DNA of 64,000 bases from Squalus acanthias (Eukaryota). Both the position numbers and the translations under genes were made by a program. The stretch covers positions 620,001 to 684,000 of the forward strand of contig JASTWF010000048.1 of NCBI GenBank assembly GCA_030390025.1, given 5' to 3'. Positions within the stretch are counted from its first letter, which is position 1; every line of letters starts with the position of its first letter. Positions 1 through 64,000 of the stretch are shown piece after piece. The notes below the pieces were generated by a model. It was not told the DNA's origin and searched no databases. It saw nothing but the letters and a program-made list of their open reading frames with translations.

Positions 1-349
1 CTACCAGTTGGATTTTTTGCCAAATACCTTAAATCTGTGCCCTCTGGTCACCGACCCTTCCGGCAGAGGAATCAATTACTCCTTGTCTATTCTATCACAA
101 CCGCTCTGAAATTTTAACACCTCTATTAACTCTCCCCATATCGTCTGTGATGTATAATTTTATGAAATTGCTAAACTACCTCCGTTTCAAGCTTCTCACC
201 ATATATAGAAATACGCTGATATTGCCTTCTTCTGTCCCAAGTGGATGACGTCACACTTGCCCACAATGAATCCATCTGTCAATGTTTTGCTCACTCATTT
301 AATCTCTCTCTGTCACCTTTGAAACAGACTGTCCCCGTCTGCTCTGCTC

Positions 350-1120
350 ACTGCCAATCAGAGAGAGATGGGTCGGACTGTCAAACAGGGAGAGAGAGTC
401 AGGGCTGCGAAACCGAGAGCGCGTTGCAGAGCTGTCATTCAGAGATGGGAGGGGCAGAGCTTTCAATCAGAGAGGGCGTGGACGAGCTGTCAATCAGAGC
501 GGGGCGGGGCGGAGCGGTCAATCAGACAGTGGAGGGGCGGAGCTGTCAAACATATCGGTCGCTGCAGGGTTGTTAATCAGAGAGTGAGGGGTGGTGCTAT
601 CAATCAGAGAGGGGGCTCATCTGTCAATCAGAGAGGGCGCGGCAGAGATCGCAATCAGAGAGTGAGGGGTGGCGCTATCAATCAAATTGGGTGACGTGTT
701 TTCAGAGAGGGGTGGGGTGGTGATGTCACTCAGGGAGGGGAGGCGCGGAGCTGTCAATCACAGTGGGGACGGGCGGTGCTGTCAATCAGAGAGGGGAGTG
801 GTACTGCTGTGAATCGTGACAGATGATTACATAGGATGAATGGCACAGAAACAAGCCATTCCTTCCAACCAGTCCATGCCGGCGTTTTTGCTCCCCACGA
901 GCCCCCTCCCGTCTTTCCTCTTCTAAATCTATCAGCATAAACCACTATTTCCTTTTCCCTCATATGCTTGCCTTGCCTCCCCTTAAATGTACCCATAATA
1001 TTCGCTAAAACCACTCCCTGTGGAATCGGAGAAGGTAGGGGCGGTGCTGTCACTCGGAGAGGGCGGGGGCAGGGCTGTCAATCAGATAGGGCGAGACAGG
1101 CCTGTCAATCAGACAGTGAT
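350..1120. repeat. ~27-bp minisatellite (gctgtcaatcagagag-ggggcgg) upstream of V1 leader, interrupted by a LINE 3' fragment at ~810-1025
   Basis: CTGTCAATCA or variants recur at ~27-bp spacing (exact at 487, 621, 751, 779, 1075, 1102), alternating with GC-box-like runs. Confidence 0.85.
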
Positions 1121-1277
1121 GGGTGGGATACTGTATATTCAGTATTTTCTTATGAATGATAGAGATTGTGCATTTTCACGCGGCAGTCTCGCCTTGCAAA
1201 CAACAGTCTCATAGCTCTGGTTTCTGGGCAGATTATTGGCCGTGAGAGCCCCGCTCTCAAACACTCTGTCCCGGACC

Positions 1278-2603
1278 ATGCGAACTTGCCTCCTGTCCTG
1301 CACTTTGCCGCTGTTCCTATTGGCGGGTAAGTAAACAAGAGTCCGGTGTCCCATAGGAGGCCTTTGGGTCTGGTGCAGGAATGTTTTAAAGGCCTAGTAA
1401 TGAAGTGTTCAATAATGAGAGAAAGAAAGAAAGAAGGAAAGAAAGAAAGAAAGATAGAGAGACACAAAGTTAATGAGAGAACAGCTTTGTGGGAATAAAT
1501 AGACTGTATTTGATCATTTGCAAATAAAGAAGACAAATTGAGTTAAATACAGTCGGGATGGACATGTATAGAACAGGGTTATTCCTGTATTGTTTAAATT
1601 AGTGAGTGATTTTTCCACGTCAATCCCTGACAATTGCCCCGATTACAAGTCGAGCTCCGCTAAAACAACGGGCTCCCAAATAACTACAAGCGCCTGCGGG
1701 TTTAGAATATTCATCTGGTTTTGACAAATCGACTAAAAGCAGGATGGCGAGTGGTCGAATAGATAAAAGTGTATGTTAAGGAACATAGGAACAGGAGGAG
1801 GCCATTCAGGCCCTCGAGTCATTCAATGAGATCACAGCTGATCTGTACCTCAACGCAAGTTACACGCCTTGGTTGCGTAACCTTACATAACCTTATCGAA
1901 CAAAAATCTTTCAAATTCAGTTTTGAAATTTTCAGTTGACTCCGACCCTCAACAGTTTTTTGGGGAGAGAGTTGCTGACTTCCACTACCCTTTGTATGAA
2001 GAGGTGCTTCATCGCATCACCCCTAACCGGCCTAGCACTACCTTTAAGGTTATTCACCCCTTGTTCTGGTCTCCCCCCACCAGAGGAAATTATTTCTCTC
2101 TCTCTGCCCTAGCCACTCCTTTAATCAGTTCAATTAGATATAGGTGAAGAATACAGGAATTAAATCGATTTAAATCAAAAGTAAGCGAGTGAGAGACAGA
2201 GGAATAGCAATCACGGAAAAGCTAATAATCAAAGAGGTTAGTGTGTCTTATTTCTGGGGAAATAAATGTCTCTCTTTAATGTTAATTCTTGTTTTGCTTC
2301 GAGGTGTTGGCGGTTCTCAGAAGATGGTGCAGTCCCGAGAGTATGTGTCGGTGAGAGAGGGCGAGTCTGTGACTATCCCGTGCACCCAACGCGGGACTGA
2401 TGCTTACATGTACTGGTACCGTCAGCTCCCGGGTCTGGGACTCCAGCACATCCTGCAGGCGTTCCAGGGAGATGACCCGAGCAGGTCGGACGGGTTCAAG
2501 GAGCGATTTTGGGCCAAGAAAAGTGCAGATAACTCCTTCGATCTGAAGATATCGATGTTGCGCCCGAACGACACGGCGCGGTAATTCTGCGCCTGCAGTG
2601 ATG
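1278..2603 (+). pseudogene. TRBV: TCR beta V segment V1, pseudogene (leader 1278-1326, V exon 2304-2603)
   Basis: Leader MRTCLLSCTLPLFLLA|gtaagt. V exon GVGGSQKMVQS..VTIPC..MYWYRQ..GFKERF..DTAR*FCACSD, with TAA at 2582-2584 where the paralog has TAT. Confidence 0.9.
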
Positions 2604-2642
2604 CACAGAGACACACTCAGACTGAACAGTGCTACAAAAACC
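2604..2642 (+). other. 23-RSS of V1
   Basis: cacagag + 23 nt + acaaaaacc. Confidence 0.93.
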
Positions 2643-4143
2643 CGCCCGTCTCAGACACTAACCCCCAACTAGTGNNNNNNNNNNNNNNNNNNNNNNNNNN
2701 NNNNNNNNNNNNNNNNNNNNNNNNNNNNNNNNNNNNNNNNNNNNNNNNNNNNNNNNNNNNNNNNNNNNNNNNNNNNNNNNNNNNNNNNNNNNNNNNNNNN
2801 NNNNNNNNNNNNNNNNNNNNNNNNNNNNNNNNNNNNNNNNNNNNNNNNNNNNNNNNNNNNNNNNNNNNNNNNNNNNNNNNNNNNNNNNNNNNNNNNNNNN
2901 NNNNNNNNNNNNNNNNNNNNNNNNNNNNNNNNNNNTACAGCTCGCTCTCCGTCTCTCCGTCTGTCTTTTCTATCTCTCAGTCGCTCTCTTTCCCTGTCAC
3001 TCTCTAAACCTGCCTCGGTCTCGCTTTCGCGTCCCCTCTCTCCCTACCTCTCTGCCTCTCTTCCGCCTCTCACCCTCTCGCCCTCGCTCTCTCTCACACC
3101 GTCTCCATCTCTCTCCCTGTTTCCCTCTCTCTATTCCTCTTCTTCTCTCTCCCTTTCCCCCCTCCTTCTATTCCTCTACTTCTCTCTCCCTCGCTCCCTC
3201 TCTCTATCCCTCTTCTTCTCTTTCCCTCGCTCCCAATCCTTCCCGCTATCCACCCCTCAGTCGCCCTCTATCTGGTAAGCAGATGTAAAATGTGAAAATG
3301 GCCCATTAACATTCTGTGCTTTACGGACAACAATCCCAACTTCCTTAGTCTCTCATAACTGACGTCCCTCATCCCTGGTGCCATTCTGGTAAACCTCCTC
3401 TTAACCTTCACTAAGGTGATCAACCCCATACAGTTAGGGTATAGTTCATCTTAGAACCCTTAAACGTGTCACGAATGTGTCACACTGTGCAAAGGCGAGA
3501 TGCCTCCCCAGATATGTTTTTCACAGAGACACCTGCTCTTGACGGCGGGTACAACATCTGTTGAAAACCGTTTACCCACTTCTAGACTCGAGGCGCCTTT
3601 TGAAGTGTTTTTTCAAAGAAACTAGAAGTTCGGCCCAGCGAAGAACTTAACCCTTTAATTCTCGTTGAGCAGATGGGAACTGAAAGCTGCACTGCCTGAA
3701 ACAAGAATGAACTTGACCCAAAAATAATCCGCGTTTTATAGAATCATGGAATCCTAAAGCACAGAGGGAGGCCACTCGGTCAGTCCAGTCCGTGTCGACC
3801 TTTTGAAAGAGCGATCCAATTGGTCCCCACGAGACACCTCCCACCCTCCTTCACCTTAAACTATCAACATATCTTTCTATTCCTTTATCCCTCATGTGTT
3901 TATCTCGCTTCCCCTTAAATGCATCTATATTAATACACTCAAACACGCCTTGTGTTAGCGAGTTCCACATTTTTACCACTCTCTGGGTAAAGAGGTTTCT
4001 CCTGGATTCATTATTGGATTTATTAGTATCGATCTTATAGTTATGGCCCCTAGATTTGTCCTCTCCTATCCAATTATTCCCAAACCCCAGCTCATTCACC
4101 ACATCCCTGTTTTTTCACTCTTCAAGTTTATGTCCAATTCCCT

Positions 4144-6310
4144 TGTAAGATCTTAAATGATCACTGAGTTCTTGGACAATACACCAATAGGCAGTAGCCA
4201 GTATGTTTGAGCGATAGATCAAGATTTATTAAGCTTACAACGTCATCAATACTGAACTTTTGGCGATAGTTTTAACGAGTTTCTCGCAGCCCTTGGTCTC
4301 TGGAACCTCTCGGACACAGATGACGTCATCTTCAATCTGTTCCTCTGTTCTCGCAGTACCTCTGTGGGATATGTGGAGCACTCTTTGTTCCAGTCCTACT
4401 CAGCTCCCCTCCCTCACCTCTTTTTCCGGTACATTGATGACTGTATCGGTGCCGTTTCGTGCTCTCGCCCTGAACTAGATAATTTCATTAGATTTGCTTC
4501 CAATTTCCACCCTTCCCTCACATTCACAAAGTCCATCTCCGACTCTTCCCTTCCCTTCCTCGGCTTCTCCCTCTTCATCTCTGTTGATAGGTTATTGACA
4601 AACATTCACTACAAGCCCACTGACTCCCACAGCTACCTGGACTGCAATTCCTCCCACCCAGCCTCCTGTCAGGACTCTATTCCATTCTCCCAGTTTCTCA
4701 TTCTCCGCCGCATCTGCTCTGAGGATGCCAACTTCCATACCAGTGCTTCCGACATGCTTCCTTTTTCCTCATACGGGGATTCCCCTCTACTGTGGTTGAC
4801 ACGGCCCTCGACCGTGTCCGTTCTATCTCCCGCACTTCTGCCCTCTCCACTGCCCCTCCCTCCCGGAACCACGATAGAGTTCCCCTTGTCCTCACCTTTC
4901 ACCCCACCAGCCTCCACATTTAGCGGATCATCCTCCGATATTTGCGCCACCTCCAGCGTGATCCCAACACCAAACGCATCTTCCCCTCACGTCCCTTTTC
5001 AGCATTCTGCAGGGACCGCTCCCTCCGCAACACCCTAGTCGACTCTTCTATCGCCCCCAACACCCCTTCCCCTTCGCCCATCACCTTCCCTTGCAAGCGC
5101 AGGAGATGCAGCACATGCCCTTATACCTCCCCACTTCCCACTGTCCAGGGCCCCAAACACCGCTTCCAGGTGAAACAGCGATTTACTTGTACTTCTTGCA
5201 ATTTAGTATACTGTATTCGCTGCTCACGATATTGTCTCCTCTACATTGCGGAGACCAAACGCAGATTGGGTGACCGCTTTATGGAACACCTCCGTTCAGT
5301 CCTTAAGGGGGACCCCGAGTTTCTGCTCGCTGTCACTTTAATTCACCGCTCCACTCCCACTCAGACCTCACCGTCCTCAGCCTCTTGCATTTTTTCTCGG
5401 GAGCTCAGCGTGAGCTCGAGGAACAGTACCTCATCTTTCGATTAGGCACTTTAGATCCTTCTGGACTCAACATAGAGTTCAACAATTTCAGATCATAACC
5501 CCGGCCCCTATCATATATATATATTTTATCCACACTTTTGTTCTGTTCTACTCTCCCACATGGCAGTTATTTTTCTTTCTGCCAGCGCAATTTACACTTC
5601 ATCTAGTGCCATCCTTTGTTTCTTAACCAGTCCGATTACCATCTCCTTTTGCCTTGAATATCTCGTAATGTCTCTCAATGTCTCTTAAGCTCTCCTGCCT
5701 TCTATCCTATCACAGGCCTTCCCTTTTGTTCTTTCATCCCCTCCCCCATTTCCCAGCTACTACACTTCCTTAAAAATCTGTTCCATTTCCTGCTTTTTCC
5801 AGTTCTTACGAAAGGTCATCGACCTGAATCGTTAACTCTGTAAATTTGTTCTTTGAGTATCGAGGTTTTAACCCTTTTCTTATCAAAAGTTTGTTTCGCC
5901 AGTGTCAATATATGGTCTTTATCAAAATCACCTTTTCAATTTGTTCTAATGATCAAAATAGCATTGTCACTCAGACATCTTGGGCGCTCCTTTTTTTCAA
6001 TACTTTTCCATCAACCCTATCCTTCTGTCTTGTTATCTTGTTTATAGTTTTTCACCCCACTGGAATTTTCCATATCTCTTTCATTTCATCGCCTCCCTGG
6101 TACAAGGCCTTTATACCAAGTTCTGTTTGCTATCAAAGCTTGGTCAAAACTGCTCTTGACTCTCCTTGCAGCTGCATCCTGAACAAGTCTTAGCTTTTTA
6201 GTTACCCAGGAGTAATTAACGGTAATATTATTTGGTCAATGGCTACACTTGAATTTATATGTATATGATTCTCGTCCACTAAATATCTCTAGATATCAGC
6301 CTTTCCTACA
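4144..6310. mobile_element. TG..CA LTR-like element inserted in a CR1 fragment, itself interrupted by a Penelope-like element
   Basis: Starts TGTAAGA and ends TCCTACA, flanked by ccct/cgct. The empty site attccct|tgtgaaa is seen in paralogs at ~10860 and ~41180. Confidence 0.6.
4364..5840 (+). mobile_element. Penelope-like retroelement fragment (RT C-terminus + GIY-YIG), frameshifted
   Basis: FFRYIDD and HYKPTDSHSYL RT motifs; CTSCNLVYCIRC..YIAETKRRLGDRF.EH GIY-YIG motif; decayed hammerhead at 5801-5837. Confidence 0.9.
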
Positions 6311-6759
6311 CGCTTGTGAAAGTTACCAGTGAATCTGTCTCCAGCACCCTTTCAGGCACTGCATTCCCGATCATAACATCTTGTTTGCATAAAAAACTGT
6401 CTCCTCACCTACCAGTTGGATGTTTTGCCAATTACCTTAAACCTGTGCCCTCTGGTCACCGATCCCGCCGGCAGAGGAGTCCATTTCTCCTTGTCTACTC
6501 TATCACAACCGCTCTTACATTTGAACACCTCTATTAAATCTCAACTTATCGTCTGTTTTGATTCATTCTATGAAGTTGGTAAACTACCTTCGTTTCAAGC
6601 TGCTCACCATATAGAAATACTCTGATATATCCTTCTTCAGTCCTAAAGGATGACCTCACACTTTCCCACAATGTATCCATCTGTCACTGTTTAGCTCACT
6701 CATTTAATGTGTCTACGTCCCCTTTGAAACAGACTTTACCCTTCTGCTCTGCTCACTGC

Positions 6760-7390
6760 CAATCAGAGAGAGACGGATTGGACTGTCAAACAGGAAGAGG
6801 GAGTCAGGGCTGCGAATCAGACAGCGCGTTGCAGGGCTGTCAGTCAGAGAGGGGAGGGGCGGAGCTGTAGATGAGAGACGGTGGCGAGCTGTCAATCAAA
6901 GACGTCTCAGCAGCTGTCAATCAGAAAGAGAGGGTCGGGGCTGTCAATCAGAGAGGGGAGGGATGGATCTGTCAATCAGAGAGGGCGGGGCAGGGCTCGC
7001 AATCAGAGAGTGAGGGGTGGTGCTGCAAATCAGCGGGGGTGACGAGTTGTCAGAGAGGGCTGGAGCGGAGCTGTCAATCAGAGAGTGGAGTGGTGGAACT
7101 GTGAATATTTACATAGGGTTACATAGGATATACGGCACAGGAACAGGCCAAAGGAACCTCCTACCGTCTTTCCTCATCTAAATCGATCAGCATATCGCTC
7201 TATTTCCTTTACCCTCATATACTTGTCTTTCCTCCCCTAAAAAGCATCATGCTATTCGCTTCAAACACTCCCTGTGGAATCAGAGAGATTAGGGGTGGTG
7301 CTGTTAATCAGAGATGGGAAGGGCGGTGCTGTCAATCAGACGGTGAGGATCGGGGCAGGGCTGTCAATCAGAGAGTGAGGGGCGGGGCAT
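6760..7390. repeat. ~27-bp CTGTCAATCA minisatellite upstream of V2 leader
   Basis: Paralog of 350-1120 with the same interrupting LINE fragment. Confidence 0.85.
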
Positions 7391-7538
7391 TGTATATTCA
7401 CTGTTTTCTTACTGAATGATAGAGATCGTGGCGTTTACACGCGTTAGTCCGGCCTTTCAAACAACAGTCTCATAGCTCCCATCGCTCGGCAGCTTTTCGG
7501 CCGTGGGAGTTCCGCTCTCAGACACTCTCTCGCTGACC

Positions 7539-7898
7539 ATGCGGACTAGTCTCCTGTCCTGCACGTTGCAGCTGTTTCTATTGGCGGGTAAGAAAAGCGA
7601 GAGGCCGGTGTCCCATAGAGGCCTTTGGCTCTGGCGCAGACATGTATTAAAATCCTTCAAAACAATTGTTCAATAATTAGAGGAAGAAAGAAGGAAAAGG
7701 AGAAAGAAAGAAAGAAAGTAAATGAGGGAACAGCGTTGTGGGAATAAATAGACTGTATCTGATCAGTGAAAAATAAAGAAGACAAATTGTGTTAAATACT
7801 GTCGGGTTGGGCATTTAGAGAACAGGGTTATTCCTGTATTGGTTAAACCAATGAGTGATATTAGATTGTTGGATAGATAGATAGATGAAGAGATAGAG

Positions 7899-7947
<49 letters not shown>

Positions 7948-8667
7948 CATACATACATCGTTGTACAGCTCTCTCTCCCTCTGTCCTCTCTATCTGCAGT
8001 CTCTCTCTTCCCCTGTCTTAATCTCTAAATCTGCTTCGCTCTCACCATCGCTTCCCCTCTCTCTGCCTCTCTCCCATCTCTCACCCGCTCCCTCTCTCTC
8101 GCTCTGTCTCCTTCTCTCACCCTCGCTCCCTCTCTCTATCCCTCTTCTTCGTTCTCCCTCGCTTCTCTTTCTATCCCTCTTCTTCGTTCACCCTAGCTCC
8201 CTCTCTCTATCCCACTTCTTCGTTCACCCTCGCTCACTCTCTCTATCCCTCTTCTTCTCTTTTCCTCGCTCGCACCCTATCACTTCCGCTATCCATCCGT
8301 CATTCTCTCGCTATCTATCAAGCGTTTGTAAAATGAGGAAATGTCCATTAACACCCGTGTCTTTTACAGGAGCGCAGTCCGAATCGGTTATCCAAAGGCC
8401 CAAATTTCTCACCGGTTTCCAATCGGGCTCGGTGATTGTGACATGTTTTGTACCCAAAGACCATCCCAGAACCTACTGGTATCGACAGACTCCAAACCTG
8501 GTATGGGAGCTCCTGATCTACGCCTATCGGACGAACACACCCGAGATATCCGAGGGGTTCAAAGGGCGAGTGTCTGCAGTCAGAGGAACGGACGATTCCT
8601 ACCACCTCAATCTGACCGAACTGCAGCCCAGTGACACGGCTGTGTATTACTGCGCTAGCGATAGTAC
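7539..8667 (+). CDS. TRBV: TCR beta V segment V2, intact (leader 7539-7587, V exon 8370-8667)
   Basis: Leader MRTSLLSCTLQLFLLA|gtaaga; acceptor ttttacag; GAQSESVIQRP..VTC..YWYRQ..EGFKGRV..DTAVYYCASDST. Confidence 0.92.
7870..7958. repeat. (GATA)n microsatellite in the V2 intron
   Basis: Direct tetranucleotide repeat. Confidence 0.95.
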
Positions 8668-8706
8668 CACAGCGGTACGAACACGGCGCGACTCGCTGCA
8701 AAAACC
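8668..8706 (+). other. 23-RSS of V2
   Basis: cacagcg + 23 nt + gcaaaaacc. Confidence 0.93.
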
Positions 8707-11297
8707 TTTCTCAGATGGCGTTTGCTGTGTGAGACAGAGCTGGAAACTACAGCGGGTCATCGGCAGGAAATACACAGAGTAAACGAACAACTAAAGTTTT
8801 CAAATCAGGANNNNNNNNNNNNNNNNNNNNNNNNNNNNNNNNNNNNNNNNNNNNNNNNNNNNNNNNNNNNNNNNNNNNNNNNNNNNNNNNNNNNNNNNNN
8901 NNNNNNNNNNNNNNNNNNNNNNNNNNNNNNNNNNNNNNNNNNNNNNNNNNNNNNNNNNNNNNNNNNNNNNNNNNNNNNNNNNNNNNNNNNNNNNNNNNNN
9001 NNNNNNNNNNNNNNNNNNNNNNNNNNNNNNNNNNNNNNATGATTAAAACTTGATATTAATTAATTATAAAATGCTATATCAATGTATCCAATGTCCTTTG
9101 TTAGCAAATTATCTACATTTGAATCAGCAGGTTATGCGGTGGGGTAAATGAGTTAACGTCAGTGGAGAAAGTGTGGTTGTTGGAATATGTGCAGGCGATA
9201 TCCGTAACTTCCGATATGCCAGTGAATTATTCTTTTATTTCCGCTATTGCAATAGCGACGAGAGAGGCGCTTCTTATCACAGCATCATGGAATGATACTT
9301 CACAGAAGGAGGCCATTCGACCCATCGTGCCACTGCCAGCTCTGTGAAAAAGCTATCAAATTTGTGACATTCCCCTGCTCTATCCCCTATCGATCTGCAA
9401 AATTTCCTCCAGGAGATATTTAACCAATTCCCTTTGGAAAGTTACCATTGTATCTGCTTTCATCACCCTTTCAGGATGAGCATTTGAGATCATAATAAAC
9501 TGCTGTTTAAAGAAATGTCTCCGCATGTCACCTCTGCATGGACAGGTTGGGCCGAATGGCCTCTTTCTGTGCTGTATGTTCTATGTATTCCTATGGTTCT
9601 TTTACCAATTACCTTATATCTGTATCCTTTGGTTACCGACCCTCCTGCCAGTGGAAGCAATTTCTCATTATTTACTCGATCAAAACACTTTATTATCTTG
9701 AGCAAGGGGAATGGTAGCATATTGGTTATGTTGCTGAATGAGTAATGCAGTAAGTTTGGACTAAAGATGCCGAGACTATGAGTTCATATCCCACCACGGT
9801 AACTGGGGAATTTCAATTCAATTTCGTAAATAAATTTGGAATTAAAAAGCTAGTGGATTGTTGTAGAAGCCCATCTGGTTCAATTGACTGCCCTCTTGCG
9901 GATCAAGAAGGCAGCTCACCACCACATTTCTCAAGGACAATTAGAGATGGACAATAAATGCCAGCCTTGTCAGCGACACCCGCATCCCATGAATGAAAAA
10001 AAAATCACTATTACATCTCCCATTCACATTTTCTGCTTTAAGGAGAACAATCCCAGCTTCCCGAATCTCTCATATCTGATGCCCCTCATCCCTGGTACCA
10101 TTCTGGTAAATCGCCTCTTAACCTTCAATAAGGCGAACAGCCCCATACACAAAGGAAATAATTCATCTTCGAACCCTTAAACGTGTCACGAATGTTTCAT
10201 ACTGTACAAAGGCGAGATTCCTCCCCGGATATGTTTTTCACTGAGACACCTGCCTCCGGACGGCGGGTACAAACTCTGTTGAAAACCGTTTACCCACTTC
10301 TGTATCAGACTCTAGGCGCCTTTTGAAGTGTTTCTTCAAAGGAATTAGAAGTTCAGCCATCGAAGAATTTAACACTTTAATTCTCGTTGAGCACATTGGA
10401 ACTGAAAGCTGCACTGCCTGAAACAAGAGAGAACTTTGACCCAACAATGATCCGTGTTTTATAGAATCATAGAATCCTACAGCACAGAGGGAGGTCACTC
10501 GGTCAGTCCAGTCCGTGCCGGCTCTTTGAAAAAGCGATTCAATTAGCCGCCCACGAGTCTCCTCCCTCCCTTCTTCCTCTCACCCTGTCAACAAATCCTT
10601 CTATTCCTTTACCCTCATGTGCTTATCGATCTTCCCCTTAAAAGCATCTGTGTTATTTCCCTCAACCACTCCCTGGGGTAGCGAGTTCCTAATTCTCACC
10701 ACTCTGGGTAAAGAAATTTATCCTGAATTCCCTATTGGACTTATTAATGTCTATCTTACACTTATGGCCCTTTGTTTTGGCCTCTCCTATCCAATTATTC
10801 AAACACCCATGCTCATTCCCCGCAGCCCTGGTTTTATCCTCTTCAAGTTTATGTACAATTCCCTTGTGAAATTTACCAATGAATCTGTCTGCAGCACCAT
10901 TTCAGGAAATGCTTTCCCGATCATACATCTTGCTGCATGAAAAACTGTCTCCTCATCTACCAGTTGGATTTTATGACAGTTAACTTAAATCTGTGCCCTC
11001 TGGTCACCGACCCTGCCCGCAGAGGAATCCATTTCTCCGTGTCTACTCTGTCACAACCGCTCTGAAATTTGAGCACCTCTATTAATTTACCCAATACCGT
11101 CTGTGTTGCATCATTCTATGAAGTTGCTAAACTGCCTGAGTAATGGGATGGTGGGTGGGTTTCGCAGGAAGTGATGTGTATATATCAATGATAACCGGAT
11201 GCTCCTTATTTAAACAAATACAACAGAGAAACGGCCTTCAGACGTGGTATTGAGCTGCACTCGTTCACACAGCTATCCCGAATCGAATGAATAAGTC

Positions 11298-12380
11298 ATG
11301 TTTCATGAAGCTCATTATCTATTCTTGATAGCTGCATTAATCCCACGTAAGGCAAAATAACAAACTTAAAAGAATAATGTATTATAATGTGAGCTGTGTT
11401 TCAGTTGATTGCTTTCTTGCCACCGAGTCAGAATGTCGCGGATTCGAGTCCCAATACAGAAATTGAGCAACAAATCAAGGCTGACGCTCCCAGTGCCAGT
11501 GAATAGGGAGTGCTGCAATGTCGGAGGGGCAGTAGTGAGGGAGTGCTACACTGTCGGAGGGGCAGTACTGAAGTTGTGCTGCAGTGTCGGAGAGGCAGTA
11601 CTGAGGGAGCGCTGCACTGTCGGAGGGGCAGTACTGAGGGAGCGCTGAACTGTCGAAGGGTATCTACTGAATGTGGGCTGCAGTGTCGGAGAGGCACTAC
11701 TGAGGGGATGTTTCACCGTCGAAGCGGGAGTCCTGAGGTTGTGCCGCACCGTCGGAGGTTGCATCAGTCGGATGTCACGTTAATTAAAACTTCCCTCTCA
11801 GGTGGACGTATGTTATCCAATATTTAACCCGCAACCAGAACCTACAAAAATACCCAGTTTTCTCATTGCACTTCGTGGAATCTTGCTTTGTGAAAATTGA
11901 CTGTCGTTATTCCTACATTACAAGAGCGCGTAAACTTAAAAAAGTTCTTCCTTGGTTGTAAAGTGCTTTGGGACGTCCTGTGGTCGCGAAACATAGTGTA
12001 AAAATGTATTTATTTCATTATATGTTGTCACTGTTCTATTCAATTATTAACGGAAATAAGAATGTAATCGATGTTCCTTTCGACAGGAATACTCGCCTCG
12101 TACGTGGAGCAGTCGCCTTCTATCCTATCGATTGGAGCAGGAGAGTCGACCACGCTCAGATGCACGCTGACGGATACTGGCTATACCAGAATGTACTGGT
12201 ACAGACAACAACCCCACCGGGCATTAGAAGCTCTTTTCTATTCTGCTGGAGCAGCTGCTGTTACGAGCTACACGTCCGAGTCTTTTAAGGCCGAAAGAAG
12301 CAGCAATACGCTGTTTACTTTGGAACTGAGCGCCGCCTCTCCGTCTCACACCGCTGTCTATTACTGTGCTTGTAGTATCG
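11298..12380 (+). CDS. TRBV: TCR beta V segment V3, intact (leader 11298-11346, V exon 12087-12380)
   Basis: Leader MFHEAHYLFLIAALIP|gtaagg; ILASYVEQSP..LRC..MYWYRQ..LFYSAG..FKAERS..HTAVYYCACSI. Confidence 0.92.
11392..12015 (+). mobile_element. tRNA-derived SINE (SacSINE1/DeuSINE-like) with an internal 33-bp tandem amplification, in the V3 intron
   Basis: Decayed A/B-box head; repeats of ctgagggagcgctgcactgtcggaggggcagta; L2-like tail gctttgggacgtcctg. Confidence 0.7.
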
Positions 12381-12419
12381 CACAGCGTTTGAGAAAGCGG
12401 CTCCCCAGCTACAAAAACC
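12381..12419 (+). other. 23-RSS of V3
   Basis: cacagcg + 23 nt + acaaaaacc. Confidence 0.95.
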
Positions 12420-12456
12420 TGCAGCGGATGACTGGAAGTTCAGTGCTCATTTTCCG

Positions 12457-12470
12457 CCAGCAGGTGGCAG
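12457..12470 (+). promoter_or_regulatory. CTCF-like motif just 3' of the V3 RSS
   Basis: ccagcaggtggcag matches CCASYAGRKGGCRS. Confidence 0.6.
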
Positions 12471-13529
12471 CACTAGATGGAAGTTCAGTGCAAATTTTCT
12501 GCTACCAGGTCATTGCATCATGGAATGATCCAGTACGGAAGGAGGCTATTCGGACCATCGTGCCTGTACCGGCTCTTTGAAAGAACTATCCAATTAGTCC
12601 CACTTCCCCCTGCTCTTTCGCCATATTGCAAATTTTTCCATTCTCTTATATATTTAATTCCGTTATTAAAGTTATTCTTGAATCTGCTTCCACCGCTCTT
12701 TCAAACAATGTATTCACGATTATAACAATTTGCTGCGTAAATAAAAAATCTTCCCTCTGATTCGTTTGCCAATTACTTTAAATCTGTGATCTTTGTTTAC
12801 CGTCCCTTCTGTCATTGGAAACTGTTTCTCCTTATTTAATCGAATCAAAGCTTATATGATTTTGAACACCGCTGTCAAATTTTCGATTATGGTTCTCTGC
12901 TCTGAGGAGAACAAATTCAACTTCTCCACTCTCTCCACCTAACTTAACTTCTGCATTCCTGGTGGCAGTCGAGAGAATCTCTTCTGCGCCCTCTCTGAGG
13001 ATTTGACATTAATTTTTCTCCATTTAGTTCATATTGCAAATTGACAGCTCGATATGCAACTTGAGAACTGACGTTTCGCCACCAGATGCCAGCTCGAGAT
13101 AGATGCTCAGTGCTTATTTCCGCCACAAGTTGGCAGCACTTGTGTCATGCGCACCTTGACAATGTTGTTAGACGGTCGGCCCTTTTGTACGTGCGCTCGC
13201 GGCCTTTTTAATCGGCGTCATTGGCTGGAGGGATTGAGGCAGAACAGGTTTCAACACAGAGCAAGACTCAGCTCACGTTGCACAGTATCAGCGTTGGCTC
13301 AGTGGGTAGCACTTTCCTCTCTGAGTGAGAAGGCCATGGCTTGAAGTTCAACGCCATCGGCATGAGCCAATCATTCAGGATGACACTTCAGTGCCTGCAC
13401 TAAGGCAGTGTCGCACTGTCGGAAGGGCAGTACTGAAGGAGTGTTGCACGGTCGGAGGAGCCATCTTAAAATCGTCTGCCCTCTCGGGTGAACAAAAAAG
13501 AAGAATGAAAGAAAGACTTGCCTTTCTAT

Positions 13530-15230
13530 AGCACTGTTCAAAACGACAGGACGTCCCAAAGCGCATTACGGCCAAATAAATACATTTGAAGTATAGTCTG
13601 TTGTAACGTAGGGAACGTTAAAGTCAATTTTTGCACAGCAAGCTCCCACAAACAGCAGTAAGATACATGATTAGTCAATCTTTTTAGTGATGTTGTTTGA
13701 GGATATATATTGGCCCATGAAATCGGGGAGAATGCCCCTGCACATCCTCCAATAGTGTCCGTGGGCAGATGGGGCCTTGTTTTACGTCTCTTTCGAAAGA
13801 AGGCACCTCCGACAGTCCAGCGCTCCCTCAGTACTACCCATCTGACAGTGCATGCACCCTCAATACTGCGCCTCCGACAGTGCAACGCTCCCTCAGAACT
13901 GCCCCTCCGACAGTACAGCGCTCCCTCAGTACTACCCATCTGACAGTGCATGCACCCTCAATACTGCGCCTCCGACAGTGCAACGCTCCCACAGAACTGC
14001 CTCTCCGACAGTACAGCGCTCCCTCAGTACTGCCCTTCTGAGAGTGCAGCACTCCCTCAGTACTGACTTCTGACAGTGCTACGCTCGCTCAGACCTGCCC
14101 CTCCGGCATTGCAGCCCTCCCGCAGTACTGCCCCTCCGACAGTGAAACGTTCACTCAGTATTGCCTCTTCGAAAATGCAGCAGTCCCTCAGTACTGCCTC
14201 TCTGAGAGTGCAGTGCTCCCTCAGTACTGCCCCTCTGAAGGTGCGGCGCTACCTCATTAGTACCACTCCAACAGTGCAGCCCTCCCTCAGTACTGCCTCT
14301 CCGACAGTGCATCACTCCCTCAGTACTGCCTCTGCGACAGTGCAACGCTCCATCTGTATTGCCCCTTCCACAATGCAGCACTTCCTCAGGACTGCCCCTC
14401 CGACAGTGCAACGCTCCCTCAGTACTGGGCCTTCGAGAGCGCAGCCCTACCTCAATATTGCCCTTCCAACAGAGCAGCCCTCCCTCAGTACTGCCTCTCC
14501 GACAATGCAGCGCTCCCTCAGTACTGCAGCTCCGAGAGTGCAACACTCCCGCAGTACTGCCCCTCAGACAGTGCAACGATCCCTCAATACTGCCCCTCCG
14601 ACAGTGCAAAACTCCCTCAGTACTTCCCCTGCGACAGTGCAGCGCTCCCTCAGTACTGCTCCTCTGACAGTGAAGCGCTCCCACATTACTGGCCGTCTGA
14701 CAGTGCAGATCTCCCTCAGTACTGTCCCTCTGAAAGTGCAGCCACAACTCAGTACTGCCCCTCTGACAGTGCAGCACATCCTCAGTACAGCCGCTCCGAC
14801 AGTGCAGTGCTCGCTCAGTACTGCCCCTCCGACAGTGCAACGCTACCTCAATAATGCCCCTCCGATAGTGTAATGCTCCCTCAGTACTTCCCCTTTGACA
14901 GTGCAGCGCTGCCTCAGTACAGACCGTCTGACAGTGCAGTGCTCCCTCAGTATTGCCCCTCTGAAAGTGAAGCGTGCCCTCAGTACTGCCCCTCTGACAG
15001 TGCAGCGCTCGCTCAGTAATACCCCTCTGACAGTGCAGCGCTTCCTCAGTACTGCCCCTCTGACAGTGCAGAGCTCCCTCAGTACTGCCTCTCCGACAGA
15101 GCAGAGCTCATTCAGTACGGGTGCGTGCAGTGTCGTCTTGAGTTATGTGCTTGTGTCTCTTATGTGGGGCTCGAACCCCCAGCCTTCTGATTAAGTGTCG
15201 ACAGCACTATCTGAGACACGGCTGACACGT
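13530..15230 (-). mobile_element. Antisense SINE carrying a ~1.3-kb 33-bp minisatellite (13805-15120)
   Basis: Unit ccgacagtgcagcgctccctcagtactgcccct; tRNA-like head at ~15165-15225. Confidence 0.85.
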
Positions 15231-15311
15231 GACTTCAGTATATGACGCTTCAAATATAATCCGAGACTCCGGCGGTGGAAGGACCATTCTGTCCTTGTAC
15301 CGGTACTAAAC

Positions 15312-15863
15312 ATGCTTTGTGAAGTGTCTTATTTAATCTTGTCGATTGGTTTAATTTCTGGTAAGTTTAAACAATGCGCCAATCCACTAGCAGGAGTGTC
15401 GGTAAACAGAGGACACAGTATGAATGTGACTGAGGAAAGAGCTTGGGTGGTAGTGGGACTAATGGATAGCACTTTGAAAGAGCCGGTACAGGCAATATGG
15501 ACAGAATGGCCTTCTTCTGTACTGTATCATTCTAACAAAACAAATCTGACTCTTTCCTCCATTTGACAGAAGTATCTGCTTCGTTCGTTGACCAGTCGCC
15601 GCAAACTGTGTCCGTTGGCTCAGGAAAATCGGTCGTAATGAGATGTATCCTGAGGAACACTAACTATCGCAACATGTACTGGTACCAACAAGGGACAAGC
15701 CGGGAACTCGTTGCTCTATTCCGTTCAGCTGGGACCGGCCACGTTTCAAATTATACCTCCGGACCGTTTAAAGCCCAGAGACCCAGCGACACCGAGTTTA
15801 CTCTGGAACTCACCGGAGCCTCTCAGTCGGACACCGCCCTCTACTTCTGCGCGTGCAGTGATG
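15312..15863 (+). CDS. TRBV: TCR beta V segment V4, intact (leader 15312-15360, V exon 15570-15863)
   Basis: Leader MLCEVSYLILSIGLIS|gtaagt; VSASFVDQSP..MRC..MYWYQQ..FKAQRPS..DTALYFCACSD. Confidence 0.92.
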
Positions 15864-15902
15864 CACGGCGTGTGAAAACACCACCTCTCTGTGACAAAAA
15901 CT
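15864..15902 (+). other. 23-RSS of V4
   Basis: cacggcg + 23 nt + acaaaaact. Confidence 0.9.
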
Positions 15903-16941
15903 CCCTGAACCAGAACCAGAGGAATGCGATGGTTTCAACCGCCAGATGGTGGCGCTGTGGCCCGTCGAAACCCGCGAACACCCCGAAGGGACCCTTCCGA
16001 CCGTTCATTCATTCCCCGCAGATCGGGATGTTTCCCATTTGATCCACTAGATGCTAACTTCATGTAAACATTGTGAGAATCTGGACGTTTTTAGTTGGAG
16101 AAACCACTTCTGGTCTAACTTCCAATATTTCCATTGTAGCCGAGAATTGATCGATATTTAAAAAAAAGTTAGCTTTCATTTTGTTTGTAACATTGCTTTC
16201 CTTTCTCTCTTTCTTGCTTCTGCCTCTCTCTCTATCCATCTCTCTTCCGCTCTTGCTCTCTTTATCTCTGTCGTGTCTCTCTGTCTGTATTTCTCTCTTT
16301 CTCTCATTATCTCTCTGTTTCCCTCTATCTTGTCTCTCCAGGTGTTTTGTTCAGTCTGTCTCTCTCACTGACTCATTGTCTCTCTGTCGCTCTCATTTTT
16401 TCTACCTCCATTTCTGTGTGTCTCGTCTCTCTTTCTCTCATTCTCTCTCTGTGTTTCTATGTATGTTTATCGTCGTGTATGTCTTTCTGTCTCCCTCTGT
16501 CTTTCTCTCCCTACCTGTCTCTCTGCCTCTCTCACCCTCTCTCTCACATTCTCTCTCTTTCTCTACCTCATTTCACAATTCGTTCTGAACCTCGATCTCT
16601 ACACGGTAGCAGCGGTTTTATTACCGTCTCTAGAACCTTACATTAATTAGTTTCCTTCTAAGATCTTTCAGATCCAGATTCAGCTAGCTTTTATTTGCCG
16701 TTGTCACTTTTTAGTTTGACGCCATTATAATTTTATCAGTTCAATAAATCCGACGTATAATTGCTCTTAACCTGTTGAGTAAATATAAGCAAGAAGTTAG
16801 CACCGCAATTTGAGGAAAGTAATTTGTTACTTTCCTTTACTCTCTCTTCTGCTCCTGCCTCAGTCCCTTTCATATTCCCTGTCAACCTCTATTGTCCTCT
16901 CACGATCGATCTCCCTTAATGTTTTTAAAATAATCTTTCAG

Positions 16942-17248
16942 ATGTTCGTTCCCAACGACTCTTCGTCCAGAGCCCGTCGGCCACCGTCCATGTTCCAGGG
17001 GACGAAGCCGTGTTCTACTGCGGCATCAGGCAGGGCAATTTGAGTAACTATTGTTTGGCCTGGTACGTGCAGATCGTTGACCGCCTTGATTGGATCAGAT
17101 CAGTTGTACTTCCTGCATCTAACTACAGAAAAAGCTACTGAATTCTATTACGAGACTAAAAATAACACTTTCACTCTTTCCCTGAAAAACATTCTGGTCA
17201 GGAACAGCGGAATATATTACTGTGGGGCCAGCGAGGATGCGTACAGTG
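16942..17248 (+). pseudogene. V5 pseudogene, related to the V-delta-like V6; frameshifted, RSS destroyed
   Basis: Acceptor tttcag, then VRSQRLFVQSP..VFYCGIRQGNLSNYCLAWYVQ..LDWI, a frameshift near 17139, then NNTFTLSLKN..SGIYYCGASED; heptamer remnant tacagtg at 17242-17248. Confidence 0.85.
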
Positions 17249-17835
17249 TTCTGCGCCGAGTGTCTCACCTCCTGACTCCCCAAAGCCTTTCCACCAACTA
17301 CAAGGAAAAAGTAAGGAGTGCGATGGAATACTCCCCACTTGTCTGGATGAGTGAAGCAGCAACAACACTGAAAAAGCTCGACACCGTTCCAGGACAAAGC
17401 AGCCTGCTTGACTGGCACCCGTTCCACCACCTTAAACATTCACTCCCTCCACTACCGGCACACAGTGGCTGCAGTATGTCCCATCTACAAGATGCACAGC
17501 ACCAGCTCGCCGAGGCTTCTTCGGCAGCACCTCCCAAACTCGCGACCTCTACCTCCTAGAAGGAGAACTGCAGCAGGCGCATGTTTATACCACCACCTCC
17601 AAGTTCCCCTCCAAGTCACACACCATCCTGACTTAGAATTATATCGCTGATCCTTCATCTTCGCTTTGTCAAGATCCTGAAACTCCCTCCCTAACAGAAC
17701 TGTGCGAGTACCTTCAGCACACGGACAGCAGAGGTTCAAGTACGAGGCACACCACCACCTTTTCAAGGGTAATTAGGGAGGGACAATAAACGCTGCCCTT
17801 GCCAGCGATGCCCACATCCCAGAAACGAATTTTTA
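17249..17835 (+). mobile_element. 5'-truncated LINE (CR1/L2 group) 3' end abutting the V5 heptamer
   Basis: YK..VRSAMEYSPL.W..LKKLDT RT C-terminal motif, followed by a 3' end that recurs elsewhere in the window. Confidence 0.8.
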
Positions 17836-19340
17836 AAAAGTGTCATAAGAATTCAGGGGATCTACGCGAAAACTCTACATCGTATAAAGTCCCATTCCCC
17901 CCAACTCCTCTGTGCTCGCCGATATACTTTGGCTCCCAGTTGAGCAACGCTTCCATTTTAAAATTCTCATCCTCGTTTTCAAATCCCTGCCACCCTATCT
18001 GTGTAATCTTCTCCAACTCTACAACCCTTCTAGATATCTGCACTCCTCCTACTCGGACCTCTTGTGCATCCCCGATTTCCATCTCTCCATCATTGGCGGC
18101 CGTGACTTCAGCTGGCAAAACCATAATCTATGAAATTCTCTAATCCCTAAAACTCTCTATCTCTCTCTCCTCCTTTAAGGCACTCGTTAAATCCTACCTA
18201 TTCGACCAAGATTTATGTCACCTGTTCTAATCTATCCTTATGTGTTTCGCTGTCAGATTTTGTCTGATAACTGTGTAGTTGGTTGGGTCAGTTGGTTTTA
18301 CTACATTAACGGCGCTGCATAAATGCAATTTGTTTTTGTTGTAAAGTCATCTCCGCAAGCGTCAATAGGAAAGAACAATAACCAATAAAATTACTGAGCA
18401 AGTCTGTCTACTCAATGCTGATTACTCGAGAGTTGTTCTGTGATTGATTGATAGCTATCCACACTGAAGTTTACAACCAAAATACAGAGGAGAATTCGCC
18501 TCATCAGTCCATCTGGAGTAGCATGCATTTCTCTCGGAATTAGAATCAACAAACTTATAATTTACTGCACATTCTTCCATTTTCAATCTATTTTCTTGCC
18601 TATTGCAATGCAATTGACACCGTGTACGTTCCTACTAACTGATATATTAGTCTTAAGTATCAACACTGCAGAAAAGTGAGCGGAATATCCTGGAAATGCA
18701 GCAGTGCTTCTCCCGATCACACACCCTTTTCTCGAGGAAAGGGGTTTCGCTGCTTAATCAAAGCATCAGATTAATGCTAATTATATCGGGTCTCATGCCA
18801 GTAATAAAATAATTTGTTGTTTTATTAATGGCGACAGAAAGTAAAAGCAAGTCTAGACGTCTATGCACTTACAAGTAGGCTATCCATCGGGGACTACGAA
18901 CTTACTAACCAATCCAGGGGAGTTCTCAGCGCAGAATACCAAAGTATTGATGAAAACAATAGAGATTTATGCACCTTAAAGACAGATGCGAAGCAGTCAG
19001 ATTACTTGTCTGAACTTATCAGTTTTGCGATTACTGTCATGTGATCCTTAAGTTTCATATGCTACCACGCTAGTAGATGGCGATGTTGCACCACGTCTAT
19101 TCCAGTCTCAATGGATATTCAATAGAAGATGAGATAATTTAGGAAAATGCTATAAATATAAAATTTGACCAGGTAACTAGCAGTTCAAATGTAAACATGC
19201 TCTCTCCAAACTAGGCTATAATTCTTTGCACAAATATATTGATTCTTCTTTAGTGTCAAACGCGATGCATCCTGCTTGCTTAGCTTTGGACTGTGGAACC
19301 GTAAAGTCCTAATCTAATCCTTCTGTTAGCCTCTATCACA

Positions 19341-19902
19341 ATACCTTGAGTATTGTGTGCAGTTTTGTTCGACTTATCTGAGGAAGGATGTTCTTGCCAT
19401 GGAGAGTGTGCAGCGAAGATTCACCAGAATGATACCTGGGATGGCAGGAATGACGTACGAGGATCAATTGTCTAGATTGGGCTTATACTCGCTGGAGTTT
19501 AGAAGATTCAGAGGAGATCTCATTGAAACTTATAAAATTCTAACAGGGCTAGACAGACTGGATGCAGGAAGGATGTTCCCGATGGCGGGTGAGTCCAGAA
19601 CAAGAGGCCACAGTCTAAAGATAAGGGGTAAGTCATTTAGCACAGAGATAAGGAGGTATTTCTTCACCCAGAGAGTGGAAACCTGTGGAATTCTCTACCA
19701 CAGAAGGCAGTTGAGGCCAAGTCAGTAAATATATTCAAGAAGGAGTTAGATATATTTCTTCAGGCTAAAGGTATCAAGGGATATGGGGAGAAGGCAGGGA
19801 CAGGGTACTGAGTTTGGATGATCAGCCATGATCTCATCGAATGGCAGAGCAGGCTCGAGGGGCCGAATGGCCTACTCCTGATCCTATCTTCTATGTTTCT
19901 AT
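19341..19902 (+). mobile_element. CR1 LINE 3' fragment, absent from the duplicate copy
   Basis: ESVQRRFTRMIPG..LGLYSLEFRR.RGDLIETYKI; ctatgttt tail; empty site at ~58310. Confidence 0.88.
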
Positions 19903-21390
19903 GTAATTAGGAAAGCTAATAGAATGTTATCGTTCATTGCGAGGGTAATTGAATACAAAAGTAGGGAGGTTATGCTTCAGATATACAGGGCACTGGTGAG
20001 ACCACATCTGGAGTACTGTGTACAGTATCGGTCTCCTTATTTGAGGAAGGATGTAAATTGGTTGGAAGCATTTCAGTGAAGGTTTACTAGACTAACACTT
20101 GGAATGGACGGGTTGTCTTATGAGGAAAGTTTGAACAGGCTAGGCTTCTATCCGCTGGAGTTTAGAAGAGTAAGAGGTTACTTGATTGAAACATATAAGA
20201 TCCTGAATAGTAAGGACAGGGTGGATGTGGAGAGGATGCTTCCTCTTGTGGGAGAATCTGGAACTAGGGGTCACCGTTTAAAAATAAGGAGTCGCCCACA
20301 TAAGACAGAGATGAGGAGAATTTTTTTTCTCACAGAGTGTCGTGACCCTTTGGAACTCTCTTCCTCAGAGGGCGGTGGAAGCAGAGTCTTTGAATATTTT
20401 TAAGGCAGAGGTAGATTGATTCTTGTTAAGCAAGGGGGTGAAAGGTTATCGGGGGTAGGCGGGAAAATGGAGTAATCGGATCAGCCATGATCTTACTAAA
20501 TGGCAGAGCAGGCTCGAGGGGCCAAGTGGCCCACTTCTGCTCCTAATTCGGATGTTCGTACGTATGTTTGGATAAATGCTCATATTACAAAGATATTAAT
20601 ATTGACGTCAGTATTGTGAAGCATTTTTTACCGTTATGTTAAATGCTAAATACCTGCTAAATGATATAAATTTAAAGGGGGTGCACGGAGAGAGAGACCT
20701 GGAAGTGTTTTTGGACTAATCTTTGAAGGAGACACGACAGAACATGACACATAACCAAGCAGTTAATAAAACAGATGGTATCCTGGGCTTTATAAATAGA
20801 GTCATACAGTACAAAAGCCACCAAGTTATGCTAACCCCATATAAAACAATAGCTCGGCCCCATGTGGAGTATTATGCCCAATTCTGGGCACCACACTTTA
20901 GGAAGAACGTGAATACTTTGGAGAGGGCACAGAAGAGATTGAGAAGAATTATTCCAGGGATACGGTTACGTCGATAGACTGGGCACGCTGGTGTTGTTCC
21001 CCTTAGAGCAAAGAAGGCCGAGAGGAGGTTTGACAGAGGTTTTTAAAATCATCAAGAATTTTACAAGTGTAAATAGGGAGAGATTGTTTCCAATGGCTGA
21101 AGGGTAGATAACCAGAGGGCACAGATCTAAGGTGATTGGCCAAACAATCGTAGGCGACATGAGGAATATCTTTTTTACGCAACGAGTGCTTAGTATTTAG
21201 AATACACTGCCTGATTGGGTGGTGGATAAAGATTCAGTGGTGGCTTTCGAAAGGGAGTTGCATAAATCCTTGTAGAGGAAAAATTGCAGGGTTACGGGGA
21301 AAGCGCGGGGGAGTGCCCTTCGTGTGAATCGGCGCATACTCAATATTCCGAACGTTGTCCTCCTGCACTGTACTATTCTAATAGTCTGTG
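19903..21390 (+). mobile_element. Two further tandem CR1 LINE 3' fragments
   Basis: LVRPHLEYC and LEFRRVRG.LIETYKI motifs; ARPHVEYYAQFWAPHFRK motif. Confidence 0.85.
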
Positions 21391-22043
21391 ATGTTATACA
21401 CTCTCCTGCCCGTCCCTCTCGCGTTCAGGTTATGGCGGGAAAGGGTGGTGTATCTTCAAGGCCATCATAGTATGAGATCGGAGCGGGCTAAATGCAACAG
21501 AAAGAATGGAAGGGACAGAACGAAGGAAAGACCGATGAAAAGCAGACATAAAGAAACGTCGAATAGAAAGAAGGAAGCAAAGAAGGAAAGAAAGAAAGAA
21601 GGAATGCAAAGTGGGAAAGAAAGAAGGCAAGACAAGTCAGTAAGAAGGAGTGATTTCATAACCCAGCCCATTTCCCTAGTATTACCAAACATAAATGTTT
21701 CAGGTCTATGCGGAAAGAGCAGGGGAGTGGGACTAATTGGACAGCTCTTTCAACGATCCTGCACAGGCACGATGGGCCGAATGGTCTCCTTCTGCGCTGT
21801 AAGATGCTACGATTTGACGCTACGGTCTTCCACCTACGTACACAATTTGGCAGAAACAATGCTATCAAAGGAAATGTTTCTCATTTGTTCATACTTTTGA
21901 CATGGGTGGTCCAAGCAGACGATTGGCTGGTCAGTCCTCCCGCGTAATTCATCACCACCGGTGGCAGCACCGTTGAGGAGAGCAATTGTACTGCTGACAC
22001 GCTGTCGCTAAGTAACGCTGCCTGTCATCCCCGGGGAAGGGCG

Positions 22044-22672
22044 ATGTGTTTCTCAGCGAGAATGTTCTTAATCTTGGTCACCTTATCACTCGGACATTTG
22101 ATCTGTTGTAAGTACTATGCATTGACATATCAATTGCAAACAGTAAATGAAAGAAATTGCAAGTGGAAGTAGATTCAGTAATAACTTTCAAAATGGAATT
22201 GGATCAATACTTGAGTGCTGGGGTGGGTGGGGGTATTTGAAGGGCTGCAGGGAAGTGGGAATAACTGGAGAGCTCTTTCAAAGAGGCGGAATGGTCGGCT
22301 TCTGTGCAGTAAGATTCGACTAACAATTTTCCTTCTATGATTCTAACATATTGTCTTTGTTCAAACCTAATCCAGGGGTTCGGGCTGCACCCACTGTGGT
22401 CCAGTCTCCAGCCGCGGCCGCTATTCTACCGGGAAAGCCGCTCACTTTCATGTGCAGTTTGGAGGGAGCGAGCATGGGCAGCTACACCATGCACTGGTAC
22501 AGGCAACATGGAGAGACAATACAGTGGATTTGCAATGAGAACAGCAGGTGTGGGCCCAGTTTCGAGAATCGATTCAAAGTGCACCTCGACGCAGCAAACA
22601 ACCAGTTCACTCTGCAGCTGGAAGCCTCCGAGCTGACAGACTCTGCGACCTATTACTGTGCGGCGTATTTCG
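22044..22672 (+). CDS. V6: intact TCR V segment of atypical (V-delta/Ig-like) type (leader 22044-22107, V exon 22376-22672)
   Basis: Leader MCFSARMFLILVTLSLGHLIC|gtaagt; VRAAPTVVQSP..FMCSLEGASMGSYTMHWYRQ..WICNENSRCGPSFENRF..NNQFTLQL..DSATYYCAAYF. Confidence 0.9.
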
Positions 22673-22711
22673 CACAGCGATACAAAACTGCCGCAGACTG
22701 ATGCAAAAACC
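22673..22711 (+). other. 23-RSS of V6
   Basis: cacagcg + 23 nt + gcaaaaacc. Confidence 0.95.
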
Positions 22712-22789
22712 TTCTCACCTCCCACCGTGCGCTCTCGCCACCTGTGATCGAGCACCCTCTAGGCAGCTCACTGATGGAGCGAAATCATA

Positions 22790-23435
22790 TGGATTTCTAC
22801 GGCGCCTTTCACGACCTCTGGGCGACCCAAAACGCTTTACAACCATCGAAGTACGTTCTTTGTTGTGTGCTCGCCGTTGTAATGCAGGAAACTCTGCAGC
22901 CAATCTTTGCACTGGAAGCTGCCACAAACAGCAATGTGATAAAGACCAGATATCAATTTTGTGATATTAGTTGAGCGATAAATATTAGCCTGTACTTCCC
23001 CTCCGGCAGTGTCAGCACACACTCAGTACTTCCACTCCGACAGTGTGGCGCTCCCTCAGTACTGCCCCTCCGACATTGCAGCGCTCCCTCAGTACTGCAC
23101 CTCCCACAGTGCAGCGTTCCCTAAGTACCGCCCCTTGACAGTGCAGCACGTCCGCAGTACTGACCCTCTGACAGTGCAGCACTCCCTCAATACTGCTCCT
23201 CCGACAATTCAGCGCTCCCAAAGTACTGCCCCTTCGACAGTGCAGCGCCCCGTCTGTACAGTCCCTCCTACAGTGCAGCGCTCCCTCAGTACTGCCCTCC
23301 GACAATGCGGCGCTACCTCAGTACTGCACTGGGAGTATCAGCCCAGATATTTGTTCTTAAGTGTCTGGAGTGGGCCTCGAACCAACGACCATCTGACTCA
23401 GGGAAGAGAGAGCTACCAAATAAGCCACGGGTCAC
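22790..23435 (-). mobile_element. Antisense SINE with a 33-bp array (23020-23330)
   Basis: L2-like tail at ~22800, array, tRNA-like head at ~23370-23430. Confidence 0.8.
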
Positions 23436-24667
23436 ACAACTTGCACCAGTCCAACTTACATTTTGGGATAGAGTTGTGAAGTACCATTTGCGGCTGTGCT
23501 TTCAGCTGGCTTAGAACTGAGCTCTGGAATTCCCTCTTTCAACGTCTCCCACAATCTCTCCTCCTTTTAACCTACCTCTTTGATCAAGCTTTTAGACCCC
23601 TGTACTAATATGGTGCTCGGTGTCAAATTACGAACATACGAACAATGACGGCCAGATAAAGACCCTCTGGTCCATCGAGCCTATCCCACACAAATGCGAT
23701 CCCTTGCGTATCAGCATATGTATACTCCACCCCACCCGAAATCGTGTGATCCCCTGGGAGAGGCAAAAGAAAAGCAGATTTAAAAACTCAGGGCAATTTG
23801 TGGAACAAAATCTGGGAAATTTCTTTCCGGCCCAGCTAAGCAATCGAAACTAGTCCAGCAGCTCACTCTGGCTCTCAATTCCCTTCAGTAACTACCTTCT
23901 GTAAGAGGTGATCTCTGCCCCAGCAAGAAACAGGTCCAGCTTGAAAGAATTCAGCGACACCACACGAGATGTCAGCCTGCTCCAGAAGTCCACTATTCTT
24001 TAGGAAAAGGACCAGCCACTTACATTTGCGCTAGATATAGCATGATACAACTTATAATTATGACTGCTGGTCCTGCCTAACCTATTAATTGAAACAAACT
24101 CTCAACTGGAAAACAATCTATTCCCTTCATTATCTTATACACCTCAATCAGATCACCTGTAAGTCTATGCATCTCTAAAGTATAGAGTCCCAACTCTTAT
24201 AGCCTATCTTGTGAACTAAGGTGCTTTAAACTGGGAATTAGTCGAGAGCATCTCCCCTGCATCCATTCCAAAGCGTCAACATCACCTACCATGAGAGGAG
24301 ACGCAAATTGGACACAGTATTCCAAGTGCGTCCTGGCTAATGGATGAGTATGGCTCCTCATATAATCAGTTCCGCTATGGATACAGCCCAATAGTTTATT
24401 TGCTCGAGCGATCCCTTCATGGCATTGCGAATGGAGTTTGATAAAGCTCCTGTGAAGCGCATTGGGACGTTTTAATACGTCAAAGGCGCTATATAGATGG
24501 GTGTTGTTGTTGTTGTTGTTGTTATAGACTAATTCTTATCTACCGACTATTTTGGGTCCCGGCCCAAGACGAATTTCGGTATGTTTCAACACAGCAGGAG
24601 AACACGCATGCACTAACTCACATTCTGTACCGCAGATATAGCTTGAACGTGGCTGCGTCGTCTGGGA

Positions 24668-24677
24668 TATGATGTCA
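24668..24677 (+). promoter_or_regulatory. CRE-like V-beta promoter decamer of V7
   Basis: tatgatgtca ~120 bp before the ATG; resembles AGTGAYRTCA; conserved in the duplicate at 59007-59016. Confidence 0.55.
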
Positions 24678-24791
24678 CACCGGGGGCTCAGTTTCGGGTG
24701 CTCTCCTCGACGGCCGGTCAATAAGAATCGGAGGCACTTGTTGTGATAACACGATCATTGCAGCAATTAATCCGGCCACTTCGATCCAATT

Positions 24792-26361
24792 ATGCAAATA
24801 GATTTAATTTTATTTACTTTCCCTCTTTTCCTGCCGGGTAAGTATCCTGCGTTCAAGTAAGATTTTTTTAGAGCGATGTGCTCCATTAGACAGTCGATTT
24901 CACTAAACTAGCAGCATTAGATATGCGGCAGAGTGGGTACAAACTCGTCTTGGGCTATACCGCATTAACGCAGTTGAATATCAGGCGCAAAGCGAATAAC
25001 GGGCCGTTATTAGCGCCTGTTTTGCGCTATCGCCCAAGTTTAATTTCTAACCCACTGCTTAATATTTACTTGGTTAAATTATGAATTGGGGATCAATTGT
25101 TTATTTAGGAACAATATAGAAACAGGTTCACTAGAAATCATCTGCAAGTGTGGTTTTGCTACGGACATTTGTATAATAACAACAGGTATCATTTATATAG
25201 TGTCTTTATCATAGTAAAATGTCCCATGGTGCTTCACAGGAGAGTAAATCAGGCAAAATTTGATCCAAGCCACATAAGGAGCTATTATGACAGAAATAAA
25301 AGTACTATTTAAATAGCCACTGAAAAGAGGAGAGAGCGGTAGAGCGTTGGAGATGTTTAGGGAGGGAATTCCAAAGCTTGGGGTCTCGGCCGCTGGATGC
25401 ACTGCGGCCAATGGAGGGGAAAAGAGAGTAAGGGACGGACGAGTGGCCAGAATTGGAGGAGTGCAACGCTCTCGGGACTTGTAGGGCTGGAGGAGGCTAC
25501 AAAGATAGGGAAGGGGCGAAAGGCCAAGGCATGATTTGAACACAAAGGATGAGAATTTTATAATCGAGGCACTGCCGCACCAGGAACCAAAACAGGTCAG
25601 CGAGTCTGTGCTGCAGTGGGGATAGGGGAGCGGGACTTACTGTGAAATAGGATGATAATGACATATGATGTTGTTGGAAAATACTCCACATGTAACTGAC
25701 TTGCACTAGTCGCGGACCTGCTCCAGTTTACAACCAAATTCGGGCATCGATTTAAGACAGTTGACAAAAGAACCAGAGGGGAGATGAGGAGAAATTGCTT
25801 TTTTTTCATCTGAGCGAGTTTTGATGACCTGGAATCCACTGCCTGAAAGGGCGATGGAAGTAGTTTGAACAGTAACTTTCGAAAGGAAATTTGTTAAAGA
25901 CTTGAAAGGTAGAACATTGCAGGGCTATGGGTAAAGAGCAGCTGAGTGGGATTAATTGGATAGCTCTGCCAAAGCTCCGCCACAGGCAGGATGGGCCGAA
26001 TGGCCTCATTCTGTTCTGTCTGATTTCAATAATTCTCTTAATTTGTTTTGTTTTTTAGATTTAACACACGGATTGAGGACTCTTCAAAGTCCACTCACTC
26101 TGGTGATTGCAGAAGAGAAACTTGCAACAATAAGTTGCGATGAGCAGGATTCGACACCTCAATACATGCTCTGGTACCGCCAATCGGCTGGCCAGGGTCT
26201 CACGTTGATCGGATACATTCAAGTCGGTGGAACGGTTCATTACGAAGAGAAGGATCAAACCCGTTCTGAAATTACAGGAAACGGCGATAGAAACTCTAAT
26301 CTGAAGCTCCCCAGGGCCGCACCTGCAGACACGGCGGTCTATTACTGTGCGACGAGTGAAG
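24792..26361 (+). CDS. TRBV: TCR beta V segment V7, intact (leader 24792-24837, V exon 26059-26361)
   Basis: Leader MQIDLILFTFPLFLP|gtaagt; LTHGLRTLQSP..ISC..MLWYRQSAGQGLTLIGY..DTAVYYCATSE. Confidence 0.92.
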
Positions 26362-26400
26362 CACAGTGTTGCAGACTGGTTGAGCGCCCTGTCAAAAAAC
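26362..26400 (+). other. 23-RSS of V7
   Basis: cacagtg + 23 nt + tcaaaaaac. Confidence 0.9.
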
Positions 26401-26434
26401 CAGCCGCCCCGAAGAGTGTAGAAGGAACGAAAGA

Positions 26435-27510
26435 ACTTGCAATTATACAGCGCGTTTTACCACCTCAGGGCTTCACGAAGCGTTTCCCAGCCAATGACGC
26501 ACATTTTTTAAAGTGTGGTCACTGTTGTAATCTAAGGAAACACTGCCGCCAATTTTCCCACAAGAAGATCCCCACAAACTGCAATGAGCTCATGACCAGA
26601 TGATCTGTTGTTTTATTGATGTTTCATGTCACTAGGAAAAACTCACATGCTCTTCTTCCAAGAGTGTCCGTTCGATGTTTTACATCCACCTCAGAGAGAA
26701 GACGAGGCCTCGGTTGAACATCACATGCAAAATGGCACCTCTGACAGTGCAGCGCTCACTCAGTGTTGTCCCTCCGACAATGCAGCACTCCCTCAGTACT
26801 ACCTCTCTGACAGTGCAGCACTCCCTCAGTACTACATCTCAGACAGTGCAGCGCTCCCTCAGTACTACCTCTCTGACAGTGCAGCACTCCCTCAGTACTA
26901 CATCTCAGACAGTGCAGCGCTCCCTCAGTACTGCCCCTCGAACCGTGCGGCACTCCCTCAGGACTACCTCTCCAGCAGCGCAGCACTCCCTCAGTGCTGC
27001 CCCCCGACAGTGCAGTACTCCCTCAGTATTTCACCTCCGACAGTGCAACGCTCCCTCTGTACTACCTCTCCGACAGTGCAGCACTCCGTCAGTACTGCCC
27101 CTCCGACAGTGCAGCACTCCCTCAGTACTGCCTCTCTGACAGTCCAACGCTCCCTCAGTACTGACCCTCCGACAGTGCAGCATTCCCTCAGCGCTGCCCC
27201 TCCGACAGTGCGGCACTCCCTCAGTACTGCCCCTCCGACAGTGCAGCACTCCCTCAGTACTGCCCCTCCGACAGCGCAGCGCTCCCTCAGTACTGCCCCT
27301 CCGACAGTGCAGCGCTCCCTCAGTACTGCCCCTCCGACAGTGCAGCGCTCCCTCAGTACTGTCCCTCCGACAGTGCAGCACTCCCTTAGTACTGTCCCTC
27401 CAACAGTGCAGCGCTCCCTCAGTAAAGTCCCTCCGACAGTGCAGCGCTCCCTCAGCACTGCACCTCCGACAGTGCAGCTCTCCCTCAGTACTGCCCGTCC
27501 GACAGTGCAA
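26435..27510 (-). mobile_element. Antisense SINE with a 33-bp array (26740-27510)
   Basis: Same 33-bp unit; very homogeneous copies at ~27200-27500. Confidence 0.85.
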
Positions 27511-27554
27511 ATTTTTTACATGCATGTTACCAGATATCAAAGGTTTTACCTATC

Positions 27555-28365
27555 AGAAAAGAGAGACACCAGTCAGTGTATAGATATCTACCTGAGAGTG
27601 AGGGACTGAGAGACATCAGTCAGTTTAGAGCTATCTCTCTGAGGGAGAGGGACTGAGAGACATCAGTCAGTGCACAGATATCTCCCTGAGGCAGAGGGGC
27701 TAAGACACCAGTCAGTGTACAGATATCTTCCTGAGAGAGAGTGACGGAGAGACACCTATCAGAAAAGAGAGACACCAGTCAGTGTATATATATCTACCTG
27801 AGAGTGAGGGACTGAGAGACATCAGTCAGTGTACATATATCTCCCTGAGAGAGAGGGACTGAGAGACACCAGTCAGTGTACAGATATCTCCTTGAGGGAG
27901 AGGGACTGAGAGACGCCAGTCAGTGTACAGATATCTCCTTGAGAGAGAGGAACTGAGAGACGCCAGTCAGTGTGCAGATATCTCGCTGAGAGAGAGGGAC
28001 TGAGAGACAACAGTCAGTTTACAGATATCTTCCTGAGGGAGAGGTGACTGAGAAACACCAGTCAGTGTACAGATATCTTCCCGAGAGAGAGGGACTGAGA
28101 GCCACCAATCAGTGTACATATATCTCCCTGAGAGAGAGAGGGGACTGAGAGACACCAGTCAGGGTACAGATATCTCCCTGAGAGAGACAGGGGACTGAGA
28201 GACACCAGTCAGTGTACAGATATCTCCCTGAGAGAGAGGGACTGAGAGACACCAGTCATTGTACAGTTATCTTTATGAGGGAGAGGGGATTGAGAGACAC
28301 CTGTCAGTGTACAGATATCGCCCTGAGAGAGAGAGGGGACTGAGAGACGCCAGTCAGTGTATAGA
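27555..28365. repeat. ~42-bp minisatellite (gagagggactgagagacaccagtcagtgtacagatatctccctga)
   Basis: Direct tandem repeats. Confidence 0.9.
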
Positions 28366-28459
28366 AAATTCAATGCTGTTGTTGTCTTTAACAGTTCAAA
28401 GGCTGAATTCCATTCCTGCTGTGATAAACCAGGATAATGGATAGCCAATGTTCGGTTGA

Positions 28460-29070
28460 CTGTGTACAGTTCTGGTCTCCATAATAAAGAAAGGATACAG
28501 AAACACTGGAGAAGGTGCAAGAAAAATATTTCAAGCATGATTACCGTGAGATTTGTAACTATCTCTTTACTCAGGGAGTGGATATGATGTGGAACGCATT
28601 ATGATAAGTAGTTACAGTACACAGTTGTGGACAACATATTATAAAATGACATAAAGGCACTGGAGAATATCCAAAAAAAAGAATTACTGGAATGATAGCA
28701 GAACTGCGAGGGTACAACTAACAGGAAAGACTAAACAGGCTGGGGCTTACTTTCTCTAGAAAAGAGAAGGCTGAGGGCTGACCTGATAGAGGTCTTTAAA
28801 ATTATTAAAGCTTTCGATAAAGTGGAAACAGAGAGAGAGAGTGTTTTCACTTGTGGAGAAGAACAAAACTAGAGGCCATCAACATAAGATAGTCACCAAG
28901 AAATGAAATAGGGAATTCAGGAGAAACTTATTTACCCAGAGAGTGGCGAGAATGTGGAACTCGCTACCACAGGGAGTGGTTGAGGCGAATAGCATTGACG
29001 CATTGAAGGGAAATCTAGATGAACACTTTAGGGAGAAATGATCAGAAGGATATATTGATTGGGTGAGATG
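28460..29070 (+). mobile_element. CR1 LINE 3' fragments
   Basis: gacctgatagaggtctttaaaatt and ttacccagagagtggcgagaatgtggaactcgctaccacaggga CR1 3' motifs. Confidence 0.8.
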
Positions 29071-29167
29071 ATTGCCAGACAAAAGCAACGGAAGCGGAAG
29101 TAGCAGCTTGGGGTAGATGCCAGGGGAGTGAATACGAGAACAGATCATCTGCTGAACGCCTGACAGC

Positions 29168-30085
29168 ATGACCTCTACCGCTTTGGTGTGTTCCCTGTTC
29201 CTGCTTCTATTAGGTAAGTACATTCTCTGTGGCGGAGTACTTTCAGTTGTCAACTTACTTGTGGTGTCTCAAATTGTGGTTTTTCCTAACGCAGTTGCTC
29301 TGCTTTAGTTTGATAGCAGTCCGTATTCTAATAAGAAATGGGAGCATCACGCCGCAGTACCACCTCCAACTCAGGACAGACCGGAATAAAAGGAAGAAGT
29401 AACTTGCAATTCTATAGCGCCTTGCAGGAGCTCAGGATATTTAAAAGTGTTTACAACGTTTAAAGTGGTGTCACTGTTATAATGTAGGAAACGCGGCAGC
29501 CAATTTGCGCACAGCAAGCTCACACAAATAGCAATATGATAATGACCAGATCATCTGTTTTTCTTTAGTGATAGTGGTTGAGGGATAAATATTGGCCCAG
29601 GACAGGCCGAAGTTGATCCTGGAGTTTTCCTGGTCTGAATCGGTCGGTGCTACATCGGGCCATTTATTTACCCCAAAACCCATCGTTCAGTCAGCTTTTC
29701 TCGGATTTGATGAAACACTTGTCCCACATTTCTGATTTCAACTTGGCCCCTCTTTTCTATCCCCTTTCATTTTTGTTCTTCAGCCCCAGCTAGAAGTTCC
29801 ATCGTCCACCAGTGGGGGAGAAGGTTGTCCGTTGGAAAGGGTCAAGTGGTGGAAATGCACTGTTACCAGAACGACACCAGCAATTCATACATGTACTGGT
29901 ACCGGCAGTACAGCGGGGAAGGGTTGCAGCTCGTAGCGACCTCGGTATCCGGCAGCGAGCCAACACACGAGGATGGATTCAAAGAAAGATTTGAAGTAAA
30001 CAGACCCGATCGTAAGTCCTGCAGCCTGAAAATACTGAGCGTCGAGTCGACTGACACGGCGGCCTATTACTGCGCTACTGCACAG
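29168..30085 (+). CDS. TRBV: TCR beta V segment V8, intact (leader 29168-29213, V exon 29784-30085)
   Basis: Leader MTSTALVCSLFLLLL|gtaagt; PARSSIVHQW..EMHCYQND..MYWYRQ..EDGFKERFEVNRPD..DTAAYYCATAQ. Confidence 0.92.
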
Positions 30086-30124
30086 CACAGCGATTCAAAC
30101 AAGCGCAGAGCCGGTTCCAAAACT
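30086..30124 (+). other. 23-RSS of V8 (weak nonamer)
   Basis: cacagcg + 23 nt + tccaaaact. Confidence 0.8.
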
Positions 30125-30342
30125 GAATGTAACACCGAACATAAAGATGCCGGGACTCCCAGACCTATTGACGCTCGCTTAACGCGCACGACATTGCTCT
30201 GTCCGCTATGATAATGTTCATTTGTGTCAAACCAGTTAATTCCTTCCTGAAAACAGACGATAGGATATCATTATACTTGGGGTTACGAGTTTGTCTTTAC
30301 CAAAGCGGCTGTCATTTCATTTCAATCATCTTCTATCAGGCA

Positions 30343-30356
30343 CCACTAGGGGGAGC
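30343..30356 (+). promoter_or_regulatory. CTCF-like motif 3' of V8
   Basis: ccactagggggagc. Confidence 0.6.
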
Positions 30357-31662
30357 TCTGGTATAACAAGAGGAAGCCTGCATTGAAACTTGCAGACTCA
30401 CAGCAACAGAGGAACAGGAGTAGACCAGTTAGCCCCTCGAGTCTGTTACATAGCAATAGGAGTAGAACAGCTAGCCCCTCGAGCCTGTTACACAGGAATA
30501 GTAGACCAGTTAGCCCCTCGAGCCTGTTCCGCTATTCAATTCGATCATGGCTGATCTGTATCTTAACTGCACCTCCTCGACTTTGTTTCATGACCTTAAT
30601 AACTTTGCCGAACAAAAATCTATTAATATCATTTTTGACATTTTCAATTGACCCCCAGCCTCAACAGCTGCTTGGGGGAGACCGTTTCAGATTTCCACCA
30701 CCCTTTGTCTGAATAAGTGCTTCCTGACATCATCCCTGGACAGCCGAGCTCTAAGTTTAAGACTATTTTCCCTTTTTCTGGACATTCCCGTCGGAGGAAA
30801 TAATTTCTCTCTATTTGCGCATTCAAATCCTGTTTATCAAACATAAAAACCCCAAGATTTTATGCGAAAGTTAATTGAAGGTGCAAAGGCTATAGTGCAG
30901 AACAGCGCTAGTATCAAAAATATGAGAAAGTGTGAGCTAAATTAATATTATTTTTATTTTTATTCATTCTCGGGATATGGACGTCGCTGGCAAAATGTAT
31001 TGCCCATCCCTAGTTGCCCCTTGAGAAGGTGGTGGTAGGTCTTCTCTTGAACTCCTGCAATCCCGTGTGGTGAAGTTGCCCCCAGAGCGCTGTTCGGCAG
31101 GTTGTTCCAAGATTTTAACCCAGCTTCTCTGAAGGAAAGGCCGATTTATGTCCAAATTGGGATGGAGTGTGTGTGACCTGGAGGGGGACTTGGAGTTGAT
31201 GGTGTTTCCATGGGACCTGCTGTCGTGTTGGGTTATTAAAGCTTAGACACTGATTTCTAAATCTCGGGGAACCCCACAGTAGAAGCCCCACTGGACCAAA
31301 CCACTTCCATTCAGGCATAGAGATTACACCAGGGAAACGGGCTGGTCCAACGAGCCACCGCAAGTAATTTACCCGCCACGTCAAATAATGTTTCGCATCT
31401 CATTTACTTACCCTCTTTCTGCATCCTATAAAGACGTGGAAGGGATCCATAGCAGGACAGACCGCTCGACCTCGACCTTCATTCACAACAATCGTCTAGC
31501 CAACTGAGCCAGTTGCCCAACTCGCCCCATCGACCACCAGTCAGACACATACAATACAGACGGCAGGGAGCGGAACGTTTCATTTCTCATTCTGCTTTCG
31601 ACCAAGCCGTCTGAATATTATGTCATACAATAAGTGACGGTACAGAATTGAACCCTACTTCT

Positions 31663-31679
31663 CGTGATGTCATTTCCGG
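31663..31679 (+). promoter_or_regulatory. CRE-like decamer + ETS site of the V9 promoter
   Basis: cgtgatgtca-tttccgg ~75 bp before the ATG. Confidence 0.6.
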
Positions 31680-31744
31680 CTGTCGGTTTTAAATTCTGCT
31701 GCCTGAAATTTGTCCAATATCGAATTCAGCCCCCAGCCTGTAGG

Positions 31745-32680
31745 ATGCAGTTACACATTCTCTTCATTATCCTCTCGCCGCTGTTTCCATGTACGTATTC
31801 TCCGTTTATAACGATACTGGCGCTAAAATATATTTTCTGTTTTCATTCACTACTAACTCTGTCAATGGTATTCTCATGCCGTCGCATTACTTACTAACTG
31901 TTACTTAAACTGCGTACTTTAACTTGATAACAGAACGGAATATGATTGTGAATAATTTTGGCTTTATGAAATTCAATATTAAATAGTTTTATTACCTATA
32001 TTTTCGTAACTCGAATAAATAATTGTCTTTTTAACGGTAAATTGCCCCTAATTCTATGTCAATTTGCCTGTCTGAAATCGCTCGGCANNNNNNNNNNNNN
32101 NNNNNNNNNNNNNNNNNNNNNNNNNNNNNNNNNNNNNNNNNNNNNNNNNNNNNNNNNNNNNNNNNNNNNNNNNNNNNNNNNNNNNNNNNNNNNNNNNNNN
32201 NNNNNNNNNNNNNNNNNNNNNNNNNNNNNNNNNNNNNNNNNNNNNNNNNNNNNNNNNNNNNNNNNNNNNNNNNNNNNNNNNNNNNNNNNNNNNNNNNNNN
32301 NNNNNNNNNNNNNNNNNTCTATTTATCGCATGTTACATGATGCACTGAACTATGGAAACGTTCTCCTTATTTTTTAAGCTAAAACATTAGCAGAGGTGAT
32401 ACACCAATGGCCAAGTTCGGTGGCGGTGAATAAAAGTGAACCAGTAGAATTAAACTGTTACCAGAACGACAGCAGCAAGATTGTCATGCTGTGGTATCGG
32501 CAGTACGCCGGTCAGAGCCTTAACCTAATAGGCTATTCTCGTACTGGAATTCCAGCCACTTTGGAAGAAAACTTTGAGAAGGAGATCGAGATTGTAAGGC
32601 CCGAGGAGAAAAAGTGCATCCTGAAGATCTTCAAGGTGAAGGCTGCGGATAGAGCCGTGTATTACTGTGCAGCCAGTGAG
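31745..32680 (+). CDS. TRBV: TCR beta V segment V9, intact (leader 31745-31790, V exon 32379-32680; N-gap in the intron)
   Basis: Leader MQLHILFIILSPLFP|gtacgt; KTLAEVIHQWP..ELNCYQND..MLWYRQ..LIGYS..DRAVYYCAASE. Confidence 0.9.
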
Positions 32681-32719
32681 CACAGCGCTGCAGACTGCGC
32701 GAGTGCCAGTACAAAAACC
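32681..32719 (+). other. 23-RSS of V9
   Basis: cacagcg + 23 nt + acaaaaacc. Confidence 0.95.
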
Positions 32720-33411
32720 AACAGAGTGAACAACACAACTCACTGAATAAAAGAGCTGTGACAATGGCTAATGACTGCTCCATTCACCGGCCATTTCCAC
32801 CTGGTTACACACGATTCTTGCACGTTTAACAAGGGCAGAATGACAGGAAATAAGAGAATTTGCGAGGAAATGAGAGACAGAAAGAAAGAAACAATGAAAG
32901 TAGGAAAGAAAGAAGGACAGAAGGACAGAAAGAAGGAAAGAAAGGAAGAAAGACAGGTGTCTTAGAACCCCTGAAATATGCGATTCAATATCCTTGTCTA
33001 TGCTCTTTTCTTTCTGGCAATGAGGATATTAAAATTCAGTCGCTCTCAATGTTCTAGACTTGATCAACTAAAACGGATATATAACGATCTAAATAATGCA
33101 ATTCGTTAACGTCACCGCGATGAAGTGATATACAGGCAGTCAATGATTTAATATAAGATAGTTGGCTCTAAAATGTGTTCATTTTTTGGACAACACACCT
33201 CATTAATATTATTCTAAACTTTTAATATTTTCACCCAGATGCGCGTTTGCAGAGTTTTACGTTGTATTTTACAGCTGCGTTTTCCCAGGTGCTTGTAGGA
33301 AATTAGGAGCGAGCCTTAATTTCCATCGGTAATTTAGCGCAACTCCCACAACTATCGTCGCAAGTTTAACGGAAACGGTCCTTATTCTTTCCTCGTAATT
33401 CCTGTTTCCAG

Positions 33412-33701
33412 TTGGTTCATCGACCGATGCGGTTCATCAATGACTCATCGAGCGAGGATGTACCGAACTGAACTGTGAGCTGAACAGAACGCTTCGCAAT
33501 AACATGCTGTATTATCGTCAGCCCGCCGGCTAATCGTGTTAATCAGATCCATTCATTGATGAAGTGAAGCTCAGTATCTTCAGGGTTTTATGAGCGGGTT
33601 TGCTACTACGAGGACTAGGGAGAATAAGAAATCCTCCCTGATGATCGAAAGCGTAAAATACACGGATGTGGCGATGTATTTCTGTGCAGCTGCTGATGGG
33701 A
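33412..33701 (+). pseudogene. TRBV: V10: heavily decayed TCR beta V pseudogene
   Basis: Acceptor ttccag; DAVHQ*..ELNCELN..MLYYRQPAG*, frameshift, then QGF..RENKKSSLMIESVKYTDVAMYFCAAAD; RSS eroded. Confidence 0.78.
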
Positions 33702-33789
33702 TATCGTGCTTCAGAGTCAGGTGGCACTCAGAAAAATGACCTCACACAACATGCTCTAAAACTCCTGTTAATTTACAGGGAACAGCGCA

Positions 33790-34800
33790 CCGTGCACAGT
33801 TCTGGACTCCATATAGCTTGGTTAGATCATACTTGGAGCACTGTGCACAATTCTGGTCTCCATATAGCTTGGTTAGATCACACTTGGAGCACTATGCACA
33901 GTTCTGGTCTCCATATACATTGGTTAGATCACACTTGGAGCACTGTGCACAATTCTGGTCTCCATATACCTTAGTTAGACCACACGTTCCGCTCTGTGCA
34001 CAGTTGTGGTCTCCATATACTTTGATTAGATCACACTTGGAGCACTGTGCACAGTTCTGGTCACCATATACCTTGGTTAGACCACACTTGGAGTACTGTG
34101 TACAGTTCTGGACTCCATATAGCTTGGTTAGATCACACTTGGAGCACTGTGCACAGTTCTGCTATCCATATACCTTAGTTAGACCAAACTTGGCGTTCTG
34201 TGCACTGTTATGGTCTGCATATACCTTGGTTAGATCACACTTGGAGCTCTGTGCACAGTTCTGGTCACCATATACCTTTGTTAGACCACACTTGGAGCAC
34301 CGTGTGCAGTTCCGGTCTCCATATACCTTGGTAGACCACACTTGGAGCACTGTGCACTGTTCTGGTATCCATATATCTGAGTTAGACCACATGTGGAGCA
34401 CTGTCCTCAGTACTGATCTCCATATGCCTTGGTTAAACCACACTTGGAGCACTGAGTACTGTTCTGGTCTCCATATACCTTGGTTAGATCACACCTGGAC
34501 TTTTGTGCACAGTTCTGGTCTCCATTTGCCATGGTAAGACCGCACCTGGAGCTTTGTGCTCTGTTCTGTTCTCCATATAGCTTGGTTAAACACACATGGA
34601 GCACTGTGCACAGTTCTGGTCTCAATTTACCTTGGTAGACCACACTTGGAGCACTGTGCATAGTTCCGGTCTCCATATACCTTGGTTAGACCACACTTGG
34701 AGCACTGTGCACAGTTCTGGTCTCCATATACCTTGGTTAGACTACACCTGTAGCATTGTACACAGTACTGGTCTCCATATACCTTGGTTAGACCTCACTT
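33790..34800 (+). repeat. 51-bp minisatellite (~20 copies) amplified from a CR1 RT coding piece
   Basis: Unit translates as LVRSHLEHCAQFWSPYT; runs into ordinary CR1 sequence at ~34810-35030. Confidence 0.92.
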
Positions 34801-35689
34801 TATGCTTAGGCTGTGGTTATATCTACCACCAAAGAATAAACAGGCTGGGGTTCTTTACTCTAGAATGAGAAGACTGAAGGATGATTAATAGAGGGCTTTA
34901 AAATTATGAAATGTTTGAAAGGTTAGACCAGGAGAAGATGTTTTCACTTTTGGGGGAGACCAAATCAAGGGGCAATATAATAGTCACTAACAAATCCTAA
35001 AAGGAATTCAGGAGACACTTCTATTTCAAGAACAGTCTTGAAAAGACTTATGTACTCGGTTGCACTGGGAAAAATCCCCAAGTCCCAGGTGCTTGTAGTT
35101 GCACGTTCTGGCCACTACGTGGCGGTGTTGCCCCATTGAAGCCAACGCCACATTCTGATTTGGCACCGAATGAGCAATGCCGCAGCAGAACTAAAATTCC
35201 CCTTAATGGTTCAATCCGCTGTTTCTGGATCCTTTCCAATTCCCGACAATGAAAGAAATAAACGGGAGAGAGAAAGAAAGAAAGAGAGAAAGAATAAGAG
35301 AGCGAGAGTAGGAAAGGAAGCAGGAAAGNNNNNNNNNNNNNNNNNNNNNNNNNNNNNNNNNNNNNNNNNNNNNNNNNNNNNNNNNNNNNNNNNNNNNNNN
35401 NNNNNNNNNNNNNNNNNNNNNNNNNNNNNNNNNNNNNNNNNNNNNNNNNNNNNNNNNNNNNNNNNNTTAATTCAAGCGCCATCGAAATCAGTTGCTAAAT
35501 TCTCTGGCCCAGTATTTACTTTTGCTGTGAATTGTGTTGAGTTAATGTAGAGGTGGTTGCAACTGTTTGATGCGACTTCCGGCTCTGACGCTGTGCTAAT
35601 GAAACTGACCTGAATTTAAGACTGAACCTGGTCTGGCCCGTAATTACCAGGGAAACTAACCTGGTGCTCATGACATTAGAAGAAGATAT

Positions 35690-37700
35690 CAAAAAGGATA
35701 TAAATACATTTAAGATAGAAAGGGGGGAGATCCTTGACAAACTATTCAAATTTAGAGAGGGTAAAACCCCTGCATCTGCGCAAACATAAAGACGTTGGGG
35801 AAAAGATAGCAGAGCTACTATTAAATATATATAAAAATTCATTAGAAATGTGAATAGTGCCAGAGGACTGGCGGGCAGCCAATGTAATTGCTTTATTTAG
35901 AAAGGGAGACAGAACAAGTCCAGGGAACTACAGCTCAATTAGCCTAACGTCGGTGACAGGTAAGACAATGGAATCCTTGCTCAAAGGTTTCATAAAAATA
36001 TCTGGAAACTGAAAAAACAATATAGAGCAGCTAAGAATCTATAATAAAGAAGATTACAACAGGGAAGGTCATGCTTGACCAAACTTATTGAATTCTTTGA
36101 AGAATTAACTGAAAGGGTAGATATGGGTCATGATGTAGCTGTAAGCTATTTGGATTTCCAAACAGCCTTCCACTATGAACCTCGTATTAGACTCATGACT
36201 AAGGTCAGAACATTTGGAGTCAGGGGACAAGTAGCAGAATGCAGAGCAAGCTGGCTACAAACAAAAAACAGAGATTTGGGATTAAAGTTAGTTACTCAGA
36301 TTGGCAAATGGCGAAAAGTGGTGTTCCACAAGGATCGGTGCTGGGACCACAGTTGTTCACCATTTACATAAACGATTTGCACTCGGGAATCGGAAGTCCA
36401 ATTTTAAAATTTGCGAATGACACCACATTGGGGGATGTAGTTAATACAGAGATGGACTGCAACAAATACAGGAAGACATTAATACACTTGCAGAATAGGC
36501 TTGTAATTGGCAAATGAACTTCAATATAGAGAGGTTCGAGGTAATACATTTTGGTGGGAAGAATAATGAAGCCACACACTCCTGAGAAAATAAGTGTCTA
36601 AATAGGGTAGAGGAACAGAGGGATCTGGTCGCACAGATGCACAGATCACTAAAAGTAGCGACACAGGTTAATAAGCTCATAAAAAAGCAAACAAAACACT
36701 GGGGTTCATTTCTACAGGGATAGAATTGAAATGCAGAGAAGTTATGTGAAAATTGAATAGAACCTTGGTTAGACCACACTTGGAATACAGTGAACAGTTC
36801 TGGTCTCTGTGTTATATAAACGATATACAGACACTGGAGAAGGTGCAAAATATATTTATTAGAATGATATCAGAACTGAGAGCTTATACCTATCAGGAAA
36901 GATTGGACATGCTGGGTCACTTTTCTCTAGAAACGAGAAGACTGAGGGGTTACCTGATAGAGATCGTTAAGATTATGAAAGGGTTTGATGGGGTAGAGAT
37001 AGAGAAGATGTTTCCACTTGCAGGGAAGATCAGCACTAGGGCCCATAAATATAAGATAGTCGCTAATAGATCCAATAGGAAATTCAGGAGAACCTTATTT
37101 ACCTAGAGATTGGTTAGAATGTGGAATTCGCTGCCACAGGGAGTAATCGAGGTGAATAGCGTAGACACTTTCAAGGGGAAGCAAGATAAGCACAAGGAGC
37201 AGGATTTTAAACATACACAATTATTTCAGGGCTTAACAGGTTAAATGCAGGGAGGATGTTTCCCCTGGCAGGGAAGTTTGAACCAGGGGTCACAGTCTCA
37301 GAATAAGGGGTCGGCCATTTAGATCTGAGATGGGGAGAAATTTCTTCACGCAGAGGGTGGTGAATCTTTGGAATTCTCTACCCCAGAGGGCTGTGGAGGA
37401 TCAGTTGTTGAGTATATTCAAGACAGAGATCGATAAATTTTAAAATATTAAAGTAATCCAGGGATATGGGGATAGTGCAGGAAAGTGGAGATGAGGCAGA
37501 TGATCAGCCATGATCTTATTGAATGGCGGAGTAGGCTTGAAGGGCCAAATGGCCTACTCCTGCTCCTATTTCTTATGTTCTTATGAATAGAACGGTATGT
37601 TGATGGGGTCAGGTGAAGGGGGTTGGGAGTTGGCTCGTGTGCAGCATAAACACCGGCATGGACCTGTTGAGCCAAATTTCCTGCTTCTGTGCTGTAAATA
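35690..37700 (+). mobile_element. Decayed CR1 LINE ORF2 (RT) with a nested second CR1 3' fragment (~37220-37585)
   Basis: [50 protein letters not shown]. Confidence 0.92.
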
Positions 37701-38299
37701 CCTTGTGATACTTAGTTGAAAAAACAGCACCCACCGGAGTGCATCTCACCGCCACAATGCTTTACAACATTCTCCAACTTGCTGCTTTATTTCTGGTGCT
37801 GTGCAAGAATTTAATTGAGCAACAACGTTCTGACAACAACGTTCGATTTGTTTTAATGATTAAACATTGAGAAACAATTTTCCCCAACCCCAGATGAATT
37901 ATTGTATCCAAACACATTTTAGAAAGGCTGTCAAGGCCTCAAAGAGGGTTCCGAAGAGATGTTCCAGAATGTTACCAGGATCGAGGGATATCAGTTGTGT
38001 GGCGAGACCAGAGAAGCTGGGATTGTTCTCCTTTGAGCAGATAAGGTGAAGGGGAGATTTATCAAAATGTCACCAGGTTTGAGCGACCTCGTTAGAGAAC
38101 AGAAACCGGGAGTGGCGGGGTCGGGGCGAGGGATCATCAGCTGTCAATCAGACTGCAAGAAGGCGTGGCTTGTAGTGAGCGGGCTGCAGATGTCAATCAA
38201 ACAGAACTGCAGTTCGATAAAACCGCGACGCAGCTGCCGGGAGAGCAGATTCTTGTTACAAAATCTCGCTCATTTCTCTTGTGCAAACTATTAAGCACA

Positions 38300-38727
38300 A
38301 TGCATGTAATCTGGTGTCTGGTGTCTGCGCTGCTGCTGCACAGTAAGTCAGCCTCTGCAATGCCAATGCTCAGTCGGGCTCCGAATGTGAGCGCCTCCTG
38401 TAGTTTAATCCAATTTTTCTCCTATTGGCAGGTGTAGCTAGCGAAAATGTTCAGCAAATTCCGCCTGTAATCTCCAAATCCCTGCAATCCCCATTGCAGA
38501 TCCGCTGTTATGCAGAGGGCTCCGTCGGTACAGTGTTTTCCTGGGACCGCCAGCTCCCAGCCGGAGAGCTGTTGTTCCTCTTCAACTCTCGAAATGCCGT
38601 GCGCATCGACTCGGCGGGAGAGGTGGACGGCTTCACCGCCTCTCGACCCGACGGCTCCACCTTCCACCTGCAAACGGCCAGCCTGCGAGCGAACCACTCG
38701 GGGGTGTATTACTGCGCCTGGCGACTC
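38300..38727 (+). CDS. TRBV: TCR beta V segment V11, TRBV30-like, open (leader 38300-38342, V exon 38432-38727)
   Basis: Leader MHVIWCLVSALLLH|gtaagt; 89-bp intron; VASENVQQIP..SPLQIRC..WDRQ..FTASRPD..HSGVYYCAWRL. Confidence 0.9.
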
Positions 38728-38766
38728 CACAGTGACACAAGGAGGCGGGGCGGTGCAACAAAAACT
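38728..38766 (+). other. 23-RSS of V11
   Basis: cacagtg + 23 nt + acaaaaact. Confidence 0.95.
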
Positions 38767-38879
38767 CGGTGCAGCAGAGAACGAGCTTGAGGACCGCAAC
38801 AGTCGCTGCATTGCTGGGTGAGGTGTTCAGCCCGAGGGGTAGAGAGGGGCGGGGGGCGGTGTCGAGACGCGACAGCATT

Positions 38880-39129
38880 GTTTAGATACAGAGTAAAGCC
38901 CATGATACACTGTTGTGATACATAATGAAGATTCTCATTCACTGATTAGATACGGAGTAAAGATCCTCACTCACTGATTAGATACAGAATAAAGATCCTC
39001 ACTCACTGATTAGATACAGAGTAAAGACCCCCACTCACTGATGAGACACAGAGTAAAGACCCTCACTCACTGATTAGATACAGAGTAAAGACCCTCACTC
39101 ACTGATTAGATTTAGTAAAGACCCTCACT
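38880..39129. repeat. ~32-bp minisatellite (ctgattagatacagagtaaagaccctcactca) running into a gap
   Basis: Direct tandem repeats. Confidence 0.88.
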
Positions 39130-41629
39130 NNNNNNNNNNNNNNNNNNNNNNNNNNNNNNNNNNNNNNNNNNNNNNNNNNNNNNNNNNNNNNNNNNNNNNN
39201 NNNNNNNNNNNNNNNNNNNNNNNNNNNNNNNNNNNNNNNNNNNNNNNNNNNNNNNNNNNNNNNNNNNNNNNNNNNNNNNNNNNNNNNNNNNNNNNNNNNN
39301 NNNNNNNNNNNNNNNNNNTCGAACTATGTATTTATCTGTCTGTCTATCTATCTGTCTATCTATCTGTCTGTCTGTCTATCTCTCCGTCTAACTATATGTC
39401 TTTCTAAATGTCTGTATATCTCTCTGCCTATCTCTCTATATCTCTTTCTATCTATCTGTCTATCAATCTGTCTATCTGTCTGTCCATCTGTCTGTCTATC
39501 TGTCTGTCTATCTGTTGATCTGTTTATCTGTTTATCTTTGAATGATTACAATTTGTTATTTATTAATTATAAAATGCTATATCGATGTATCCAATGCCCT
39601 TTTTTTCACAAATTATCTACATTTAAACAGCAGATTATGCGGTAGCGTAAATTGGTTAACGTCAGTGGTGAAAGATTGGATGGTGGAGTAGGTGCAGGAG
39701 ATACCCGTACCTTCCGATATGCCACTGAATTATTCCTGTTATTTCCGCCATTGCAATTGCGACGAGAGATGCGCTCCTTATCACAGCATCATGGAATGAT
39801 ACTTCACAGAAGGAGGCCATTCGACCCATCGCGCCTGTGCCGGCTCTGTGAAAAAGCTATCAAATTAGGTCCATTCCCCTGCCCTATCCCCTACAGACTT
39901 GCAAGTTTTCCCACAGGAAATATTTATCCAATTCCCTTCAGAAAGTTACTATTTAATCTGCTTGCACCACCCTTTCAGGATGAGCATTTGAGATCATAAC
40001 AAACCGTTGTGGAGAAAAATTCGCCGCAAGTCGCCACTGGCTCTTGTACCAACTTCCTTATATCTGTGTACTCTGGATAGACCCTTCTGCGAGTGGAAAC
40101 AATTTCTCCTTGTTTACCCGATCAAAACCCTTTGCTATCTTGAATAAGGGTTATGGTAGCACAGTGGTGATGTTACTGAGTTCATAATCCAGTAGTTCTG
40201 GACGAATAATGTAAAAACATGAGTTCAAATCTCACCACGGCAGTTGGAGAATTTAAATTCAGTTAATTAAATGCATCTGGAATTAAAAATCTAGTATTGG
40301 CACTAAGGAAACCCATCTGGTTCAATTTATTTGCCACGTGCGGATCAAGAATGCATCTCACAACCACCTTTCTCAAGAGCAAAACGGGATGGGTAATAAA
40401 TGCCGGTCTTGCCAGCGACGCCCACATGCCATGAATAAAAAAAATCTCCATTATATCTCCCATTAATAATCTCTGCTTTAAGGAGAACATTAGCAGCTTC
40501 CCTTGTCTCTCATAACTGACGTCCCTCATCCCTGGTACCATTCTGGTAAATCTTCACTGTGGCGAACAACCCCATACACATAGGATATAATTCATCTTAG
40601 AACCCTTAAACGTGTCACTTCTATCTAGGCGCCTTTTGACGTGTTTTTTCAAAGAAACTAGAAGTCCAGCCCAGCAAATAATATAACCCTTTAATTCTCG
40701 TTGAGCACATGGGAACTGAAAGCTGCACTGCCTGAAAGAAGAGAAAAATTTGACCCAACAATGGTCCGCGTTTTATAGAATCATAGAATCCTAAAGCACA
40801 GAAGGAGGCCACTCGGTCAGTCCAGTCCGTGCCGGCTATTTGAAAGAGCGATCCAAATAGTCCCACACGAGTTTCCTCCCACCCACCTTAATCTCACTCT
40901 GTCAACATATCCTTCTGTTCCTTTCTCCCTCATGTATTTAGCTAGCATCCCTTTAAATGCATCTATGTTATTTCCCTCAACCACGCCTTGTGGTTGCGAG
41001 TTCCACGTTCTCACCACTCTCCGGGTAAAGTGGTTTCTCCTGAATTCCCTATTGGACTATTCCCAATTGTCTCTCTTATATTTACGGCCCCTAGTTTTGG
41101 CCTCTCCTATCCAATTATTCCCACAGCCCTGTTCATTCCCCATAGCCCTGTTTTTATCCTCTTCTAGTTTATGTCCAATTCCCTTGTGAAAGTTACCAAT
41201 GGATCGGTCTCCAGCACCCTTTCAGGAAGTGTATTCCCGATCATAAAATCTTGCTGCATGAAAAACTGTCTCCTCATCTACCAGTTGGATTTTTTGCCAA
41301 ATACCTTAAATCTGTGCCCTCTGGTCACCGACCCTTCCGGCAGAGGAATCAATTACTCCTTGTCTATTCTATCACAACCGCTCTGAAATTTTAACACCTC
41401 TATTAACTCTCCCCATATCGTCTGTGATGTATAATTTTATGAAATTGCTAAACTACCTCCGTTTCAAGCTTCTCACCATATAGAAATACGCTGATATTTC
41501 CTTCTTCTGTCCCAAGTGGATGACGTCACACTTGCCCACAATGAATCCATCTGTCAATGTTTTGCTCACTCATTCAATCTCTCTCTGTCAACTTTGAAAC
41601 AGACTGTCCCCGTCTGCTCTGCTCACTGC

Positions 41630-42275
41630 CAATCAGAGAGAGATGGGTCGCACTGTCAAACAGGGAGAGAGAGTCAGGTCTGCTAATCCGAGAGCGCTGT
41701 CATTCAGAGATGGGAGGGGCGGTGCTTTCAATCAGAGAGGGCGTGGCCGAGCTGTCAAACATATAGGTCGCTGCAGGGTTGTCAATCAGAGAGTGAGGGG
41801 TGGTGCTGTCAATCAGAGAGGGGGCGCATCTGTCAATCAGAGAGGGCGCGGCACAGTTCGCAATCAGAGAGTGAGGGGTGGCGCTATCAATCAGAGTGGG
41901 TGACGTGTTTTCAGAGAGGGGCGGGGTGGTGATGTCACTCAGAGAGGGGCGTGGTACTGCTGTGAATCGTTACATATGATTACCTAGGATGTATGGCACA
42001 GAAACAGGCCATTCCTTCCAACCAGTCCATGCCGGCGTTTTTGCTCCACACGAGCCTCCTCCCGTCTTTCCTCTTCTAAATCTATCAGCATAAACCTCTA
42101 TTTCCTTTTCCCTCATATGCTTGCCTTGCCTCCCCTTAAATGTACCCATAATATTCGCTTAAACCACTCCCTGTGGAATCAGAGAAGGTAGGGGCGGTGC
42201 TGTCACTCGGAGAGGGCCGAGGCAGGGCTGTCAATCAGATAGGGCGAGACAGGCCTGTCAATCAGACAGTGATGG
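41630..42275. repeat. ~27-bp CTGTCAATCA minisatellite upstream of V1' (fewer units than the first copy)
   Basis: Paralog of 350-1120 with unit deletions. Confidence 0.85.
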
Positions 42276-42430
42276 GTGGGATACTGTATATTCAGTATTT
42301 TCTTATGAATGATAGAGATTGTGCATTTTCACGCGGCAGTCTCGCCTTGCAAACAACAGTCTCATAGCTCTGATTTCTGGGCAGATTATTGGCCGTGAGA
42401 GCCCCGCTCTCAAACCCTCTGTCCCGGACC

Positions 42431-43757
42431 ATGCGAACTTGCCTCCTGTCCTGCACTTTGCCGCTGTTCCTATTGGCGGGTAAGTAAACGAGAGGCCGGT
42501 GTCCCATAGGAAGACTTTGGGTCTGGTGCAGGAATGTATTAAAGTCCTATCAATGAAGTTTTCAATAATGAGAGAAAAAAAGAAAGAAGGAAAGAAGGAA
42601 AGAAAGATAGAGAGACAGAAAGTTAATGAGAGAACAGCTTTGTGGGAATAAATAGACTGTATTTGATCATTTGCAAATAAAGAAGTCAAATTTGAGTTAA
42701 ATACAGTCGGGATGGACGTGTATAGAACAGGGTTATTCCTGTATTGTTTAAATTAGTGAGTGATTTTTCCACTTCAATCCCTGACAATTGCCCCGATTAC
42801 AAGTCGAGCTCCGCTAAAACAACGGGCTCCCAAATAACTACAAGCGCCTGCGGGTTTAGAATATTCATCTGGCTTTGACAAATCGACTAAAAGCAGGATG
42901 GCGAGTGGTCGAATAGATAAAAGTGTATGTTAAGGAACATAGGAACAGGAGGAGGCCATTCAGGCCCTCGAGTCATTCAATGAGATCACAGCTGATCTGT
43001 ACCTCAACACAAGTTACCCGCCTTGGTTGCGTAACCTTTAATAACCTTATCGAACAAAAATCTTTCAAATTCAGTTTTGAAATTTTCAGTTGACTCCGAC
43101 CCTCAACAGTTTTTTGGGGAGAGAGTTGCTGACTTCCACTACCCTTTGTATGAAGAGGTGCTTCATCGCATCACCCCTAACCGGCCTAGCACTACCTTTA
43201 AGGTTATTCACCCCTTGTTCTGGTCTCCCCCCACCAGAGGAAATTATTTCTCTCTCTCTGCCCTAGCCACTCCTTTAATCAGTTCAATTAGATATAGGTG
43301 AAAAATACAGGAATTAAATCGATTTATATCAAAAGTAAGCGAGTGATAGACAGAGGAATAGCAATCACGGAAAAGCTAATAATCAGAGAGGTTAGTGTGT
43401 CTTATTTCTGGGGAAATAAATGTCTCTCTTTAATGTTAATTCTTGTTTTGCTTCGAGGTGTTGGCGGTTCTCAGAAGATGGTGCAGTCCCGAGAGTATGT
43501 GTCGGTGAGAGAGGGCGAGTCTGTGACTATCCCGTGCACCCAACGCGGGACCGATGCTGACATGTACTGGTACCGTCAGCTCCCGGGTCTGGGACTCCAG
43601 CACATCCTGCAGGCGTTCCAGTGAGATGACCCGAGCAGGTCGGACGGGTTCAAGGAGCGATTTTGGGCCAAGAAAAGTGCAGATAACTCCTTCGATCTGA
43701 AGATATCGATGTTGCGGCCGAACGACACGGCGCGGTATTTCTGCGCCTGCAGTGATG
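42431..43757 (+). pseudogene. TRBV: V1' pseudogene (leader 42431-42479, V exon 43458-43757)
   Basis: Near-identical to V1, but with TGA at 43622-43624 (GGA in V1) and an intact ARYFC. Confidence 0.9.
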
Positions 43758-43796
43758 CACAGAGACACACTCAGACTGAACAGTGCTACAAAAACC
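43758..43796 (+). other. 23-RSS of V1'
   Basis: cacagag + 23 nt + acaaaaacc. Confidence 0.93.
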
Positions 43797-45435
43797 CGCC
43801 CGTCTCAGACACTAACCCCNNNNNNNNNNNNNNNNNNNNNNNNNNNNNNNNNNNNNNNNNNNNNNNNNNNNNNNNNNNNNNNNNNNNNNNNNNNNNNNNN
43901 NNNNNNNNNNNNNNNNNNNNNNNNNNNNNNNNNNNNNNNNNNNNNNNNNNNNNNNNNNNNNNNNNNNNNNNNNNNNNNNNNNNNNNNNNNNNNNNNNNNN
44001 NNNCAGCTCGCTCTCCGTCTCTCCGTCTGTCTTTTCTATCTCTCAGTCGCTCTCTTTCCCTGTCACTCTCTAAACCTGCCTCGGTCTCGCTTTCGCGTCC
44101 CCTCTCTCCCTACCTCTCTGCCTCTCTTCCGCCTCTCACCCTCTCGCCCTCGCTCTCTCTCACACCGTCTCCATCTCTCTCCCTCGTTCCCTCTCTCTAT
44201 TCCTCTTCTTCTCTCTCCCTCGCCCCCTCCTTCTATTCCTCTACTTCTCTCTCCCTCGCTCCCTCTCTCTATCCCTCTTCTTCTCTTTCCCTCGCTCCCA
44301 ATCCTTCCCGCTATCCACCCCTCAGTCGCCCTCTATCTGGTAAGCAGATGTAAAATGAGAAAATGGCCCATTAACATTCTGTGCTTTACGGACAACAATC
44401 CCAACTTCCTTAGTCTCTCATAACTGACGTCCCTCATCCCTGGTGCCATTCTGGTAAACCTCCTCTTAACCTTCACTAAGGCGATCAACCCCATACAGTT
44501 AGGGTATAGTTCATCTTAGAACCCTTAAACGTGTCACGAATGTGTCACACTGTGCAAAGGCGAGATGCCTCCCCAGATATGTTTTTCACAGAGACACCTG
44601 CCTCTTGACGGCGGGTACAACATCTGTTGAAAACCGTTTACCCACTTCTCTGTCAGACTCTAGGCGCCTTTTGAAGTGTTTTTTCAAAGAAACTAGAAGT
44701 TCGGCCCAGCGAAGAACTTAACCCTTTAATTCTCGTTGAGCAGATGGGAACTGAAAGCTGCACTGCCTGAAACAAGAATGAACCTTGACCAAAAAATAAT
44801 CCGCGTTTTATAGAATAATGGAATCCTAAAGCACAGAGGGAGGCCACTCGGTCAGTCCAGTCCGTGTCGACCTTTTGAAAGAGCGATCCAATTGGTCCCC
44901 ACGAGACACCTCCCACCCTCCTTCACCTTAAACTATCAACATATCCTTCTATTCCTTTATCCCTCATGTGTTTATCTCGCTTCCCCTTAAATGCATCTAT
45001 ATTAATACACTCAAACACGCCTTGTGTTAGCGAGTTCCACATTTTTACCACTCTCTGGGTAAAGAGGTTTCTCCTGGATTCATTATTGGATTTATTAGTA
45101 TCGATCTTATAGTTATGGCCCCTAGTTTTGTCCTCTCCTATCCAATTCTTCCCAAACCCCTGCTCATTCACCACATCCCTGTTTTTTCACTCTTCTAGTT
45201 TATGTCCAATTCCCTTGTAAGATCTTAAATGATCACTGAGTTCTTGGACAAGACACCAATAGGCAGTAGCCAGTATGTTTGAGCGATAGATCAAGATTTA
45301 TTAAGCTTACAACGTCATCAATACTGAACGTTTGGCGATAGTTTTAACGAGTTTCTCGCAGCCCTTGGTCTCTGGAACCTCTCGGACACAGATGACGTCA
45401 TCTTAAGTCTGTTCCTCTGTTCTCGCAGTACCTCT

Positions 45436-46980
45436 GTGGGATATGTGGAGCACTCTTTGTTCCAGTCCTACTCAGGTCCCCTCCCTCACCTCTTTTTCCG
45501 GTACATTGATGACTGTATCGGTGCCGTTTCCTGCTCTCGCCCTGAACTAGATAATTTCATTAGATTTGCATCCAATTTCCACCCTTCCCTCACCTTCACA
45601 AGGTCCATCTCCGACTCTTCCCTTCCCTTCCTCGACTTCTCCGTCTCCATCTCTGGGGATAGGTTATTGACAAACATTCACTACAAGCCCACTGACTCCC
45701 ACAGCTACCTGGACTACAATTCCTCCCACCCCGCCTCCTGTCAGGACTCAATTCCATTCTCTCAGTTTCTCCGTCTCCGCCGCATCTGCTCTGACGATGC
45801 CACCTTCCATACCAGTGCTTCCGACATGTCTTCCTTCTTCCTCAACCGAGGATTCCCCTCTACTGTGGTTGACACGGCCCTCGACCGTGTCCGTTCTATC
45901 TCCCGCACTTCTGCCCTCACCACTGCCCCTCCCTCCCGGAACCACGATAGAGTTCCCCTTGTCCTCACCTTTCACCCCACCAGCCTCCACATTCAACGGA
46001 TCATCCTCCGATATTTGCTCCACCTCCAGCGTGATCCCAACACCAAACGCATCTTCCCCTCACCTCCCCTTTCAGCATTCCGCAGGGACCACTCCCTCCG
46101 CGACACCCTAGTCCACTCCTCTACCACCCCCAGCACCCCTTCCCCTTCTCCCATCACCTTCCCTTGCCAGCGCAGGAGATGCAACACACGCCCTTATACC
46201 TCGACACTTCCCACTGTCCAGGGCCCCAAACGCCCCCTCCAGGTGAAACAGCGATTTACTTGTACTTCTTGCAATTTAGTATACTGTTATCGCTGCTCAC
46301 GATACTGTCTCTTCTACATTGCGGAGACCAAACGCAGATTTGGTGACCGCTTTATGGAACACCTCCATTCAGTCCTTAAGGGGGACCCCGAGTTTCTGGT
46401 CGCTGTCACTTTAATTCACCGCTCCACTCCCACTCAGAACTCAGCGTCCTCAGCCTCTTGCATTGTTTCTCGGGAGCTCAGCGTAAGCTCGAGGAACAGT
46501 ACCTCATCTTTCGATTAGGCACTTTAGATCCTTCTGGACTCAACATAGAGTTCAACAATTTCAGATCATAACCCCGGCCCCTATCATATATATATATTTT
46601 ATCCACACTTTTGTTCTGTTCTACTCTCCCACATGGCAGTTATTTTTCTTTCTGCCAGCGCAATTTACACTTCATCTCGTGCCATCCTTTGTTTCTTAAC
46701 CTGTCCGATTACCATCGCCTTTTGCCTTGAATATCTCTTAATGTCTCTCAATGTCTCTTAAGCTCTCCTGCCTTCTATCCTATCACAGGACTTCCCTTTT
46801 GTTCTTTCATCCCCTCCCCCATTTCCCAGCTACTACACTTCCTTAAAAATCTCTTCCATTTCCTGCTTTTTTCCAGTTCTTACGAAAGGTCATCGACCTG
46901 AAACGTTAACTCTGTGTCTCTCTTCACAGATGCTGCTTGATGTGCTGAGTATCTCCAGCACTTTCTGTTTATACGTCTCT
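45436..46980 (+). mobile_element. Penelope-like element fragment (360-aa RT/GIY-YIG ORF) nested in the LTR-like element 45216-47451
   Basis: FFRYIDD..SIPFSQFLRLRRICS..YIAETKRR; decayed hammerhead at 46875-46911. Confidence 0.9.
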
Positions 46981-49673
46981 GTAAATTTGTTCTTTGAGTA
47001 TCGAGGTTTTAACCCTTTTCTTATCAAAAGTTTGTTTGGCCAGTGTCAATATATGGTCTTTATCAAAATCACCTTTTTAATTTGTTCTAATAATCAAAAT
47101 AGCATTGTCACTCAGACATCTTGGGCGCTCCTTTTTTTCAATACTTTTCCATCAACCCTATCCTTCTGTCTTGTTATCTTGTTTATAGTTTTTCACCCCA
47201 TTGGAATTTTCCATATCTCTTTGATTTCATCGCCTCCCTGTTACAAGGCTTTTATACCAAGGTCTGTTTGCTATCAAAGCTTAGTCAAAACTGCTGTTGA
47301 CTCTCCTTGCAGCTGCATCCTGAACAAGTCTTAGCTTTTTAGTTACCCAGGAGTAATTAACGGTAATATTATTTGGTCAATGGCTACACTTGAATTTATA
47401 TGTATATGATTCTCGTCCACTAAATATCTCTAGATATCAGCCTTTCCTACACGCTTGTGAAAGTTACCAGTGCTTCTGTCTCCAGCACCCTTTCAGGCAC
47501 TGCATTCCCGATCATAACATCTTGTTTGCATAAAAAACTGTCTCCTCATCTACCAGTTGGATGTTTTGCCAATTACCTTAAACCTGTGCCCTCTGGTCAC
47601 CGATCCTGCCTGCAGAGGAGTTAATTTCTCCTTGTCTACTCTATCACAACCGCTCTTACATTTGGAATGATACTTCACAGAAGGAGACCATTCGACCCAT
47701 CGTGCCTCTGCCAGCTCTGTGAAAAAGCTTTCAAATGTGTGCCATTCCCCTGCTCTCTCCCCTATCGATCTGCAAAATTTCCTCCAGGAAATATTTAACC
47801 AATTCCCTTTGGAATGTTACCATTGAATCTGCTTTCATCACCCTTTCAGGATGAGCATTTGAGATCATAATAAACTGCTGTTGAAAAAAATGTCTCCGCA
47901 TGTCACCTCTGTGTGGACAGGTTGGGCCGAATGGCCTCTTTCTGTGCTGTATGTTCTATGTATTCCTATGGTTCTTTTACCAATTACCTTATATCTGTAT
48001 GCTTTGGTTACCGACCCTCCTGCCAGTGGAAGCTAATTTCTCATTATTTATTCGATCAAAACCCTTTATTATCTTGAAAAAGGGGAATGGTAGCATATTG
48101 GTTATGTTGCTGAATGAGTAATGCAGTAAGTCTGGACTAAAGATGCCGAGACTATGAGTTCAAATCCCACCACGGTAACTGGGGAATTTCAATTCAGTTT
48201 CGTAAATAAATTTGGAATTAAAAAGCTAGTGGATTGTTGTAGAAACCCAGCTGGTTCAATTGACTGCCCTCTTGCGGATCAAGAAGGCAGCTCACCACCA
48301 CATTTCTCAAGGACAATGAGAGATGGGCAATAAATGCCGGCCTTGTCAGCGACACCCGCATCCCATGAATGAAAAGAAAATCATTATTACATCTCCCATT
48401 CACATTTTCTGCTTTAAGGAGAACAATCCCAGCTTCCCGAATCTCTCATAACTGAAGCCCCTCATCCCTGGTACCATTCTGGTAAATCGCCTCTTAACCT
48501 TCAATAAGGCGAACAGCCCCATACACAAAGGAAATCATTCATCTTCGAACCCTTAAACGTGTCACGAATGTTTCATGCTGTACAAAGGCGAGATGCCTCC
48601 CCGATATGTTTTTCACTGAGACACCTGGCTCCGGACGGCGGGTACAAACTCTGTTGAAAACCGTTTACCCACTTCTGTATCAGACTCTAGGCGCCTTTTG
48701 AGGTGTTTCTTCAAAGGAATTAGAAGTTCAGCCAGCGAAGAATTTAACCCTTTAATTCTCGTTGAGCACATTGGAACTGAAAGCTGCACTGCCTGAAACA
48801 AGAGAGAACTTTGACCCAACAATGATCCGTGTTTTATAGAATCATAGAATCCTACAGCACAGAGGGAGGCCACTCGGTCAGTCCAGTCCGTGCCGGTTCT
48901 TTGAAAGAGCGATCCAATTAGCCTCCCACGAGTCTCGTCCCTCCCTTCTTCCTCTCACCCTGTCAACAAATCCTTCTATTCCTTTACCCTCATGTGCTTA
49001 TCGATCTTCCCCTTAAATGCATCTGTGTTATTTCCCTCAACCACTCCTTGTGGTAGCGAGTTCCACATTCTCACCACTCTGGATAAAGAAATGTATCCTG
49101 AATTCCCTATTGGACTTATTAATGTCTATCTTACACTTATGGCCCTTTGTTTTGGCTTCTCCTATCCAATTATTTCAACACCCATGCTCATTCCCCGCAG
49201 CCCTGGTTTTATCCTCGTCAAGTTTATGTCCAATTCCCTTGTGAAATTTACCAATGAATCTGTCTGCAGCACCCTTTCAGGAAGTGCTTTCCCGATCATA
49301 AGATCTTGCTGCATGAAAAACTGTCTCCTCATCTACCAGTTGGATTTTATGACAATTAACTTAAATCTGTGCCCTTTGGTCACCGACCCTGCCCGCAGAG
49401 GAATCCATTTCTCCTTGTCTACTCTGTCACAAACGCTCTGAAATTTGAACACGTCTATTAACTCTCCCATTATCGTCTGTGTTGCATCATTCTATGAAGT
49501 TACTAAACTGCCAACGTAATGGGATGGTGGGTGGGTTTCGCAGGAAGTGATGTGTATATATCAATGACAACCGGATGCTCCTTATTTAAACAAATGCAAC
49601 AGAGAAACGGCCTTTAGACGTGGTATTGAGCTGCACTCGTTCACACAGCGAGCCCGCGTCGAATGAATATATC

Positions 49674-50610
49674 ATGTTTCATGAAACTCATTATCTAATC
49701 TTGATAGCTGCATTGATCCCACGTAAGGCAAAATAACAAACTTAAAATAATAATGTATTACAATGTGAGCTGTGGTTCAGTTGATTGCTTTCTTGCCACC
49801 GATTCAGAATGTCGCGGGTTCGAGTCTCACTCCAGAAATTGAGCACCAAATCAATTCTGACGCTCCCAGTGCCAGTAAAAAGGGAGTGCTGCACTATCGG
49901 AGGGGCAGTACTGAGGGAGCGCTGCACTGTCGGAGGGGCAGTACTGAGGGAGCGCTGAACTGTCGGAGGGGCAGTACTAAGGTTATGCTGCACTGTCGGA
50001 GGTGGCAAAAGTCGGATGTCACGTTAATTAATGCTTCCCTCTCAGGTGGACGTGTGTTATCCATTATTTATCCCGCAACCAGAACCTAAAAAATACTCCG
50101 TTTTCATATTGCACTTCGTGGAATCTTGCTGTGTGAAAATTGACTACCGTAATTACTACATTACCAGAGCGACTAAACTTAAAAAAGATCTTCCTTGGTT
50201 GTAAAGCGATTTGGGACGTCCTGGGGTCGCGAAATGCATTTATTTCATTATATGTTGTCCCTGTTCTATTCAATTATTGACGGAAATAATAATCTAATGG
50301 ATGTCCCTTTCGACAGGACTACTCGCCTCGTACGTGGAACAGTCGCCTTCTGTCCTATCGATTGGAGCAGGAGAGTCGACCACGCTCAGATGCACGCTGA
50401 CGAATGATGCTTATTCCTTTTTGTACTGGTACAGACAACAACCCGACCGGGCAATGGAAGCCCTTTTCTATTCTGCTACAGCAGGTGCTGTTACGAAATA
50501 CACGTCCGAGTCCTTTAAGGCCGAAAGAAGCAGCGAAGCGCTGTTTACTTTGGAACTGAGCGACGCCTCTCCGTCTCACACCGCTGTCTATTACTGTGCT
50601 TGTAGTATCG
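49674..50610 (+). CDS. TRBV: TCR beta V segment V3', intact (leader 49674-49722, V exon 50317-50610)
   Basis: Leader MFHETHYLILIAALIP|gtaagg; LLASYVEQSP..LYWYRQ..HTAVYYCACSI. Confidence 0.92.
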
Positions 50611-50649
50611 CACAGCGTTTGAGAAAGCGGCTCCCCAGCGACAAAAACC
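50611..50649 (+). other. 23-RSS of V3'
   Basis: cacagcg + 23 nt + acaaaaacc. Confidence 0.95.
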
Positions 50650-51769
50650 TGCAGCGGATGAATTGGAGTTCAGTGATCATTTTCCACCAACAGGTGGCAG
50701 CACTAGATGGAAGTACAGTGCAAATTTTCTGCCGATAAGGTCATAGCATCATAGAATGATCCAGTACGGAAGGAGGCCATTCGGACCATCCTGCCTGTAC
50801 CAGCTCTTTGAAAGAGCTATCCAATTAGTTCCACTTCCCCCTGCTCTTTCGCCATATTGCAAATTCCTTCCCTTCACGTTATTATTCAATACACTTTTTA
50901 AAGTTATTTTTGAATCTGCTTCCACCACTCTTTCAGACAATGTGTTTGGCATTATAACAACTCGCTGCATAAAGAAAAAAATCTCCTCATCTTCCCCACT
51001 GATTCGTTAGCCAATTACTTTAAATCTGTGTCCTTTGTTTACCGTCCCTTCTGCCACTGGAAAGAGTTTCTCCTTATTTAGTCTCATCAAATTATTTATG
51101 ATTTTGAACACCTCTGTCAAATTTTCCCTTAAGCTTCTTTGCTCTAAGGAGTACAAACCCAACTTTTCCACTCTCTCCACCTAACTTAACCTCTGCATTC
51201 CTGGTGGCAGTCGAGTGAATCTCTTCTGCGCAATCTCTGAGGACTTGACATTAACTTGGCTCCATTTAGTTTATATTGCCAGGTGACAGCTCGATATGGA
51301 ACTTCAGTGTTGACGTTTTGCCACCTGGTGCCAGCTCGAGATAGCTGTTCAGTGCTTATTTTCGCCACAAGTTGGCAGCACTTGTGTCATGCGCACCTTG
51401 ACAAAGTTGTTATACGCTCGGCCATTCTGTATGGACGATCGCGGCCTTTTTAATCGGCGCCATTGGATGGAGGGATTGAGGCAGAACAGGTTTCAACACA
51501 GAGCAAGACTCAGCTCACGTTGCACAGTATCAACATTGGCTCAGTGGTTCGCACTTTCCTCTCTGAGTGAGAAGGCCGTGGCTTGAAGTTAAACGCCATC
51601 GGCTTGAGCCAATCATTCAGGATAACACTTCAGTGCCTGTACTAAGGCAGCATCGCACTGGCGGAAGGGCAGTACTGGAGGAGTGTTGCACGGTCGGAGG
51701 AGCCATCTTAAAATCGTCTGCCCTCTCGGGTGAACAAAAAAGAAGAATGAAAGAAAGACTTGCATTTCT

Positions 51770-53670
51770 ATTGCACTGTTCAAGACGACGTCACGTCTAA
51801 AAGCGCATTACGGCCAAAGAAATACATTTGAAGTATAGTCATTTGTAACGTAGGACACTTTGCAGACAATTTTTGCACAGCAAGCTCCCACAAACCGCAA
51901 TAAGATACTGGATTAGTCACTCTTTTTAGTGATGTTGGTTGATGATATATATTGGCCCACGAAATCGGGGAGAATGCCACTGCACACCTTCCAATAGTGT
52001 CCATGGGCAGATGGGGCCTTGTTTTACGTCTCTTTCGAAAGAAGGCACCACCGACAGTACAGCGCTCCCTCAGTACTACCCATCTGACAGTGCATGCACA
52101 CTCAGTACTGCGCCTCCGACAGTGCAGCACTCCCTCACAACAGCCCCTCCGACAGTGCAGCGCTCCCTCAGTATTGCCGATCTGACAGTGCACGCACACT
52201 CAATACTGCACCTCCGACAGTGCAGCGCTCCCTCAGTACTTCCCATCTGAGAGTGCACGCAAACTCAATAATGCGCCTCCGACAGTGCAACGCTCCCTCA
52301 GAACTGCCCCTCCGACAGTGCAGCGCTCCCTCGCTACTGCCCTTCTGACAGTGTAGCACTCCCTCAGTACATCCCCTGTGACAGTGCAACGCTCGCTCAG
52401 ACATGCACTTCCGACAGTTCAGCGCACCCTCAGTACTGCCCGGCCGACAGTGCAACGCTCCCTCAGTGCTGATCCTTCGACAGTAAAGCGATCCCTCAGA
52501 ATTGCCCCTCCGACAGTGCAGCGCTCCCTCAGTACTGCTCCTCCGACAGTGAAACGCTCACTCAGTATTGCCCCTTCCACAATGCAGCACTCCCTCAGTA
52601 CTGCCCCTCCGACAGTGCAGCGCTCCCTCAGTACTGCCCCTCCGACAGTACAGTGCTCCCTCAATAATGCACCTCCGACAGTGCAGCGCTCCCTCAGTCC
52701 TGCATCTCAGACAGTGCAAAGCTCCCACAGTACTGCCCCTCCGACATTGTAATGCTCCCTCAGTACTTCTGATGCGACACTGCAGCGCTCCCTCAGTACA
52801 GCCCGTCTGATAGTGCAGCGCTCCTGCAGTATTGCCCTTCTGACAGTGTAGCGTGTCCTCAGTACTGCCCCTCCGACTGCGCAGTGCTCCCTGTCTATTG
52901 CCCCTCCGACAGTTTAACGCTCCCTCAGCAATGCCCCTCTGACAGTGCAGCGCTCCCTCAGTACTGCCCCTCCAACAGTGCAGTGATCCCTCAGTACTGC
53001 CCCTCCGACAGTACAGTGCTCCCTCAATAATGCACCTCCGACAGTGCAGCGCTCCCTCAGTCCTGCATCTCAGACAGTGCAAAGCTCCCACAGTACTACC
53101 CCTCCGACAGTGTAATGCTCCCTCAGTACTTCTGATGCGACACTGCAGCGCTCCCTCAGTACAGCCCGTCTGATAGTGCAGCGCTCCTGCAGTATTGCCA
53201 ATCTGACAGAGTAGCGTGTCCTCAGTACTGCCCCTCCGACTGCGCAGTGCTCCCTGACTACTGCCCCTCCGACAGTTTAGAGCTCCCTCAGTAATGCCCC
53301 TCTGACAGTGCAGCGCTCCCTCAGTACTGCCCCCCCAACAGTGCAGTGATCCCTCAGTACTGCCCCTCTGACAGTGCAGCGTGCCCTCAGTACTGCCCTT
53401 CTGACAGTGCAGCGCTTCCTCAGTACTGCCCCTCCGATCGTGCAGCGCTCCCTCATACTGCCCCTCCGACAGTGCAGCGTTTCCTCAGTACTTCCCCTCT
53501 GACAGTGCAGAGCTCCCTCAGTACTGCCCCTCTGACAGTGCAGAGCTCCCTCAGTATGGGTGCGCGCAGTGTCGTCCTGAGTTATGTGTTTGTGTCTCTT
53601 GTGTGGGGCTCGAACGCCCAGCCTTCTGATTCAGTGTCAACAGCACTATCTGAGCCACGGCTGACACGTG
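51770..53670 (-). mobile_element. Antisense SINE with a 33-bp array (~52050-53560)
   Basis: Paralog of 13530-15230; contains a higher-order internal repeat (~52630-52990 repeated at ~52990-53350). Confidence 0.85.
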
Positions 53671-53750
53671 ACTTCAGTATATGACGCTTCAAACATATTC
53701 CGACATTCCGGCGGAGAAAGGACTATTCTGTCCTTGTACCGGAACTAAAC

Positions 53751-54833
53751 ATGTTTCGTGAAGTGTCCTATTTAATCTTGTCGATTGCTTTAATTTCAGG
53801 TAAGTTTAAACAATGCGCCAATCTGAACGTCGGAACACAATGCATATTTAACAATAGTTTCTATGATTAGGCTGGTTTAATCCACGAAAACATAGATTCC
53901 TACTTTTATAGAGTACAGAAGCAATGAAGTTATGCTAAACCATTATAAAACACTAGTTATGCATCAGATCAACTAATGTGTTCAGTTCTGGGCATCACAC
54001 AGGCCAAGGATGTCAAGGCCTTGGAGACAATGAAATGAGATTTACTAGAATGGTACCAGGAATGAGGGAGTTCAGTTACACGGAGAGACTGGAGAAGCTT
54101 GATTTTTTCTCCTTGGAGAAGGGAAGATTAGAGGAGATTTAACAGAGGTGTTCAAAATTATAATGGGTTTCGTTAGAGTAAATAAGGAGAAAATGTTTCC
54201 ACTGGCAGGAGTGTCGATAACCAGAGGACACAGAGTGTAGGTGACTGGCAAAATAACCAGTAGGGAGATGAGTAGAATTTATTTTGCACAGCGAGTTGTT
54301 TTTCGGAATGCACAGCCTGAAAGTGTGGTGGAAGGAGATTCAATAGTAAGTTTCAAACGGGAATTGGGTACATACTTAAGATGGTAAGCATTACTGTACT
54401 ATGAGGAAAGAGCTTGTTGGCAGTGCGACTAATGGATAGCTCTTTCAAAGAGCCGGTACAGGCAATATGGATAAATTTGCCTTCTTCTGTACTATATAAT
54501 TCTATCAAAACAAATCTGACTCTTTCCTCCATTTGACAGAAGTGTCTGCTTCGTTCGTTGACCAGTCGCCGAAAACTGTGTCTGTTGGCTCAGGAAAATC
54601 TGTCGTAATGAGATGTATCCTAAGGAACAGTAACTATCGCGACATGTACTGGTACAGACAAGGGACAAGCCGGGAACTCGTTGCTCTATTCCATTCAGCT
54701 GGGACCGACCACGTTTCAAATTACACCTCCGGACTCTTCAAAGCCCAGAGACCCAGCGACACCGAGTTTACTCCGGACCTCATCGGAGCCTCTCAGTCGG
54801 ACACCGCCGTCTACTTCTGCGCTTGCAGTAATG
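53751..54833 (+). CDS. TRBV: TCR beta V segment V4', open but with Leu->Pro in FR3 (leader 53751-53799, V exon 54540-54833)
   Basis: Leader MFREVSYLILSIALIS|gtaagt; exon ..EFTPDLIG..DTAVYFCACSN versus EFTLELTG in V4; longer CR1-containing intron. Confidence 0.85.
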
Positions 54834-54872
54834 CACGGCGGGTGAAAACACCGCCTCTCTGTGACAAAAACT
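54834..54872 (+). other. 23-RSS of V4'
   Basis: cacggcg + 23 nt + acaaaaact. Confidence 0.9.
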
Positions 54873-55919
54873 TCCTGAACCAGCACCAGAGGAATGCTAT
54901 GAGTTCACTCGCCAGATGGTGGCGCTGTGGCCCTTCGACACCCGCGAACACCCGGAAGTGTCCCTCCCGACCGTTCATTCATTGCACGCAGATCGGGATG
55001 TTTCCCATTTGATCCACTGGATGCTAACTTCATGTAAACATTGTGAGAACCTGGACGTGTTTAGGTGGAGAAAACGCTTCTGGTCTAACGCCCAATATTT
55101 CCATTGTAGCCGAGAATTGATCGATATTTAAAAAAAAAGTTAGCTTTCATTTTGTTTGTAAAACTGCTTTCTTTTCTCTCTCTCTTGCCTCTGTCTCTCT
55201 CTCTATCCATCTCTCGCTCGCTCTCGCTCTCGCTCTCTTTATCTCTGTCTTGTCTCTCTGTCTGTATCTATCTCTTTCTCTCATTATCTCTCTCTGTTTC
55301 CCTCTATCGTGTCTCTCTTCTGTCTTGCTCAGTCTGCCTCTCTCACTCACTCATTGTCTCTCTGTCGCTCTCATTTTTTCTAACTCCATTTCTGTGTGTC
55401 TCGTCTCTCTTTCTCTCATTCTCTCTCTGTGTTTCTATCTATGTTTATCGCTGTGTCTGTCCTTCTGTCTCTCTCTGTCTGTCTCTCCCTGCCTCTCCCT
55501 CGGCCTCTCTCACCCATTCTCTCACATTTTCTCCCTTTCTCTACCTCAATTCACAATTCGTTCTGAACCTCGATCTCCACACGGTAGCAGCGGTTTTATT
55601 AAGTTTTCTAGAACCTTACATTAATTAGTTTCCTTCTAAGATCTTTCAGGTCAAGACTCAGCTAGATTGCATTTGTCGTTTTCACTTTTTACTTTGAGGA
55701 CATTATAATTTTATCAGTTCAATAAACCCGACGTATTATTTGACTTAACCTGTAGAGTAAATATAAGCGAGAAGTTCGCACCGCAATTTGAGGAAAGTAA
55801 TTTGTTTCTTTCCTTTTCTCTCACTTCTGCTCCTGCCTCAATCCCTTTCATACTCCCTGCCATCACCTATTGTACTCTCACGATTGATCTGCCTTAATGT
55901 TTTTTAAATACTCTTTCAG

Positions 55920-56226
55920 ATTTTCGTTCCCAACGACTCTTCATCCAGAGCCCGTCGGCCACCGTCCAGGTTCTAGGGGAGGAAGCCGTGTTCTACTGTG
56001 GAATCGGGCAGGGCAAGATGAGTAACTATTGGTTGGCCTGGTACGTGCAGATCGGTGACCGCCTGGATTGGATCAGATTGGCTGTACTTCCTGCATCCAA
56101 CAGCAGAAAAAGATACTGAAGTCTATTACGAGCCTACAAATAACACTTTCACCCTGTCCCTGAAAAACGCCCTGTTCAAGAACAGCGGAATATATTACGG
56201 TGGGGTCGGCGAGGATGCGCAAAGTG
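55920..56226 (+). pseudogene. V5' pseudogene
   Basis: Same frameshift as V5; second Cys->Gly (YYGGV); heptamer remnant caaagtg at 56220-56226 followed by the same LINE (56227-~56815). Confidence 0.85.
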
Positions 56227-58862
56227 TTCTGCGGCGAGTGCCTCACCTCCTGACTCCCCAAAGCCATGCCACCATCTACAAGGCACAAGTAAGGAGTGCG
56301 ATGGAATACTCTCCACTTGCCTGAATGAGTGCAGCTCCAGCAACACGGAAAAAGCTCGACACCATCCAGGACAAAGCAGCCCGCTTGATTGGCACACCAT
56401 CCACCACCTTAAACATTCACTCCCTCGACCACCGGCGTACCGTGGCTGCAGTGTGTACGATCTACAAGATGCACTGCGCCACCTCGCCGATGCTTCTTCG
56501 GCAGCACCTCCCAAACTCACGACCTCTACCACCTAGAATGAGAAGGGCAGCAGGCGCATGGTTACATCACCACCTCCAAGTTCCCCTTCAAGTCACAAAC
56601 CATCCTGACTTAGAAGTATATCGCAGATCCTTAATCGTCGCTGGGTCAAGATCCTAGAACTCCCTCCCGAACAACACTGTGGGAGCACCTTCACCACACG
56701 GACAGCAGTGGTTGAAAAAGGGTGCACTCCAACACCTTCTCTAGGGTAATTTGGGAGGGACAATAAATGCTGGCCTTGCCAGCGATGCCCACATCCCATG
56801 AACGAATTTTATAAATATGTTATAGGAATTCAGGGGATCTACGCGAAAATTCTCAATCGAATAAAGTATCATTCTCCGCAACTCCTCTGGGCTCGCCGAT
56901 ATATTTTGGCTCCCAGCTGAGCAGCACTTCAACTTTAAAATTCTCATCCTCGTGTTCAAATCCCTCCCTTCCCTGTCTGTGTAAGCTTCTCCAGCCCTAC
57001 AACCGTCCGAGATCTTTGCTCTCCTCCTACTCGGACATCTTTTGCATCCCCGATTTCCATCTCTCGACCATTCGCGGCCGCGACTTCAGCTGGCTCAGTA
57101 ATAATCTCTGAAATTCTCTAATCCCTAAACCTCTCTAACTCTCTATCCTCGTTTAAGACACTCCTTAAATCCTACCTATTCGACCAAGATTTACGTCACC
57201 TGTTCTAATCTATCCTTATGGGTTTCGCTGTCAGATTTTGTTTGATAACTGTGCAGTTGGTTGTGTTAGTTTGTTTTACTACATTAAAGGCGCTATATAA
57301 ATGCAAATTGTTTTGTTGTAAAGTCATCTCCGCATGCGTCAATAGGAAAGAACAATAACCAATAAAATTACTGAGCAAGTCTGTCTTCTCAATGCTGATT
57401 ACTCGAGAGTTGTTCTGTGATTGATTGAGAATGATCCACACTGAAGTTTACAACCAAAATACAGAGGATAATTCACCCCATCAGTCCAGCTGGAGTAGCA
57501 TGCATTTCTCTCGGAATTAGAATCAACAAACTTATAATTTACTGCAGATTCTTCCATTTTCTATCTATTTTCTTACCTATTTCAATGCAATTGACACCGT
57601 GTACGTTCCTACTAACTGATCTATTAGTCTTAAGTATCACCACTGCAGAAAAGTGAGCGGAATATCCTAGAAATTCAGCAATGCTTCTCCCGATCACCCA
57701 CCCTTTTTCCAGGAAAGGGGCTTCCCTGTTAAATCAAAGAATCAGATTATTCCTAAGTATATCGGTTCCCATGCCAGTAATAAAACAACTTGTTGTTTGT
57801 ATTAATGGCGACAGAAAGTAGAAGCAAGTCTAGACGTCTATGCACTTACAAGTAGGCTATCCATCGGGGACTACGAACTCCCAACCAATCCAGGGGAGTT
57901 CTCAGCACAGTATTGATGAAAACAATACAGATTTATGCACCTTAAAGACAAATGCAAAGCAGTCAGATTACTTGTCCTGAACCTATCAATTTCGCGATTA
58001 CTGTCATGTGATCCTTAAGTTTCATATGCTAACACGTCAGTAGATGGCGATGTTGCACCACGTCTATTCCAGTCTCACTGGATATTCAATAAAAGAGTAG
58101 TTAATTTTGCAGAATGTTATACATATCAAATTTGACCAGGTAACTAACAGTTGAAATTTAAACAGGCTCTCTCCAAACTAGGCTATAATTCTTTACACAA
58201 ATACATTGATTCTTCTTTAGTGACATAAACGGATGCCTCCTGCTTGGTTAGCTTTGGACTGTGGAATCTTAAAGTCCTAACCTAATCCATCTGTTAGCCT
58301 CTATCACACAGTAATTAGGAAAGCTAATAGAATGTTATCGTTTATTGCCAGGCTAATTGAGTACAAAAGTAGGGAGGACTGCTTCAGTTATACAGGGCAT
58401 TGGTGAGACCACATCTGGAGTACTGTGTACAATATTGGTCTCCTTATTTAAGGTAGGATGTAAATGCGCTGGAAGCAGTTCAGAGAAGGTTTAGTAGACT
58501 AATACTTGGAAAGGGCGGGTTGTCTTATGAGGAAAGGTTGAACAGGCTAGGCTTCTATCCGCTGGATTTTAGAAGAGTAAGAGGTGACTTGATTGAAACA
58601 TATAAGATCCTGAGTGGTCTGGACAGGGTGGATGTGTAGAGGATGTTTCCTCTTGTGGGAGAATCTAGAACTAGGGGTCACTGTTTAAAAATAAGGGGTC
58701 GCCCTCTTAAGACAGAGATGAGAAGAATTTTTTTTGGAACTCTCTTCCTCAGAGGGCGGTGGAAGCAGAGTATTTAAATATTTTTAAAGCAGAGGTAGAT
58801 AGATTCTTGTTAAGCAAGGGGGTGAAAAGTTATCGAGGGTCGGCGGGAATGTGGAGTAATCG

Positions 58863-58903
58863 AATCACCTGACGAAGGAGCAGCGCTCCGAAAGCTTGTG
58901 ATT
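58863..58903 (+). ncRNA. Minimal type-I hammerhead ribozyme motif (Penelope-type terminal repeat fragment 58863-58956)
   Basis: aatcac-CTGACGA-a-ggagc-agc-gctcc-GAAA-gc-TT-gtgatt: stems I and II pair perfectly; palindromic AAGCTT at helix III. Confidence 0.75.
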
Positions 58904-59130
58904 TCAAATAAAGCTGTTGGACTATAACCTGGTGTTGTGCGACTTCTCACATTTGTTCACATTCTGTGCGGCAGATACAACTTGAACGTGGCTGCGTCGT
59001 CTGGGAAATGATGTCACTTCCGGGGGCTCGGTTTCGAGTCGCACCTGGACTGCCGGTCAGTCAGAATCGGAGGCACTTGTTGTGAGAACACGATCATTGC
59101 AGCAATCAACCCGGCCACTTCGATCCAATT

Positions 59131-60278
59131 ATGCAAATAGATTTAATGTTATTTGTTTTTCTACTTTTCCTGCCGGGTAAGTATACTGCATTCAAATAAG
59201 ATTATTTTTATTGATGTTTTCCATTAGACAGTAGATTTCACTAAACTGGCACCGTTAGATGTGCGGCTGAATGGGTGCAAACTCGTCTTAGGCTTTACCG
59301 CATTAACGTAGTTGAAGATCAGACGCAAAGCGATTAACGCGTGGCCCATAGATTAGCACCCATTTTGCGCTACCGCCCGTCGAATTTCTAACCCACTGTT
59401 TAATATTTACTTGATTAAGTTATGAATTGGAGATCAATTGTTTATTTAGGAACAATATAGCAACAGGTTCACTGGAAATCGAGGGACTGCCGCACCAGGA
59501 AACAATGCAGGTCAGCGAGTCTGTGCTGCAGGGGTGATAGGCGAGCGGGACTTATTGTGAAATAGGATAATAATGACATATGATGTTGTTGCGAAATACA
59601 ACACATGCAACTGACTTACTCTAGTCGCGGACCTGCTCCATTTTACAAGCAAATTCGGTCATCGATTTAAGATAATTGACAAAAGAACCAGAAGGGACAT
59701 GAGGAGAAATTGCTTTTTTTTCATCCCAGCGAGTAATGATGACCTGGTATCCACTGCCTGAAAGGCCTGTGGCAGTAGTTTGAAAAGTCACTTTCGAAAG
59801 GGAATTTGTTCAAGACCTGAAAGGGAGAACATTGCAGGGCTAAGGGGAAAGAGCAGGTGAGTGGGATTAATTGGAGAGCTTTACAAAAAGATCCGGCACA
59901 GACACTATAGGCCGAATGGCCTCATTCTGTGCTTTCGGATTTAATTAATTCTCTTAATTTGTTTTGTTTTTTAGATTTAACACACGGATTGAGGCCTCTT
60001 CAAAGTCCACTCACGCTGGTGATTGAAGAAGACAAACTTACAACCATAAGTTGCTATGAACAGGATTCGACACCTCAATCCATGCTCTGGTACCGCCAAT
60101 CGGCTGGCCAGGGTCTCACGTTGATCGGATACATTCAAGTCGGTGGAACGGTTCATTACGAAGAGAAGGATGAAACCCGTTTTGAAATTTCAGGAAACGG
60201 CGATAGAAACTCCAATCTGAAGCTCCCCAGGTCCGCACCTGCAGACACGGCGGTCTATTACTGTGCGACGAGTAAACG
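59131..60278 (+). CDS. TRBV: TCR beta V segment V7', intact (leader 59131-59176, V exon 59975-60278)
   Basis: Leader MQIDLMLFVFLLFLP|gtaagt; LTHGLRPLQSP..MLWYRQ..DTAVYYCATSKR. Confidence 0.92.
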
Positions 60279-60317
60279 CACAGCGTTGCAGACTGGTTGA
60301 GCGCCCTGTCAAAAACC
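60279..60317 (+). other. 23-RSS of V7'
   Basis: cacagcg + 23 nt + tcaaaaacc. Confidence 0.93.
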
Positions 60318-60349
60318 CAGCCGGCTCGAAGCATGAAGAAGGAACGAAA

Positions 60350-61300
60350 CAACTTGCATTTCTATCGCGTCTTTTACGACCTCAGTGCTTCACGAAGCGC
60401 TTCCCAGCCAATGAAGCACCTTTTTTAAAGTGTGGTCGCTTTTGTAATCTGAGGAAACGGGGCCGCCAATTTTCCCACAGGAAGATCCCCACAAACAGCA
60501 ATGAGGTCTTGAACAAATATTCTGTAGTTTTATGGATGTTTCATTGTCACGAGGAAAAACTCAGCTGCTCTTCTTCCAATAGTGTCCGTTGGATGTTTTA
60601 CTTCCACCTGAGAGAGAAGACGAGGCCTCGGTTTAACATCACATGCAAAATGACACCTCTGACAGTGCAGCGCTCACTCAGTGCTGCCAGTCCTACAGTG
60701 CAGCCCTCCCTCAGTACTGCCCCTCTGAGAGTGCAGCGCTCCCTCAGTACTGCCTCTCCGACAGTGCAGCCGTCCCTCAGTATTCCCCCTCCGACAGTGC
60801 GATGCTCACTCATTACTACCTCTCTGATAGTGCAGCACTCCCTCAGTACTACATTTCTGTCAGTGCAGCGCTCCCTCAGTACTGCCTCTCCGACAGTGCG
60901 TTACTCCCTCAGTATTGCCCCTCTGAAAGTGCAGCACTCTCATAGTACTCCATTCCGAACAGTGCATTACTCCCTCAGTAATACATCTCCGACAGTGCAG
61001 CGCTCCCTCAGTACTACATCTCTGACATTGCAGCCCTCCGTCAGTACTGCCCCTCCGAAAGTGCAGCGTTCCCTCAGCACTGCTCCTCCGACAGTGCCGC
61101 GCTGCCTCAGTACTACCTCTCCGACAGTACTGCGCTCCCTCAGTACTACCTTTCCGACAGTGCAGCGCTCCCTCATTACTGCCCCTCCGACAGTGCGAAA
61201 CTGTCAGCCGAATTTATTCGCTCACTTCTCTGGAGCAGGGCTCGAACCCACAAACTTCTTTCTCAGAGGTGAGCGCGCGATCCACTCGGCCACAAGTTAA
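60350..61300 (-). mobile_element. Antisense SINE with a 33-bp array (60655-61200)
   Basis: Paralog of 26435-27510; retains the tRNA-like head at ~61230-61295. Confidence 0.85.
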
Positions 61301-62189
61301 GGCGAAAAATTTACGGAAATTTTAGAGCTAGAACCCGGATTGCTGTTTACATAAATCTCATATTCACTACTGTCTTTCAGATAAATAAACCTGCATCTCC
61401 AAACAACAACAGCAACAAGAAACAACATATTTATTTTTATATAACGCCTTTAACGTAGTAAAACTTCCCAAGGCGCGTATAAGGACAGGTGACCAAAATC
61501 TTGGTGACATACATCGGTGTTAAGGAACGTCAATGTAGAAGAAAGTGTTGGAGGGGTGTAAATATTTAGGGAGGGAATTTTAGAACTTAGGGCCTCGCCA
61601 GCTGAAGGCACGGCCTCCAATGGTGGAACGATTAAAATCGGGGATGCGAACAAGGTCCGAATTGGATGAGCGTTGAGATCTCGGAAGGATGCAGGACTGG
61701 AGGAGGTTACCGAGATAGGATGGGGACGAGGCCTTGAAGTGATTTCAATGCGAGGATGAGAGTCTTTGAATCGTGGCGTTTTCGGATCAGAAGCCAATGT
61801 AGGTCAGCGAGCACAGTGGGTGAATGTGTGAACGGGACCCGAGCCGAGTCAGGAAACGACGACCAGCATTTGGTAGCAGCTCGTGTTAAAGGGAGGATGC
61901 AAGTTGGGAGGTCGAGCAGGAATAGCATTGGAGTAGTCGGGTCTGGATGGCACAAAAGCATGGATGAAACCATTGCCCCACTGCAAGGTTAAATTTGCAT
62001 ACCCTCAGGGCAACTAAAGATGGACAATAATAATTAATGCTCAACTGAAAAACTGATGATCTGGCCATTCATCTCGTTGCTCTTTGTGGGCGATGTAGTT
62101 CAATGTTCAGTATTTCAGCTGTGTGAAACCATCGCCGACAGAGTGAGCCCTTATGCAACTAAAGAAAGCATCTATTGAGCAGGTCGTCA

Positions 62190-62635
62190 TGCAATCATTG
62201 CATCAAACGCACTCCTGGCTGGCCTCCACGTAAACTTGAGATCATCCAAAACTCGACTGCCCCGTGTCCTAACGCGCACCAAGTCCCGTTCACCCATCAC
62301 CCCTGTGCTCGCTGACCTACATTGGCTCCCGCTTGAGCAACGCCTCGATTTCAAAATTCTCATCCTTGTTTTCAAATCCCTCCATGGCCTCGCCCCCTCC
62401 CTATCTCTGTATTCTCCTCCAGCCCCACAACCCCCCGAGATATCTGCGCTCCTCTAATTCTGCCCTCTTGAGCATCCCTGGTTATAATCGCACCACCATT
62501 GGTGGCCGTACCTTCTGTTGACTAGGACCTAAGCTCTGGAATTCCCTCCCTAAACTTCTCCGCCTGGCCACCTCTCTTTCCTGCTTTAAGACACTCCTTA
62601 AAGGCGCTATATAAATACAAGTTGCTGTTGTTGTT
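62190..62635 (+). mobile_element. L2-like LINE 3' fragment
   Basis: ITPVLADLHWLPLEQRLDFKILILVFKSLHGLAP; tail ggcgctatataaatacaagttgctgttgttg. Confidence 0.85.
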
Positions 62636-64000
62636 ATAAAATAGCTGACGTATCAGAAACCTTCAGATACAATCTAGGTTTTGGAACCCCTGCCGAATAC
62701 TACAACAACTTGAACTTTTATGACGCCTTTAAGGTAGTAAAAGATCGCTTACATGGGATTTAATTTGGCAAACAGCCGCTCATTAGATTAAATTCCAGAT
62801 TACACAGAATTATATATAATTTACAGCACAGAAGCAGGTCACTCGGCCCAACTGGTCAGTGACGGTGTTTATGCGCCACTCGAGCCTTCTCTCAACTGTA
62901 CGTATCTCACCCGATCAGCATATCTTTCTATTCCTTTCCCACTCATGTACGTATCTAGCATCAACTTGAATGCAGCCTCGACCATTGAAGTCAGTAGAGG
63001 GGAAAATTGAGCGGAGCGGATATCGGGCTGTCAATGCACTACCGCCCACTTTATCCGACGAATTGGCCAACGTCAGGGGAGGGAGGGGGTGAGTCAACGA
63101 ATGGAGGGGGATAAAAATTGATTCGCTTTGGCACCTCACATAGATACAAATGCGAAGCCAAAATTGAGTCGGGTTTGGGGGATTGTACCCTCGCCTCTCA
63201 CCTCCTCGTCTTTCTTGCAAGCGATAGAATTAACGTTGCTTCGACGTCACAACCGGTCACCGGAAGCGACATTAAAGTACCACCGCAGCTCCCTGCGCGA
63301 CCCAGAAGCTGGCGGGCTCTGAATAATGTTTTGCACTAAGATGTGATTAGATTCCCTCGCCCACTTTTGTCCTTCTGGTGCATTGTAAGCAGAGTGACTT
63401 ATTGAAACCACTGTAGAATGATTTGTTTCGACATAGTGTGTGTTTTTAAAATATATATTAAAATAAGCCAAATCGTGGCATTAACATAGCAATATGTGAT
63501 AATGGAAATCGGCATAAGAACCAGAGGGCGAGATGAGGAGAATGTTGAATTTATGAAGCGAATTGTTAAGATCCAGAATGCACTGCCTGGAATTGTGGTG
63601 AAAGCAGATTCAATATTAACTTTCAAAAGGAAATTAGATATATATTTTAAAAAAAACACATTTTAAGGCTATCGGCCACAGCAGGGGAGTGGGATTCATT
63701 GGATAGCTTTTTCTTCGATAGTGGTGCAAATAATACATCCTTACCATGTTAATGTGTGAATCAATCTAACTATGATTGTCCTTGATGTAAGTTAAGGTAT
63801 TTTATTTTCTGTATTTTATTCAGTGTGGCCTGTTTTACCGTAAACATTTTCTTTGGGTAACTTCAAGTTTCGCTGTCATTTGCATCCTTGCTGATCATGC
63901 AAGCTCTTCATAAACATGACTTTAGCTCTTGCTTTCACAAGGTCTAACCAGTTTTTCCAATCCTCCGAATTCTTTGCAGCCGGTTCCTCGGGAGACGTGG

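What the first reader, a model, noticed from the sequence alone, without database searches (positions are those of the whole stretch)
22044..22711. Intact V-delta/Ig-like V segment with a CDR2 cysteine pair embedded in a V-beta array
Seen: complete leader, splice sites, open exon and a good 23-RSS, in the same orientation as its neighbours. The sequence CSLEGASMGSYTMHWYRQ..IQWI..GPSFENRF..D..NNQFTLQL..DSATYYCAA is unlike the neighbouring V-betas. From memory it resembles the short-CDR2 V-delta clade of birds and reptiles (ASM..YYM.WYRQ..WIY..G.GF.DRF..S.N.FTL) and has VH-like features. CDR2 reads C-NENSR-C, two extra Cys placed to staple the C'-C'' hairpin. Established: shark TCR-delta uses foreign V types (IgHV, TAILV, NARTCR); I do not know of this for TCR-beta. 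Inference: this segment could join D-beta/J-beta to give a beta chain with a delta/Ig-type V domain. It is the best candidate here for an undescribed receptor type.
Basis: partly seen in the sequence, partly recalled or inferred. Interest (0 to 1): 0.75.

Follow-up and report, generated by a model that had tools for sequence, protein, structure and literature searches.

The report
Delta-2-like shark TCR-beta V family
This is an intact T-cell receptor beta gene segment of a shark with a very short second binding loop flanked by two extra cysteines that likely clamp it; it likely belongs to an ancient lineage already known in trout beta chains and related to human V-delta-2, so it is an old resident of the beta locus rather than a new receptor type.

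Summary
Observation confirmed: leader, splice sites, open V exon, 23-RSS and the C-x5-C pair are there. It is one of 17 copies (14 intact), all on one contig that is a true TRB locus with two D-J-C-beta clusters. The real TRA/D locus, with its TAILV-like genes and its own single short-CDR2 V, lies on another contig. Trees join the family and a catshark orthologue (both cysteines kept) to short-CDR2 V genes of bony-fish TRB loci (96/86, 97/93), the lineage of trout TRBV6. They also join both to a TRA/D clan that includes an opossum V matching human TRDV2 (98/92, 99/95), apart from VH. AU tests reject no rival placement. So 'delta-like' holds as deep kinship; 'foreign Ig V' and 'undescribed receptor type' are not supported. 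The disulfide is predicted only; rearrangement in this shark is not shown. The scan found the TRBV6 reading before in another genome (e1-9520397); the TRDV2 link is added here.

The parts
22044..22107 (+). Leader exon (64 nt, phase 1), signal peptide
   Evidence: among the 38 TRB V genes given a leader by a rough script, 64 nt was found only in this family
22108..22375 (+). Intron, GT...AG, 268 nt
22376..22672 (+). V exon, open; Cys23 22453-55, Cys104 22657-59; 3-residue CDR2
   Evidence: AlphaFold2 V-set fold, pLDDT 94.4
22531..22551 (+). Extra cysteine pair C-x5-C (codons 22531-33 and 22549-51) across the shortened C'-C'' hairpin; predicted disulfide
   Evidence: first Cys in 17 of 17 copies, second in 14 of 17; both in catshark P0013; model puts the first in strand C' and the second in a beta-bridge
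22673..22711 (+). 23-spacer recombination signal
2300..60320 (+). Surrounding co-oriented V-beta array (12 other V with 23-RSS); the matching D1, 34 J and C-beta1 lie outside the window, D1 about 318 kb downstream on the same contig

Best explanation
This is an intact V-beta segment, one of 17 copies in a shark TRB locus, that likely belongs to an ancient short-CDR2 lineage shared with bony-fish TRBV6 and sister to the V-delta-2 clan, and that would be joined by RAG to D-beta and J-beta to give a beta chain whose short C'-C'' hairpin is predicted to be clamped by a disulfide. Shown: gene structure, copy number, locus identity, conservation of the cysteines. Inferred: (1) the 23-RSS joins by deletion to the 12-RSS of D1 about 318 kb downstream, then to one of 34 J and C-beta1; the 12 copies on the other arm would use D2, 4 J and C-beta2, and inversional cross-use is possible; (2) an early copying of one short-CDR2 V between TRA/D and TRB, before sharks and bony fish split, left one branch in each locus (direction unknown); (3) two tyrosines that face each other across the short hairpin in the TRA/D clan were replaced by cysteines, the first probably early (also in sturgeon and paddlefish), the second in sharks, giving a cross-strand staple that stiffens a loop too short for the usual MHC-helix contact, so binding would lean on CDR1, CDR3 and the alpha chain.
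For: Locus: both D segments start with GGGACAG between a 12- and a 23-RSS; both C exons match teleost beta constant domains best (28-40%, E 6e-12 to 2e-18) and alpha/delta hardly (one hit at E 0.002), each with a Cys hinge exon candidate and a Lys-bearing TM exon; contigs of 3 of 3 runs cover the C-beta1 exon up to its donor site and go on in other letters, as a spliced transcript would. Residency: copies in both arms sit at the same place in a repeated V cassette. Kinship: family + bony-fish TRB short-CDR2 V 81/90 with 59 rows, 96/86 and 97/93 with 64 rows; whole clan 98/92 and 99/95. Sturgeon, eel, tarpon and anchovy members are fused in gene models to typical V-beta domains, and teleost members stand in proteins named TCR beta chain. 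Trout TRBV6 DNA (PMC10464911 suppl. 3, read by eye) has the same CSLGPGFSM / SYTM / EFLIKEY pattern as these teleost members, a 3-residue CDR2, and is reported in rearranged transcripts. Opossum P0150 aligns without gaps to human TRDV2, E 2e-26. In a structural second look the human Vgamma9/Vdelta2 delta chain 1hxm_A ranks 3rd (Z 15.6, rmsd 1.4, 93 aligned, 32%), tied with VH domains, the only entry titled as a TCR among 50 rows. Expression hint: in the bamboo-shark table of expressed TRBV, 1 of 29 genes with intron data has a 64-nt leader exon and 284-nt V exon like this family (TRBV18, F; PMC10322711 suppl.).
Against: AU tests reject none of the rival placements (p 0.148, 0.353, 0.438; 0.095-0.30 for five tests); only 96-98 columns. 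The 59-row tree did not recover the whole clan as a supported group, and the TRA/D side is not one clade in the mixture tree. Single-domain profile scores favour bird and holostean TRA/D members (73-91 bits) over teleost TRB members (39-70); paddlefish scores 81. Pairwise, opossum scores 83.6 bits against 77.0 for sturgeon. dN/dS among 8 paralogue pairs is 0.39-2.28, so no overall purifying signal. One intact copy (L006) has Tyr in place of the second Cys. No shark transcript joining this V to J-C-beta was found, and no S-S distance could be measured. TRBV6 was compared by eye, not placed in the tree.
Confidence: 0.7

Rival explanations
1. A true V-delta of the short-CDR2 clan was copied into TRB in the shark line alone, independently of fish TRBV6, giving hybrid delta-V/beta-C chains (closest to the first reader's idea).
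For: Profile and pairwise scores to bird, gar, bowfin and opossum TRA/D members equal or exceed those to teleost TRB members; AU does not reject family + TRA/D clan (p 0.35, 0.12); top Atlas hits are named alpha/delta/gamma V.
Against: Two 64-row trees give family + fish TRB members 96/86 and 97/93; the shark's own TRA/D member is only 37% identical and groups with a basking-shark TRA/D V at 100/99; sturgeon and paddlefish members share the first Cys and the SYTM motif.
Confidence: 0.12
2. An ordinary V-beta that lost most of CDR2 on its own; the likeness to V-delta-2 is convergence in a short alignment.
For: AU does not reject family + typical V-beta (p 0.148, 0.095) or one clade of all TRB V (p 0.247); CDR2 loss is reported in unrelated salmonid TRAV3 and bovine TRAV (PMC8559430 passages).
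Against: Clan support 98/92 and 99/95; shared Met before CDR1 (4 of 5, 13 of 13, 9 of 11 rows in the three clan groups, against 4 of 15 Thr as commonest in typical V-beta), Glu in CDR2 and Asn-x-Phe in FR3.
Confidence: 0.09
3. An Ig VH- or TAILV-derived segment placed in TRB.
For: Best non-family hits in the genome are IgH V at 36%; sequence and fold searches of solved structures are led by VH domains; Trp at the FR2 interface position as in VH; AU p 0.44 and 0.30.
Against: VH and TAILV-like genes form their own clade at 100/97-100 in three trees and keep a long CDR2; antibody chains dominate the structure library.
Confidence: 0.04
4. The family is passive: carried along by cassette duplications, rarely or never used, and the cysteine pair has no role.
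For: dN/dS near 1 among paralogues; copies 97-100% alike including flanks; 3 of 17 copies are broken or lack a found leader.
Against: 14 of 17 copies intact with good RSS; an open catshark orthologue keeps both Cys; the fish lineage is expressed; probable expressed bamboo-shark counterpart.
Confidence: 0.05

Closest known systems
Salmonid TRBV6 (trout V-beta 6; PMC10464911, passages, section 12, supplement 3 part 1; Boudinot 2002 not seen, cited there)
   Same: TRB-resident V with 3-residue CDR2 and SYTM before the conserved Trp; its teleost relatives group with the shark family.
   Different: Salmonid gene is single-copy with two extra introns and, like the teleost relatives seen, lacks the Cys pair and has a shorter C'' region; the shark family has 17 copies, normal two-exon form and C-x5-C.
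Human TRDV2 (V-delta-2) and its clan in opossum, reptiles, birds, gar, bowfin, paddlefish and shark TRA/D
   Same: Same short hairpin, Y-x5-Y where the shark has C-x5-C; opossum K7E1F2 also has C-x5-C; structural match Z 15.6, rmsd 1.4, 93 aligned.
   Different: Those genes lie in TRA/D; the shark family lies in TRB, 32-42% identical, and is a sister branch, not a member of the delta repertoire. Human TRDV2 itself was not in the tree.
Shark TAILV, IgHV-delta and NAR-TCR (PMC12227049 section 6 for the Ig/TRA-D linkage; other details recalled)
   Same: Unusual V types used with a TCR constant region in sharks.
   Different: They are VH- or NAR-type, lie at TRA/D (about 30 VH-like genes on contig C911) and form a separate clade.
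Two opposed TRB clusters of bamboo shark (PMC10322711 supplementary table) and salmonids (PMC10464911)
   Same: Two D-J-C-beta clusters in opposite orientation on one scaffold.
   Different: Here the clusters face each other tail to tail, with 34 and 4 J and constant exons only 35% identical, between V arrays of about 0.9 and 1.1 Mb.

Membership tests
TRBV (functional V-beta gene) | Lies upstream of, and co-oriented with, a D-beta/J-beta/C-beta cluster | tested here: met
TRBV (functional V-beta gene) | Leader, splice sites, open V exon with Cys23/Trp41/Cys104, 23-RSS | tested here: met
TRBV (functional V-beta gene) | Found rearranged and spliced to C-beta | tested here: inconclusive
   no holder or shark cDNA found; indirect match to an expressed bamboo-shark TRBV by exon lengths only
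Typical (long-CDR2) V-beta families | Groups with the neighbouring V-beta genes and has a full C'' loop | tested here: not met
   20-32% identity; outside them in all trees, though AU p 0.095-0.15
TRBV6-like lineage of bony fish | 3-residue CDR2 in a TRB-resident V | tested here: met
   (hand numbering); PMC10464911
TRBV6-like lineage of bony fish | Common descent with the fish genes | tested here: met
   96/86 and 97/93; weaker, 81/90; rivals not rejected; TRBV6 itself compared by eye
TRBV6-like lineage of bony fish | V exon split by two introns (salmonid form) | tested here: not met
   single V exon; this trait is described for salmonids only
TRDV (V-delta gene) | Lies in the TRA/D locus | tested here: not met
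   TRA/D is on contig C911; all 17 copies are on C3311
TRDV2 / short-CDR2 clan | Sequence kinship and short C'-C'' hairpin | tested here: met
   not recovered with support
TRDV2 / short-CDR2 clan | Pairs with a gamma chain or senses butyrophilin-dependent ligands | not testable with these tools
   no data
IgHV / TAILV | Falls in the VH clade with a long CDR2 | tested here: not met
   AU p 0.30-0.44 leaves some doubt
V domain with extra intradomain disulfide | The two cysteines are bonded | tested here: inconclusive
   model geometry consistent by secondary structure only; no distances returned
Already described shark TRBV family | Identity to a nurse, horned or bamboo shark V-beta family in print | tested here: inconclusive
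   no shark cDNA among 31 hits; motifs absent from 4 supplements of PMC5931798; key papers not held; bamboo-shark TRBV18 is a candidate

The most novel reading that the evidence does not exclude
One short-CDR2 V clan has served both the beta and the alpha/delta locus since the first jawed vertebrates, with human V-delta-2 and fish TRBV6 as its surviving arms, and marks T cells that recognise a conserved non-peptide or non-classical-MHC ligand; sharks expanded the beta arm and locked its hairpin with a disulfide, giving alpha-beta T cells with gamma-delta-like recognition.
Probability: 0.2. Interest if true: 0.8.

Novelty: new variant of a known kind. Interest (0 to 1): 0.48.

Why it matters
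It dates an odd fish V-beta (TRBV6) back to the common ancestor of sharks and bony fish, and links it to the lineage of human V-delta-2, which the review passages seen trace only to the placental ancestor (PMC7348870). That implies an early V exchange between TCR loci and a V type kept for hundreds of millions of years although it lacks the usual MHC-contact loop. It gives a concrete test: do beta chains with this V read MHC at all? The cysteine staple, also present in the opossum V-delta-2-like gene, is a simple structural handle. It is not a new receptor class.

Tried and rejected
Expression: no RNA holder listed for the V exon; contigs of 3 runs of unknown tissue do not cover it, while C-beta1 is covered at depth 8-9 only, so this blank is uninformative. 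Single-sequence homologue searches scored 0 of 3 and 0 of 208 candidates; the alignment search gave 31 hits, none a rearranged shark chain. First fold on 15 rows was poor (pLDDT 57) and was not used. Sequence searches of solved structures for C and V exons were swamped by multi-domain antibodies; C identity was settled against named teleost chains instead. The wide structure search gave VH and VL, with V-delta 1tvd_B at rank 19. Pfam PF09291 found no C-alpha; the TM-exon search found only C-beta1. AU tests could not reject any placement; a sixth planned test did not run in time. dN/dS showed no purifying signal. Ten literature searches listed no paper that describes this shark family, its Cys pair or a TRBV6-TRDV2 link; the main shark TCR-beta papers are not in the library, so this is weak. 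No complex prediction was run. Rejected: lone stray segment (17 copies); scaffold being TRA/D or TRG; recent VH/TAILV insertion.

Full report
Observation. The segment is as described: ATG 22044, 64-nt leader exon, intron 22108-22375, open V exon 22376-22672 and a 23-RSS with one mismatch in each element. The extra cysteines flank, rather than lie in, a 3-residue CDR2 (hand IMGT numbering, about 54 and 67). It is 20-32% identical to the 7 typical window V genes aligned with it.

Family. A search of the window's genome gave 17 copies at 63-100% identity, all on contig C3311: 5 on the + arm, 12 on the - arm. The next hits were IgH V at 36%. All 17 have the first Cys and 14 have the second (Tyr in L006, L012, L016). 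L012 has a stop, L014 has an acceptor one base out of frame, and no leader was found for L016, which leaves 14 intact copies, 13 with both Cys. In the stretches I fetched, copies on both arms follow the same neighbour families, so they travel in a duplicated cassette.

Locus. I fetched 200 kb from the middle of the contig. It holds two clusters facing each other: D1, 34 J, C1 on +, and D2, 4 J, C2 on -. Both D begin GGGACAG (the conserved D-beta core, recalled). Both C exons match teleost beta constant domains best and have hinge and transmembrane exons; they are 35% identical to each other. Contigs of three runs cover C1 up to its donor site and continue in other letters, as spliced RNA would (the runs are only guessed to be RNA). 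TRA/D is on contig C911, with J segments and two other C genes, about 30 VH/TAILV-like genes, and a single short-CDR2 V that is 37% identical to the finding. The window is therefore TRB, and D1 lies about 318 kb downstream in the same orientation.

Relatives. A profile of 15 copies against 1.84 billion representatives, rescored per domain, gave first a catshark protein that keeps both Cys (139 bits). Then came a set of short-CDR2 V domains from birds, gar, bowfin, paddlefish, alligator, opossum, turtle, basking shark and teleosts (names). Context splits them. Bowfin and basking-shark members stand in gene models with alpha-type constant regions, and one paddlefish member is fused to an alpha/delta-type V. 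Sturgeon, eel, tarpon, anchovy and other teleost members are fused to typical V-beta domains or stand in chains named TCR beta. Locus labels for birds, gar, alligator and turtle are inferred from the tree and from such context, not looked up. The opossum member, which also has C-x5-C, aligns without gaps to human TRDV2 (E 2e-26), where the two positions are Tyr; a bird member also has TRDV2 chains as its best TCR matches.

Trees. The first tree used 93 rows (38 of 108 genomic V domains plus 55 public domains) and finished only as a quick search. I then dropped 34 rows (long branches, near-copies, and two groups of uncertain label), leaving 59, and added 5 fish rows found later, giving 64. Family + catshark is 100/99 throughout. 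Family + fish TRB short-CDR2 genes is 81/90, then 96/86 and 97/93 (mixture model). The whole clan with the TRA/D members is 98/92 and 99/95 in the 64-row trees but unsupported in the 59-row tree. VH, including the TAILV-like genes, stays apart at 100/97-100. Against this, AU tests reject no alternative, profile and pairwise scores do not favour the fish TRB genes over TRA/D members, and only 96-98 columns are available.

Known counterpart. PMC10464911 (passages, section 12, supplement 3 part 1 of 2) describes salmonid TRBV6 as an atypical V-beta with a 3-residue CDR2, found in rearranged transcripts and involved in an antiviral response. Read by eye, its DNA encodes the same motifs as the teleost members here; it was not placed in the tree. 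PMC10322711 (passages, section 21, supplement file 16 part 1 of 5) lists expressed bamboo-shark TRBV mapped to the genome, with two opposed D-J-C clusters. One of 29 genes with intron data, TRBV18, has the 64-nt leader exon that in this shark marked only the present family among 38 V genes scored by a rough script. No sequence is given there, so this is a hint. PMC5931798 (passages, section 5, 4 supplements searched) reports six nurse-shark V-beta families; I could not see their sequences. Also seen: PMC12227049 (outline, section 6); PMC11754216, PMC8559430, PMC2275272, PMC7348870, PMC5278385, PMC13433984 (passages). Boudinot 2002 and Criscitiello 2010 were seen only as references; the latter is not held. 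Seven supplement files of PMC10322711 were not read or searched and could bear on shark TRB.

Structure. With 77 aligned V domains AlphaFold2 gave a confident V-set model (pLDDT 94.4): strand C' runs through the first Cys, a four-residue loop follows, and the second Cys forms a lone beta-bridge. In a structural second look the human V-delta-2 chain ranks third, tied with VH domains (Z 15.6, rmsd 1.4, 93 aligned). Inference from hairpin geometry (own knowledge): residues i and i+6 around a 3:5 turn, with Gly at i+4 in 13 of 17 copies, face each other at a non-hydrogen-bonded position, where cross-strand disulfides are favoured. The tools gave no atomic distances, so the bond is predicted, not shown.

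Mechanism. Most likely RAG joins this V to D1-J-C-beta1, giving a beta chain that pairs with an alpha chain and has almost no CDR2, its stump stapled by a disulfide. Contact with the ligand would then rest on CDR1, CDR3 and the alpha chain. Whether the ligand is peptide-MHC is open. dN/dS of 0.39-2.28 over 8 paralogue pairs shows no overall constraint and fits either diversification or drift.

Verdict. Real, intact and unusual, but an old TRB resident related to a described fish V-beta, not a new receptor type. New here are the full locus map, the separate TRA/D member in the same genome and the link to V-delta-2. Novelty: new variant of a known kind; interest 0.48.

Noticed in passing
G000:C3311:960540-1098961 (L022-L035): Two TRB D-J-C clusters tail to tail, with 34 and 4 J; the two constant exons are only 35% identical and the second cluster has weaker RSS nonamers. 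Two opposed clusters are also listed for bamboo shark (PMC10322711 supplement), in another arrangement.
   Followed up: partly
window 16943-17245; intact relative G000:C3311:1605353-1605646 (L057:353-646, -): A second odd V family with little or no CDR2 lies just upstream of the short-CDR2 family in both arms; the window copy is frameshifted, and no good RSS was found for the copies scanned. Long branch near the TRA/D short clan in the first tree.
   Followed up: partly
G000:C16:1496791-1545919 (L046-L051): Small separate locus: six V-beta-like V with 22-nt-spacer RSS, one J and a C1-set exon 24-29% identical to the C-beta exons; no D was looked for.
   Followed up: partly
G000:C911:362499-362792 (L110:2499-2792): Single short-CDR2 V in the shark TRA/D locus, just before the TAILV-like array, 59% identical to a basking-shark V; likely the shark member of the V-delta-2 clan.
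   Followed up: partly
P0150 (opossum, UniRef K7E1F2): A marsupial V-delta-2-like gene with the same C-x5-C pair, probably gained independently.
   Followed up: partly
G000:C3311:761242 (L002) versus the window copy: A copy with identical protein about 119 kb downstream, flanks 93-98% identical: recent segmental duplication in the + arm.
   Followed up: no
window 43499-43758: V-beta pseudogene with an in-frame stop in CDR2; V at about 38430-38728 has Trp-Asp in place of Trp-Tyr.
   Followed up: no
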